The notes under the pieces: model-generated
What the model was told of the DNA's origin: nothing
Databases searched by the model: none
Seen by the model: the letters and a program-made list of their open reading frames with translations, nothing else
Position numbers and translations under genes: made by a program
From: the human T2T-CHM13v2.0 reference genome, Homo sapiens
DNA: 64,000 nt
Reading direction: 5' to 3'
NCBI GenBank assembly: GCA_009914755.4
Contig: CP068257.2
Coordinates: forward strand, 1,120,001-1,184,000
Part shown: positions 1-64,000 of the stretch, piece after piece
Numbering within the stretch: position 1 is the stretch's first letter
Layout: each line of letters starts with the position of its first letter

Positions 1-2539
1 TGGAATGGAATGGAATGGAATGGAGTGGAATGAACCCGAATGGAATGGAATGGATTGGTATGGAACGGAATGGAATCAACCCGAGCGGAAAGGAATGGAA
101 TGGAATGGAGTGGAATGTAATGGAATGGAATGGAATGGAATCAACCCAAGTGCAATGGAATGGAATGGAATGCAATGGAATCCACCCGAGTGGAATGCAA
201 TGGAATTGAATGGAATGGAATGGAATGGAATGGAATGGAATGGAAAGGAATGGAATGGAGTGGAATGGAACGGAATGGAGTGGAATGGAATAAACACCAG
301 GGGAATGAAATGGATTGGAATGAAATGGATTGGAATGGAATGGAATGCAATGGAATGGAATGAATGGAATGGAATGGTGTGGAATCAACAGGAGAGGAAT
401 GGAATGGAATGGAATGGAATGGAACGGAATGGAAAGGAATGGAATGGAATGGAATGGAACGGAATGGAAAGGAATGGAATGGAATCAACCCGAGCGGAAA
501 GGAATGGAATGGAATGGAGTGGAATGTAATGAAATGTAATGGAATGGAATGGAATGGAATCAACACGAATGGAATGGAACGGAATGGAATGGGAAGGGAT
601 GGAATGGAATGCAATGGAAGATACCCGAATGGAATGGAATGGATAGGAATGGAATGAAATGGAATCATCCTGAGGGGAAAGGAATGGAATGGAACGGAGT
701 GGAATGGGATGGGATCGAATGGAATGGAATGGAAGTTAATCAACACGAATGGAATGGAACAGAATGGAAAGGGATGGGATGGAATGGAATGGAATGGAAG
801 TTAATCAACACGAATGGAATGGAACGGAATGGAATGGAATGGAATGGAATGGAATGGAATGGAATGGAATGGAATGAAATGGAATGAACCCGAATGGAAT
901 GGAATGGATTGGAATGGAATAGAATGGAATCAACCAGAGCGGAAAGGAATGGAATGGAAAGGAGTGGAATGGAATGTAATGGAATGGAAGGCAATGGAAT
1001 GGAATCAACACGAATGGAATGGAACGGAATGGAATGGGATGGGATGGAATGGAATGGAATGGAAGTTAATCAACACGAATGGAATGGAACGGAATGGAAT
1101 TGAATGGAATGGAATGGAATGAAATGGAATGGAATGGAATGAAATGGAAAGGAACGGAATGGAATCAACACGAGTGGAATGGAATGGAACGGAATGGAAT
1201 CAACCCGAGTGGAATGAAATGGAATGTAATGCAATGGGATGGAGTGGAATCAACCGGAGTGGAATGCAATGGAATGGAATGGAATGAAATGGAATGGATC
1301 GGAATGGAATCGAATGGAATCAACTGGAATGGAATGGAATGGAATGGAATGGAATGGAAAGGAATAAATCCGGGTGGAGTGCAATGGAATGTAATGGAGT
1401 GGAATGGAATGGAATTTAGTGGAATGGAATGTAATGGAATGGAATGGAATGGAATCAACCCGAATGGAATGGAACGGAATGGAATGGAAAGAAATGGAAA
1501 GGAATGGAATAGAATGGAATGGAATGGAATGGAATGGAATCATCCCGAATGGGATGGAATGGAATGGAATGGAATGGAAAGGAATGAAATGCAATGGATC
1601 GGAATGGAATCCAATGGAATCAACTGGAATGGAATGGAATGGAATGGAATGGAAAGGAATGGAATGGAATGGAATGGAATGAATCCGGGTGGAGTGGAAT
1701 GGAATGTAATGGAGTGGAATGTAATGGAATTTAGTGGAATGGAATGGAATGGAATGGAATGGAATGGAATGCAATGAAATGGAATGGATCGGAATGGAAT
1801 CCAAAGGAATCAACTGGAATGGAATGGAATGGAATGGAATGGAATGGAATGGAATAAATCCGGGTGGAGTGGAATGGAATGTAATGGAGTGGAATTTAGT
1901 GGAATGGAAACGAATGGAATGGAATGGAACGGAATGGAATGGAATGGAATGGAATCAACCCGAATGGAATGGAACGGAATGGAATGGAAAGGAATGGAAT
2001 GGAATGGAATGGAATGGAAGGGAATCAACCCGAATGGGATGGCATGGAATGGAATGGAATGGAATGGAATCATCCAAAGTGTAATGGAATGGAATAGAGT
2101 GCAATGGAACCCACCCGAGTGGAATGGAATGGAATGGAATGGAAAGGAATGGAATGGATTGGAATGGAACCGAATGGAGTGGAATGGAATAAACACCAGG
2201 GGAATGAAATAGATTGGAATGAAATGGAATGGAATGGAATGGAATGGAATGAAATCAAACCGAGTGGAATGGAACAGAATGGAATGGAATGGAAAGGAAT
2301 GAATGGAATGGAATGGTGTGGAATCAACAGGAGAGGAATGGAATGGAATGGAATGGAATGGAACGGAATGGAAAGGAATGGAATAGAATGGAATGGAACA
2401 GAACGGAATGGAAAGGAATGGAATGGAATCAACACGAGCGGAAAGGAATGGAATGGATTTGAGTAGAATGTAATGTAATGGAATGGAATGGAATGGAATG
2501 GAATCAACACGAATGGAATGGAATGGAATGGGATGGGAT

Positions 2540-2700
2540 GGAATGGAATGGAATGGAAGTTAATCAACACGAATGGAATGGAATGGAATGGAATGGAATG
2601 AACCCGAATGGAATGGAATGGATTGGAATGGAATGGAATGGAATTAACCCGAGCGGAAAGGAATGGAATGGAATGGAGTGGATTGGAATGGAATGGAATG
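2540..2700. repeat. Cluster of larger (35-45 bp) indel differences between HOR copies 1 and 2. The copy-2 counterpart is 24,120-24,270.
   Basis: Copy 1 has ~40 extra bp 'agttaatcaacacgaatggaatggaatggaatggaatgga' at ~2,558-2,597. Copy 2 has a 35-bp tandem duplication 'gaattaacccgagcggaaaggaatggaatggaatg' at ~24,196-24,265 that is single in copy 1 (~2,641-2,675). The net offset changes from 21,593 to 21,553. Confidence 0.7.
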
Positions 2701-5700
2701 GAATGGAATGGAATGGAGTGGAATGGAACGGAATGGAGTGGAATGGAATAAACAACAGGGGTATGAAATGGATTGGAATAAAATGGAATGGAATGGAATG
2801 GAATGGAATGAAATCAACCCGAGTGGAATGGAACGGAGTGGAATGGAATGGAAAGGAATGAATGGAATGGAATGGTTTGGAATCAACACGAGGAGAATGG
2901 AAGGAATGGAATGGAACGGAACGGAATGGAAAGGAATGAAATGGAATGAACCCGAATGGAATGGAATGGAATGGAATCAACCAGAGCGGAAAGGAATGGA
3001 ATGGAAAGGAGTGGAATGGAATGTAATGGAATGGAATGCAATGGAATGGAATCAACACGAATGGAATGGAACGGAATGGAATGGGATGGGATGGAATGGA
3101 ATGGAATGGAAGTTAATCAACACGAATGGAATGGAACGGAATGTAATGGAATGGAATGGAATGGAATGCAATGGAATGAAATGGAAAGGAACGGAATGGA
3201 ATCAACACGAGTGGAATGGAATGGAACGGAATGGAATCAACCTGAGTAAAATGAAATGGAATGTAATGCAATGGGATGGTTTGGAATCAACCCGAGTGGA
3301 ATGGAATGGAATGGAATGGAATGGAATGGAATGGAATGGAATGGAATGGAAGGAAATGGAATGGATCGGAATGGAATCCAATGGAATCAACTGGAATGGA
3401 ATGGATTGGAATGGAACAAATCCGGGTGGAGTGGAATGGAAGGGAATGGAGTGGAATGGAATGGAATTTAGTGGAATGGAATGGAATGGAATGGAATGAA
3501 ATGGATTGGATCGGAATGGAATCCAATGGAATCAATTGGAATGGAATGGAATGAAATAGAATGGTATAAATCCGGGTGGAGTGGAATGGAATGTAGTGGA
3601 GTGGAATGGAATTGAATTTAGTGGAATGGAATGGAATGGAATGGATTGGAATGGAATGGAATCAACCCGAATGGAATGGAACGGAATGGAATAGAAAGGA
3701 ATAGAATGGAATGGAATGGAATGGAATGGAATGGAATGGAATGGAATGGAATCAACCCGAATGGGATGGCATGGAATGGAATGGAATTGAATGGAATGGA
3801 ATGGAATGGAAAGGAATGGAATGGAATGGAATCATCCCAAGTGTAATGGAATGGAATGGAGTGCAATGGAACCCACCCGAGTGGAATGGAATGGAATGGA
3901 ATGGAAAGGAATGGAATGGATTGGAATGGAACGGAATGGAGTGGAATGGAATGGAATGGAATGGAATGGAATGGAATCAACCCGAATGGGATGGCATGGA
4001 ATGGAATTCAGTGAAATGGAATGGAATGGAATGGAATGGAATCAACCCAAGTGCAATGGAATGGAATGGAAGGCAATGGAGTCCACCCGAGTGGAATGGA
4101 ATGGAATGGAATGGAATGGAATGGAATGGAGTGGAATGGAATGGAATGGAGTGGAATGGAACGGAATGGAGTGGAATGGAATAAACACCAGGGGAATGAA
4201 ATGGATTGGAATGAAAAGGAATGGAAAGGGAATGGAATGGAATAAAATCAACCAGAGTGGAATGGAACGGAACGGAATGAAATGGAAAGGAATGAATGGA
4301 AGGGAATGGTGTGGAGTCAACACGAGAGGAATGGAATGGAATGGAATGGAACGGAATGGAATGGAAAGGAATGGAATGGAATGAACCCGAATGGAATGGA
4401 ATGGATTGGAAAGGAATGGAATTGAATCAACCCGAGCGGAAAGGAATGGAATGGAATGGAGTGGAATGTAATGTAATGGAATGGAATTGAATGGAATGGA
4501 ATGGAATCAACACGAATGGAATGGAAAGGAATGGAATGTGATGGGATGGAATGGAATGGAATGGAAGTTAATCAACACGAATGGAATGGAACGGAATGGA
4601 ATGGAATGGAATGGAATGAACCCGAATGGAATGGAATGGATTGGAATGGAATGGAATGGAATCAACCCAAGCGGAATGGATTGGAATGGAATGGAGTGGA
4701 ATGGAATGGAATGGAATGGAATGGAATGAAATGGAAAGGAACGGAATGGAATCAACACGAGTGGAATGGAATGGAACGGAATGGAATCAACCAGAGTGGA
4801 ATGAAATGGAATGTAATGCAATGGGATGGAGTGGAATCAACCCGAGTGGAATAGAATGGAATGGAACGGAATGAAATGGAATGGATCGGATTGGAATCCA
4901 GTGGAGTCAACTGGAATGGAATGGAATGGAATGGAATGGAATGGAATGGAATGGAATAAATCCGGGTGGAGTGGAATGGAATGTAATGGAGTGGAATGGA
5001 ATGGAATTTAGTGGAATGCAATGGAATGGAATAGAATGGAATGGAATGGAATGGAATCAACCCGAGTGGATTGGAAAGGAATGGAATGGAAAGGAATGGA
5101 ATGGAATGGAATGGAATGGAATGGAATGGAATCAACCCGAATGGGATGGAATGGAATGGAATTGAATGGAATGGAATGGAATCAACCCAAGTGCAATGGA
5201 ATGGTATGGAATGCAATGGAATCCACCCGAGTGGAATGGAATGGAATGGAATGGAATGGAATGGAAGGAAAGGAATGGAGTGGAATGGAACGGAATGGAG
5301 TGGAACGGAATAAACACCAGGGGAATGAAATGGATTGGAATGAAATTGAATGGAATGGAATGGAATGGAATGGAATGGAATGAAATCAACCCGAGTGGAA
5401 TGGATCGGAATGGAATGGAATGGAAAGGAATGAATGGCATGGAATGGTGTGGAATCAACACGAGAGGAATGGAATGGAATGGAATGGAATGGAACGGAAT
5501 GGAAAGGAATGGAATGGGATGAACCCGAATGGAATGGAATGGATTGGAATGGAATGGAATGGAATCAACCCGAGCGGAAAGGAATGGAATGGAATGGAGT
5601 GGAATGGAATCTAATGTAATGGAATGGAATGGAATAGAATCAACACAAATGGAATGGAACGGAATGGAATGGGATGGGATGGAATGGAATGGAATGGAAG

Positions 5701-8700
5701 TTAATCAACACGAATGGAATGGAACGGAATGGAATGGAAAGGAATGGAATGGAAAGGAATGGAATGGAATGGAATGGAATGAAATGGAAAGGAACGGAAT
5801 GGAATCAACACGAGTGGAATGGATTGGAACGGAATGGAATCAACCCCAGTGGAATGAACTGGAATGTAATGCAATGGGATGGAATGGAATCAACCCGAGT
5901 GGAATGGAATGGAATGGAATGAAATGGAATGGATTGGAATGGAATCCAATGGAATCAACTGGAATGGAATGAAATGGAATGGAATAGAATGGAATGGAAT
6001 GGAATAAATCCGGGTGGAGTGGAATGGAATGTAATGGAGTGGAATGTAAAGGAATTTAGTGGAATGGAATGGAATGGAATGGAATGGAATGGAATGGAAT
6101 GGATTGGATCAGAATGGAATCCAATGGAATCAACTGGAATGGCATGGAATGGAATGCAATGGAATAAATCCGGGTGGAGTGGAATGGAATGTAATGGAGT
6201 GGAATGGAATGGAATTTAGTGGAATGGAATGGAATGGAATGGAATGGAATGGAATGGAATGGATTGGATCAGAATGGAATCCAATGGAATCAACTGGAAT
6301 GGCATGGAATGGAATGCAATGGAATAAATCCGGGTGGAGTGGAATGGAATGTAATGGAGTGGAATGGAATGGAATTTAGTGGAATGGAATGGAACGGAAT
6401 GGAATGGAATGGAATGGAATAAACCCGAATGGAATGGAACGGAATGGAATGGAAATGAATGGAATGGAATGGAATGGAATGGAATGAAATGGAATGGAAT
6501 GGAATGGAATGGAATCAACCCGAATGGGATGGCATGGAATGGAATTGAATGGAATAGAATGGAACGGACTGTAATGGAATGGAATGGAATTGAATCAACC
6601 CAAGTGCAATGGAATGGAATGGAATGCAATGGAATCCACCCGAGTGGAATGGAATCGAATGGAACAGAATGGAATGGAATGGAATGGAATGGAATGAAAT
6701 CAACCCGAGTGGAATGCAACGGAATGGAATGGAATGGAAAGGAATGAATGTAATGGAATGGGGTGGAATCAACACGAGAGGAATGGAATGGAACGGAATG
6801 GATCGGAACGGAATGGAAAGGAATGGAATGGAATGAAACCGAATGGAATGGAATGGATTGGAATGGAATAGAATGGAATCAACCCGAGCGGAAAGGAATG
6901 TAACGGAATGGAGTGGAATGTAATGTAATGTAAAGGAATGGAATGAAATAGAATCAACACGAATGGAATGGAACGGAATGGAATGGGATGGGATGGAATG
7001 GAATGGAATAAATCCGGGTGGAGTGGATTGGATTGTAATGGAGTGGAACGTAATGGAATTTAGTGGAATGGAATGGAATGGAATGGAATGGAATGGAATG
7101 AAATGGATTGGATCGGAATGGAAGCCAATGGAATCAACTGGAATGGAATGGAATGGAATGGAATGGAATGAAATGGATTGGATCGGAATGGAAGCCAATG
7201 GAATCAAATGGAATGGAATGGAATGGAATGGAATGGAATGGAATGGAATGGAATAAATCCGGGTGGAGTGGAATGGAATGTAATGGAGTGGAATGTAATG
7301 GAATTTAGTGGAATGGAATGGAATGGAATGGAATGGAATGGAATGGAATGGAATGGAATCAACCCGAAAGGAATGGAATGGAAATGAATGGAATGGAGTG
7401 GAGTGGAATGGAATGGAATGGAATGGAATGGAATGGAAAGGAATGGAATGGAATCAACCCGAATGGGATGGCATGGATTGGAATTGAATGGAATGGAATG
7501 GAATGGAATGGAATGGAATGGAATCAACCCAAGTGCAATGGAATGGAATGGAATGCAATGGAGTACACCCGAGTGGAATGAAATGGAATGGAATGGAATG
7601 GAGTGGAATGGAACGTAATGGAGTGGAATGGAAAAAACACCAGGGGAATGAAATGGATTGGAATGAAATGGAATGGAAGGGAATGGAATGGAATGAAATC
7701 AACCCGAGTGGAATGGAACGGAATGGAATGTAATGGAAAGGAATGAATGGATTGGAATGGTGTGGAATCAACACGAGAGGAATGGAATGGAACGGAATGG
7801 AACGGAACGGAATAGAAAGGAATGGAATGGAATGAATCCGAATGGAATGGAATGGATTGGAATGGAATAGAATGGAATCAACCCGAGCGGAAAGGAATGG
7901 AATCAAATGGAGTGGAATGTAATGTAATGTAAAGGAATAGAATGAAATAGAATCAACACGAATGGAATGGAACGGAATGGAATGGGATGGGATGGAATGG
8001 AATGGAATGGAAGTTAATCAACACGAATGGAATGGAACGGAATGGAATGGAATGGAATGGAATGGAATGGAATGGAATGGAATGGAAGGAACGGAATGGA
8101 ATCAACACGAGTGGAATGGAATGAAACGGAATGGAATCAACACGAGGGGAATGAAATGGAATGTAATGCAATGGGATGGAGTGGAATCAACCCGAGTGGA
8201 ATGGAATGGAATGGAATGAAATGGAATGGATCGGAATGGAATCTAATGGAATCAACTGGAATGGAATGGAATGGAATGGAATAAATCCAGGTGGAGTGGA
8301 CTGGAATGTAATGGAGTGGAATGTAATGGAATTTAGTGGAATGGAATGGAATGGAGTGGAATGGAATGGAATGGAATGGAAAGGAATGAAATGGATTGGA
8401 TAGGAATGGAATCCAATGGAATCAACTGGAATGGAATGGAAAGGAATGGAATGGAATGGAATAAATCCGGGTGGAGTGGAGTGGAATGTAATGGAGTGGA
8501 ATGGAATGGAATTTAGTGTAATGGAATGGAATGGAATGGAATGGAATGGAATCAACCCGAGTGGAATGGAACGGAATGGAATGGAAGGGAATGGAATGGA
8601 AGGGAATGGAATGGAATGGAATAGAATGTAATGTAATGGAATGGAATGGAATGGAATGGAAGGGAATGGAATCAACACGAATGGAATGGCATGGAATGGC

Positions 8701-9370
8701 ATTGAATCGAATAGAATGGAATGGAATGGAATGGAATGGAATCAACCCAAGTGCAATGGAATGGAATGGAATGCATTGGAATCCACCTGAGTGGAATGTA
8801 ATGGAATGGAATGGAATGGAATGGAGTGGAATGGAACGGAATGGAGTGGAATGCAATAAACATCAGGGGAATGAAATGGATTGGAATGAAGTGGAATGGA
8901 ATGGAATGGAATGGAATGAAATCAACAAGAGTGGAATGGAACGGAATGGAATTGAATGGAAAGGAATGAATGGAATGGAATGGTGTGGAATCAACACGAG
9001 AGGAATGGAATGGAATGGAATGGAATGGAACGGAACGGAATGGAAAGGAATGGAATGGAATGAACCCGAATGGAATGGAATGCATTGGAAAGGAATGGAA
9101 TGGAATCAACCCGAGAGGAAAGGAATGGAATGGAATGGAGTGGAATGTAATGTAATGGAATGGAATGGAATGGAATGGAATCAACACAAATGGAATGGAA
9201 CGGAATGGAATGGGTTAGGATGGAATGGTATGGAATGGAAGTTAATCAACACGAATGGAATGGAACGGAATGGAATGGAATGGAATGGAAAGGAATGGAA
9301 TGGAATTGAATGGAATGAAATGGAAAGGAACGGAATGGAATCAACACGAGTGGAATGGAATGGAACGGAA

Positions 9371-9470
9371 TGGAATCAACCACAGTGGAATGAACTGGAA
9401 TGTAATGCAATGGGATGGAGTGGAATCAACCACAGTGGAATGAACTGGAATGTAATGCAATGGGATGGAG
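9371..9470. repeat. Exact 50-bp tandem duplication 'tggaatcaaccacagtggaatgaactggaatgtaatgcaatgggatggag' x2. It is also present in HOR copy 2 (30,969-31,068).
   Basis: Read directly: 9,371-9,420 equals 9,421-9,470 base for base. The same 100 bp occurs at 30,969-31,068. The paralogous positions 5,825-5,890 and 15,535-15,600 carry a single copy ('caaccccagtggaatgaactgg...' and 'caaccccactggaatgaactgg...'). Confidence 0.85.
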
Positions 9471-9479
9471 TGGAATCAA

Positions 9480-10600
9480 CCCGAATGGAATGGAATGGAA
9501 TGGAAAGGAATGGAATGGAACGAAATGGAATGGATCGGAATGGAATCCAATGGAATCAACTGGAATGGAATGGAATGGAATGGAATGGAATGGAATGCAA
9601 TGGAATGGAATAAATCTGGGTGGAGTGGAATGGAATGAAACGGAGTGGAATGTAATGGAATTTAGTGGAATGGAATGGAATGGAATGGAATGGAATGAAA
9701 TGGATTGGATCGGAATGGAATCCAATGGAATCAACTGGAATGGAATGGAATGGAATGGAATGGAATGGAATGGAATAAATCCGGGTGGAGTGGAATGGAA
9801 TGTAATGGAGTGGAATGGAATGGAATTTAGTGGAATGGAATGGAATGGAATGGAATGGAATGGAATGGAATGGAATGAAATGGATTGGATCGGAATGGAA
9901 TCCAATGGAATCAACTGGAATGGAATGGAATGGAATGGAATAAATCAGGGTGGAGTGGAATGGAATGTAATGGAGTGGAATGGAATGGAATTTAGTGGAA
10001 TGGAATGGAATGGAATGGAATGGAATGGAATGGAATGAAATGGATTGGATCGGAATATAATCCAATGGATTAAACTGGAATGGAATGGAATGGAATGGAA
10101 TGCAGTGGATCGGAATGGAATCAAATGGAATCAACTGGAATGGAATGGAATGGAATGGAATGGAATAAATCCGGGTGGAGTGGAATGGAATGTAATGGAG
10201 TGGAATGTAACGGAATTTAGTGGAATGGAATGGAATGGAGTGCAATGGAATGGAATGAAATGGATTGGATCGGAATGGAATCCAATGGAATCAACTGAAA
10301 TGGAATGGAATGGAATGGAATGGAATAAATCCGGGTGGAGTGGAATGTAATATAATGGAGTGGAATGTAATGGAATTCAGTGGAATGGAATGGAATGGAA
10401 TGGAATGGAATGAAATGGGAATGAAATGGATTGGATCGGAATATAATCCAATGGAATAAACTGGAATGGAATGGAATGGAATGAAATAAAATGGATTGGA
10501 TTGGAATGGAATCCAATAGAATCAACTGGAACGGAATGGAATGGAATATTTCCGGGTGGAGTGGAATGGAATATAATGGAGTGGAATGGAATGGAAATTA
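9480..10600. repeat. Example cluster of ~150-165-bp CCGG-containing HSat3 sub-blocks. Consensus core: AATAAATCCGGGTGGAGTGGAATGGAATGTAATGGAGTGGAATGKAATGGAATTTAGTGG ... AATGAAATGGATTGGATCGGAATGGAATCCAATGGAATCAACTGG.
   Basis: In this cluster the motif 'aataaatc(c/t/a)gggtggagtgg' lies at 9,612; 9,777; 9,940; 10,165; 10,325; 10,545. The same sub-block type clusters at 5,900-7,330; 8,250-8,520; 11,400-11,650; 13,050-13,350; 14,200-14,760; 15,650-17,600; 18,450-18,800; 20,200-21,330. There are ~40 copies per HOR unit, and the clusters are mirrored at +21.6 kb. Confidence 0.8.
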
Positions 10601-13600
10601 GTGGAATGGAACGGAATGGAATGGAAAGGAATGTAATGTAATGTAATGTAATGTAATGGAATAGAATGGAATGGAATCAACCCGAATGGGATGGCATGGA
10701 ATAGAATTGAATGCAATGGAATGGAATGGAATGGAATGGAATGGAATGCAATGGAATCCAGCCGATTGGAATGGAATGGAATGGAATGGAATGGAATGGA
10801 ATGGAATGGAGTGGAATGGAATAAACAGCAGAGGAATGAAATGGATTGGAATGAAATGGAATGGAATGGAATGGAATGAAATCAACCCGAGGGGAATGGA
10901 ACGGAATGGAATGGAATGGAAAGGAATGAATGGAAGGGAATGGTGTGGAATCAACACGAGAGGAATGGAATGGAATGGAATGGAACGGAACGGAATGGAA
11001 AGGAATGGAATGGAATGAACCCGAATGGAATGGAATGGATTGGAATGGAATGGAATAGAATCAACCTGAGAGGAAAGGAATGGAATGGAATGGAGAGGAA
11101 TGGAATGCAATGGAATGGAATGCAATGGAATGGAATCAACACGAATGGAATGGAACGGAATGGAATGGGATGGGATGGAATGGAATGGAATGGAAGTTAA
11201 TCAACACGAATGGAATGGAACGGAATGGAATGGAACGGAATGGAATGGAATGGAATGGAATGGAAAGGAACAGAATGGAATCAACAGGAGTGGAATGGAA
11301 TGGAACGGAATGGAATCAATCCGAGTGGAATGAAATGGAATGTAATGCAATGAGATGGAGTGGAATCAACCTGAGTGGAATGGAATCGAATGGATTGGAA
11401 TGGAATGGAATGGAATGAAATGGAATGGAATAAATCCGGGTGGAGAGGAATGGAATGTAATGGAGTGCAATGTTACGGAATTTAGTGGAATGGAATGGAA
11501 TGGAATGGAATGGAATGGAATGGAATGGAATCGAATGGAATGAAATGGATTGGATCGGAATGGAATCCAATGGAATCAACTGGAATGGAATGGAATGGAA
11601 TAAATCCGGGTGGAGTGGAATGGAATGTAATGGAGTGGAATGGAATGGAATTTAGTGGAATGGAATGGAATGGAATGGAATGGAATGGAATGGAATGGAA
11701 TGAAATGGAATGGAATCAACCCGAATGGAATGGAATGGAATGGAATGGAAAGGGATGGAATGGAATGGAATGGAATGGAATAGAATGGAATGGAATGGAA
11801 TGGAATGGAATGGAATCAACCCAAGTGCAATGGAATGCAATGGAATGCAATGGAATCCACCCGAGTGGAATGGAATGGAATGGAATGGAATATAATGCAA
11901 TGGAATGGAATGGAATGGAATGGAATGGAATGGAGTGGAATGGAACTGAATGGAGTGGAATGGAATAAACACCAGGAGAATGAAATGGATTGGAATGAAA
12001 TGGAATGGAATGGAATGGAATGGAATGGAATGGAATGAAATCAACCCGAGTGGAATGGAACGGAATGGAATGGAATGGAAAGGAATGAATGGAAGGGAAT
12101 GGTGTGGAAACAACACGAGAGGAATGGAATGGAATGGAATGGAAAGAAACGGAATGGAAAGGAATGGAATGGAATGAACCCGAATGGAATGGAATGGATT
12201 GGATTGGAATGGAATGGAATCAACCCGAGCATAAAGGAATGGAACGGAATGGAGTGGAATGGAATGGAATGGAATGGAATGGAATGGAATGGAATGGAAT
12301 CAACACGAATGGAATGGAGTGGAATGAAATGGGATGGGATGGAATGGAATGGAATGGAATCAACATGAATGGAATGGAACGTAATGGAAAGGAATGGAAT
12401 GGAAAATAATGGAATGGAATGAACCCGAATGGAATGGAATGCATTGGAATGGAATGGAATGGAATCAACCCGAGCGGAAAGGAATGGAATGGCATGGTGT
12501 GGAATGGAATGTAATGGAATGGAATGGAATGGAATCAACACGAATGGAATGGAACGGAATGGAATGGGATGGGATGGAATGGAATGGAAGGGAAGTTAAT
12601 CAACACGAATGGAATGCAACGGAATGGAATGGAATGGAATGGAGTGGAATGAACCCGAATGGAATGGAATGGATTGGAATGGAATGGAATTGAATCAACC
12701 CTAGTGGAAAGGAATGGAATGGAATGGAGTGGAATGTAATGTAATGTAATGGAATGGAATGGAATGGAATCAACACGAATGGAATAGAACGGAATGGAAT
12801 GGGATGGGATGGAATGGAATGGAATGGAAGTTAATCAACATGAATGGAATGGAATGTAATGGAATGGAACGGAACGGAATGGAATGGAATGCAATGGAAT
12901 GGAATGAAATGGAAAGGAACGGAATGGAATCAACACGAGTGGAATGGAATGGATAGGAATGGAATCAACCCGAGTGAAATGAAATGGAATGTAATGCAAT
13001 GGGATGGAGTGGAATCAACCCGAGTGGAATGGAATGGAATGGAATGGAATGGAACGAAATGGAATGGATCGGAATGTAATCCAATGGAATCAACTGGAAT
13101 GGAATGGAATGGAATGGAATGGAATAAACCCGGGTGGAGTGGAATGGAATGTAACGGAGTGGAATGTAATGGAATTTAGTGGAATGGAATGGAATGGAAT
13201 GGAATGAAATGGATTGGATCGGAATGGAATCCAAAGGAATCAACTGGAATGGAATGGAATGGAATGGAATAAATCCGGGTGGAGTGGAATGGAAAGTAAT
13301 GGAGTGGAATGGAATGGATTTTACTGGATGGAATGGAATGGAATGGAATGCAACGGAATGGAATGGAATGGAATGGAATGGAATGGAAAGGAATGGAATC
13401 AACCCGAATGGAATGGAACGGAAAGGAATGGAATGGAATGGAATGGAATGGAATGGAATGGAATGGAAAGGAATGGAATGGAATGGAATGGAATCAACCC
13501 GAATGGGATGGTATGGAATGGAACTGAATGGAATAGAATGGAATGGAATGGAATGGAATGGAATCAACCCAAGTGCAATGGAATGGTTTGGAATGCAATG

Positions 13601-16600
13601 GAATCCACCTGAGTGGAATGGAATGGAATGGAATGGAATGGAATGGAATGGAATGGAGTGGAATGGAACGGAATGGAGTGGAATGCAAGAAACACCAGGG
13701 GAATAAAATGAATTGGAATGAAATGGAATGGAATGGAATGGAATGGAATGGAATGGAATGAAATCAACCCAAGTGGAATGGAACGGAAAGGAATGGAATG
13801 GAAAGGAATGAATGGTAAGGAATTGTGTGGAATCAACCCGAGAGGAATGGAATGGAATGGAATGGAATGGAACGGAACGGAATGGAAAGGAATGGAATGG
13901 AATGAACCCGAATGGAATGGAATGGATTAGAATGGAATGGAATGGAATCAACCCGAGCGGAAAGGAATGGAATGGAATGGAGTGGAATGTAATGTAATGG
14001 AATGGAATGGAATGGAATGGAATGGAATCAACACAAATGGAATGGAACGGAATGGAATGGGATGGGATGGAATGGTATGGAATGGAAGTTAATCAACACG
14101 AATGGAATGGAACGGAATGGAATGGAATGGAATGGAAAGGAATGGAATGGAATGGAATGGAATGGAATGGAATGGAATGGAATGGAATGAAATGGAATGG
14201 ATTGGAATGGAATACAATGGAATCAACTGGAATGGAATGGAATGGAATGGAATGGAATGGAATGGAATGAAATGGAATGGATCAGAATGGAATCCAATGG
14301 AATCAACTGGAATGGAATGGAATGGAATGGACTGCAATTGAATGGAATAAATCTGGGTGCATTGGAATGGAATGTAACGGAGTGGAATGTAATGGAATTT
14401 AGTGGAATGGAATGGAATGGAATGGAATGGAATGGAATGGAATGGAATGGATTGGATCGGATTGGAATCCAATGGAAGCAACTGGAATGGAATGGAATGG
14501 AATGGAATTGTATAAATCCGGGTGGAGATGACTGTAATGTAATGCAGGGGAATGGAATGGAATTCAGTGGAATGGAATGGATTGGAATGGATTGGAATGG
14601 AATGGAATGGAATGGAATGGAATGGAATGGAATGGAATGAAAGGGATAGGATCGGAATGGAATCCAATGGAATCAACTGGAATGGAATGGAATGGAATAA
14701 ATCCGGGTGGAGTGGAATGGAATGTAATGGAGTGGAATGGAATGCAATTTAGTGGAATGGAATGGAAAGGAATAGAATGGAATGGAATGGAAAGGAATGG
14801 AATGGAATCAACCCGAATGGGATGGCATGGAATGGAATTCAATGGAATGGAATGGAATGGACGGTAATGGAATGGAACGGAATGGAATCAACCAAAGTGC
14901 AATGGAATGGAATGGAATGCAATGGAATCCACCCAAGTGGAATGGAATGGAATGGAATGGAACGGAATGGAATGGAATGGAGTGGAATGGGACGGAATGG
15001 AGTGGAATTGAATAAACACCAGGGGTATGAAATGGATTGGAAAGAAATGGAATGGAATGGAATGGAATGAAATCAACCCGAGTGGAATGCAACGGAATGG
15101 AATGGAATGGAAAGGAATGAATGGAATGGAATGGTGTGGAATCAACACGAGAGGAATGGAATGGAATGGAATGGAATGGAATGGAATGGAACGGAACGGA
15201 ATGGAAAGGAATGGAATGGAATGAACCCGAATGGAATGGAATGCATTGGAATGGAATGGAATGGAATCAACCCGAGCGGAAAGGAATGGAATGGAATGGA
15301 GTGGAATGTAATGTAATGTAATGGAATGGAATGGAATGGAATGGAATCAACACAAATGGAATGGAACGGAATGGAATGGGTTAGGATGGAATGGTATGGA
15401 ATGGAAGTTAATCAACACGAAGGGAATGGAACGTAATGGAATGGAATGGAATGGAAAGGAATGGAATGGAATTGAATGGAATGAAATGGAAAGGAACGGA
15501 ATGGAATCAACACGAGTGGAATGGAATGGAACGGAATGGAATCAACCCCACTGGAATGAACTGGAATGTAATGCAATGGGATGGAGTGGAATCAACCCGA
15601 GTGGAATGGAATGGAATGGAAAGGAATGGAATGGAATGAAATGGAATGGATCGGAATGGAATCCAATGGAATCAACTGGAATGGAATGGAATGGAATGGA
15701 ATGGAATGGAATGCAATGGAATGGAATAAATCTGGGTGGAGTGGAATGGAATGAAACGGAGTGGAATGTAATGGAATTTAGTGGAATGGAATGGAATGGA
15801 ATGGAATGGAATGAAATGGATTGGATCGGAATGGAATCCAATGGAATCAACTGGAAAGAAATGGAATGGAATGGAATGGAATAAATCTGGGTGGAGTGGA
15901 ATGGAATGTAATGGAGTGGAATGGAATGGAATTTAGTGGAATGGAATGGAATAGAATGGAATGGAATGGAATGAAATGGATTGGATCGGAATGGAATCCA
16001 ATGGAATCAACTGGAATGGAATGGAATGGAATAAATCCGGGTGGAGTGGAATGGAACGGAATTTAGTGGAATGGAATGGAAAGGAATGGAATGAAATGGA
16101 ATGGAATGGAATGGAATGGAATCAACCCGAGTGGGATGGCATGCAATGGAATTGAATGGAAGGGAATGGAATGGACTGTAATGGAATGGAATGGAAGGGA
16201 ATCAAACCAAGTGCAATGGAATGGAATGGAATGCAATAGAATCCACCCGAGTGGAATGGAATGGAATGGAATGGAATGGAATGAATGTAATGGAATGGGG
16301 TGGAATCAACACGAGAGGAATGGAATGGAATGGAATGGAAAGGAACGGAATGGAAAGGAATGGAATGGAATGATCCCGAATGGAATGGAATGGATTGGAA
16401 TGGCATGGAATGGAATCATCCCGAGCGGAAAGGAACGGAATGGAATGGAGTGGAATGGAATGGAATGGAATGGAATGGAATGGAATGGAATCAACACGAA
16501 TGGAATGGAACGGAATGGAATGGAATGGGATGGGATGGAATGGAATGGAAGTTAATCAACACGAATGGAATGGAAAGGAATGGAATGGAATGGAATGGAA

Positions 16601-19600
16601 TGGAATGGAATGGAATGAACCCGAATGCAATGGAATGGATTGGAATTAAACGGAATGGAATCAACCCGAGCGGAATGGAATGGAATGGAATGGAATGAAA
16701 AGGTTTGGATCGGAATGGAATCCAATGGAATGTAATGGAATGGAATGGAATAAATCCGGGTGGAGTGGAATGGAATGCAATGGAGTGGAATGTAACGGAA
16801 TTTAGTGGAATGGAATGGAATGGAATGAAATGGATTCGATCGGAATGGAATCCAATGGAATCAACTGGAATGGAATGGAATGGAATGGAATGGAATGGAA
16901 TAAATCCGGGTGGAGTGGAATGGAATGTAATGGAGTGGAATGGAATGGAATTTAATGGAATGGAATGGAATGGAATGGAATGGAATGGAATGGAATGGAA
17001 TGGAATGAAATGGATTGGATCAGAATATAATCCAATGGGTTAAACTGGAATGGAATGGAATGGAATGGAATGGAATGGAATGCAGTGGATCGGAATGGAA
17101 TCAAATGGAATCAACTGGAATGGAATGGAATGGAATGGAATGGAATGGAATAAATCCGGGTGGAGTGGAATGGAATGTAATGGAGTGGAATGTAACGGAA
17201 TTTAGTGGAATGGAATGGAATAGAATGCAATGGAATGGAATGAAATGGATTGTATCGGAATGGAATCCAATGGAATCAACTGGAATGCAATGGAATGGAA
17301 TGGAATGGAATGGAATGGAATGGAATGGAATAAATCCGGGTGGAGTGGAATGTAATATAATGCAGTGGAATGTAATGGAATTTAGTGGAATGGAATGGAA
17401 TGGAATGGAATGGAATGAAATGGGAATGAAATGGATTGGATCGGAATATAATCCAATGGAATAAACTGGAATGGAATGGAATGGAATGAAATAAAATGGA
17501 TTGGATTGGAATGGAATCCAATGGAATCAACTGGAATGGAATGGAATGGAATGGAATGGAATACTTCCGGGTGGAGTGGAATGGAATGTAATGGAGTGGA
17601 ATGGAATGGAATTTAGTGGAATGGAATGGAATGGAATGGAATTAAACCGAGTGGAATGGAACGGAATGGAATGGAAAGGAATGGAATGGAATGGAATGGA
17701 ATGGAATGGAATGGAATGGAATCAACCCAAATGGGATGGCATGGAATGGAATTGAATGCAATGCAATGGAATGGAATGGAATGGAATGCAATGGAATCCA
17801 CCCGATTGGAATGGAATGGAATGGAATGGAATGGAATGGAATGGAATGGAGTGGAATGGAATAAACAGCAGAGGAATGAAATGGATTGGAATGAAATGGA
17901 ATGGAATGGAATGGAATGGAATGAAATCAACCCGAGTGGAATGGAACGGAATGGAATGGAATGGAAAAGAATGAATGGAAGGGAATGGTGTGGAATCAAC
18001 ACGAGAGGAATGGAATGGAATGGAATGGAACGGAACGGAATGGAAAGGAATGGAATGGAATGAACCCGAATAGAATGGAATGGATTGGAATGGAATGGAA
18101 TTGAATCAACCTGAGAGGAAAGGAATGGAATGGAATGGAGAGGAATGGAATGTAATGGATTGGAATGCAATGGAATGGAATCAACACGAATGGAATGGAA
18201 CGGAATGGAATGGGATGGGATGGAATGGAATGGAGTGGAAGTTAATCAACACGAATGGAATGGAACGGAATGGAATGGAATGGAATGGAATGGAATGAAA
18301 GGGAAAGGAACAGAATGGAATCAACAGGAGTGGAATGGAATGGAACAGAATGGAATCAACCCGAGTGGAATGAAATGGAATGTAATGCAATGAGATGGAG
18401 TGGAATCAACCCGAGTGGAATGGAATCGAATGGATTGGAATGGAATGGAATGGAATGAAATGGAATGGATCGGAATGGAATCCAATGGAATCACCTGGAA
18501 TGGAATGGAATGGAATGGAATGGAATGGAATGGAATGGAATGGAATGGAATGGAATAAATCCGGGTGGAGTGGAATGGAATGTAATGGAGTGCAATGTTA
18601 CGGAATTTAGTGGAATGGAATGGAATGGAATGGAATGGAATGGAATGGAATGGAATCTAATGGAATGAAATGGATTGGATCGGAATGGAATCCAATGGAA
18701 TCAACTGGAATGGAATGGAATGGAATAAATCCGGTTGGAGTGGAATGGAATGTAATGGAGTGGAATGGAATGGAATTTAGTGTAATGGAATGGAATGGAA
18801 TGGAATGGAATGGAATGGAATGGAATGGAATGGAAAGGAATGGAATGAAATGGAATGGAATCAACCCGAATGGAATGGAACGGAATGGAATGGAAAGGAA
18901 TGGAATGGAATGGAATGGAATGGAATAGAATGGAATGGAATGGAATGGAATGGAATCAACCCAAGTGCAATGGAATGCAATAGAATGCAATGGAATCCAC
19001 CCGAGTGGAATGGAATGGAATGGAATGGAATGGAATATAATGCAATGGAATAGAATGGAATGGAATGGAATGGAATGGAATGGAGTGGAATGGAACTGAA
19101 TGGAGTGGAATGGAATAAACACCAGGAGAATGAAATGGATTGGAATGAAATGGAATGGAATGGAATGGAATGGAATGAAATCAACCCGAGTGGAATGGAA
19201 CGGAATGGAATGGAATGGAAAGGAATGAATGGAAGGGAATGGTTTGGAAACAACACGAGAGGAATGGAATGGAATGGAATGGAAAGGAACAGAATGGAAA
19301 GGAATGGAATGGAATGAACCCGAATGGAATGGAATGGATTGGAATGGAATGGAATGGAATCGACCCGAGCATAAAGGAATGGAACGGAATGGAGTGGAAT
19401 GGAATGGAATGGAATGGAATGGAATGGAATGGAATGGAATGGAATCAACACGAATGGAATGGAGCGGAATGAAATGGGATGGGATGGAATGGAATGGAAT
19501 GGAATGGAATGGAATGGAATGGAATCAACATGAATGGAATGGAACGTAATGGAATGGAATGGAATGGAAAATAATGGAATGGAATGAACCCGAATGGAAT

Positions 19601-21593
19601 GGAATGGATTGGAATGGAATGGAATGGAATGGAATCAACCCGAGCGGAAAGGAATGGAATGGCATGGAGTGGAATGGAATGTAATGTAATGGAATGGAAT
19701 GGAATGGAATCAACACGAATGGAATGGAACGGAATGGAATGGGATGGGATGTAATGGAATGGAATGGAAGTTAATCAACACGAATGGAATGCAACGGAAT
19801 GGAATGGAATGGAATGGAGTGGAATGAACCCGAATGGAATGGAATGGATTGGAATGGAATGGAATTGAATCAACCCTAGTGGAAAGGAATGGAATGGAAT
19901 GGAGTGGAATGTAATGTAATGTAATGTAATGGAATGGAATGGAATGGAATCAACACGAATGGAATGGAACGGAATGGAATGGGATGGGATGGAATGGAAT
20001 GGAATGGAAGTTAATCAACATGAATGGAATGGAATGTAATGGAATGGAACGGAACGGAATGGAATGGAATGGAATGGAATGGAATGGAATGGAAAGGAAC
20101 GGAATGGAATCAACATGAGTGGAATGGAATGGATAGGAATGGAATCAACTCGAGTGGAATGAAATGGAATGTAATGCAATGGGATGGAGTGGAATCAACC
20201 CGAGTGGAATGGAATGGAATGGAATGGAACGAAATGGAATGGATCGGAATGTAATCCAATGGAATCAACTGGAATGGAATGGAATGGAATGGAATGGAAT
20301 AAACCCGGGTGGAGTGGAATGGAATGTAACGGAGTGGAATGTAATGGAATTTAGTGGAATGGAATGGAATGGAATGGAATGAAATGGATTGGATCGGAAT
20401 GGAATCCAATGGAATCAACTGGAATGGAATGGAATGGAATGGAATAAATCCGGGTGGAGTGGAATGGAATGTAATGGAGTGGAATGGAACGGATTTTACT
20501 GGAATGGAATGGAATGGAATGGAATGCAATGGAATGGAATGGAATGGAATGGAATGGAATGGAATGGAATGGAATCAACCCGAATGGAATGGAACGGAAA
20601 GGAATGGAAAGGAATGGAATGGAATGGAATGGAATGGAATGGAATGGAATGGTATAAATCCAGGTGGAGTTGACTGTAATGTAATGCCGTGGAATGGAAT
20701 GGAATTCAGTGGAATGGAATGGATTGGAATGGATTGGAATGTAATGTAATGGAATGGAATGGAATGGAATGGAATGAAAGGGATAGGATCGGAATGGAAT
20801 CCAATGGAATCAACTGGAATGGAATGGAATTGAATAAATCCGGGTGGAGTGGAATGGAATGTAGTGGAGTGGAATGGAATGGAATTTAGTGGAATGGAAT
20901 GGAAAGGAATGGAATGGAATGGAATGGAATGGAATGGAATGGAATGGAATGGAATCAGCCCGAATGGGATGGCATGGAATGGAATTCAATGGAATGGAAT
21001 GGAATGGAATCAACCCAAGTGCAATGGAATGGAATGGAATGCAATGGAATCCACCCAAGTGGAATGGAATGGAATGGAATGGAACGGAATGGAATGGAAT
21101 GGAGTGGAATGGGACGGAATGGAGTGGAATTGAATAAACACAAGGGGAATGAAATGGATTGGAAAGAAATGGAATGGAATGGAATGGAATGAAATCAACC
21201 CGAGTGGAATGTAACGGAATGGAATGGAATGGAAAGGAATGAATGTAATGGAATGGGGTGGAATCAACACGAGAGGAATGGAATGGAATGGAACGGAATG
21301 GAATGGAATAAATCCGGGTGGAGTGCAATGGAATGTAATGGAGTGGAATGGAAAGGAATTTAGTGGAATGGAATGGAATGGAATGGAATGGAATGGAATG
21401 GAATCAACCTGAATGGGTTGGCATGGAATGGAATGGAATGGAGTGGAATGTAATGTAATGTAATGGAATGGAATGGAATGGAATCAACACGAATGGAATG
21501 GAACGGAATGGAATGGGATGGGATGGAATGGAATGTAATGGAAGTTAATCAAGACGAATGGAATGCAACGGAATGGAATGGAACGGAATGGAA

Positions 21594-24500
21594 TGGAATG
21601 GAATGAACCCGAATGGAATGGAATGGATTGGAATGGAATGGAATGGAATCAACCCGAGCGGAAAGGAATGGAATGGAATGGAGTGGAATGTAATGTAATG
21701 GAATAGAATTGAATGGAATGGAATCAACAGGAATGGTATGGAACGCAATGGAATGGGATGAGATGGAATGGATGTTAATCAACATGAATGGAATGGAACG
21801 GAATGGAATGGAATGGAATGGAATGGAATGGAATGGAAAGGAATGGAATGGAGTGGAATGGAACGGAATGGAGTGGAATGGAATAAACACCAGGGGAATG
21901 AAATGGATTGGAATGAAATGGATTGGAATGGAATGGAATGCAATGGAATGGAATGAATGGAATGGAATGGTGTGGAATCAACAGGAGAGGAATGGAATGG
22001 AATGGAATGGAATGGAACGGAATGGAAAGGAATGGAATGGAATGGAATGGAACGGAATGGAAAGGAATGGAATGGAATCAACCCGAGCGGAAAGGAATGG
22101 AATGGAATGGAGTGGAATGTAATGAAATGTAATGGAATGGAATGGAATGGAATCAACACGAATGGAATGGAACGGAATGGAATGGGAAGGGATGGAATGG
22201 AATGCAATGGAAGATACCCGAATGGAATGGAGTGGATAGGAATGGAATGAAATGGAATCATCCTGAGGGGAAAGGAATGGAATGGAACGGAGTGGAATGG
22301 GATGGGATCGAATGGAATGGAATGGAAGTTAATCAACACGAATGGAATGGAACAGAATGGAAAGGGATGGGATGGAATGGAATGGAATGGAAGTTAATCA
22401 ACACGAATGGAATGGAACGGAATGGAATGGAATGGAATGGAATGGAATGGAATGGAATGGAATGAAATGGAATGAACCCGAATGGAATGGAATGGATTGG
22501 AATGGAATAGAATGGAATCAACCAGAGCGGAAAGGAATGGAATGGAAAGGAGTGGAATGGAATGTAATGGAATGGAAGGCAATGGAATGGAATCAACACG
22601 AATGGAATGGAACGGAATGGAATGGGATGGGATGGAATGGAATGGAATGGAAGTTAATCAACACGAATGGAATGGAACGGAATGGAATTGAATGGAATGG
22701 AATGGAATGAAATGGAATGGAATGGAATGAAATGGAAAGGAACGGAATGGAATCAACACGAGTGGAATGGAATGGAACGGAATGGAATCAACCCGAGTGG
22801 AATGAAATGGAATGTAATGCAATGGGATGGAGTGGAATCAACCGGAGTGGAATGCAATGGAATGGAATGGAATGAAATGGAATGGATCGGAATGGAATCG
22901 AATGGAATCAACTGGAATGGAATGGAATGGAATGGAATGGAATGGAATGGAAAGGAATAAATCCGGGTGGAGTGCAATGGAATGTAATGGAGTGGAATGG
23001 AATGGAATTTAGTGGAATGGAATGTAATGGAATGGAATGGAATGGAATCAACCCGAATGGAATGGAACGGAATGGAATGGAAAGAAATGGAAAGGAATGG
23101 AATAGAATGGAATGGAATGGAATGGAATGGAATCATCCCGAATGGGATGGAATGGAATGGAATGGAATGGAAAGGAATGAAATGCAATGGATCGGAATGG
23201 AATCCAATGGAATCAACTGGAATGGAATGGAATGGAATGGAATGGAAAGGAATGGAATGGAATGGAATGGAATGAATCCGGGTGGAGTGGAATGGAATGT
23301 AATGGAGTGGAATGTAATGGAATTTAGTGGAATGGAATGGAATGGAATGGAATGGAATGGAATGCAATGAAATGGAATGGATCGGAATGGAATCCAAAGG
23401 AATCAACTGGAATGGAATGGAATGGAATGGAATGGAATGGAATGGAATAAATCCGGGTGGAGTGGAATGGAATGTAATGGAGTGGAATTTAGTGGAATGG
23501 AAACGAATGGAATGGAATGGAACGGAATGGAATGGAATGGAATGGAATCAACCCGAATGGAATGGAACGGAATGGAATGGAAAGGAATGGAATGGAATGG
23601 AATGGAATGGAAGGGAATCAACCCGAATGGGATGGCATGGAATGGAATGGAATGGAATGGAATCATCCAAAGTGTAATGGAATGGAATAGAGTGCAATGG
23701 AACCCACCCGAGTGGAATGGAATGGAATGGAATGGAAAGGAATGGAATGGATTGGAATGGAACCGAATGGAGTGGAATGGAATAAACACCAGGGGAATGA
23801 AATAGATTGGAATGAAATGGAATGGAATGGAATGGAATGGAATGAAATCAAACCGAGTGGAATGGAACAGAATGGAATGGAATGGAAAGGAATGAATGGA
23901 ATGGAATGGTGTGGAATCAACAGGAGAGGAATGGAATGGAATGGAATGGAATGGAACGGAATGGAAAGGAATGGAATAGAATGGAATGGAACGGAACGGA
24001 ATGGAAAGGAATGGAATGGAATCAACACGAGCGGAAAGGAATGGAATGGATTTGAGTAGAATGTAATGTAATGGAATGGAATGGAATGGAATGGAATCAA
24101 CACGAATGGAATGGAATGGAATGGGATGGGATGGAATGGAATGGAATGGAATGAACCTGAATGGAATGGAATGGATTGGAATGGAATGGAATGGAATTAA
24201 CCCGAGCGGAAAGGAATGGAATGGAATGGAATTAACCCGAGCGGAAAGGAATGGAATGGAATGGAATGGAGTGGAATGGAACGGAATGGAGTGGAATGGA
24301 ATAAACAACAGGGGTATGAAATGGATTGGAATAAAATGGAATGGAATGGAATGGAATGGAATGAAATCAACCCGAGTGGAATGGAACGGAGTGGAATGGA
24401 ATGGAAAGGAATGAATGGAATGGAATGGTTTGGAATCAACACGAGGAGAATGGAAGGAATGGAATGGAACGGAACGGAATGGAAAGGAATGAAATGGAAT

Positions 24501-27500
24501 GAACCCGAATGGAATGGAATGGATTGGAATGGAATGGAATGGAATCAACCAGAGCGGAAAGGAATGGAATGGAAAGGAGTGGAATGGAATGTAATGGAAT
24601 GGAATGCAATGGAATGGAATCAACACGAATGGAATGGAACGGAATGGAATGGGATGGGATGGAATGGAATGGAATGGAAGTTAATCAACACGAATGGAAT
24701 GGAACGGAATGTAATGGAATGGAATGGAATGGAATGGAATGGAATGGAATGGAATGGAATGAAATGGAAAGGAACGGAATGGAATCAACACGAGTGGAAT
24801 GGAATGGAACGGAATGGAATCAACCTGAGTGAAATGAAATGGAATGTAATGCAATGGGATGGTTTGGAATCAACCCGAGTGGAATGGAATGGAATGGAAT
24901 GGAATGGAATGGAATGGAATGGAATGGAAGGCAATGGAATGGATCGGAATGGAATCCAATGGAATCAACTGGAATGGAATGGATTGGAATGGAACAAATC
25001 CGGGTGGAGTGGAATGGAAGGGAATGGAGTGGAATGGAATGGAATTTAGTGGAATGGAATGGAATGGAATGGAATGAAATGGATTGGATCGGAATGGAAT
25101 CCAATGGAATCAATTGGAATGGAATGGAATGAAATAGAATGGTATAAATCCGGGTGGAGTGGAATGGAATGTAGTGGAGTGGAATGGAATTGAATTTAGT
25201 GGAATGGAATGGAATGGAATGGATTGGAATGGAATGGAATCAACCCGAATGGAATGGAACGGAATGGAATAGAAAGGAATAGAATGGAATGGAATGGAAT
25301 GGAATGGAATGGAATGGAATCAACCCGAATGGGATGGCATGGAATGGAATGGAATTGAATGGAATGGAATGGAATGGAAAGGAATGGAATGGAATGGAAT
25401 CATCCCAAGTGTAATGGAATGGAATGGAGTGCAATGGAACCCACCCGAGTGGAATGGAATGGAATGGAATGGAAAGGAATGGAATGGATTGGAATGGAAC
25501 GGAATGGAGTGGAATGGAATGGAATGGAATGGAATGGAATGGAATCAACCCGAATGGGATGGCATGGAATGGAATTCAGTGAAATGGAATGGAATGGAAT
25601 GGAATGGAATCAACCCAAGTGCAATGGAATGGAATGGAAGGCAATGGAGTCCACCCGAGTGGAATGGAATGGAATGGAATGGAATGGAATGGAATGGAGT
25701 GGAATGGAATGGAATGGAGTGGAATGGAACGGAATGGAGTGGAATGGAATAAACACCAGGGGAATGAAATGGATTGGAATGAAAAGGAATGGAAAGGGAA
25801 TGGAATGGAATAAAATCAACCAGAGTGGAATGGAACGGAACGGAATGAAATGGAAAGGAATGAATGGAAGGGAATGGTGTGGAGTCAACACGAGAGGAAT
25901 GGAATGGAATGGAATGGAACGGAATGGAATGGAAAGGAATGGAATGGAATGAACCCGAATGGAATGGAATGGATTGGAAAGGAATGGAATTGAATCAACC
26001 CGAGCGGAAAGGAATGGAATGGAATGGAGTGGAATGTAATGTAATGGAATGGAATTGAATGGAATGGAATGGAATCAACACGAATGGAATGGAAAGGAAT
26101 GGAATGTGATGGGATGGAATGGAATGGAATGGAAGTTAATCAACACGAATGGAATGGAACGGAATGGAATGGAATGGAATGGAATGAACCCGAATGGAAT
26201 GGAATGGATTGGAATGGAATGGAATGGAATCAACCCAAGCGGAATGGATTGGAATGGAATGGAGTGGAATGGAATGGAATGGAATGGAATGGAATGAAAT
26301 GGAAAGGAACGGAATGGAATCAACACGAGTGGAATGGAATGGAACGGAATGGAATCAACCAGAGTGGAATGAAATGGAATGTAATGCAATGGGATGGAGT
26401 GGAATCAACCCGAGTGGAATAGAATGGAATGGAACGGAATGAAATGGAATGGATCGGATTGGAATCCAGTGGAGTCAACTGGAATGGAATGGAATGGAAT
26501 GGAATGGAATGGAATGGAATGGAATGGAATGGAATAAATCCGGGTGGAGTGGAATGGAATGTAATGGAGTGGAATGGAATGGAATTTAGTGGAATGCAAT
26601 GGAATGGAATAGAATGGAATGGAATGGAATGGAATCAACCCGAGTGGATTGGAAAGGAATGGAATGGAAAGGAATGGAATGGAATGGAATGGAATGGAAT
26701 GGAATGGAATCAACCCGAATGGGATGGAATGGAATGGAATTGAATGGAATGGAATGGAATCAACCCAAGTGCAATGGAATGGTATGGAATGCAATGGAAT
26801 CCACCCGAGTGGAATGGAATGGAATGGAATGGAATGGAATGGAAGGAAAGGAATGGAGTGGAATGGAACGGAATGGAGTGGAACGGAATAAACACCAGGG
26901 GAATGAAATGGATTGGAATGAAATTGAATGGAATGGAATGGAATGGAATGGAATGGAATGAAATCAACCCGAGTGGAATGGATCGGAATGGAATGGAATG
27001 GAAAGGAATGAATGGCATGGAATGGTGTGGAATCAACACGAGAGGAATGGAATGGAATGGAATGGAATGGAACGGAATGGAAAGGAATGGAATGGGATGA
27101 ACCCGAATGGAATGGAATGGATTGGAATGGAATGGAATGGAATCAACCCGAGCGGAAAGGAATGGAATGGAATGGAGTGGAATGGAATCTAATGTAATGG
27201 AATGGAATGGAATAGAATCAACACAAATGGAATGGAACGGAATGGAATGGGATGGGATGGAATGGAATGGAATGGAAGTTAATCAACACGAATGGAATGG
27301 AACGGAATGGAATGGAAAGGAATGGAATGGAAAGGAATGGAATGGAATGGAATGGAATGAAATGGAAAGGAACGGAATGGAATCAACACGAGTGGAATGG
27401 ATTGGAACGGAATGGAATCAACCCCAGTGGAATGAACTGGAATGTAATGCAATGGGATGGAATGGAATCAACCCGAGTGGAATGGAATGGAATGGAATGA

Positions 27501-30500
27501 AATGGAATGGATTGGAATGGAATCCAATGGAATCAACTGGAATGGAATGAAATGGAATGGAATAGAATGGAATGGAATGGAATAAATCCGGGTGGAGTGG
27601 AATGGAATGTAATGGAGTGGAATGTAAAGGAATTTAGTGGAATGGAATGGAATGGAATGGAATGGAATGGAATGGAATGGAATGGATTGGATCAGAATGG
27701 AATCCAATGGAATCAACTGGAATGGCATGGAATGGAATGCAATGGAATAAATCCGGGTGGAGTGGAATGGAATGTAATGGAGTGGAATGGAATGGAATTT
27801 AGTGGAATGGAATGGAATGGAATGGAATGGAATGGAATGGAATGGATTGGATCAGAATGGAATCCAATGGAATCAACTGGAATGGCATGGAATGGAATGC
27901 AATGGAATAAATCCGGGTGGAGTGGAATGGAATGTAATGGAGTGGAATGGAATGGAATTTAGTGGAATGGAATGGAACGGAATGGAATGGAATGGAATGG
28001 AATAAACCCGAATGGAATGGAACGGAATGGAATGGAAATGAATGGAATGGAATGGAATGGAATGGAATGAAATGGAATGGAATGGAATGGAATGGAATCA
28101 ACCCGAATGGGATGGCATGGAATGGAATTGAATGGAATAGAATGGAACGGACTGTAATGGAATGGAATGGAATTGAATCAACCCAAGTGCAATGGAATGG
28201 AATGGAATGCAATGGAATCCACCCGAGTGGAATGGAATCGAATGGAACAGAATGGAATGGAATGGAATGGAATGGAATGAAATCAACCCGAGTGGAATGC
28301 AACGGAATGGAATGGAATGGAAAGGAATGAATGTAATGGAATGGGGTGGAATCAACACGAGAGGAATGGAATGGAACGGAATGGATCGGAACGGAATGGA
28401 AAGGAATGGAATGGAATGAAACCGAATGGAATGGAATGGATTGGAATGGAATAGAATGGAATCAACCCGAGCGGAAAGGAATGTAACGGAATGGAGTGGA
28501 ATGTAATGTAATGTAAAGGAATGGAATGAAATAGAATCAACACGAATGGAATGGAACGGAATGGAATGGGATGGGATGGAATGGAATGGAATAAATCCGG
28601 GTGGAGTGGATTGGATTGTAATGGAGTGGAACGTAATGGAATTTAGTGGAATGGAATGGAATGGAATGGAATGGAATGGAATGAAATGGATTGGATCGGA
28701 ATGGAAGCCAATGGAATCAACTGGAATGGAATGGAATGGAATGGAATGGAATGAAATGGATTGGATCGGAATGGAAGCCAATGGAATCAAATGGAATGGA
28801 ATGGAATGGAATGGAATGGAATGGAATGGAATGGAATGGAATAAATCCGGGTGGAGTGGAATGGAATGTAATGGAGTGGAATGTAATGGAATTTAGTGGA
28901 ATGGAATGGAATGGAATGGAATGGAATGGAATGGAATGGAATGGAATGGAATGGAATCAACCCGAAAGGAATGGAATGGAAATGAATGGAATGGAGTGGA
29001 GTGGAATGGAATGGAATGGAATGGAATGGAATGGAAAGGAATGGAATGGAATCAACCCGAATGGGATGGCATGGAATGGAATTGAATGGAATGGAATGGA
29101 ATGGAATGGAATGGAATGGAATCAACCCAAGTGCAATGGAATGGAATGGAATGCAATGGAGTACACCCGAGTGGAATGAAATGGAATGGAATGGAATGGA
29201 GTGGAATGGAACGTAATGGAGTGGAATGGAAAAAACACCAGGGGAATGAAATGGATTGGAATGAAATGGAATGGAAGGGAATGGAATGGAATGAAATCAA
29301 CCCGAGTGGAATGGAACGGAATGGAATGTAATGGAAAGGAATGAATGGATTGGAATGGTGTGGAATCAACACGAGAGGAATGGAATGGAACGGAATGGAA
29401 CGGAACGGAATAGAAAGGAATGGAATGGAATGAATCCGAATGGAATGGAATGGATTGGAATGGAATAGAATGGAATCAACCCGAGCGGAAAGGAATGGAA
29501 TCGAATGGAGTGGAATGTAATGTAATGTAAAGGAATAGAATGAAATAGAATCAACACGAATGGAATGGAACGGAATGGAATGGGATGGGATGGAATGGAA
29601 TGGAATGGAAGTTAATCAACACGAATGGAATGGAACGGAATGGAATGGAATGGAATGGAATGGAATGGAATGGAATGGAATGGAAGGAACGGAATGGAAT
29701 CAACACGAGTGGAATGGAATGAAACGGAATGGAATCAACACGAGGGGAATGAAATGGAATGTAATGCAATGGGATGGAGTGGAATCAACCCGAGTGGAAT
29801 GGAATGGAATGGAATGAAATGGAATGGATCGGAATGGAATCTAATGGAATCAACTGGAATGGAATGGAATGGAATGGAATAAATCCAGGTGGAGTGGACT
29901 GGAATGTAATGGAGTGGAATGTAATGGAATTTAGTGGAATGGAATGGAATGGAGTGGAATGGAATGGAATGGAATGGAAAGGAATGAAATGGATTGGATA
30001 GGAATGGAATCCAATGGAATCAACTGGAATGGAATGGAAAGGAATGGAATGGAATGGAATAAATCCGGGTGGAGTGGAGTGGAATGTAATGGAGTGGAAT
30101 GGAATGGAATTTAGTGTAATGGAATGGAATGGAATGGAATGGAATGGAATCAACCCGAGTGGAATGGAACGGAATGGAATGGAAGGGAATGGAATGGAAG
30201 GGAATGGAATGGAATGGAATAGAATGTAATGTAATGGAATGGAATGGAATGGAATGGAAGGGAATGGAATCAACACGAATGGAATGGCATGGAATGGCAT
30301 TGAATCGAATAGAATGGAATGGAATGGAATGGAATGGAATCAACCCAAGTGCAATGGAATGGAATGGAATGCATTGGAATCCACCTGAGTGGAATGTAAT
30401 GGAATGGAATGGAATGGAATGGAGTGGAATGGAACGGAATGGAGTGGAATGCAATAAACATCAGGGGAATGAAATGGATTGGAATGAAGTGGAATGGAAT

Positions 30501-33500
30501 GGAATGGAATGGAATGAAATCAACAAGAGTGGAATGGAACGGAATGGAATTGAATGGAAAGGAATGAATGGAATGGAATGGTGTGGAATCAACACGAGAG
30601 GAATGGAATGGAATGGAATGGAATGGAACGGAACGGAATGGAAAGGAATGGAATGGAATGAACCCGAATGGAATGGAATGCATTGGAAAGGAATGGAATG
30701 GAATCAACCCGAGAGGAAAGGAATGGAATGGAATGGAGTGGAATGTAATGTAATGGAATGGAATGGAATGGAATGGAATCAACACAAATGGAATGGAACG
30801 GAATGGAATGGGTTAGGATGGAATGGTATGGAATGGAAGTTAATCAACACGAATGGAATGGAACGGAATGGAATGGAATGGAATGGAAAGGAATGGAATG
30901 GAATTGAATGGAATGAAATGGAAAGGAACGGAATGGAATCAACACGAGTGGAATGGAATGGAACGGAATGGAATCAACCACAGTGGAATGAACTGGAATG
31001 TAATGCAATGGGATGGAGTGGAATCAACCACAGTGGAATGAACTGGAATGTAATGCAATGGGATGGAGTGGAATCAACCCGAATGGAATGGAATGGAATG
31101 GAAAGGAATGGAATGGAACGAAATGGAATGGATCGGAATGGAATCCAATGGAATCAACTGGAATGGAATGGAATGGAATGGAATGGAATGCAATGGAATG
31201 GAATAAATCTGGGTGGAGTGGAATGGAATGAAACGGAGTGGAATGTAATGGAATTTAGTGGAATGGAATGGAATGGAATGGAATGGAATGAAATGGATTG
31301 GATCGGAATGGAATCCAATGGAATCAACTGGAATGGAATGGAATGGAATGGAATGGAATGGAATGGAATAAATCCGGGTGGAGTGGAATGGAATGTAATG
31401 GAGTGGAATGGAATGGAATTTAGTGGAATGGAATGGAATGGAATGGAATGGAATGGAATGGAATGGAATGAAATGGATTGGATCGGAATGGAATCCAATG
31501 GAATCAACTGGAATGGAATGGAATGGAATGGAATAAATCAGGGTGGAGTGGAATGGAATGTAATGGAGTGGAATGGAATGGAATTTAGTGGAATGGAATG
31601 GAATGGAATGGAATGGAATGGAATGGAATGAAATGGATTGGATCGGAATATAATCCAATGGATTAAACTGGAATGGAATGGAATGGAATGGAATGCAGTG
31701 GATCGGAATGGAATCAAATGGAATCAACTGGAATGGAATGGAATGGAATAAATCCGGGTGGAGTGGAATGGAATGTAATGGAGTGGAATGTAACGGAATT
31801 TAGTGGAATGGAATGGAATGGAGTGCAATGGAATGGAATGAAATGGATTGGATCGGAATGGAATCCAATGGAATCAACTGAAATGGAATGGAATGGAATG
31901 GAATGGAATAAATCCGGGTGGAGTGGAATGTAATATAATGGAGTGGAATGTAATGGAATTCAGTGGAATGGAATGGAATGGAATGGAATGGAATGGAATG
32001 GAATGAAATGGGAATGAAATGGATTGGATCGGAATATAATCCAATGGAATAAACTGGAATGGAATGGAATGGAATGAAATAAAATGGATTGGATTGGAAT
32101 GGAATCCAATAGAATCAACTGGAACGGAATGGAATGGAATATTTCCGGGTGGAGTGGAATGGAATATAATGGAGTGGAATGGAATGGAAATTAGTGGAAT
32201 GGAACGGAATGGAATGGAAAGGAATGTAATGTAATGTAATGTAATGTAATGGAATAGAATGGAATGGAAACAACCCGAATGGGATGGCATGGAATAGAAT
32301 TGAATGCAATGGAATGGAATGGAATGGAATGGAATGGAATGCAATGGAATCCAGCCGATTGGAATGGAATGGAATGGAATGGAATGGAATGGAATGGAGT
32401 GGAATGGAATAAACAGCAGAGGAATGAAATGGATTGGAATGAAATGGAATGGAATGGAATGGAATGAAATCAACCCGAGGGGAATGGAACGGAATGGAAT
32501 GGAATGGAAAGGAATGAATGGAAGGGAATGGTGTGGAATCAACACGAGAGGAATGGAATGGAATGGAATGGAACGGAACGGAATGGAAAGGAATGGAATG
32601 GAATGAACCCGAATGGAATGGAATGGATTGGAATGGAATGGAATAGAATCAACCTGAGAGGAAAGGAATGGAATGGAATGGAGAGGAATGGAATGTAATG
32701 GAATGGAATGCAATGGAATGGAATCAACACGAATGGAATGGAACGGAATGGAATGGGATGGGATGGAATGGAATGGAATGGAAGTTAATCAACACGAATG
32801 GAATGGAACGGAATGGAATGGAACGGAATGGAATGGAATGGAATGGAATGGAAAGGAACAGAATGGAATCAACAGGAGTGGAATGGAATGGAACGGAATG
32901 GAATCAATCCGAGTGGAATGAAATGGAATGTAATGCAATGAGATGGAGTGGAATCAACCTGAGTGGAATGGAATCGAATGGATTGGAATGGAATGGAATG
33001 GAATGAAATGGAATGGAATAAATCCGGGTGGAGAGGAATGGAATGTAATGGAGTGCAATGTTACGGAATTTAGTGGAATGGAATGGAATGGAATGGAATG
33101 GAATGGAATGGAATGGAATGGAATCGAATGGAATGAAATGGATTGGATCGGAATGGAATCCAATGGAATCAACTGGAATGGAATGGAATGGAATAAATCC
33201 GGGTGGAGTGGAATGGAATGTAATGGAGTGGAATGGAATGGAATTTAGTGGAATGGAATGGAATGGAATGGAATGGAATGGAATGGAATGGAATGAAATG
33301 GAATGGAATCAACCCGAATGGAATGGAATGGAATGGAATGGAAAGGGATGGAATGGAATGGAATGGAATGGAATAGAATGGAATGGAATGGAATGGAATG
33401 GAATGGAATCAACCCAAGTGCAATGGAATGCAATGGAATGCAATGGAATCCACCCGAGTGGAATGGAATGGAATGGAATGGAATATAATGCAATGGAATG

Positions 33501-36500
33501 GAATGGAATGGAATGGAATGGAATGGAGTGGAATGGAACTGAATGGAGTGGAATGGAATAAACACCAGGAGAATGAAATGGATTGGAATGAAATGGAATG
33601 GAATGGAATGGAATGGAATGGAATGGAATGAAATCAACCCGAGTGGAATGGAACGGAATGGAATGGAATGGAAAGGAATGAATGGAAGGGAATGGTGTGG
33701 AAACAACACGAGAGGAATGGAATGGAATGGAATGGAAAGAAACGGAATGGAAAGGAATGGAATGGAATGAACCCGAATGGAATGGAATGGATTGGATTGG
33801 AATGGAATGGAATCAACCCGAGCATAAAGGAATGGAACGGAATGGAGTGGAATGGAATGGAATGGAATGGAATGGAATGGAATGGAATGGAATCAACACG
33901 AATGGAATGGAGCGGAATGAAATGGGATGGGATGGAATGGAATGGAATGGAATCAACATGAATGGAATGGAACGTAATGGAAAGGAATGGAATGGAAAAT
34001 AATGGAATGGAATGAACCCGAATGGAATGGAATGCATTGGAATGGAATGGAATGGAATCAACCCGAGCGGAAAGGAATGGAATGGCATGGTGTGGAATGG
34101 AATGTAATGGAATGGAATGGAATGGAATCAACACGAATGGAATGGAACGGAATGGAATGGGATGGGATGGAATGGAATGGAAGGGAAGTTAATCAACACG
34201 AATGGAATGCAACGGAATGGAATGGAATGGAATGGAGTGGAATGAACCCGAATGGAATGGAATGGATTGGAATGGAATGGAATTGAATCAACCCTAGTGG
34301 AAAGGAATGGAATGGAATGGAGTGGAATGTAATGTAATGTAATGGAATGGAATGGAATGGAATCAACACGAATGGAATAGAACGGAATGGAATGGGATGG
34401 GATGGAATGGAATGGAATGGAAGTTAATCAACATGAATGGAATGGAATGTAATGGAATGGAACGGAACGGAATGGAATGGAATGCAATGGAATGGAATGA
34501 AATGGAAAGGAACGGAATGGAATCAACACGAGTGGAATGGAATGGATAGGAATGGAATCAACCCGAGTGAAATGAAATGGAATGTAATGCAATGGGATGG
34601 AGTGGAATCAACCCGAGTGGAATGGAATGGAATGGAATGGAATGGAACGAAATGGAATGGATCGGAATGTAATCCAATGGAATCAACTGGAATGGAATGG
34701 AATGGAATGGAATGGAATAAACCCGGGTGGAGTGGAATGGAATGTAACGGAGTGGAATGTAATGGAATTTAGTGGAATGGAATGGAATGGAATGGAATGA
34801 AATGGATTGGATCGGAATGGAATCCAAAGGAATCAACTGGAATGGAATGGAATGGAATGGAATAAATCCGGGTGGAGTGGAATGGAAAGTAATGGAGTGG
34901 AATGGAATGGATTTTACTGGATGGAATGGAATGGAATGGAATGCAACGGAATGGAATGGAATGGAATGGAATGGAATGGAAAGGAATGGAATCAACCCGA
35001 ATGGAATGGAACGGAAAGGAATGGAATGGAATGGAATGGAATGGAATGGAATGGAATGGAAAGGAATGGAATGGAATGGAATGGAATCAACCCGAATGGG
35101 ATGGTATGGAATGGAACTGAATGGAATAGAATGGAATGGAATGGAATGGAATGGAATCAACCCAAGTGCAATGGAATGGTTTGGAATGCAATGGAATCCA
35201 CCTGAGTGGAATGGAATGGAATGGAATGGAATGGAATGGAATGGAATGGAGTGGAATGGAACGGAATGGAGTGGAATGCAAGAAACACCAGGGGAATAAA
35301 ATGAATTGGAATGAAATGGAATGGAATGGAATGGAATGGAATGGAATGGAATGAAATCAACCCAAGTGGAATGGAACGGAAAGGAATGGAATGGAAAGGA
35401 ATGAATGGTAAGGAATTGTGTGGAATCAACCCGAGAGGAATGGAATGGAATGGAATGGAATGGAACGGAACGGAATGGAAAGGAATGGAATGGAATGAAC
35501 CCGAATGGAATGGAATGGATTAGAATGGAATGGAATGGAATCAACCCGAGCGGAAAGGAATGGAATGGAATGGAGTGGAATGTAATGTAATGGAATGGAA
35601 TGGAATGGAATGGAATGGAATCAACACAAATGGAATGGAACGGAATGGAATGGGATGGGATGGAATGGTATGGAATGGAAGTTAATCAACACGAATGGAA
35701 TGGAACGGAATGGAATGGAATGGAATGGAAAGGAATGGAATGGAATGGAATGGAATGGAATGGAATGGAATGGAATGGAATGAAATGGAATGGATTGGAA
35801 TGGAATACAATGGAATCAACTGGAATGGAATGGAATGGAATGGAATGGAATGGAATGGAATGAAATGGAATGGATCAGAATGGAATCCAATGGAATCAAC
35901 TGGAATGGAATGGAATGGAATGGACTGCAATTGAATGGAATAAATCTGGGTGCATTGGAATGGAATGTAACGGAGTGGAATGTAATGGAATTTAGTGGAA
36001 TGGAATGGAATGGAATGGAATGGAATGGAATGGAATGGAATGGATTGGATCGGATTGGAATCCAATGGAAGCAACTGGAATGGAATGGAATGGAATGGAA
36101 TTGTATAAATCCGGGTGGAGATGACTGTAATGTAATGCAGGGGAATGGAATGGAATTCAGTGGAATGGAATGGATTGGAATGGATTGGAATGGAATGGAA
36201 TGGAATGGAATGGAATGGAATGGAATGGAATGAAAGGGATAGGATCGGAATGGAATCCAATGGAATCAACTGGAATGGAATGGAATGGAATAAATCCGGG
36301 TGGAGTGGAATGGAATGTAATGGAGTGGAATGGAATGCAATTTAGTGGAATGGAATGGAAAGGAATAGAATGGAATGGAATGGAAAGGAATGGAATGGAA
36401 TCAACCCGAATGGGATGGCATGGAATGGAATTCAATGGAATGGAATGGAATGGACGGTAATGGAATGGAACGGAATGGAATCAACCAAAGTGCAATGGAA

Positions 36501-39500
36501 TGGAATGGAATGCAATGGAATCCACCCAAGTGGAATGGAATGGAATGGAATGGAACGGAATGGAATGGAATGGAGTGGAATGGGACGGAATGGAGTGGAA
36601 TTGAATAAACACCAGGGGTATGAAATGGATTGGAAAGAAATGGAATGGAATGGAATGGAATGAAATCAACCCGAGTGGAATGCAACGGAATGGAATGGAA
36701 TGGAAAGGAATGAATGGAATGGAATGGTGTGGAATCAACACGAGAGGAATGGAATGGAATGGAATGGAATGGAATGGAATGGAACGGAACGGAATGGAAA
36801 GGAATGGAATGGAATGAACCCGAATGGAATGGAATGCATTGGAATGGAATGGAATGGAATCAACCCGAGCGGAAAGGAATGGAATGGAATGGAGTGGAAT
36901 GTAATGTAATGGAATGGAATGGAATGGAATGGAATGGAATCAACACAAATGGAATGGAACGGAATGGAATGGGTTAGGATGGAATGGTATGGAATGGAAG
37001 TTAATCAACACGAAGGGAATGGAACGTAATGGAATGGAATGGAATGGAAAGGAATGGAATGGAATTGAATGGAATGAAATGGAAAGGAACGGAATGGAAT
37101 CAACACGAGTGGAATGGAATGGAACGGAATGGAATCAACCCCACTGGAATGAACTGGAATGTAATGCAATGGGATGGAGTGGAATCAACCCGAGTGGAAT
37201 GGAATGGAATGGAAAGGAATGGAATGGAATGAAATGGAATGGATCGGAATGGAATCCAATGGAATCAACTGGAATGGAATGGAATGGAATGGAATGGAAT
37301 GGAATGCAATGGAATGGAATAAATCTGGGTGGAGTGGAATGGAATGAAACGGAGTGGAATGTAATGGAATTTAGTGGAATGGAATGGAATGGAATGGAAT
37401 GGAATGAAATGGATTGGATCGGAATGGAATCCAATGGAATCAACTGGAAAGAAATGGAATGGAATGGAATGGAATAAATCTGGGTGGAGTGGAATGGAAT
37501 GTAATGGAGTGGAATGGAATGGAATTTAGTGGAATGGAATGGAATAGAATGGAATGGAATGGAATGAAATGGATTGGATCGGAATGGAATCCAATGGAAT
37601 CAACTGGAATGGAATGGAATGGAATAAATCCGGGTGGAGTGGAATGGAACGGAATTTAGTGGAATGGAATGGAAAGGAATGGAATGAAATGGAATGGAAT
37701 GGAATGGAATGGAATCAACCCGAGTGGGATGGCATGCAATGGAATTGAATGGAAGGGAATGGAATGGACTGTAATGGAATGGAATGGAAGGGAATCAAAC
37801 CAAGTGCAATGGAATGGAATGGAATGCAATAGAATCCACCCGAGTGGAATGGAATGGAATGGAATGGAATGGAATGAATGTAATGGAATGGGGTGGAATC
37901 AACACGAGAGGAATGGAATGGAATGGAATGGAAAGGAACGGAATGGAAAGGAATGGAATGGAATGATCCCGAATGGAATGGAATGGATTGGAATGGCATG
38001 GAATGGAATCATCCCGAGCGGAAAGGAACGGAATGGAATGGAGTGGAATGGAATGGAATGGAATGGAATGGAATGGAATGGAATCAACACGAATGGAATG
38101 GAACGGAATGGAATGGAATGGGATGGGATGGAATGGAATGGAAGTTAATCAACACGAATGGAATGGAAAGGAATGGAATGGAATGGAATGGAATGGAATG
38201 GAATGGAATGAACCCGAATGCAATGGAATGGATTGGAATTAAACGGAATGGAATCAACCCGAGCGGAAAGGAATGGAATGGAATGGAATGGAATGGAATG
38301 AAAAGGTTTGGATCGGAATGGAATCCAATGGAATGTAATGGAATGGAATGGAATAAATCCGGGTGGAGTGGAATGGAATGCAATGGAGTGGAATGTAACG
38401 GAATTTAGTGGAATGGAATGGAATGGAATGAAATGGATTCGATCGGAATGGAATCCAATGGAATCAACTGGAATGGAATGGAATGGAATGGAATGGAATA
38501 AATCCGGGTGGAGTGGAATGGAATGTAATGGAGTGGAATGGAATGGAATTTAATGGAATGGAATGGAATGGAATGGAATGGAATGGAATGGAATGAAATG
38601 GATTGGATCAGAATATAATCCAATGGGTTAAACTGGAATGGAATGGAATGGAATGGAATGGAATGGAATGGAATGGAATGCAGTGGATCGGAATGGAATC
38701 AAATGGAATCAACTGGAATGGAATGGAATGGAATGGAATGGAATGGAATAAATCCGGGTGGAGTGGAATGGAATGTAATGGAGTGGAATGTAACGGAATT
38801 TAGTGGAATGGAATGGAATAGAATGCAATGGAATGGAATGAAATGGATTGGATCGGAATGGAATCCAATGGAATCAACTGGAATGCAATGGAATGGAATG
38901 GAATGGAATGGAATGGAATGGAATGGAATAAATCCGGGTGGAGTGGAATGTAATATAATGCAGTGGAATGTAATGGAATTTAGTGGAATGGAATGGAATG
39001 GAATGGAATGGAATGAAATGGGAATGAAATGGATTGGATCGGAATATAATCCAATGGAATAAACTGGAATGGAATGGAATGGAATGAAATAAAATGGATT
39101 GGATTGGAATGGAATCCAATGGAATCAACTGGAATGGAATGGAATGGAATGGAATGGAATACTTCCGGGTGGAGTGGAATGGAATGTAATGGAGTGGAAT
39201 GGAATGGAATTTAGTGGAATGGAATGGAATGGAATGGAATTAAACCGAGTGGAATGGAACGGAATGGAATGGAAAGGAATGGAATGGAATGGAATGGAAT
39301 GGAATGGAATGGAATGGAATCAACCCAAATGGGATGGCATGGAATGGAATTGAATGCAATGCAATGGAATGGAATGGAATGGAATGCAATGGAATCCACC
39401 CGATTGGAATGGAATGGAATGGAATGGAATGGAATGGAATGGAATGGAGTGGAATGGAATAAACAGCAGAGGAATGAAATGGATTGGAATGAAATGGAAT

Positions 39501-42500
39501 GGAATGGAATGGAATGGAATGGAATGAAATCAACCCGAGTGGAATGGAACGGAATGGAATGGAATGGAAAAGAATGAATGGAAGGGAATGGTGTGGAATC
39601 AACACGAGAGGAATGGAATGGAATGGAATGGAACGGAACGGAATGGAAAGGAATGGAATGGAATGAACCCGAATAGAATGGAATGGATTGGAATGGAATG
39701 GAATTGAATCAACCTGAGAGGAAAGGAATGGAATGGAATGGAGAGGAATGGAATGTAATGGATTGGAATGCAATGGAATGGAATCAACACGAATGGAATG
39801 GAACGGAATGGAATGGGATGGGATGGAATGGAATGGAGTGGAAGTTAATCAACACGAATGGAATGGAACGGAATGGAATGGAATGGAATGGAATGGAATG
39901 GAATGAAAGGGAAAGGAACAGAATGGAATCAACAGGAGTGGAATGGAATGGAACAGAATGGAATCAACCCGAGTGGAATGAAATGGAATGTAATGCAATG
40001 AGATGGAGTGGAATCAACCCGAGTGGAATGGAATCGAATGGATTGGAATGGAATGGAATGGAATGAAATGGAATGGATCGGAATGGAATCCAATGGAATC
40101 ACCTGGAATGGAATGGAATGGAATGGAATGGAATGGAATGGAATGGAATGGAATGGAATAAATCCGGGTGGAGTGGAATGGAATGTAATGGAGTGCAATG
40201 TTACGGAATTTAGTGGAATGGAATGGAATGGAATGGAATGGAATGGAATGGAATGGAATGGAATCTAATGGAATGAAATGGATTGGATCGGAATGGAATC
40301 CAATGGAATCAACTGGAATGGAATGGAATGGAATAAATCCGGTTGGAGTGGAATGGAATGTAATGGAGTGGAATGGAATGGAATTTAGTGTAATGGAATG
40401 GAATGGAATGGAATGGAATGGAATGGAATGGAATGGAATGGAATGAAATGGAATGGAATCAACCCGAATGGAATGGAACGGAATGGAATGGAAAGGAATG
40501 GAATGGAATGGAATGGAATGGAATAGAATGGAATGGAATGGAATGGAATGGAATCAACCCAAGTGCAATGGAATGCAATAGAATGCAATGGAATCCACCC
40601 GAGTGGAATGGAATGGAATGGAATGGAATATAATGCAATGGAATAGAATGGAATGGAATGGAATGGAATGGAATGGAGTGGAATGGAACTGAATGGAGTG
40701 GAATGGAATAAACACCAGGAGAATGAAATGGATTGGAATGAAATGGAATGGAATGGAATGGAATGGAATGAAATCAACCCGAGTGGAATGGAACGGAATG
40801 GAATGGAATGGAAAGGAATGAATGGAAGGGAATGGTTTGGAAACAACACGAGAGGAATGGAATGGAATGGAATGGAAAGGAACAGAATGGAAAGGAATGG
40901 AATGGAATGAACCCGAATGGAATGGAATGGATTGGAATGGAATGGAATGGAATCGACCCGAGCATAAAGGAATGGAACGGAATGGAGTGGAATGGAATGG
41001 AATGGAATGGAATGGAATGGAATGGAATGGAATGGAATCAACACGAATGGAATGGAGCGGAATGAAATGGGATGGGATGGAATGGAATGGAATGGAATGG
41101 AATGGAATGGAATGGAATCAACATGAATGGAATGGAACGTAATGGAATGGAATGGAATGGAAAATAATGGAATGGAATGAACCCGAATGGAATGGAATGG
41201 ATTGGAATGGAATGGAATGGAATGGAATCAACCCGAGCGGAAAGGAATGGAATGGCATGGAGTGGAATGGAATGTAATGTAATGGAATGGAATGGAATGG
41301 AATCAACACGAATGGAATGGAACGGAATGGAATGGGATGGGATGTAATGGAATGGAATGGAAGTTAATCAACACGAATGGAATGCAACGGAATGGAATGG
41401 AATGGAATGGAGTGGAATGAACCCGAATGGAATGGAATGGATTGGAATGGAATGGAATTGAATCAACCCTAATGGAAAGGAATGGAATGGAATGGAGTGG
41501 AATGTAATGTAATGTAATGTAATGGAATGGAATGGAATGGAATCAACACGAATGGAATGGAACGGAATGGAATGGGATGGGATGGAATGGAATGGAATGG
41601 AAGTTAATCAACATGAATGGAATGGAATGTAATGGAATGGAACGGAACGGAATGGAATGGAATGGAATGGAATGGAATGAAATGGAAAGGAACGGAATGG
41701 AATCAACATGAGTGGAATGGAATGGATAGGAATGGAATCAACCCGAGTGGAATGAAATGGAATGTAATGCAATGGGATGGAGTGGAATCAACCCGAGTGG
41801 AATGGAATGGAATGGAATGGAACGAAATGGAATGGATCGGAATGTAATCCAATGGAATCAACTGGAATGGAATGGAATGGAATGGAATGGAATAAACCCG
41901 GGTGGAGTGGAATGGAATGTAACGGAGTGGAATGTAATGGAATTTAGTGGAATGGAATGGAATGGAATGGAATGAAATGGATTGGATCGGAATGGAATCC
42001 AATGGAATCAACTGGAATGGAATGGAATGGAATGGAATAAATCCGGGTGGAGTGGAATGGAATGTAATGGAGTGGAATGGAATGGATTTTACTGGAATGG
42101 AATGGAATGGAATGGAATGCAATGGAATGGAATGGAATGGAATGGAATGGAATGGAATGGAATGGAATCAACCCGAATGGAATGGAACGGAAAGGAATGG
42201 AAAGGAATGGAATGGAATGGAATGGAATGGAATGGAATGGAATGGTATAAATCCAGGTGGAGTTGACTGTAATGTAATGCCGTGGAATGGAATGGAATTC
42301 AGTGGAATGGAATGGATTGGAATGGATTGGAATGTAATGTAATGGAATGGAATGGAATGGAATGGAATGGAATGGAATGAAAGGGATAGGATCGGAATGG
42401 AATCCAATGGAATCAACTGGAATGGAATGGAATTGAATAAATCCGGGTGGAGTGGAATGGAATGTAGTGGAGTGGAATGGAATGGAATTTAGTGGAATGG

Positions 42501-43190
42501 AATGGAAAGGAATGGAATGGAATGGAATGGAATGGAATGGAATGGAATGGAATGGAATCAGCCCGAATGGGATGGCATGGAATGGAATTCAATGGAATGG
42601 AATGGAATGGAATCAACCCAAGTGCAATGGAATGGAATGGAATGCAATGGAATCCACCCAAGTGGAATGGAATGGAATGGAATGGAACGGAATGGAATGG
42701 AATGGAGTGGAATGGGACGGAATGGAGTGGAATTGAATAAACACAAGGGGAATGAAATGGATTGGAAAGAAATGGAATGGAATGGAATGGAATGAAATCA
42801 ACCCGAGTGGAATGTAACGGAATGGAATGGAATGGAAAGGAATGAATGTAATGGAATGGGGTGGAATCAACACGAGAGGAATGGAATGGAATGGAACGGA
42901 ATGGAATGGAATAAATCCGGGTGGAGTGCAATGGAATGTAATGGAGTGGAATGGAAAGGAATTTAGTGGAATGGAATGGAATGGAATGGAATGGAATGGA
43001 ACGGAATCAACCTGAATGGGTTGGCATGGAATGGAATGGAATGGAGTGGAATGTAATGTAATGTAATGGAATGGAATGGAATGGAATCAACACGAATGGA
43101 ATGGAACGGAATGGAATGGGATGGGATGGAATGGAATGTAATGGAAGTTAATCAAGACGAATGGAATGCAACGGAATGGAATGGAACGGA
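21594..43190. repeat. HOR copy 2 of the ~21.6-kb HSat3 unit, apparently >=99% identical to copy 1 in aligned blocks.
   Basis: Translations are identical over hundreds of codons. Offsets between copies change only in 5-bp steps: 21,593 -> 21,553 -> 21,568 -> 21,578 -> 21,583 -> 21,598 -> 21,588 -> 21,593 -> 21,603. Confidence 0.9.
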
Positions 43191-43435
43191 ATGGAATGGA
43201 ATGGAATGAACCCGAATGGAATGGAATGGATTGGAATGGAATGGAATGGAATCAACCCGAGCGGAAAGGAATGGAATGGAATGGAGTGGAATGTAATGTA
43301 ATGGAATAGAATTGAATGGAATGGAATCAACAGGAATGGTATGGAACGGAATGGAATGGGATGAGATGGAATGGATGTTAATCAACACGAATGGAATGGA
43401 ACGGAATGGAATGGAATGGAATGGAATGGAATGGA
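43191..43435. repeat. First ~245 bp of a third HOR period (matches 21,594-21,835), followed by loss of the 21.6-kb periodicity.
   Basis: 43,141-43,435 matches 21,541-21,835 nearly base for base, including 'caacaggaatggtatggaacg[c/g]aatggaatgggatgagatggaatggatgttaatcaaca[t/c]gaatgg'. After ~43,435 copy 1 continues '...ggaaaggaatggaatggagtggaatggaacggaatggagtggaatggaataaacaccagggg', while here the sequence reads '...gaatgaaatggaatggatcggaatggaatacaatggaatcaactgg'. Confidence 0.8.
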
Positions 43436-46400
43436 ATGGAATGGAATGAAATGGAATGGATCGGAATGGAATACAATGGAATCAACTGGAATGTAATGTA
43501 ATGGAATGGAATGGAAAGGAATAAATCCGGGTGGAGTGGAATGGAATGTAACGGAGTGGAATGTAAAGGAATTTAGAGGAATGGAATGGAATGGAATGGA
43601 ATGGAATGAAATGGGTTGGATAGGAATGGAATTCAATGGAATCAACTGGAATAGAATGGAATGGAATAGAATGGAATAAATCCGGGTGGAGTGGAATGGA
43701 ATGTAATGGAGTGGAATGGAATGGAATTTAGTGGAATGGAAAGTAATGTACTGGAATATAATGGAATGGAATGGAATCAACCCGAGTGGAAAGGAACGGA
43801 ATGGAATGGAAAGGAATGGAATGGAATGGAATGGAATGGAATGGAATGGAATGGAATCAACCCGAATGGAATGGAACGGAAAGGAATGGAAAGGAATGGA
43901 ATGGAATGGAATGGAATGGAATGGAATGGAATGGAAAGGAATGGAATGGAATGGAATGCAATCAACCCGAATGGGATGGCATGGAATGGAACTGAATGGA
44001 ATAGAATGGAATGGAATGGAATGGAATGGAATGGAATCAACCCAAGTGCAATGGAATGGAATGGAATGCAATGGAATCCACCTGAGTGGAATGGAATGGA
44101 ATGGAATGGAATGGAATGGAATGGAGTGGAATGGAACGGAATGGAGTGGAATGCAAGAAACACCAGGGGAATAAAATGGATTGGAATGAAATGGAATGGA
44201 ATGGAATGGAATGGAATAAAATCAACCCAAGTGGAATGGAACGGAATGGAATGGAATGGAAAGGAATGAATGGTATGGAATGGTGTGGAATCAACACGAG
44301 AGGAATGGAATGGAATGGAATGGAACGGAACGGAATGGAAAGGAATGGAATGGAATGAACCCTAATGGATTGGAATGGATTGGAATGGAATGGAATGGAA
44401 TCAACCCGAGCGGAAAGGAATGGAATGGAATGGAGTGGAATGTAATGGAATGGAATGGAATGGAATGGAATGGAATCAACACAAATGGAATGGTACGGAA
44501 TGGAATGGGATGGGATGGAATGGTATGGAATGGAAGTTAATCAACAAGAATGGAATGGAACGGAATGGAATGGAATGGAATGGAAACGAATGCAATGCAA
44601 TGGAATGCAATGGAATGGAATGGAATGGAATGGAATGAAATGGAATGGAATGGAATGGAATCAAAACGAATGGAATGGACTGCAATTGAATGGAATAAAT
44701 CTGGGTGCATTGGAATGGAATGTAACGGAGTGGAATGTAATGGAATTCAGTGGAATGGCATGGAATGGAATGGAATGGAATGGAATGGAATGGATTGGAT
44801 CGGATTGGAATCCAATGGAAGCAACTGGAATGGAATGGAATGGAATGGAATGGTATAAATCCGGGTGGAGTAGACTGTAATGTAATGGAGTGGAATGGAG
44901 TGGAATTCAGTGGAATGGAATAGATTGGAATGGATTGGAATATAATGGAATGGAATGGAATGGAATGGAATGCAATGAAAGGGATTGGATCGGAATGGAA
45001 TCCAATGGAATCAACTGGAATGGAATGGAATGGAATACATCCGGGTGGAGTGGAATGGAATGTAATGGAGTGGAATGGAATGGAATTTAGTGGAATGGAA
45101 TGGAATGGAATGGAATGGAATGGAACGGAATGGAATGGAATGGAATCAACCCGAGTGGAATGGAATGGATTGGAATGGAAAGGAATGGAATTGAATGGAA
45201 TGCAATGGAATGGAATCAACCCGAATGGGATGGCATGGAATGGAAAGGAATGGAATGGAATGGAATGGAATGGAATGGAATCAAAACGAATGGAATGGAA
45301 CGGAATGGAATGGGATGGGATGGAATGGAATGGAATGGAAGTAAATCAACACTAATGGAATGGAACGGAATGGAATGGAATGGAATGGAATGAACCCGAA
45401 TAGAATGGAATGGATTCGAATGGAATGGAATTGAATCAACCCGAGCGGAAAGGAATGGAATGGAATGTAGTGGAATGGAATGTAATGGAATGGAATGGAA
45501 CGGAATGGAATCAACACGAGTGGAATGGAATGGAACGGAATGGAATCAACCCGAGTGGAATGAAATGGAACGTAATGCAATGGGATGGAGTGGAATCAAC
45601 CTGAGTGGAATGGAATGGAATGGCATGGAATGGAACGGAATGAAAGGGAATGAAATGGAATGGATCGGAATAGAATCCAATGGAATCACCTGGAATGGAA
45701 TGGAATGGAATGGAATGGAATGGACTCGAATGCAATGGAATGGAATAAATCCGGGTGGAGTGGAAAGGAATATAATGGAGTGGAATGTAATGGAATTTAG
45801 AGGAATGGAATGGAATGGAATGGAATGGAATGGAAAGTAATGGAATGAAATTGATTGGATAGGAATGGAATCCAATGGAATCAACTGGAATGGAATCAAT
45901 GGAATGGAATGGAATAAATCCGGGTGGAGTGGAATGGAATGTAATGGAGTGGAATGGAATGGAATTTAGTGGAATGGAATGGAATGGAATGGAATGGAAT
46001 GAAATGGAATGGAATCATCCCGAGTGGAATGGAATGGAATGGAATGGAAAGGAATGGAATGGAATGGAATGGAATGGAATGGAATGGAATCAACCCCAGT
46101 GGAATGGAACAGAATGGAATGGAAATGAATAGAATGGAATTGAATTGAATGGAATGGAATGGAATCAACCCGAATGGGATGGCATGGAATGGAATGGAAT
46201 GGAATGGAATGGATTGGAAAGGAATGGAATGTAGTCAACCCAAGTGCAATGGAATGGAATGGAATGCAATGGAATCCACACGAGTGGAATGGAATGGAAT
46301 AGAATGGAATGGAATGGAATGGAATGGAATGGAATGGAATAAATCCGGGTGGAGTGGAATGAAATGTAATGGAGTGGAATGGAATGGAATTTAGGGGAAT

Positions 46401-46899
46401 GGAACAGAATGGAATGGAATGGAATGGAATGGAATGGAATGGAATGGATTGGAATGAAATGGATTGGATCGGAATGGAATCCAATGGAATCAACTGGAAT
46501 GGAATGGAATGGAATGGAATGCAATAAATCCGGGTGGAGTGGAATGGAATGTAATGGAGTGGAATGGAATGGAATTTAGTGGAATAGAATGGAATGGAAT
46601 GGAAAGAAATGGATTGGATCGGAATGGAAGCCAATGGAATCAACTGGAATGGAATGGAATGGAATGGAATGGAATGGAATGGAATGGAATGGAATAAATC
46701 CGGGTGGAGTGGAATGGAAAGTAATGGAGTGGAATGTAATGGAATTTAGTGGAATGGAATTGAATGGAATGGAATGGAATGGAATGGAATCAAACCGAAT
46801 GGATTGGAACGGAATGGAATGGAATGGAATGGAATGGAATCAACACGAATGGGATGGCATGGAATGGAATTGAGTGAAATGGAATGGAATGGAATGGAA

Positions 46900-49800
46900 T
46901 GGAATGGAATGGAATGGAATGGAATGGAATCAACCCGAATGGGATGGAATGTAATGGAATGGAATGGAATGGTATGGAATGGAATGGAATCATCCCAAGT
47001 GCAATGGAATGGAATGGAATGCAATGGAGCCACCCGAGTGGAATGGAATGGAATGGAGTAGAATGGAACGGAATGGAGTGGAATGGAATAAACACCAGGG
47101 GAATGAAATGGATTGGAATGAAATGGAATGGAATGGAATGAAATCAACCTGAGTGGAATGGAACGGAATGGAATGGAATGGAAAGGAATGAATGGAAGGG
47201 AATGGTGTGGAATCAACACGAGAGGAATGGAATGGAATGGAATGGAACGGAACGGAATGGAAAGGAATGGAATGGAATGAACCCGAATGGAATGGAATGG
47301 ATTGGAATGGAATGGAATTGAATCACCCCGAGCGGAAAGGAATGGAATGGAATGGAGTGGAATGGAATGAAATGGAAAGGAACAGAATGGAATCAACACG
47401 AGTGGAATGGAATGGAACGGAATGGAAACAACCCGAGTGGAATGAAATGGAATATAATTCAAAGGGATGGACTGGAATCAACCCGAGTGGAATGGAATGG
47501 AATGGAATGGAATGAAATGGAATGGATCGGAATGGAATCCAATGGAATCAACTGGAATGGAATGGAATGGAATGGAATGGAATGGAATAAATCCGGGTGG
47601 AGTGGAATGGAATGCAATGGAGTGGAATGTAATGGAAATTAGTGGAATGGAATGGAATGGAATGGAATGGAATGGAAAGAAATGGATTGGATAGGAATGG
47701 AACCCAATGGAATCAACTGGAATTGAATGGAATGGAGTAAATCCGGGTGGAGTGGAATGGAATGTAATGCAATGGAATGGAATGGAATTTAGTGGAATGG
47801 AATGGAATGGAATGGAAAGGAATGGAATGGAATGGATTGGAATCAACCCGAGTGGAGTGGAACGGAATGCAATGGAAAGGAAAGGAATGGAATGGAATGG
47901 AATGGAATGGAATGGAATGGAATGGAATCAACCCGAATGGGATGGAATGTAATGGAATGGAATGGAATGGAATGGAATGGAATGGAATGGTATGCAATGG
48001 AATGGAATCATCCCAAGTGCAATGGAATGGAATGGAATGCAATGGAGCCACCCGAGTGGAATGGAATGGAATGGAATGGAATGGAATGGAATGGAATGGA
48101 CTGGAATGGAACGGAATGGAGTGGAATGGAATAAACACCAGGGGAATGAAATGGATTGGAATGAAATGGAATGGAATGGAATGGAATGGAATGAAATCAA
48201 CCCGAGTGGAATGGAAGGGAATGGAATAGAATGGAAAGGAATGAATGGAAGGGAATGGTGTGGAATCAACACGAGAGGAATGGAATGGAATGGAATGGAA
48301 CAGAAAGGAATGGAAAGGAATGGAATGCAATGAACCCGAATGGAATGGAATGGATTGGAATGGAATGGAATTGAATCACCCCGAGCGGAAAGGAATGGAA
48401 TGGCATGGAGTGGAATGGAATGGAATGGAATGTAATGGAATGGAATGGAATGGAATGGAATCAACACGAATGGAATGGACCGGAATGGAATGCGATGGGA
48501 TGGAATGGAATGGAATGGAAGTTAATCAACACGAATGGAATGGAACGGAATGGAATGGAATGGAATGGAATGGAATGAACCCGAATGGAATGGAATGGAT
48601 TGGAATGGAATGGAATGGAATCAACCCGAGCGGAAAGGAATGGAATGGAATGGAGTGGAATGGAATGAAATGGAATGGAATGGAATGGAATGTAAACAAC
48701 ACGAATGGAATGGAATGGAATGGAATGGAATGGAATGGAATGGAATGGGATGGAATGGAATGGAATGCAAGTTAATCAACATGAATGGAATGGAACGGAA
48801 TGGAATGGAATGGAATGGAATGGAAAGGAATGAATGGATGGGAATGGTGTGGAATCAACACGAGAGTAATGGAATCGAATGGAATGGAACGGAACGGAAT
48901 GGAAAGGAATGGAAAGGAATGAACCCGAATGGAATGGAATGGATTGGAATGGAATGGAATTGAATCAACCCGAGCGGAAAGGAATGGAATGGAATGGAGT
49001 GGAATGGAATGGAATGGAATGGAATGGAATGGAATCAACACGAATGGAAAGGAACGGAATGGAATGGGATGGGATAGAATGGAATGGAATGGAAGTTAAT
49101 CAACACGAATGGAATGGAACGGAATGGAATGAAATGGAATGGAATGAAATGGAAAGGAACAGAATGGAATCAACACGAGTGGAATGGAATGGAACGGAAT
49201 GGAATCAACCCGAGTGGAATGAAATGGAATGTAATTCAAAGGGATGGAGTGGAATCAACCCGAGTGGAATGGAATGGAATGGAATGGAATGAAATGGAAT
49301 GGATCGGAATGGAATCCAATGGAATCAACTGGAATGGAATGGAATGGAATGGAATGGAATGGGATAAATCCGGGTGGAGTGGAATGGAATGCAATGGAGT
49401 GGAATGTAATGGAATTTAGTGGAATGGAATGGAATGGAATGGAATGGAATGGAATGGAATGGAATGGAATGAAATGGATTGGATAGGAATGGAACCCAAT
49501 GGAATCAACTGGAATTGAATGGAATGGAATAAATCCGGGTGGAGTGGAATGGAATGTAATGGAGTGGAGTGGAATGGAATTTAGTGGAATGGAATGGAAT
49601 GGAATGGAATGGAATGGAATCAACCCGAGTGGAATGGAACGGAATGCAATGGAAAGGAATGGAATGGGATGGAATGGAATGTAATCAACCCGAATGGGAT
49701 GGCATGTAACGGAATGGAATGGAATGGAATGGAATGGTATGGAATGGAATGGAATCATCCCAAGTGCAATGGAATGGAAAGGAATGCAATGGAGCCACCC

Positions 49801-51300
49801 GAGTGGAATGGAATGGAATGGAGTGGAATGGAATGGAGTGGAATGTAACGGAATGGATTGGAATGGAATAAACACCAGGGGAATGAAATGGATTGGAATG
49901 AAATGGAATGGAATGGAATGGAATGGAATGAAATCAACCCGAGTGGAATGGAACGGAATGGAATGGAATGGAAAGGAATGAATGGAAGGGAATGGTGTGG
50001 AATCAACACGAGAGTAATGGAATGGAATGGAATGGAACGGAACGGAATGGAAAGGAATGGAAAGGAATGAACCCGAATGGAATGCAATGGATTGGAATGG
50101 AATGGAATTGAATCAACCGGAGCGGAAAGGAATGGAATGGAATGGAGTGTAATGTAATGTAATGTAATGTAATGTAATGTAATGTAATGGAATCAACACG
50201 AATGGAATGGAACGGAATGGAATGGGATGGGATGGAATGGAATGGAATGGAAGTTAATCAACACGAATGGAATGGAACGGAATGGAATGGAACGGAATGG
50301 AATGGAATGAACCCGAATGGAATGGAATGGATTGGAATGGAATGGAATGGAATCAACCCGAGCGGAAAGGAATGGAATGAAATGGAGTGGAATGGAATGG
50401 AATGGAATGGAATGGAATGGAAACAACACGAATGGAATGGAACGGAATGGAATGGGATGGGATGGAATGGAATGGAATGCAAGTAAATCAACACGAATGG
50501 AATGGAACAGAATGGAATGGAATGGAATGAAATGCAAAGGAAAGGAATGGAATCCACACGAGTGGAATGGAATGGAACGGAATGGAAACAAACCAGAGTG
50601 GAATGAAATGGAATGTAATGCAATGGGATGGAGTGGAATCAACCCGAGTGGAATAGAATGGAGTGGAACGGAATGAAATGAAATGGATCGGATTGGAATC
50701 CAGTGGAGTCAACTGGAATGGAATGGAATGGAATGTAATCGAATGGAATGGAATGGAGTGGAATGGAATGGAATAAATCCGGGTTGAGTGGAATGGAATG
50801 AAATGGAGTGGAATGTAATGGAATTTAGTGGAATGGAATGGAATGGAATGGAATGGAATGGAATGGAATGGAATCAACCCGAGTGGAATGCAACGGAATG
50901 CAACGGAAAGGAATGGAATGGAATGGAATGGAATGGAATGGAATGGAATGGAATGGATTGGAATGGAACGGAATGCAGTGGAATGGAATAAACACCAGGG
51001 GAATGAAATGGATTGGAATGAAATGGAATGGAATGGAATGGAATGGAATGAAATCAACCCGAGTGGAATGGAACGGAATGGAATGGAATGGAAAGGAATG
51101 AATGGAAGGGAATGGTGTGGAATCAACACGAGAGTAATGGAATGGAAAGGAATGGAACTGAACGGAATGGAAAGGAATGGAAAGGAATGAACCCGAATGG
51201 AATGCAATGGATTGGAATGGAATGGAATTGAATCAACCCGAGCGGAAAGGAATGGAATGGAATGGAGTGGAATGTAATGTAATGTAATGTAATGTAATGT
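46900..51300. repeat. Local tandem array of ~4 variable-length (1.0-1.8 kb) HSat3 sub-units inside the diverged flank.
   Basis: Marker 'gagccacccgagtggaatgg' (EPPEWNG) occurs at ~47,025, 48,045 and 49,790. The block '...INTRGMKWIGMKWNGMEWNGMKSTRVEWNGMEWNGKE' ends at 47,141, 48,229, 49,981 and 51,101. Marker 'aat(a/g)taattcaaagggatgg' occurs at 47,455 and 49,240. - ORFs 47478..47846 and 49255..49875 are near-identical. Confidence 0.65.
50149..50188. repeat. (GTAAT)8 variant-pentamer micro-expansion. A paralogous (GTAAT)6 lies at 51,274-51,303, and (GTAAT)5 at 10,633-10,657 and 32,228-32,252.
   Basis: Counted directly from 'gtaatgtaatgtaatgtaatgtaatgtaatgtaatgtaatgg'. The two flank copies sit ~1,125 bp apart at equivalent positions of adjacent local sub-units. 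Confidence 0.85.
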
Positions 51301-54300
51301 AATGGAATGGAATGGAATGGAATGGAATCAACACGAATGGAATGGAACGGAATGGAATGGGATGGGATGGAATGGAATGGAATGGAATGGAAGTTAATCA
51401 ACACGAATGGAATGGAACGGAATGGAATGAAATGGAATGGAATGGAATGAACCCGAATGGAATGGAATGGATTGGAATGGAATGGAATGGAATCAACCCG
51501 AGCGGAAAGGAATGGAATGGAATGGAGTGGAACGGAATGGAATGGAATGGAATGCAAGTTAATCAACACGAATGGAATGGAACGGAATGGAATAGAATGG
51601 AATGTAATGGAATGAAATGGAAAGGAACGGAATGGAATCAACACGAGTGGAATGGAATGGAACGGAATGGAATCAACAAGAGTGGAATGAAATGGAATGT
51701 AATGCAATGGGATGGAGTGGAATCAACACGAGTGGAATAGAATGGAATGGAACGGAATGAAATGGAATGGATCGGATTGGAATCCAGTGGAGTCAACTGG
51801 AATGGAATGGAATGGAATGGAATGGAATGGAATGGAAAGGAATGGAATGGAATAAATCCGGGTGGAGTGGAATGGAAAGTAATGGAGTGGAATGGAATGG
51901 AATTTAGTGGAATGGAATGGAATGGAATGGAATGGAGTCAACACGAGTGGATTGGAACAGAATGGAATGGAAAGGAATGGAATGGAATGGAATGGAATCA
52001 ACCTGAATGGGATGGCATGGAATGGAATTGAATGGAATTGAATGGAATGGAATGGAATGGAATGGAATCAACCCAAGTGCAATGGAATGGAATAGAATGC
52101 AATGGAATCCACTCGAGTGGAATGGAATGGAATGGAATGGAGTCGAATGGAACGGAATGTAGTGGAATGGAGTAAACACCAGGGGAATGAAATGGATTGG
52201 AATGAAATGATATGGAATGGAATGGAATGGAATGAAATCAACCCGAATGGAATGGAACGGAATGGAATGGAATGGAATGGAAAGGAATGAATGGAACGGA
52301 ATGGTGTGGAATCAACACGAGAGGAATGGAATTGAATGGAATGGAATGGAACGGAATGGAAAGGAATGGAAAGGAATGAACCCGAATGGAATGGAATGGA
52401 ATGGAATGGAATGGAATGGAATGGAATGGAATGGAATGGAATGGAATCAACCCGAGCGGAAAGGAATGGATTGGAATGGAGTGGAATGGAATCTAATGTA
52501 ATGTAATGGAATGGAATGGAATCAACACAAATGGAATGGAACGGAATGGAATGGGATGGGATGGAATGGAATGGAATGGAATTTAATCAACACGAATGGA
52601 ATGGAACGGAATGAAATGGAACGGAATGGAATGGAAAGGAATGGCATGGAATGGAATGGAATGAAATGGAAACAAGCGGCATGGAATCAACACGACTGGA
52701 ATGGAATGGAATGTAATGCAATGGGATTGAGTGGAATCAACCAGTGTGGAATGGAATGGAATGGAATGGAATGGAATGGAATGAAATGGAATGGATCGGA
52801 ATGTAATCCAATGGAATCAACTGGAATGTAATCTAATGGAATGGAATCGAATGGAATGAAATGGAATGTATCGGAATGTAATCCAATGGAATCAACTGTA
52901 ATGTAATGTAATGTAATGGAATGGAATGGAATAAACCCGGGTGGAGTGGAATGGAATGTAATGGAGTGGAATGTAATGGAAGTTATTGGAATGGAATGGA
53001 ATGGAATGGAATAGACTGGATCAGAATGGAATCCAATGGAATCAACTGGAATGGAATGGAACGGAATGGAATGGAATAAATCCGGGTGGAGTAGAATGGA
53101 ATGTAATGGAGTGGAATGGAATGGAATTTAGTGGAATGGAATGGAATGGAATGGAATGGAATGGAATGGAATAAATCCGGGTGGAGTGGAATGGAATGTA
53201 ATGGAATGGAAAGGAATGGAATTTAGTGGAATGGAATGGAATGGAATTTAATGGAATGGAATGGAATCAATCCGAGGGCATGGAACGGAATGGAATGGAA
53301 AGGAATGTAACGTAATGGAATGGAATGGAATGGAATGGAATGGAATGGAATCAACCCGAATGGGATGGCATGGAATGGAATTGAATGGAATAGAATGGAA
53401 TGGAATGGAACGGAATGGAGTCAACCCAAGTGCAATGGAATGGAATGGAGTGCAATGGAAAAGAATGGAATGCAATGGAATCCACCCGAGTGGAATGGAA
53501 TGGAATGGAATGGAATGGAATGGAATGGAATGGAATGGAATGGAAAGGAATGGAGTGGAATGGAACGGAATGGAATATAATGGAATCAACACGAATGGAA
53601 TGGAACGGAATGGAATGGAATGGAATGGAATGGAATGGAATGGAATGAACCCGAATGGAATGTAATGGAATGGAATGGAATAGAATGGAATCAACGTGAG
53701 CGGAAAGGAATGGAATGGAATTGAGTGGAATGGAATGGAATGGAATGGAATGGAATGGAATCAACACGAATGGAATGGAACGGAATGGAATGGGATGGGA
53801 TGGAATGGAATGGAATGGAAGTTAATCAACACGAATGGAATGGAACGGAATGGAATGGAATGGAATGGAATGGAATGAAATGGAAAGGAAAAGAATGGAA
53901 TCAACACGAGTGGAATGGAATGGAACGGAATGTAATCAACCCGAGTGGAATGAAATGGAATGTAATTCAAAGGGATGGAGTGGAATCAACCCGAGTGGAA
54001 TGGAATGGAATGGAATGGAATGGAATGGAATGGAATCAAACCAAGTGCAATGGAATGGAATGGAATGCAATGGAATCCACCCGAGTGGAATGGAATGGAA
54101 TGGAACGGAATGGAATGGATTGGAATGGAATGGAATGGAATGGAATGGAATGGAATGAAATAAACCCGAGTGGAATGCAACGGAATGGAATGGAATGGAA
54201 AGTAATGAATGTAATGGAATGAGGTGGAATCAACATCAGAGGAATGGAATGGAACGGAATGGAACAGAATGGAATGGAAAGGAATGGAATGGAATGAACC

Positions 54301-57300
54301 CGAATGGAATGGAATGGAATGGAATGGAATAGAATGGAATCAACCCGAGCGGAAAGGAATGTAATGGAATGGAGTGGAATGTAATGTAATGTAAAGGAAT
54401 GGAATGAAATAGAATCAACACGAATGGAATGGAACGCAATGGAATGGGATGGGATGGAATGGAATGGAATGGAAGTTAATCAACACGAACGGAATGGAAC
54501 GGAATGGAATGGAATGGAGTGGAAAGGAACGGAATGGAGTGGAATGCAATAAACACCAGGGGAATGAAATGGATTAGAATGAAATGGAATGGAATGGAAT
54601 GGAATCAACCCGAATGGGATGGCATGGAACGGAATTGAATGGAACGGAATGGAATGGACTGTAATGGAAAGGAATGGAATGGAATCAAACCAAGTGCAAT
54701 GGAATGGAATGGAATGCAATGGAATCCACCCGAGTGGAATGGAATGGAATGGAATGGAATGGAATGGAATGGAATGGAATGGAATGGAAGGGAGTGGAAT
54801 GGAACGGAATGGAGTGGAATGCAATAAACACCAGGGGAATGAAATGGATAGGAAAGAAATGGAATTGGAATGGAATGGAATGGAATGAAATCAACCCGAG
54901 TGAAATGCAAAGGAATGGAATGGAATGGAAAGGAATGAATGTAATGGAATGAGGTGGAATCAACACGAGAGGAATGGAATGGAATGGAATGGAAAGGAAC
55001 GGAATGGAAAGGAATGGAATGGAATGATCCCGAATGGAATGGAATGGATTGGAATGGAATGGAATGGAATCAACCCGAGCGGAAAGGAATGGAAAGGAAT
55101 GGAATGGAATGGAATGGAATGGAATGGAATGGATTGGAATTGAATGGAATGGAATCAACCCGAGCGGAAAGGAATGGAATGGAATGGAACGGAATGAAAA
55201 GGATTGGAGCGGAATGGAATCCAATGGAATAAACTGGAATGGAATGGAATAGAATGGAATGAAACAAATCCGGGTGGAGTGGAATGGAATGTAATGGAGT
55301 GGAATGTAACGGAATTTAGTGGAATGGAATGGAATGGAATGGAATGGAATGGAATGAAATGGATTTGATCGGAATGCAATCCAATGGAATCAACTGGAAA
55401 GGAATGGAATGGAATGGAATGGAATAAATACGGGTGGAGTGGAATGGAATGTAATGGAGTGGAATGGAATGGAATTTAGTGGAATGGAATGGAATGGAAT
55501 GGAATGGAATGGAATGGAACGAAATGGATTGGATCGGAATATAATCCAATGGAATAAACTGGAATGGAATGGAATGGAATGGAATGGAATGAAATGCAGT
55601 GGATTGGAATGGAATCAAATGGAATCAACTGGAATGGAATGGAATGGAATGGAATGGAATAAATCCGGGTGGAGTGGAATGGAATGTAATGCAGTGGAAT
55701 GTAACGGAATTTAGTGGAATGGAATGGAAAGGAATGGAATGGAATGGAATGGAATGGAATGGAATGAAATGGATTCGATCGGAATGGAATCCAATGGAAT
55801 CAACTGGAATGGAATGGAATGCAATGGAATGGAATGGAATAAATCCGGGTGGAGTGGAATGGAATGTAACGGAGTGGAATGGAATGGAATTTAGTGGAAT
55901 GGAATGGAATGGAATGGATTGGAATGGAATTAACCCGAGTGGAATGGAACGGAATGGAATGGAAAGGAATGGAATGGAATGGAATGGAATGGAATGGAAT
56001 GGAATGGAATCAACCTGAATGGGATGGCATGGAATGGTATTGAATGCAATGGAATGGAATGGAATGGAATGGAATGGAATCAAACCAATTGCAATGGAAT
56101 GGAATGGAATGCAATGGAATCCACTCGATTGGAATGGAATGGAATGGAATGGAATGGAATGGAATGGAATGGAATGGAGTGGAATGGAATAAACACCAGA
56201 GGAATGAAATGGATTGGAATGAAATGGAATGGAATGGAATGGAATGAAATCAACCCGAGTGGAATGGAACGGAATGGAATGGAATGGAAAGGAATGAATG
56301 GAATGGAATTGTGGGGAATCAACACGAGAGTAATGGAATGGAATGGAACAGAATGGAAAGAATGGAATGGAATGAACCCGAATGGAATGGAATGGATTGG
56401 AATGGAATGGAATGGAATCAACCTGAGAGGAAAGGAATGGAATGGAATGGAGAGGAATGGAATGTAATGGAATGAAATGGAAAGGAATGGAATCAACACG
56501 AATGGAATGGAACGGAATGGAATGGGATGGGATGGAATGGAATGGAATGGAAGTTAATCAACACGAATGGAATGGAATGGAATGGAATGGAATGGAATGG
56601 AATGAAATGGAAAGGAACAGAATGGAATCAACACGAGTGGAATGGAATGGAACGGAATGGAATCAACCCGAGTGGAATGAAATGGAATGTAATGCAATGG
56701 GATGGAGTGGAATCAACCCGAGTGGAATGGAATCGAATGGAATGGAATGGAACGGAATGGAAAGAAATGGAATGTATCGGAATGGAATCCAATGGAATCA
56801 ACTGGAATGGAATGGAATGGAATGGAATGGAATGGAATGGAATGGAATAAATCCGGGTGGAGTGGAATGGAATGTAATGGAGTGCAATATTACGGAATTT
56901 AGTGGAATGGAATGGAATGGAATGGAATGGAATGGAATCGAATGGAATGAAATGGAATGGATCGGAATGGAATCCAAAGGAAACAACTGGAGTGGAATGG
57001 AATGGAATGGAATGGAATGGAATGGAATAAAACCGGGTGGAGTGGAATGGAATGTAATGGAGTGGAATGGAATGGAATTTAGTTTAATGGAATGGAATGG
57101 AATGGAATGGAATGGAATGGAATGGAATGAAATGGAATGGAATCAACCCGAATGGAATGGAACGGAATGGAATGGAAAGGAATGGAATGGAATGGAATGG
57201 AATGGAATAGAATGGAATGGAATGGAATTGAATGGAATGGAATGGAATCAACCAAATTGCAATGGAATGCAATGGAATGCAACGGAATCCACCCGAGTTG

Positions 57301-60300
57301 AATGGAATGGAATGGAATGGAATATAATGGAATGGAATGGAAAGGAATGGAATGGAACGGAATGGAATGGAATGGAGTGGAATGGAACTGAATGGAGTGG
57401 AATGGAATAAACACCAAGAGAATGAAATGGATTGGAATGAAATGGAATGGAATGGAATGGAATGGAATGAATTCAACCCGAGTGGAATGGAACGGAATGG
57501 AATGGAATGGAAACGAATGAATGGAAGGGAATGGTGTGGAATCAACACGAGAGGAATGGAATGGAATGGAATGGAAAGGAACGGAATGGAAAGGAATGGA
57601 ATGGAATGAACCCGAATGGAATGGAATGGATTGGAATGGAATGGAATGGAATCAACCCGAGCATAAAGGAATGGAACGGAAAGGAGTGGAATGGAATGGA
57701 TTGGAATGGAATGGAATCAACACGAATGGAATGGAGCGGAATGGACTGGGATGGGATGGAATCGAATGGAAAGGAATGGAATCAACACGAATGGAATGGA
57801 GCGGAATGGAATGGGATGGGATGGAATCGAATGGAATGGAATGGAATGGAATGGAATGGAATCAACATGAATGGAATGGAACGTAATGGAATGGAATGGA
57901 ATGGAAAGGAATGGAATGGAATGAACCCGAAGAGAATGGAATGGATTGGAATGGAATGGAATGGAATCAACCCGAGCGGAAAGGAATAGAATGGAATGGA
58001 GTGGAATGTAATGTAATGTAATGGAATGGAATGGAATGGAATGGAATCAACACGAATGGAATGGAACGGCATGGAATGGGATGGGATAGAATGGAATGGA
58101 ATGGAAGTTAATCAACACGAATGGAATGCAACAGAATGGAATGGAATGGAATGGAATGGAATGAACACGAATGGAATGGAATGGATTGGAATGGAATGGA
58201 ATGGAATCAACCCTAGTGGAAAGGAATGGAATGGAATGGAGTGGAATGTAATGTAATGTAATGGAATGGAATGGAATGGAATCAACACGAATGGAATGGA
58301 GCGGAATGGAATGGGATGGGATGGAATGGAATGGAATGGAATGGAATGGAATGGAATGGAATGGAATGGAATCAACATGAACGGAATGGAACGTAATGGA
58401 TTGGAACGGAACGGAATGGAATGGAATGGAATGGAATGGAATGGAATGAAATGGAAAGGAACGGAATGGAATCAACACGAGTGGAAAGGAATGGATAGGA
58501 ATGGAATCAACCCGAGTGGAATGAAATGGAATGTAATGCAATGGGATGGAGTGGAATCAACCCGAGTGGAATGTAATGGAATGGAATGGAATGGAACGAA
58601 ATGGAATGGATCGGAATGTAATCCAATGGAATCAACTGGAATGGAATGGAATGGAATGGAATGGAATGGAATGGAATAAATCCCGGTGGAGTGGAATGGG
58701 ATGTAAAGGAGTGGAATGTAATGGAATTTAGTGGAATGGAATGGAATGGAATGGAATGGAATGAAATGGATTGGATCGGATTGGAATCCAATGGAATCAA
58801 CTAGAATGGAATGGAATGGAATGGAATAAATCCGGGTGGAGTGGAATGGAATGGATTTTACTGGAATGGAATGGAATGGAATGGAATGGAATGGAATCAA
58901 CCCGAAAGGAATGGAACGGAAAGGAATGGAAAGGAATGGAATGGAATGGAATGGAATGGAAAGGAATGGAATGGAATGGAATGGAATCAACCCGAATGGG
59001 ATGGCATGGAATGGAACTGAATGGAATAGAATGGAATGGAATGGAATGGAATGGAATCAACCCAAGTGCAATGGAATGGAATGGAATGCAATGGAATCCA
59101 CCCGAGTGGAATGGAATGGAATGGAATGGAATGGAATGGAGTGGAATGGAACGGAATAGAATGGAATGCAAGAAACACCAGGGGAATAAAATGGATTGGA
59201 ATGAAATGGAATGGAATGGAATGGAATAGAATGAAATCCACCCAAGTGGAATGGAACGGAATGGAATGGAATTGAAAGGAATGAATGGTATGGAATGGTG
59301 TGGAATCAACACGAGAGGAATGGAATGGAATGGAATGCAACGGAACGGAATGGAAAGGAATGGAATGGAATGAACCCGAATGGAATGGAATGGATTGGAA
59401 TGGAATGGAATGGAATCAACCCGAGCGGAAAGGAATGGAATGGAATGGAGTGGAATGTAATGTAATTGAATGGAATGGAATGGAATGGAATGGAATCAAC
59501 ACAAATGGAATGGAACGGGATGGAATGGGATGGGATGGAATGATATGGAATGGAAGTTAATCAACACGAATGGAATGGAACGGAATGGAATGGAATGGAA
59601 AGGAATGGAATGGAATGGAATGGAATGGAACGGAATGGAATGGAATGAAATGGAATGGATCGGAATGGAATCCAATGGAATCAACTGGAATGGAATGGAA
59701 TGGAATGGAATGCAATTGAATGGAATAAATCTGGGTGCAGTGGAATGGAATGGAACGGAGTGGAATGTAATGGAATTTAGTGGAATGGAATGGAATGGAA
59801 TGGAATGGAATGGAATGGAATGAAATGGATTGGATCGGAAAGGAATCCAATGGAATCAACTGGAATGGAATGGCATGGAATGGAATGGAATGGAATGGAA
59901 TGGAATAAATCCGGGTGGAGTGGAATGGAATGTAATGGAGTGGAATGGAATGGAATTTAGTGGAATGGAATGGAATGGAAAGGAATGGAATGGAATGGAA
60001 TGGAATGGAATGGAATCAACCCGAATGGGATGGCATGGAATGGAATTGAATGGAATGGAATGGAATGGAATGGAATGGAATGGACTCAACCCAAGTGCAA
60101 TGGAATGGAATGGAATGCAATGGAATCCACCCGAGTGGAATGGAATGGAATGGAATGGAATGGAATGGAATGGAATGGAATGGAATCGAATGGAATAGAA
60201 TGGAGTGGAATGGAACGGAATGGAGTGGAATGCAATAAACAACAGGGGAATGAAATGGATTGGAATGAAATGGAATGGAATGGAATGGAATGGAATGGAA

Positions 60301-63300
60301 TGGAATGGAATGAAATCAACTCGAGTTGAATGGAACGGAATGGAAGGGAATGGAAAGGAATGAATGGAATGGAATGGTGTGGCATCAACACGAGAGGCAT
60401 GGAATGGAATGGAATGGAACAGAACGGAATGGAAAGGAATGGAATGGAATGAACCCGAAGGGAATGCAATGGATTGGAATGGAATGGAATGCAATCAACC
60501 TGAGTGGAAAGGAATGGAATGGAATGGAGTGGAATGGAATGTAACGGAATGGAACGGAATGGAATGCAATGGAATCAACTGGAATGGAATGGAATGGAAT
60601 GGAATGGAATGGAATAAATCCGGGTGGAGTGGAATGGAATGTAATGGAGTGGAATGGAATGGAATTTAGTGGAGTGGAATGGAATGGAATGCAATCAACC
60701 CGAATGGAATGGAATGGAATGGAATGGAATGGAATGGAATGGAATCAACCCGAAAGGAATGGAATGGAATGGAATGGAATGGAATGGAATGGAATGGAAT
60801 CAACCCGAATTTGATGGCATGTAATGGAATTGAATGGAATGGAATGGAATGGAATGGAATGGAATGGAATGGAATGGAATCAACCCAAGTGCAATGGAAT
60901 GGAAGGGAATGCAATGGAATCCACACGAGTGGAATGGAATGGAATGGAATAGAATGGAATGGAATGGAATGGAATGGAATCGAATGGAATGGAATGGAGT
61001 GGAATGGAACGGAATGGAGTGGAATGCAATAAACGTCAGGAGAATGAAATGGATTGGAATGAAATGGAATGGAATGGAATGGAATGAAATCAACCCGAGT
61101 TGAATGGAACGGAATGGAATGGAATGAAAAGGAATGAATGGAATGGAATGGTGTGGAATCAACACGAGAGGAATTAAATGGAATGGAATGGAACGGAACG
61201 GAATTCAAACGAATGGAATGGAATGAACCCGAGTGGAATGGAATGGATTGGAATGGAATGGAATGGAATCAACACAAGCGGAAACTAATGGAATGGAATG
61301 GAGTGGAATGGAATGGAATGGAATTGAATGGAATCAACACGAATGGAATGGAACGGAATGGAATGGGTTGGGATGGAATGGAATGGAATGGAAGTTAATC
61401 AACACGAATGGAATGGAACGGAATGGAATGGAATGGAATGGAATGGAATGAAATGGAAAGGAACGGAATGGAATCAACACGAGTGGAATGGAGTGGAACG
61501 GAATGGAATCAACCCGAGTGGAATGAAATGAAATGTAATGTAATGGGATTGAGTGGAATCAACCCGAGTGGAACGGAATGGAACGGAATGGAATGGAATG
61601 GAATGAAATGGAACGGATCGGAATGGAATCCAATGGAATCAATTGGAATGGAATGGAATGGAATGGAAAGGAATGGAATAAATCCGGGTGGAGTGGAATG
61701 GAATGCAATGGAGTGGAACGTAATGGAATTTAGTGGAATGGAATGGAATGGAATGGAATGGAATGGAATGGAATAAGTCCGGGTAGAGAGGAATGGAATG
61801 TAACGGAGTGGAATGGAATGGAATTTAGGGGAATGGAATGGAATGGAATATAATGGAATGGAATGGAATGGAATGGAATGAAATCAAACCGAATGGAATG
61901 GAATGGAATGGAATGGAATGGAATGGAATCAACCTGAATGGGATGGCATGGAATGGAATTGAATGGAATGGAATTAACCCAAGTGCAATGGAATGGAATG
62001 AAATGCAATGGAATCCACCCGAGTGGAATGCAATGGAATGGAATGGAATGGAATGGAATGGAATGGAATGGAATGGAATGGAGTGGAATGGAACGGAATG
62101 GAGTGGAATGGAATAAACACCAGGGGAATGAAATGGATTGGAATGAAATGTAATGGAATTTAATGGAATGCAATGAAATCAACCCGAGTGGAATGGAACG
62201 GAATGGTATGGAATGGAAAGGATTGAATGGAATGGAAGGGTGTGGAATCAACACGAGAGGAATGGAATGGAATGGAACGGAACGGAATGGAAAGGAATGG
62301 AATGGAATGAACCCGAATGGAATGGAATGGATTGGAATGGAATGGAATGGAAATAACCCGATCGGAAAGGAATGGAATGCAATGGAGTGGAATGGAATGT
62401 AGTGGAATGGAATGGAATGGAATGGAATCAACACGAATGGAATGGAACGGAATGGAATGGGATGGGATGGAATGGAATGGAATGAAATGGATTGGATGGG
62501 AATGGAATCCAATGGAATCAACTGGAATGGAATGGAATGGAATGGAATGGAATGGAATGCAATAATTCCGGGTGGAGTGGAATGGAATGTAATGGAGTGG
62601 AATGGAATGGAATTTAGTGGAATGGAATGGAATGGAATGGAATGGAATGGAATGGAATGGAATCAACCCGAATGGAATGGAACGGAATGGAATGGAATGG
62701 AATGGAATGGAATGGAATGGAATCAACACGAATGACATGGCATAGAATGCAATGGAACGGAATGGAATGGAATCAACCCGAATGGAATGGAAGGAAAGGG
62801 AATGGAAATGAATGGAATGGAATGGAATGGAATGGAATGGAATGGAATGGAATGGAATGGAATCAACCCAAATGGGATGGCATGGAATGGAATTGAATGG
62901 AATGGAATGGAATGGAATGGAATGGAATCAACCCAGTGCAATGGAATGGAATGGAATGCAATGGAATCCACCCGAGTGGAATGGAATGGAATGGAATGGA
63001 ATAGAATGGAATGGAATGGAATGGAATGGAATGGAATGGAATGGAATGGAGTGGAATGGAACGGAATGGAGTGGAATGGAATAAACACCAGGGGAATGAA
63101 ATGGATTGGAATGAAATGGAATGGAATGGAGTGGAATGGAATGAAATAAACCCGAGTGGAATGGAACGGAATGGAATGGAATGGAAAGGAATGAATGGAA
63201 TGGAATGGTGTGGAATCAACACGAGAGGAATGGAATGCAATGGAATGGAACGGAACGGAATGGAAAGGAATGGAATGGAATGAACCCGAAAGGAGTGAAA

Positions 63301-64000
63301 CGGATTGTAATGGAATGGAATAGAATCAACCCGAGCGGAAAGGAATGGAATGGAATGTAGTGGAATGTAATGTAATGTAATGGAATGGAATGGAATGGAA
63401 TCAACACGAATGGAATGGAACGGAATGGAATGGGATGGGATGGAATGGAATGGAATGCAAGTTAATCAACACGAATGGAATGGAACGGAATGGAATGGAA
63501 TGAAAAAGAAAGGAACAGAATGGAATCAATAAGAGTGGAATGGAATGGATCGGAGTGGAATAAACTCGATTGGAATGAAATGGAATGTAATGCAATGGGA
63601 TGGAGCAGAATCAACCCGAGTGAAATGGAATGGAATGGAATGGAAGGAATTGAATGGAATGGAATGGAATGAAATGGAATGGAATGGATCGGAGTGGAAT
63701 CTAATGGAATCAACCGGAATGGAATGGAATGCAATGGAATGAAATGGAATGGAATGCAATGGAATGGAATGGAAAGGAATAAATCCGGGTGGAGTGGAAT
63801 GGAAAGTAATGGAGTGGAATGTAATGGAATTTAGTGGAATGGAATGGAATGGAATGGAATGGAATGAAATCTATTGGATCGGAATGGAATCCAATGGAAT
63901 AAACTGGAATGGAATGGAATGGCATGGAATGGAATGGAATGGAATGGAATGGAATAAATCCGGGTGGAGTGGAATGGAATGTAATAGAGTGGAATGGAAT

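What the first reader, a model, noticed from the sequence alone, without database searches (positions are those of the whole stretch)
8870..21330. Nested older duplication inside the 21.6-kb unit: segment ~8.9-15.2 kb is paralogous to ~15.0-21.3 kb at ~6.1-7.2 kb offsets
Within one HOR copy the following long stretches recur at roughly 90-97% identity:
- 8,870-10,000 ~ 15,010-15,900 (offset ~6.15 kb; shared 'NQHKWNGTEWNGLGWNGMEWKLINT...NQP(Q/H)WNELECNAMGW').
- 10,045-10,525 ~ 17,015-17,530 (offset ~6.97-7.0 kb).
- 10,600-11,125 ~ 17,613-18,170 (offset ~7.05 kb).
- 12,041-12,541 ~ 19,181-19,450 (offset ~7.14 kb).
- 12,965-13,330 ~ 20,150-20,500 (offset ~7.18 kb).
- 14,505-15,150 ~ 20,650-21,270 (offset ~6.12-6.14 kb; shared rare variant 'gactgtaatgtaatgc').

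The offset drifts because ~1-kb groups of sub-blocks are present in one paralogue and not the other. The 21.6-kb HOR therefore seems to have grown from an older ~6-7-kb unit, which was later re-amplified as a whole. That gives three discernible rounds of amplification: pentamer, then ~6-7 kb, then 21.6 kb.
Basis: seen in the sequence. Interest (0 to 1): 0.5.

Follow-up and report, generated by a model that had tools for sequence, protein, structure and literature searches.

The report
Nested tandem duplications in HSat3 satellite
Inside a pure (GGAAT)n Human-Satellite-3-type array, a ~6.3-kb block was duplicated head-to-tail and later copied again inside a much younger 21.6-kb duplication; the finding is real, but it is the ordinary layered growth already described for this satellite.

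Summary
Observation confirmed. Segment A (~8,870-15,166) and segment B (~14,957-21,288) are collinear head-to-tail paralogues. Offsets run 6,116-6,166, then 6,985-7,180, then 6,122-6,142 bp.

all six listed pairs pass. The best non-self, non-twin match is at the claimed offset (89.7-97.5% identity counting indel bases), against 83-91% for the best match elsewhere.
- **Divergence:** A-B substitution divergence is 1.7%. The same pipeline gives 4.5-5.7% for arbitrary HSat3 and ~0.1% for the 21.6-kb twins.

Interpretation only partly supported. The order of events is right: A/B came first, then the 21.6-kb duplication. Four points need correcting.

1. The "21.6-kb HOR" is, in this window, a single two-copy tandem duplication (208-21,800 and 21,801-~43,405). 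Both outer edges are visible, and the junction lies in a perfect (GGAAT)7 run.
2. Only ~12.4 of the 21.6 kb comes from the A/B pair.
3. A layer of ~1-2-kb sub-units lies between the pentamer and the 6.3-kb unit. Both ~1-kb offset jumps are sub-unit-sized register shifts.
4. A third, older paralogue C (~54.9-60.4 kb, ~3.9% diverged) lies outside the 21.6-kb repeat. It keeps the segment that B lacks.

This is the known "nested tandem repeat" and unequal-exchange behaviour of HSat2/3. Interest is low.

The parts
8870..15166 (+). Paralogue A, copy 1. About four sub-units: a1 8,921-10,880; a2 10,881-12,039; a3 12,040-13,762; a4 13,763-15,071.
   Evidence: Anchor chain, tile edit distances, long-gap alignment blocks, landmark syntax 'Sraagggnttttttnr SraaggtnEgcaacaagaagggttnnEgrcaatttnEg', edges.
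14957..21288 (+). Paralogue B, copy 1, directly abutting A head-to-tail. Sub-units: b1 15,072-16,120; b1' 16,121-17,925; b2 17,926-19,179; b3 19,180-21,193.
   Evidence: Landmark syntax 'Scaagggtttg Saacttttng SraagggtnEgaacaagaagggttntEg'. Reciprocal best sub-unit hits a1-b1 97.2%, a2-b2 97.7%, a3-b3 96.8%.
13425..14509 (+). A-only ~1,085-bp segment (tail of a3 plus head of a4). It is absent from B and present in C, so B most likely lost it. It causes the offset drop from 7,176 to 6,142.
   Evidence: Alignment gaps of 704+330 bp. A tiles 13,401-14,301 hit C at constant offset 45,378-45,493 with D=4-27 (seven of the ten <=16), against D=27-40 in the B band. Both breakpoints lie in perfect (GGAAT)5-8 runs.
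15854..16805 (+). B-only ~950-bp segment (end of b1's TGGAATGG-type run plus head of b1'). It causes the offset jump from 6,116 to ~6,950-6,985. Whether it is an insertion in B or a deletion in A is unresolved.
   Evidence: Gaps of 100+40+384+315 bp in the alignment. b1' and c1 are reciprocal best sub-unit hits at 95.6%, but the tile matches to C are not above background.
30468..36759 (+). Paralogue A, copy 2: the 21.6-kb twin of A.
   Evidence: A1-A2: 3 mismatches in 6,380 aligned columns, 5 gaps totalling 35 b; 0.04-0.06% divergence.
36550..42891 (+). Paralogue B, copy 2: the 21.6-kb twin of B.
   Evidence: B1-B2 0.15-0.19% divergence. A2-B2 chains at offsets 6,106-7,176 mirror A1-B1.
54890..60400 (+). 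Third, older paralogue C. Sub-units: c1 54,890-56,248; c2 56,249-57,470; c3 57,471-59,235; c4 59,236-60,314. It lies outside the 21.6-kb duplication. The left edge is uncertain (54.0-55.0 kb).
   Evidence: The global-alignment score peak at ~53.9 kb (4,186) is close to the A-B peak (4,262-4,359) over a background of 2,700-3,400. Block alignments. Divergence 3.7-4.0% from A and B, with 98 C-specific sites against 29 A-specific and 20 B-specific. Under the null pipeline: 60% reliable, 3.75% divergence, run 1,186 bp.
208..21800 (+). Copy 1 of the recent 21.6-kb tandem duplication. It contains ~8.7 kb of other sub-units (x1-x7), then A, B and the short sub-unit x0.
   Evidence: Offset 21,593-21,603. 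21 substitutions and 29 indels, all multiples of 5 bp, over the copy. The left edge is where identity rises from ~95% to ~100%.
21801..43405 (+). Copy 2 of the recent 21.6-kb tandem duplication. The junction with copy 1 lies in a perfect (GGAAT)7 run at 21,800-21,834. The right edge is at ~43,405-43,430.
   Evidence: Identity per 100 bp is 98-100 up to 21,799/43,402 and 73-91 afterwards. Fine profile and sequences. Run lengths.
9371..9470 (+). 50-bp tandem duplication specific to A. It is present in A1 and A2 and absent from B, so it arose after the A/B split and before the 21.6-kb duplication.
   Evidence: Anchor 9,371-9,400 ~ 9,421-9,450 at offset 50. 48+2-bp gap against B at 9,382. The marker NQPQWNELECNAMGW occurs twice in A (9,374 and 9,424) and once in B (15,540).

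Best explanation
The region is part of a Human-Satellite-3-type array that has grown by successive local tandem duplications of different sizes. These arise by unequal exchange or replication slippage between misaligned repeats. Nothing in the sequence suggests any function for this internal structure. It is a record of how the array turns over.

The sequence supports this order of events.
1. Diverged (GGAAT)n carrying CAACCCGA-type interruptions became organised into 0.5-2-kb sub-units with a recognisable internal order of landmarks. These sub-units are now ~90-95% alike.
2. A run of four or five such sub-units (~6.3-7.3 kb) existed in at least two places. One lineage is C. The other is the ancestor of A and B. 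They differ by ~3.9%.
3. That ancestor duplicated head-to-tail, giving A|B (~1.7% divergence).
4. A and B then diverged in several ways: CpG-biased substitutions; many 5-bp-multiple indels from pentamer slippage; a 50-bp duplication in A; and two sub-unit-sized (~0.95 and ~1.08 kb) register shifts whose breakpoints lie in perfect (GGAAT)n runs. B lost the a3-tail/a4-head segment that A and C keep.
5. Very recently (~0.1% divergence) a 21.6-kb stretch containing ~9 kb of other sub-units plus A and B duplicated once, with its junction in a (GGAAT)7 run.

Shown: collinearity, identities, relative order of events, breakpoint contexts and copy numbers in the window.
Inferred: the molecular mechanism (unequal sister-chromatid or homologue exchange versus replication slippage or break-induced repair), rooting by a rough molecular clock, and the HSat3/human attribution.
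For: - Collinear anchors and offsets.
- Tile best-hit enrichment, 36/64 against ~2-3 expected.
- Alignment blocks and big indels.
- Same-pipeline nulls.
- Divergence hierarchy 0.04-0.19% < 1.63-1.79% < 3.7-4.0%, with site patterns 29/20/98.
- Third paralogue C.
- Sub-unit landmarks and positional reciprocal best hits.
- 35/40 A-B indels and 29/29 twin indels are multiples of 5 bp. 23/104 A-B substitutions are at CpG, although CpG covers only ~3.6% of positions.
- For both duplications the homology span equals one period.
- Breakpoints abut perfect (GGAAT)4-9 runs.
Against: - No independent copy of the locus could be obtained. The metagenome scan with an A/B-specific 33-mer gave 0 hits, so fixation, polymorphism and assembly correctness are untested.
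- Rooting C as the outgroup assumes roughly clock-like change and no gene conversion. A-B divergence is mildly uneven between blocks, 0.65-2.9% (my arithmetic from the blocks).
- The polarity of the first ~950-bp indel is unresolved.
- Breakpoint placement in pure pentamer runs is partly forced by alignment ambiguity, and runs of >=5 units already cover 20% of bases.
- The left 207 bp give little room to exclude a further, more diverged 21.6-kb copy upstream of the window.
Confidence: 0.85

Rival explanations
1. The ~6-7-kb block is the array's regular nested-tandem-repeat period. On this view A, B and C are three well-preserved units, and the other stretches (0.2-8.9 kb, 43.4-54.9 kb, 60.4-64 kb) are degenerate or rearranged units of the same kind. 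The 21.6-kb duplication simply copied about three of them.
For: C lies outside the 21.6-kb repeat. 21.6 kb is close to 3 x 7.2 kb. Part of the landmark syntax of 2,882-6,767 ('ScaagggtnnnEgcaacggggnEgScaagggtttnE') resembles a2-a3-a4/a1. Sub-unit x5 (5,385-6,698) is an a1/b1-type sub-unit, 95.3% to b1, and shares the NQPQWNELECNAMGW marker. An a4-type partial copy lies at 43,874-45,138.
Against: A against those stretches gives null-level values: 31-52% reliable positions, 4.5-5.7% divergence, runs <=646 bp. No collinear multi-sub-unit chain appears above background. Apart from x5, which pairs with b1, sub-units of X and Y have their best matches among each other or scattered, not in unit order.
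Confidence: 0.12
2. The near-identical 21.6-kb twin is an assembly artefact, a falsely duplicated satellite segment. Only the older A/B paralogy would then be biological.
For: Satellite arrays are hard to assemble. The twins differ mostly by pentamer-count indels (29) rather than substitutions (21), a class of difference that could include consensus errors.
Against: The two copies are not identical. They carry 21 substitutions spread over the unit, the flanks are distinct, and the junction is clean. Nothing in the sequence itself signals a collapse or a false join. This cannot be tested without reads.
Confidence: 0.04
3. A and B resemble each other because of gene conversion or homogenisation between neighbouring sub-units, or by chance similarity among HSat3 sub-units, not because a 6.3-kb block was duplicated.
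For: All sub-units are 90-95% alike, so short stretches match in many places. A-B divergence is uneven, with one 306-bp block at 99.3%.
Against: Collinearity holds over four consecutive sub-unit types and ~5.2 kb of aligned columns. Rare markers are private to A/B. Divergence is three-fold lower, and reliable runs four-fold longer, than any null. The head-to-tail geometry has a span of one period. Conversion patches would not reproduce the order and spacing of ~50 landmarks.
Confidence: 0.02

Closest known systems
Nested tandem repeats (NTRs) of Human Satellites 2 and 3, as defined in the T2T-CHM13 centromere study (Altemose et al., bioRxiv 10.1101/2021.07.12.452052)
   Same: Multi-kb repeat units built from a diverged (CATTC/GGAAT)n ancestor. 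The units are not made of equal-length monomers. [quoted passage not shown] Here the 6.3-kb and 21.6-kb layers and the variable 0.5-2-kb sub-units fit that description.
   Different: The published NTRs are array-scale predominant periodicities. In this window each larger layer has only two adjacent copies (plus one dispersed relative), so no periodicity in the spectral sense is demonstrated. Whether periods of 6.3 or 21.6 kb are catalogued for this array could not be found in the text held.
DYZ1, the ~3.6-kb HSat3 nested tandem repeat of Yq12 (T2T-Y, bioRxiv 10.1101/2022.12.01.518724), and the 1.77-kb HSat2 unit of chromosome 1 (PMC4022460)
   Same: Kilobase-scale units derived from the pentamer. 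Larger iterative tandem duplications are superimposed and were attributed by the authors to unequal exchange.
   Different: DYZ1 units are highly homogenised (>98%) over megabases. Here the units are few, 1.7-3.9% diverged and of unequal length. No sequence comparison with DYZ1 was possible with the tools.
Alpha-satellite higher-order repeats (HORs)
   Same: Hierarchy in which sub-units at the same position in different units are more alike (96-98%) than different sub-units within a unit (90-95%).
   Different: Sub-units are not discrete monomers of one length (0.56-2.05 kb). The contrast between layers is small. Copy number is two. This is why the T2T authors reserve 'HOR' for monomer-based arrays and use 'NTR' for HSat2/3.
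Smith (1976) unequal-crossover model of repeated-DNA evolution (cited in PMC4022460)
   Same: It predicts spontaneous emergence of nested periodicities, head-to-tail duplications whose span equals one period, and deletions or duplications in register with existing repeats. All of these are seen here.
   Different: It is a model, not a sequence family. The data cannot separate unequal crossover from replication-based mechanisms.

Membership tests
Human Satellite 3 (HSat3) | Dominant diverged GGAAT/ATTCC pentamer repeat on one strand | tested here: met
   7,138 GGAAT against 1 ATTCC in 64 kb. TRF period 5, consensus AATGG, 74% matches over 8,500-21,700. No gap >50 bp without GGAAT.
Human Satellite 3 (HSat3) | Interspersed CAACCCGA(A/G)T-type interruptions. 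Own knowledge of the classical satellite III description; a published 9q12 sat III primer carries AATCAACCCGAGTGCAAT (PMC2171959). | tested here: met
   550 ATCAAC landmarks, ~1 per 116 bp. The commonest continuations are ACGAATGG, TGGAATGG, CCGAGTGG, CCGAATGG and CCGAGCGG. CCAAGTGC occurs 23 times.
Human Satellite 3 (HSat3) | Assignment to one of the subfamilies A1-A6/B1-B5 by subfamily-specific 24-mers, and a chromosomal location | not testable with these tools
   No human or primate reference or 24-mer set is available. The metagenome scan found nothing. Species and chromosome remain inferred.
Nested tandem repeat (NTR) sensu Altemose et al. | Multi-kb unit derived from the simple repeat, arranged head-to-tail, not composed of a discrete number of equal-length monomers | tested here: met
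   A|B abut head-to-tail with offsets of 6.1-7.2 kb. Sub-unit lengths are 559-2,054 bp.
Nested tandem repeat (NTR) sensu Altemose et al. | The unit recurs as a predominant periodicity across the array or a sizeable part of it | tested here: not met
   Within the 64-kb window there are two adjacent copies of the 6.3-kb unit plus one dispersed relative, and exactly two copies of the 21.6-kb unit. The rest of the array is not available.
   Sub-units vary four-fold in length. Within-unit sub-unit identity is 90-95%, against 96-98% between positional homologues. Copy number is two.
Simple tandem segmental duplication by unequal exchange | Direct orientation; high-identity span equal to one period; junction inside sequence shared by both parental sites | tested here: met
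   21.6-kb event: span 208-21,800 equals the period of 21,593, with the junction in (GGAAT)7. A/B event: span ~6.3 kb against end offsets of 6.12-6.17 kb. No inverted repeats.

The most novel reading that the evidence does not exclude
The window may preserve an unusually clean, datable series of nested duplications with resolvable breakpoints: 50 bp, ~1 kb, 6.3 kb and 21.6 kb, with a third outgroup copy. All large rearrangement breakpoints fall in perfect (GGAAT)n tracts, and the indel-to-substitution ratio falls with age (29:21, then 40:104, then 55:247). If that pattern held array-wide and across individuals, it could calibrate the relative rates of pentamer slippage, kb-scale unequal exchange and point mutation in HSat3. 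It could also define a previously uncatalogued ~7.3-kb five-sub-unit ancestral unit for this array.
Probability: 0.2. Interest if true: 0.3.

Novelty: already known. Interest (0 to 1): 0.12.

Why it matters
It matters little beyond bookkeeping. It also corrects the frame: what looked like a multi-level 'HOR' is a short history of individual tandem duplications and sub-unit-sized deletions, of the kind already described for HSat2/3 as nested tandem repeats evolving locally.

For anyone annotating this array, three things are useful:
- the exact edges of the 21.6-kb duplication, which is a candidate structural polymorphism;
- the sub-unit landmark syntax, which gives an alignment-free way to compare units;
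- the A/B/C relationship, which gives relative ages of roughly 1 : 17 : 39 by substitution divergence.

Tried and rejected
- **blastn self-search with dust off:** timed out on this repetitive sequence. I replaced it with Sellers edit-distance fitting.
- **MAFFT global alignment of A1, A2, B1, B2 and C:** it forced non-homologous stretches together across the ~1-kb indels and gave absurd A-B distances of 16.7%. I discarded it in favour of pairwise long-gap alignments projected onto A.
- **Cheap-gap global alignment score as a discriminator:** the background is high (2,700-3,400 against 4,260-4,360 for A-B), and column identity of arbitrary pairs is inflated to 93-95%. I used it only together with matched nulls.
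- **TRF and the built-in repeat finder:** both see only the pentamer background. The repeat finder's ungapped 300-nt references match ~1,000 places at 60-80%. Neither is informative for the nested layers.
- **Polarising the first ~950-bp indel with C:** sub-unit b1' pairs with c1, but tile matches are not above background. Left unresolved.
- **Independent copies from elsewhere:** the A/B-specific 33-mer found nothing in metagenome contigs. The other collections (viral, prokaryotic genomes, phages, plasmids, E. coli) are irrelevant to a primate satellite and were not scanned.
- **Published period lists for HSat3 arrays:** not found in the text or supplements held.
- **Protein, RNA and structure tools:** not used.

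Full report
**What the window is**

The 64-kb window is uninterrupted one-strand (GGAAT)n satellite. It has 7,138 GGAAT against a single ATTCC and ~41-42% G+C throughout. TRF sees only a 5-bp period with consensus AATGG. No stretch longer than 50 bp lacks a GGAAT, and there are no inverted repeats in 8.5-21.7 kb. About every 116 bp the pentamer register is broken by an ATCAAC... landmark of the CAACCCGA(A/G)T kind (550 in the window). This is the classical signature of Human Satellite 3; a published 9q12 satellite III primer carries AATCAACCCGAGTGCAAT (PMC2171959). Species, chromosome and subfamily could not be determined with the tools available.

**Checking the observation**

- Rare 24-mers give offset peaks at 21.55-21.6 kb and then at 7.15, 6.1 and 7.0 kb.
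- Rare 16-mers within the first 21.6 kb form one collinear chain from 9,173/15,339 to 14,920/21,042. Offsets run 6,166 and 6,116, then 6,980-7,175, then 6,142-6,122.
- For all six listed pairs the best match, apart from the segment itself and its 21.6-kb twin, is at the claimed offset in both 21.6-kb copies. Identities are 89.7-97.5% when every indel base is counted. The best match anywhere else is 83.1-90.8%.
- 36 of 64 tiles of A have their best non-twin hit in the B offset band, which covers ~4% of the window.
- A long-gap global alignment gives five main blocks: 8,801-9,381 ~ 14,957-15,547; 9,430-9,737 ~ 15,548-15,853; 9,856-11,418 ~ 16,806-18,458; 11,419-13,424 ~ 18,544-20,600; and 14,510-15,166 ~ 20,652-21,288. 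Their substitution identity is 97-99%.
- That alignment scheme flatters any HSat3 pair, so I ran the identical pipeline on arbitrary 6.45-kb stretches. Nulls give 31-52% 'reliable' positions, 4.5-5.7% divergence and longest runs of 317-646 bp. A-B gives 74%, 1.7% and 2,683 bp.
GACTGTAATGTAATGC occurs only in A1, B1, A2 and B2, and so does the NQHKW...LINT reading. The NQP(Q/H)W... marker also occurs once outside, at 5,838/27,416.

**Anatomy**

The ATCAAC landmarks recur in a fixed order:
- a head: CCGAGTGG, ACGAGAGG, CCGAG(C/A)GG, two ACxAATGG, ACGAGTGG, CCxxAGTGG;
- a run of TGGAATGG-type landmarks spaced 150-250 bp apart;
- a tail: CCGAATGG, CCAAGTGC.

This order defines sub-units of 0.56-2.05 kb. 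A is four such sub-units (a1-a4). B is b1, b1', b2, b3. In an all-against-all comparison of 31 sub-units the reciprocal best hits are positional: a1-b1 97.2%, a2-b2 97.7%, a3-b3 96.8%. Other sub-unit pairs are 90-95% alike.

The two offset jumps are sub-unit-sized register shifts.
- B carries ~950 bp (15,854-16,805) that A lacks.
- A carries ~1,085 bp (13,425-14,509: tail of a3 plus head of a4) that B lacks.
- In landmark syntax, B has an extra 'gSaac' inside the t-run and lacks 'nEgrcaatt'.
- Breakpoints abut perfect (GGAAT)4-9 runs. Such runs of five or more units cover 20% of the sequence, and aligners tend to push gaps into them, so this is suggestive only.
- 35 of 40 A-B indels are multiples of 5 bp. 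23 of 104 substitutions fall at CpG, which makes up ~3.6% of positions. Both patterns are expected of genuine germline divergence in methylated satellite.
- The A/B homology begins at ~8,850-8,900 and ends at ~15,150-15,200. That is one period, so this is a simple two-copy head-to-tail duplication.

**A third paralogue**

A aligned along the window gives a third score peak at ~53.9 kb (4,186, against 4,262-4,359 for B1/B2, over a background of 2,700-3,400). Block alignments and tile chains place C at ~54.9-60.4 kb. Offsets are ~+45.2-45.6 kb from A and ~+38.3-38.4 kb from B. C keeps the a3-tail/a4-head segment that B lacks: tiles 13,401-14,301 match C with D=4-27 (seven of the ten <=16) at constant offset, and a4 and c4 are reciprocal best hits. 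B therefore most likely lost that segment. The polarity of the other indel is unresolved, because b1' pairs with c1 but not above the tile background.

**Order and relative age of events**

| Comparison (jointly reliable columns) | Divergence |
|---|---|
| A1-A2 | 0.04-0.06% |
| B1-B2 | 0.15-0.19% |
| All four A-B comparisons | 1.63-1.79% |
| A-C and B-C | 3.7-4.0% |

Five-way site patterns are 98 C-specific, 29 A-specific and 20 B-specific, with almost none separating the twins. The sequence of events is therefore: C split first, then the A|B duplication, then the 21.6-kb duplication. The ratio of divergences is roughly 39: 17: 1. A 50-bp tandem duplication at 9,371-9,470 is present in A1 and A2 but not in B, so it falls between the last two events. 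Absolute dates would need a satellite-specific rate, and I do not offer them.

**The 21.6-kb layer is not a multi-copy HOR here**

A coarse dot plot shows the 21.6-kb diagonal only between 0-21.6 and 21.6-43.2 kb.
- On the right, identity per 100 bp is 98-100 up to 21,799/43,402 and 73-91 beyond.
- On the left, window 1-207 against 21,594-21,800 has 6 substitutions and 10 indels, including a 45-bp patch of unrelated sequence. From 208 to 21,800 the copies differ by only 21 substitutions and 29 indels, all multiples of 5 bp.

Twin-level identity thus spans exactly one period. This is the signature of a single tandem duplication: left flank, U, U, right flank. Both outer edges are in view, and the junction lies in a perfect (GGAAT)7 run at 21,800-21,834. 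The ~95% similarity of the left flank to the end of U is at the level of ordinary sub-unit paralogy. It is what unequal exchange between two similar sub-unit ends would leave. Only ~12.4 kb of the 21.6-kb unit is the A/B pair. The remaining ~9.2 kb (sub-units x0-x7) aligns to A, B and C no better than arbitrary HSat3 does. The exception is x5, an a1/b1-type sub-unit.

**Comparison with what is known**

[quoted passage not shown] It names them nested tandem repeats, to distinguish them from monomer-based HORs. [quoted passage not shown] Altemose et al. 2014 cite kilobase HSat units and Smith's unequal-crossover model.

The present structure is an instance of that known behaviour. It meets the structural definition of an NTR: head-to-tail, multi-kb, with unequal sub-units. 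It does not show an array-scale periodicity within the window, and it does not meet the alpha-satellite definition of an HOR. I found no listing of 6.3-kb or 21.6-kb periods for any HSat3 array in the text and supplements held, so I cannot say whether this particular locus has been described.

**Verdict**

It is wrong or incomplete about the nature of the top layer, the number of layers, and the idea that the 21.6-kb unit 'grew from' the 6-7-kb unit. The phenomenon is ordinary for this satellite family, nothing suggests a function for it, and interest is low.

Noticed in passing
window 1-207, 21,800-21,834 and 43,405-43,430: Both outer edges and the junction of the 21.6-kb duplication lie inside the window. 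There are exactly two copies. The left flank is only ~95% like the end of the unit and contains a 45-bp unrelated patch (165-207). The junction sits in a perfect (GGAAT)7 run.
   Followed up: yes
window 54,890-60,400: A third, older paralogue (C) of the A/B unit lies outside the 21.6-kb repeat. It is ~3.9% diverged and retains the ~1.08-kb segment that B lacks.
   Followed up: yes
window 43,874-45,138: A partial a4-type sub-unit copy, matching A 13,401-14,800 at ~93-94% (one tile at 97%), lies immediately to the right of the end of the 21.6-kb duplication.
   Followed up: partly
window 47,301-51,900: There are local tandem duplications at other scales: 47,301-48,700 ~ 49,078-50,427 (offset ~1.75 kb, ~95%) and 49,801-50,800 ~ 50,921-51,879 (offset ~1.1 kb, ~96%). 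The sub-units involved are related to A's 10.9-12.6 kb part.
   Followed up: no
window 6,856-6,965 ~ 7,855-7,964: An anchor run at offset 999 bp suggests that sub-units x6 and x7 are a ~1-kb local tandem pair.
   Followed up: no
window 5,385-6,698 (and twin 26,963-28,280): Sub-unit x5 is an a1/b1-type sub-unit. It is 95.3% to b1 and 93.6% to a1, and shares the NQPQWNELECNAMGW marker at 5,838. This hints at an older relative of the unit's first sub-unit upstream of A.
   Followed up: partly
whole window (twin, A-B and A-C comparisons): The ratio of indel events to substitutions falls with age: 29:21 for the twins, 40:104 for A-B and 55:247 for A-C. Nearly all indels are multiples of 5 bp. This fits fast, reversible pentamer slippage, though under-counting in older alignments or consensus errors in the youngest pair could also contribute.
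   Followed up: partly
window 208-21,800 against its twin: Twin substitutions are unevenly spread: 6 fall in 2-4 kb and 7 in 19.8-21.8 kb, but 0-2 per 2 kb elsewhere. B1-B2 (0.15-0.19%) is more diverged than A1-A2 (0.04-0.06%).
   Followed up: no
window 62,565: This is the only ATTCC in 64 kb. It is an isolated variant, not a strand switch, and the array keeps one orientation throughout.
   Followed up: no
window 9,500-10,600 and 15,600-17,600: Runs of TGGAATGG-type landmarks spaced ~150-250 bp apart form short local repeats. Their copy number differs among A, B and C. This is the most length-variable part of the unit and the site of the unresolved ~950-bp indel.
   Followed up: partly

What the first reader, a model, noticed from the sequence alone, without database searches (positions are those of the whole stretch)
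43300..43600. Sharp edge of the homogenised HOR domain at ~43,435
The third period starts faithfully (43,191-43,435 = 21,594-21,835) and then departs completely from the unit. Downstream sequence is still HSat3 in the same orientation but does not follow the unit's order of blocks.

This could be any of three things:
- the physical edge of the young HOR array abutting older HSat3;
- a large deletion or rearrangement within the array;
- an assembly collapse or misjoin, which is common in satellites.

The exact breakpoint lies inside a GGAAT run, so it is cleanly pinned only to within ~20 bp.
Basis: seen in the sequence. Interest (0 to 1): 0.5.

Follow-up and report, generated by a model that had tools for sequence, protein, structure and literature searches.

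The report
End of a two-copy satellite duplication
The "sharp edge" is real, but it is the far end of a single recent 21.6-kb tandem duplication (two copies, not a repeat array) inside otherwise uniform human-type satellite 3 DNA, which is an ordinary way for satellites to grow.

Summary
21,594-21,835 matches 43,197-43,438 with 2 mismatches. Similarity then drops from about 99.5% to below 90% inside a perfect (GGAAT)n run at 43,403-43,448.

The "third period of an HOR array" reading does not hold. It comes from taking window base 1 as the unit start. The window shows only two copies: U (246-21,799) and U' (21,839-43,402). They differ by 20 isolated substitutions (9.3e-4 per site) and 27 indels, all multiples of 5 bp.

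The left flank L (1-207) is not homologous to the end of U. All three boundaries lie in perfect (GGAAT)7-9 runs: 208-245, 21,800-21,838 and 43,403-43,448. The middle run has the left context of the third run and the right context of the first. That is the signature of one tandem duplication made by unequal exchange between two short pentamer runs 21.6 kb apart.

The junction created by the event is at about 21,800-21,838.

The downstream flank R belongs to the same subfamily, with HSat3B4 marker density equal in L+U, U' and R. It is no older by the identity measure used. R matches no part of U above about 90-95%, which excludes an internal deletion.

An assembly artefact cannot be excluded without reads, but the internal evidence argues against it. 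This is an ordinary feature of low interest.

The parts
1..207 (+). L: left flank of the duplication, HSat3B4 fabric that was not duplicated
   Evidence: The best non-self match of 1-207 is 88.8%, and the unit end 21,594-21,800 is not among the top hits. Global identity to the unit end is 73.6%, the same as random-pair background of 74%. Bases 1-122 match 21,574-21,695 at 96.7%, but this is a common ~122-bp block with 34 copies in the window and the two share no private variants. Bases 123-207 are unrelated to 21,696-21,800.
208..245 (+). Parental left boundary: perfect period-5 (GGAAT)n run of 38 bp
   Evidence: The sequence to its right (GGAAAGGAATGGAATGGAGTGG...) is identical to the sequence to the right of the 21,800-21,838 run. 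The sequence to its left differs.
246..21799 (+). U: copy 1 of the duplicated segment (21,554 bp)
   Evidence: It aligns end to end with 21,839-43,402. The differences are 20 isolated substitutions, one small complex patch and 27 indels, all multiples of 5 bp.
21800..21838 (+). Recombinant junction made by the duplication: perfect (GGAAT)n run of 39 bp joining the U end to the U' start
   Evidence: Its left context (...TTAATCAACATGAATGGAATGGAAC) equals the left context of the 43,403 run. Its right context equals the right context of the 208 run.
21839..43402 (+). U': copy 2 of the duplicated segment (21,564 bp)
43403..43448 (+). This is ancestral contiguity, not a new junction.
   Evidence: Paralogy with copy 1 ends within this run, and dense mismatches begin at 43,449.
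43449..64000 (+). R: right flank, HSat3B4 fabric of the same kind, not duplicated and not colinear with U
   Evidence: Its first 400 bp match nothing in the window above 89.7%. Best 500-bp tile matches are 84.6-95.6%, mean 90.0%, and fall at scattered positions. It holds 21 copies of the HSat3B4 marker 24-mer, against 20 in L+U and 20 in U'.

Best explanation
The edge at 43,403-43,448 is the distal end of a single two-copy tandem duplication of a ~21.6-kb piece of HSat3 (subfamily B4) satellite. The arrangement is L (1-207), run, U (246-21,799), run, U' (21,839-43,402), run, R (43,449-64,000).

The inferred event is as follows. The ancestral sequence was L-(GGAAT)n-U-(GGAAT)m-R. The two perfect pentamer runs, 21.6 kb apart, paired out of register. 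This could have happened between sister chromatids or homologues, or by template switching during replication or break repair. Exchange within the runs then produced L-run-U-hybrid run-U'-run-R.

The only junction created by the event is the hybrid run at 21,800-21,838.

The anatomy is shown directly. The exchange mechanism is inferred. So is the age, roughly 0.5-2 million years if the genome-average human substitution rate of about 0.5e-9 per site per year (my own knowledge) applies.

Since the duplication, the copies have diverged mainly by pentamer slippage in long pure runs (27 indels) and by 20 point substitutions, 7 of them CpG transitions.
For: (a) There are two copies only. Self-BLAST and k-mer offsets show one diagonal at ~21.6 kb spanning 208-21,852 against 21,801-43,455, and no structure at 43.2 kb.

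(b) The alignment length is 21,633 bp (208-21,840), which equals the period of 21,593 bp plus the ~40-bp run. A simple tandem duplication with junction homology predicts exactly this.

(c) The junction is chimeric. The 21,800 run shares its left context with the 43,403 run and its right context with the 208 run.

(d) Both outer flanks are non-homologous at the recent level. L has a best match of 88.8% and R of 89.7%, while the adjacent unit ends match their paralogues at 99.5-99.75%. L shares no private variants with the unit end.

(e) The homology that mediated the event is only the run. The sequences flanking the two parental runs are 71-75% alike, the same as random pairs at 74%. Runs of 38 bp or more cover 10% of the window, so both parental breakpoints falling in such runs has a probability of about 0.01 if breakpoints were random.

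(f) The copies are distinct sequences. They carry 20 isolated substitutions (9.3e-4 per site) and 27 indels that are all multiples of 5 bp, almost all in long pure runs. This is real divergence, not a doubled assembly path.

(g) The fabric is the same on both sides. The HSat3B4 marker 24-mer occurs 20, 20 and 21 times in L+U, U' and R, and the other 13 subfamily markers occur 0 times (markers from PMC4022460 Table 1). Best non-paralogue identity is 91.3% for U tiles and 90.0% for R tiles.
Against: Only 207 bases of left flank are visible, so the two-copy claim rests on a short stretch. It is also an odd coincidence that the window starts just upstream of the left boundary.

No independent sequence of this locus could be found. 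Neither the junction nor the copy number has been confirmed outside this assembly.

Divergence between the copies is not uniform. Substitutions are enriched near the unit ends (p about 0.002-0.008), and a central ~5 kb has no indels (p about 0.03). History after the duplication, such as gene conversion, was therefore not a simple clock, and the age is uncertain.
Confidence: 0.8

Rival explanations
1. This is the true edge of a multi-copy 21.6-kb HOR or nested-tandem-repeat array that continues to the left beyond the window. The reader's view then holds: copy 1 is not the first copy, and the edge is where a long homogenised array abuts flanking HSat3.
For: Window bases 1-122 resemble 21,574-21,695 at 96.7%. 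The window starts only ~207 bp before the apparent left boundary. Multi-kb units are known in HSat2,3 arrays (10.1101/2021.07.12.452052).
Against: The 96.7% match is background for a common block. 48,547-48,667 in the flank R matches equally well, and there are no shared private variants. Bases 123-207 are unrelated to 21,696-21,800. L as a whole is 73.6% identical to the unit end, which is random-pair level. Homology switches on exactly at the run that corresponds to the junction run. The two-copy model predicts this; under an array model it would be a coincidence.
Confidence: 0.07
2. This is an assembly artefact. Either it is a false tandem duplication (for example two haplotypes or two paralogous loci stitched in series), or it is a collapse or misjoin, so the true genome has a different copy number or a different neighbour at 43.4 kb.
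For: Satellites are hard to assemble. No external copy of the locus could be found to confirm any of the three boundaries.
Against: The copies differ at about 48 sites, roughly one per 450 bp, so long accurate reads could separate them. All indels are multiples of 5 bp and lie in pure runs, as biological slippage would give, not the pattern of sequencing errors. The three boundaries form the exact reciprocal pattern of one unequal exchange. A ~39-bp run is too short to create a false overlap in a long-read assembler (inference).
Confidence: 0.1
3. This is a large deletion or other rearrangement inside a homogeneous array, with the sequence after 43,448 being a distant part of the same array brought next to the unit.
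For: The departure from unit order is abrupt.
Against: If R were array sequence, it would match some part of U at ~99.9%. Its first 400 bp match nothing above 89.7%. Its best 500-bp tiles reach 84.6-95.6% at scattered, non-colinear positions. No second high-identity diagonal exists.
Confidence: 0.02

Closest known systems
Nested tandem repeats (NTRs) of HSat2,3 and their 'hyper-local' expansion (Altemose et al., Complete genomic and epigenetic maps of human centromeres, 10.1101/2021.07.12.452052)
   Same: A multi-kb unit built from diverged (GGAAT)n is repeated head to tail within an HSat3 array. The expansion is local, and periodicity differs along the array.
   Different: Only two copies are present here, so there is no array periodicity. 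The 21.6-kb unit is much longer than the classical 1.8-3.6-kb units cited in PMC4022460. At most this is the first step towards an NTR.
Simple tandem segmental duplication by unequal exchange or template switching at short direct repeats (own knowledge of unequal sister-chromatid exchange, NAHR and MMBIR/FoSTeS)
   Same: There are two adjacent direct copies. The junction is a chimera of the two parental boundary sequences. A stretch of perfect identity sits at all three boundaries. The outer boundaries are ancestral contiguities.
   Different: The mediating identity is 38-46 bp with no extended homology beyond it. That is shorter than usually invoked for NAHR and longer than typical MMBIR microhomology. 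The tools cannot tell which enzymatic route was used.
Alpha-satellite HOR array edges and layered expansion (homogeneous HOR core flanked by older divergent layers)
   Same: There is a sharp drop in identity between repeats at a boundary.
   Different: There are no discrete monomers and no multi-copy array. The flank is not a more divergent or older layer by the measures used: it has the same subfamily marker density and the same best-paralogue identity.
HSat3 subfamily B4 (Altemose et al. 2014, PMC4022460; reported mainly on chromosomes 13, 14, 21, 22)
   Same: The commonest B4-specific 24-mer occurs 61 times in the window, about 1 per kb, and none of the other 13 subfamily markers occurs.
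   Different: Only one marker per subfamily was available, and the full k-mer classification was not run. The source species and chromosome are not known to me.

Membership tests
Human satellite 3 (HSat3) | Diverged (GGAAT)n/(CATTC)n pentamer repeat in long single-orientation arrays | tested here: met
   There are 200-234 GGAAT per 2 kb across all 64 kb, and ATTCC occurs once. The least satellite-like 100-bp tiles are still pentamer variants, and no foreign insert was found.
HSat3 subfamily B4 | Presence of subfamily-specific 24-mers (Altemose 2014 Table 1) and absence of the markers of other subfamilies | tested here: met
   TTCCATTCCACTCCACCCGGATTT occurs 61 times on the - strand, evenly spread over L+U, U' and R. 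All 13 other markers occur 0 times. Only the single commonest marker per subfamily was tested.
HOR / nested tandem repeat array | Three or more head-to-tail copies of the unit, each copy preceded by the end of another copy | tested here: not met
   Only one ~21.6-kb diagonal exists, with length equal to the period plus 40 bp. The sequence before copy 1 (1-207) is not a unit end. Sequence upstream of the window is not visible.
HOR / nested tandem repeat array | Flanks belong to a different or more diverged layer than the homogenised core | tested here: not met
   Best non-paralogue identity is 91.3% for U tiles and 90.0% for R tiles. Marker density is equal. Both U and R show similar loose 150-250-bp and 1-1.4-kb sub-periodicities.
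Simple tandem duplication | Two adjacent direct copies, with paralogy length equal to the period plus the junction homology | tested here: met
   208-21,840 against 21,801-43,435 gives 21,633 bp, for a period of 21,593 bp and a run of 38-46 bp.
Simple tandem duplication | The middle junction is a chimera of the right parental boundary (left side) and the left parental boundary (right side), and the outer flanks are unrelated to each other | tested here: met
   Searches show the contexts. L against the unit end is 73.6% and the unit start against R is 71-75%, both equal to background.
Classical NAHR | Extended high-identity homology (hundreds of bp) flanking the crossover | tested here: not met
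   Perfect identity is limited to the 38-46-bp runs. The flanks are at random-pair identity. The event works like an unequal exchange, but on short homology.
Assembly misjoin or collapse | Anomalous read depth, clipped reads or no spanning reads at the boundaries | not testable with these tools
   No reads or other assemblies are available. Public collections searched here do not contain the locus.

The most novel reading that the evidence does not exclude
The duplication may be a nascent nested tandem repeat caught at its two-copy stage in an otherwise aperiodic HSat3B4 array. It may be polymorphic among human haplotypes or acrocentric chromosomes, and the two copies may still be exchanging sequence. 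The hints for exchange are substitutions enriched at the unit ends and a central ~5 kb free of indels. If so, it would give a dated natural system for measuring pentamer-slippage, substitution and gene-conversion rates inside satellite DNA. It would also be a structural marker for tracking exchange between acrocentric short arms.
Probability: 0.15. Interest if true: 0.35.

Novelty: new member of a known kind. Interest (0 to 1): 0.15.

Why it matters
The practical value is mostly corrective. This window should not be recorded as holding a 21.6-kb HOR array with an edge, and 43.4 kb is not a rearrangement breakpoint.

It is a clean, fully bounded example of how HSat3 grows: one unequal exchange between two ~40-bp perfect pentamer runs. 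Both parental boundaries and the recombinant junction are preserved. The count of changes since the event is internally calibrated at 27 pentamer-slippage indels against 20 substitutions.

Specialists already expect local duplications of this kind in satellites, so it opens no new question.

Tried and rejected
(1) I looked for independent copies of the locus and found none.
- The unit-end block was scanned by exact pattern in metagenome contigs twice and genome contigs once, with 0 matches.
- The R-side junction block was scanned in genome contigs, with 0 matches.
- Five exact-product look-ups of ORFs spanning or adjoining the boundaries all returned 'not on record'.
- One protein search used the 137-aa ORF that spans the recombinant junction. 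It returned 521 HSat-like ORFs, mostly on short contigs, with identity of 75% or less. The locus is therefore absent from that database, and I made no further searches of that kind.

(2) The repeat finder on the whole window reported thousands of 300-nt 'copies' at 60-80% identity. It is uninformative for a satellite.

(3) My first tile BLAST with short words timed out. I repeated it with longer words.

(4) I tested whether 1-122 is a true unit end. I rejected this after comparing all 34 copies of that block.

(5) I tested whether mutagenic repair near the new junction explains the edge-enriched substitutions. Polarising with in-window paralogues gave 8 junction-proximal against 5 junction-distal derived changes, which is no asymmetry.

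(6) I searched the supplement of the T2T centromere paper for B4-specific periodicities and found nothing useful.

(7) ORFs on both strands are by-products of the pentamer (GMEWN and IPFHS repeats). I did not treat them as genes.

Full report
**What is in the window.** All 64 kb is (GGAAT)n-derived satellite in a single orientation. There are 200-234 GGAAT per 2 kb on the + strand, and ATTCC occurs once. The least satellite-like 100-bp tiles are still pentamer variants, so there is no foreign insert. Table 1 of Altemose et al. 2014 (PMC4022460) lists the commonest subfamily-specific 24-mer for each of 14 HSat2,3 subfamilies. Only the HSat3B4 marker occurs here. It appears 61 times, about once per kb: 20 times before 21,800, 20 times in 21,800-43,447 and 21 times after 43,448. 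That paper places B4 mainly on chromosomes 13, 14, 21 and 22. The species and chromosome of this window are not known to me.

**The observation.**
- Exact 40-mers shared within the window pile up at offsets of 21,553-21,608.
- 30-mers at that offset are dense for first positions up to ~21,840 and then stop.
- Self-BLAST gives 208-2,714 = 21,801-24,302 and 2,578-21,852 = 24,131-43,455, at 98.4% and 98.9% counting gap columns. The next best pair in the window is 94-95% over 2.1 kb.
Both sequences then run through a pure pentamer tract and come out different.
- The perfect period-5 tract spans 43,403-43,448, and dense mismatches start at 43,449.
- The 400 bp before the edge match their paralogue at 99.5% and nothing else above 91.8%. 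The 400 bp after it match nothing above 89.7%.

**The left end changes the interpretation.** Aligning 1-300 with 21,594-21,893 shows that homology does not run to base 1. Bases 123-207 are unrelated to 21,696-21,800, although 21,696-21,800 is 98.3% identical to 43,299-43,403. Bases 1-122 match 21,574-21,695 at 96.7%, but they match 48,547-48,667 in the downstream flank equally well. The block is a common ~122-bp motif with 34 copies in the window. In an alignment of all 34, bases 1-122 carry three private variants, while the 21,574 and 43,177 copies sit close to the consensus with one private variant of their own. The only state they share is also found in many other copies. As a whole, 1-207 has no non-self match above 88.8%, and the unit end is not among its top hits. 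Its global identity to the unit end is 73.6%, and random 200-bp pairs from the window average 74%. So the high-identity repeat begins at about 208. It has exactly two copies in the window.

**Anatomy.** Three perfect period-5 runs mark the boundaries: 208-245 (38 bp), 21,800-21,838 (39 bp) and 43,403-43,448 (46 bp).
- The sequence left of the 21,800 run (...GATGTTAATCAACATGAATGGAATGGAAC) is the sequence left of the 43,403 run.
- The sequence right of the 21,800 run (GGAAAGGAATGGAATGGAGTGGAATGGAACGG...) is the sequence right of the 208 run.
- The paralogy length is 21,633 bp (208-21,840), which equals the period of 21,593 bp plus the run.

This is the arrangement L | U | U' | R expected from one tandem duplication with junction homology. 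Two consequences follow. And the sequence across 43,403-43,448 is the ancestral join of the unit end to R, while the junction made by the event is the middle run at 21,800-21,838.

**How the copies differ.** A full pairwise alignment shows these differences between 246-21,799 and 21,839-43,402:
- 20 isolated substitutions, or 9.3e-4 per site. Seven are CpG transitions.
- One small complex patch at 2,678-2,694, with a 40-bp indel nearby.
- 27 indels, every one a multiple of 5 bp. Nearly all lie in perfect runs of about 30 bp or more.

These are distinct sequences that diverged mainly by pentamer slippage. At a genome-average human rate of about 0.5e-9 substitutions per site per year (my own knowledge), 9.3e-4 gives about 0.9 million years. 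The edge-only divergence (next paragraph) would give about 2 million years. Satellite rates and gene conversion make both figures rough.

**Heterogeneity of divergence (side result).** Thirteen of the 20 substitutions lie within 3.1 kb of a unit end (chi-square p = 0.002, KS p = 0.008). The central 11.66-16.6 kb has 34 consecutive runs of 25 bp or more without an indel (p about 0.03), and 12,320-15,319 shows no difference at all (max-gap p about 0.04). I polarised the substitutions with other in-window paralogues as outgroups. This gave 12 changes derived in U and 7 in U'. Eight were junction-proximal and five junction-distal, so there is no sign of mutagenesis focused on the new junction. Interior homogenisation by gene conversion between the copies would fit, but the numbers are small and the tests were chosen after seeing the data.

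**Mechanism.** The sequences flanking the two parental runs are no more alike than random pairs from the window, at 71-75% against 74%. The event was therefore mediated only by the ~40-bp perfect pentamer tracts. Runs of 38 bp or more cover 10% of the window (142 runs). Two random breakpoints would both fall in such runs about 1% of the time, which supports a homology-guided event. Unequal sister-chromatid or homologue exchange, break-induced replication and template switching all give this product. The sequence cannot distinguish them. Extended homology of the classical NAHR kind is absent.

**The flank is not an older layer.** Setting aside the U/U' paralogue, 500-bp tiles of U and U' find their best other match at a mean of 91.3% (84.6-98.0%). 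Tiles of R find theirs at a mean of 90.0% (84.6-95.6%), at scattered, non-colinear positions. Both parts show the same loose 150-250-bp and ~1-1.4-kb block spacings and no regular long period. The duplicated segment was simply a piece of this fabric.

**Assembly artefact.** I could not test this directly. The public DNA collections contain no match to the unit-end block or to the R-side junction block. Five boundary ORFs are not on record. A protein search with the junction-spanning ORF found only generic HSat-like ORFs at 75% identity or less. Several points argue against an artefact:
- The copies differ about once per 450 bp.
- The indels have the biological 5-bp pattern.
- The three boundaries form the exact reciprocal pattern of one exchange.
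- A 39-bp run is too short to seed a false long-read overlap (inference).

Collapse of additional copies remains possible.

**Comparison with what is known.** Altemose et al. (10.1101/2021.07.12.452052) call multi-kb HSat2,3 units nested tandem repeats. [quoted passage not shown] The present structure is the simplest such local event, a single duplication. It fails the defining test of an array, which needs three or more copies, each preceded by another copy. HSat3B4 is hardly discussed in the searchable literature: three papers mention it. This particular duplication is not described in anything I could find, but its kind is well known.

**Verdict.** The feature is the end of a young two-copy tandem duplication within uniform HSat3B4 satellite. 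It is not the edge of an HOR array, not a deletion, and probably not a misjoin. It is of low interest: a new instance of a known process.

Noticed in passing
window 246-21,799 vs 21,839-43,402: Differences between the two copies are not evenly spread. Thirteen of 20 substitutions lie within 3.1 kb of a unit end (p about 0.002-0.008). The central 11.66-16.6 kb has no indel in 34 consecutive pentamer runs (p about 0.03). This might reflect gene conversion between the copies after the duplication. Polarisation showed no excess of derived changes next to the new junction.
   Followed up: partly
window ~10,950-13,476 vs ~18,000-20,652 (and the same in copy 2: ~32,540-35,069 vs ~39,560-42,245): An older repeat lies inside the unit at an offset of 7.05-7.13 kb, with 94-98% identity over ~2.1-2.6 kb. 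A second repeat, ~9,000-10,000 vs ~15,160-16,100, lies at an offset of ~6.1 kb with 93-96% identity. Together they look like the eroded remains of an earlier 6-7-kb tandem duplication. The clearest boundaries of the first repeat again fall in pure (GGAAT)n runs: 13,425-13,468 and 20,611-20,652 on the right, 18,496-18,556 on the left.
   Followed up: partly
window 2,538-2,694 vs 24,131-24,247: This is the only non-slippage structural difference between the copies. Copy 1 has an extra 40 bp containing a TTAATCAACACG block. About 140 bp downstream, copy 2 has a repeated TTAACCCGAGCGGAAAGG block where copy 1 has plain pentamers. It was seen as a cluster of 9 'substitutions' in the first alignment.
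   Followed up: partly
whole window: Indels outnumber point substitutions between the copies, 27 to 20. All indels are multiples of 5 bp, and nearly all lie in perfect runs of about 30 bp or more. This gives an internal estimate that pentamer slippage is at least as frequent per 21.6 kb as base substitution.
   Followed up: partly
window 1-122 and 33 other sites (e.g. 12,620; 21,574; 48,546; 59,341): A ~122-bp block (…GAACCCGAATGG…CAACCCGAGCGGAAAGG…GGAGTGGAATGTAATG) recurs 34 times with 9 or fewer mismatches, in both the duplicated part and the flank. It is a sub-repeat of this HSat3B4 fabric and can mimic long-range homology over short stretches.
   Followed up: yes
window 50,150-50,190: A short (GTAAT)n/(AATGT)n variant run of about 8 units interrupts the GGAAT pattern. 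It is one of the least GGAAT-like 100-bp tiles of the window.
   Followed up: no
protein database hits P0001-P0120: Hundreds of ORFs resembling translated HSat pentamer repeats (MEWNG-type) are on record. Most are single-member clusters on contigs under 1.5 kb from NCBI and ENA sources. A few sit on long contigs, such as P0054 on a 178,650-bp contig. They look like satellite or contaminant DNA called as genes, but I did not examine their sources.
   Followed up: no
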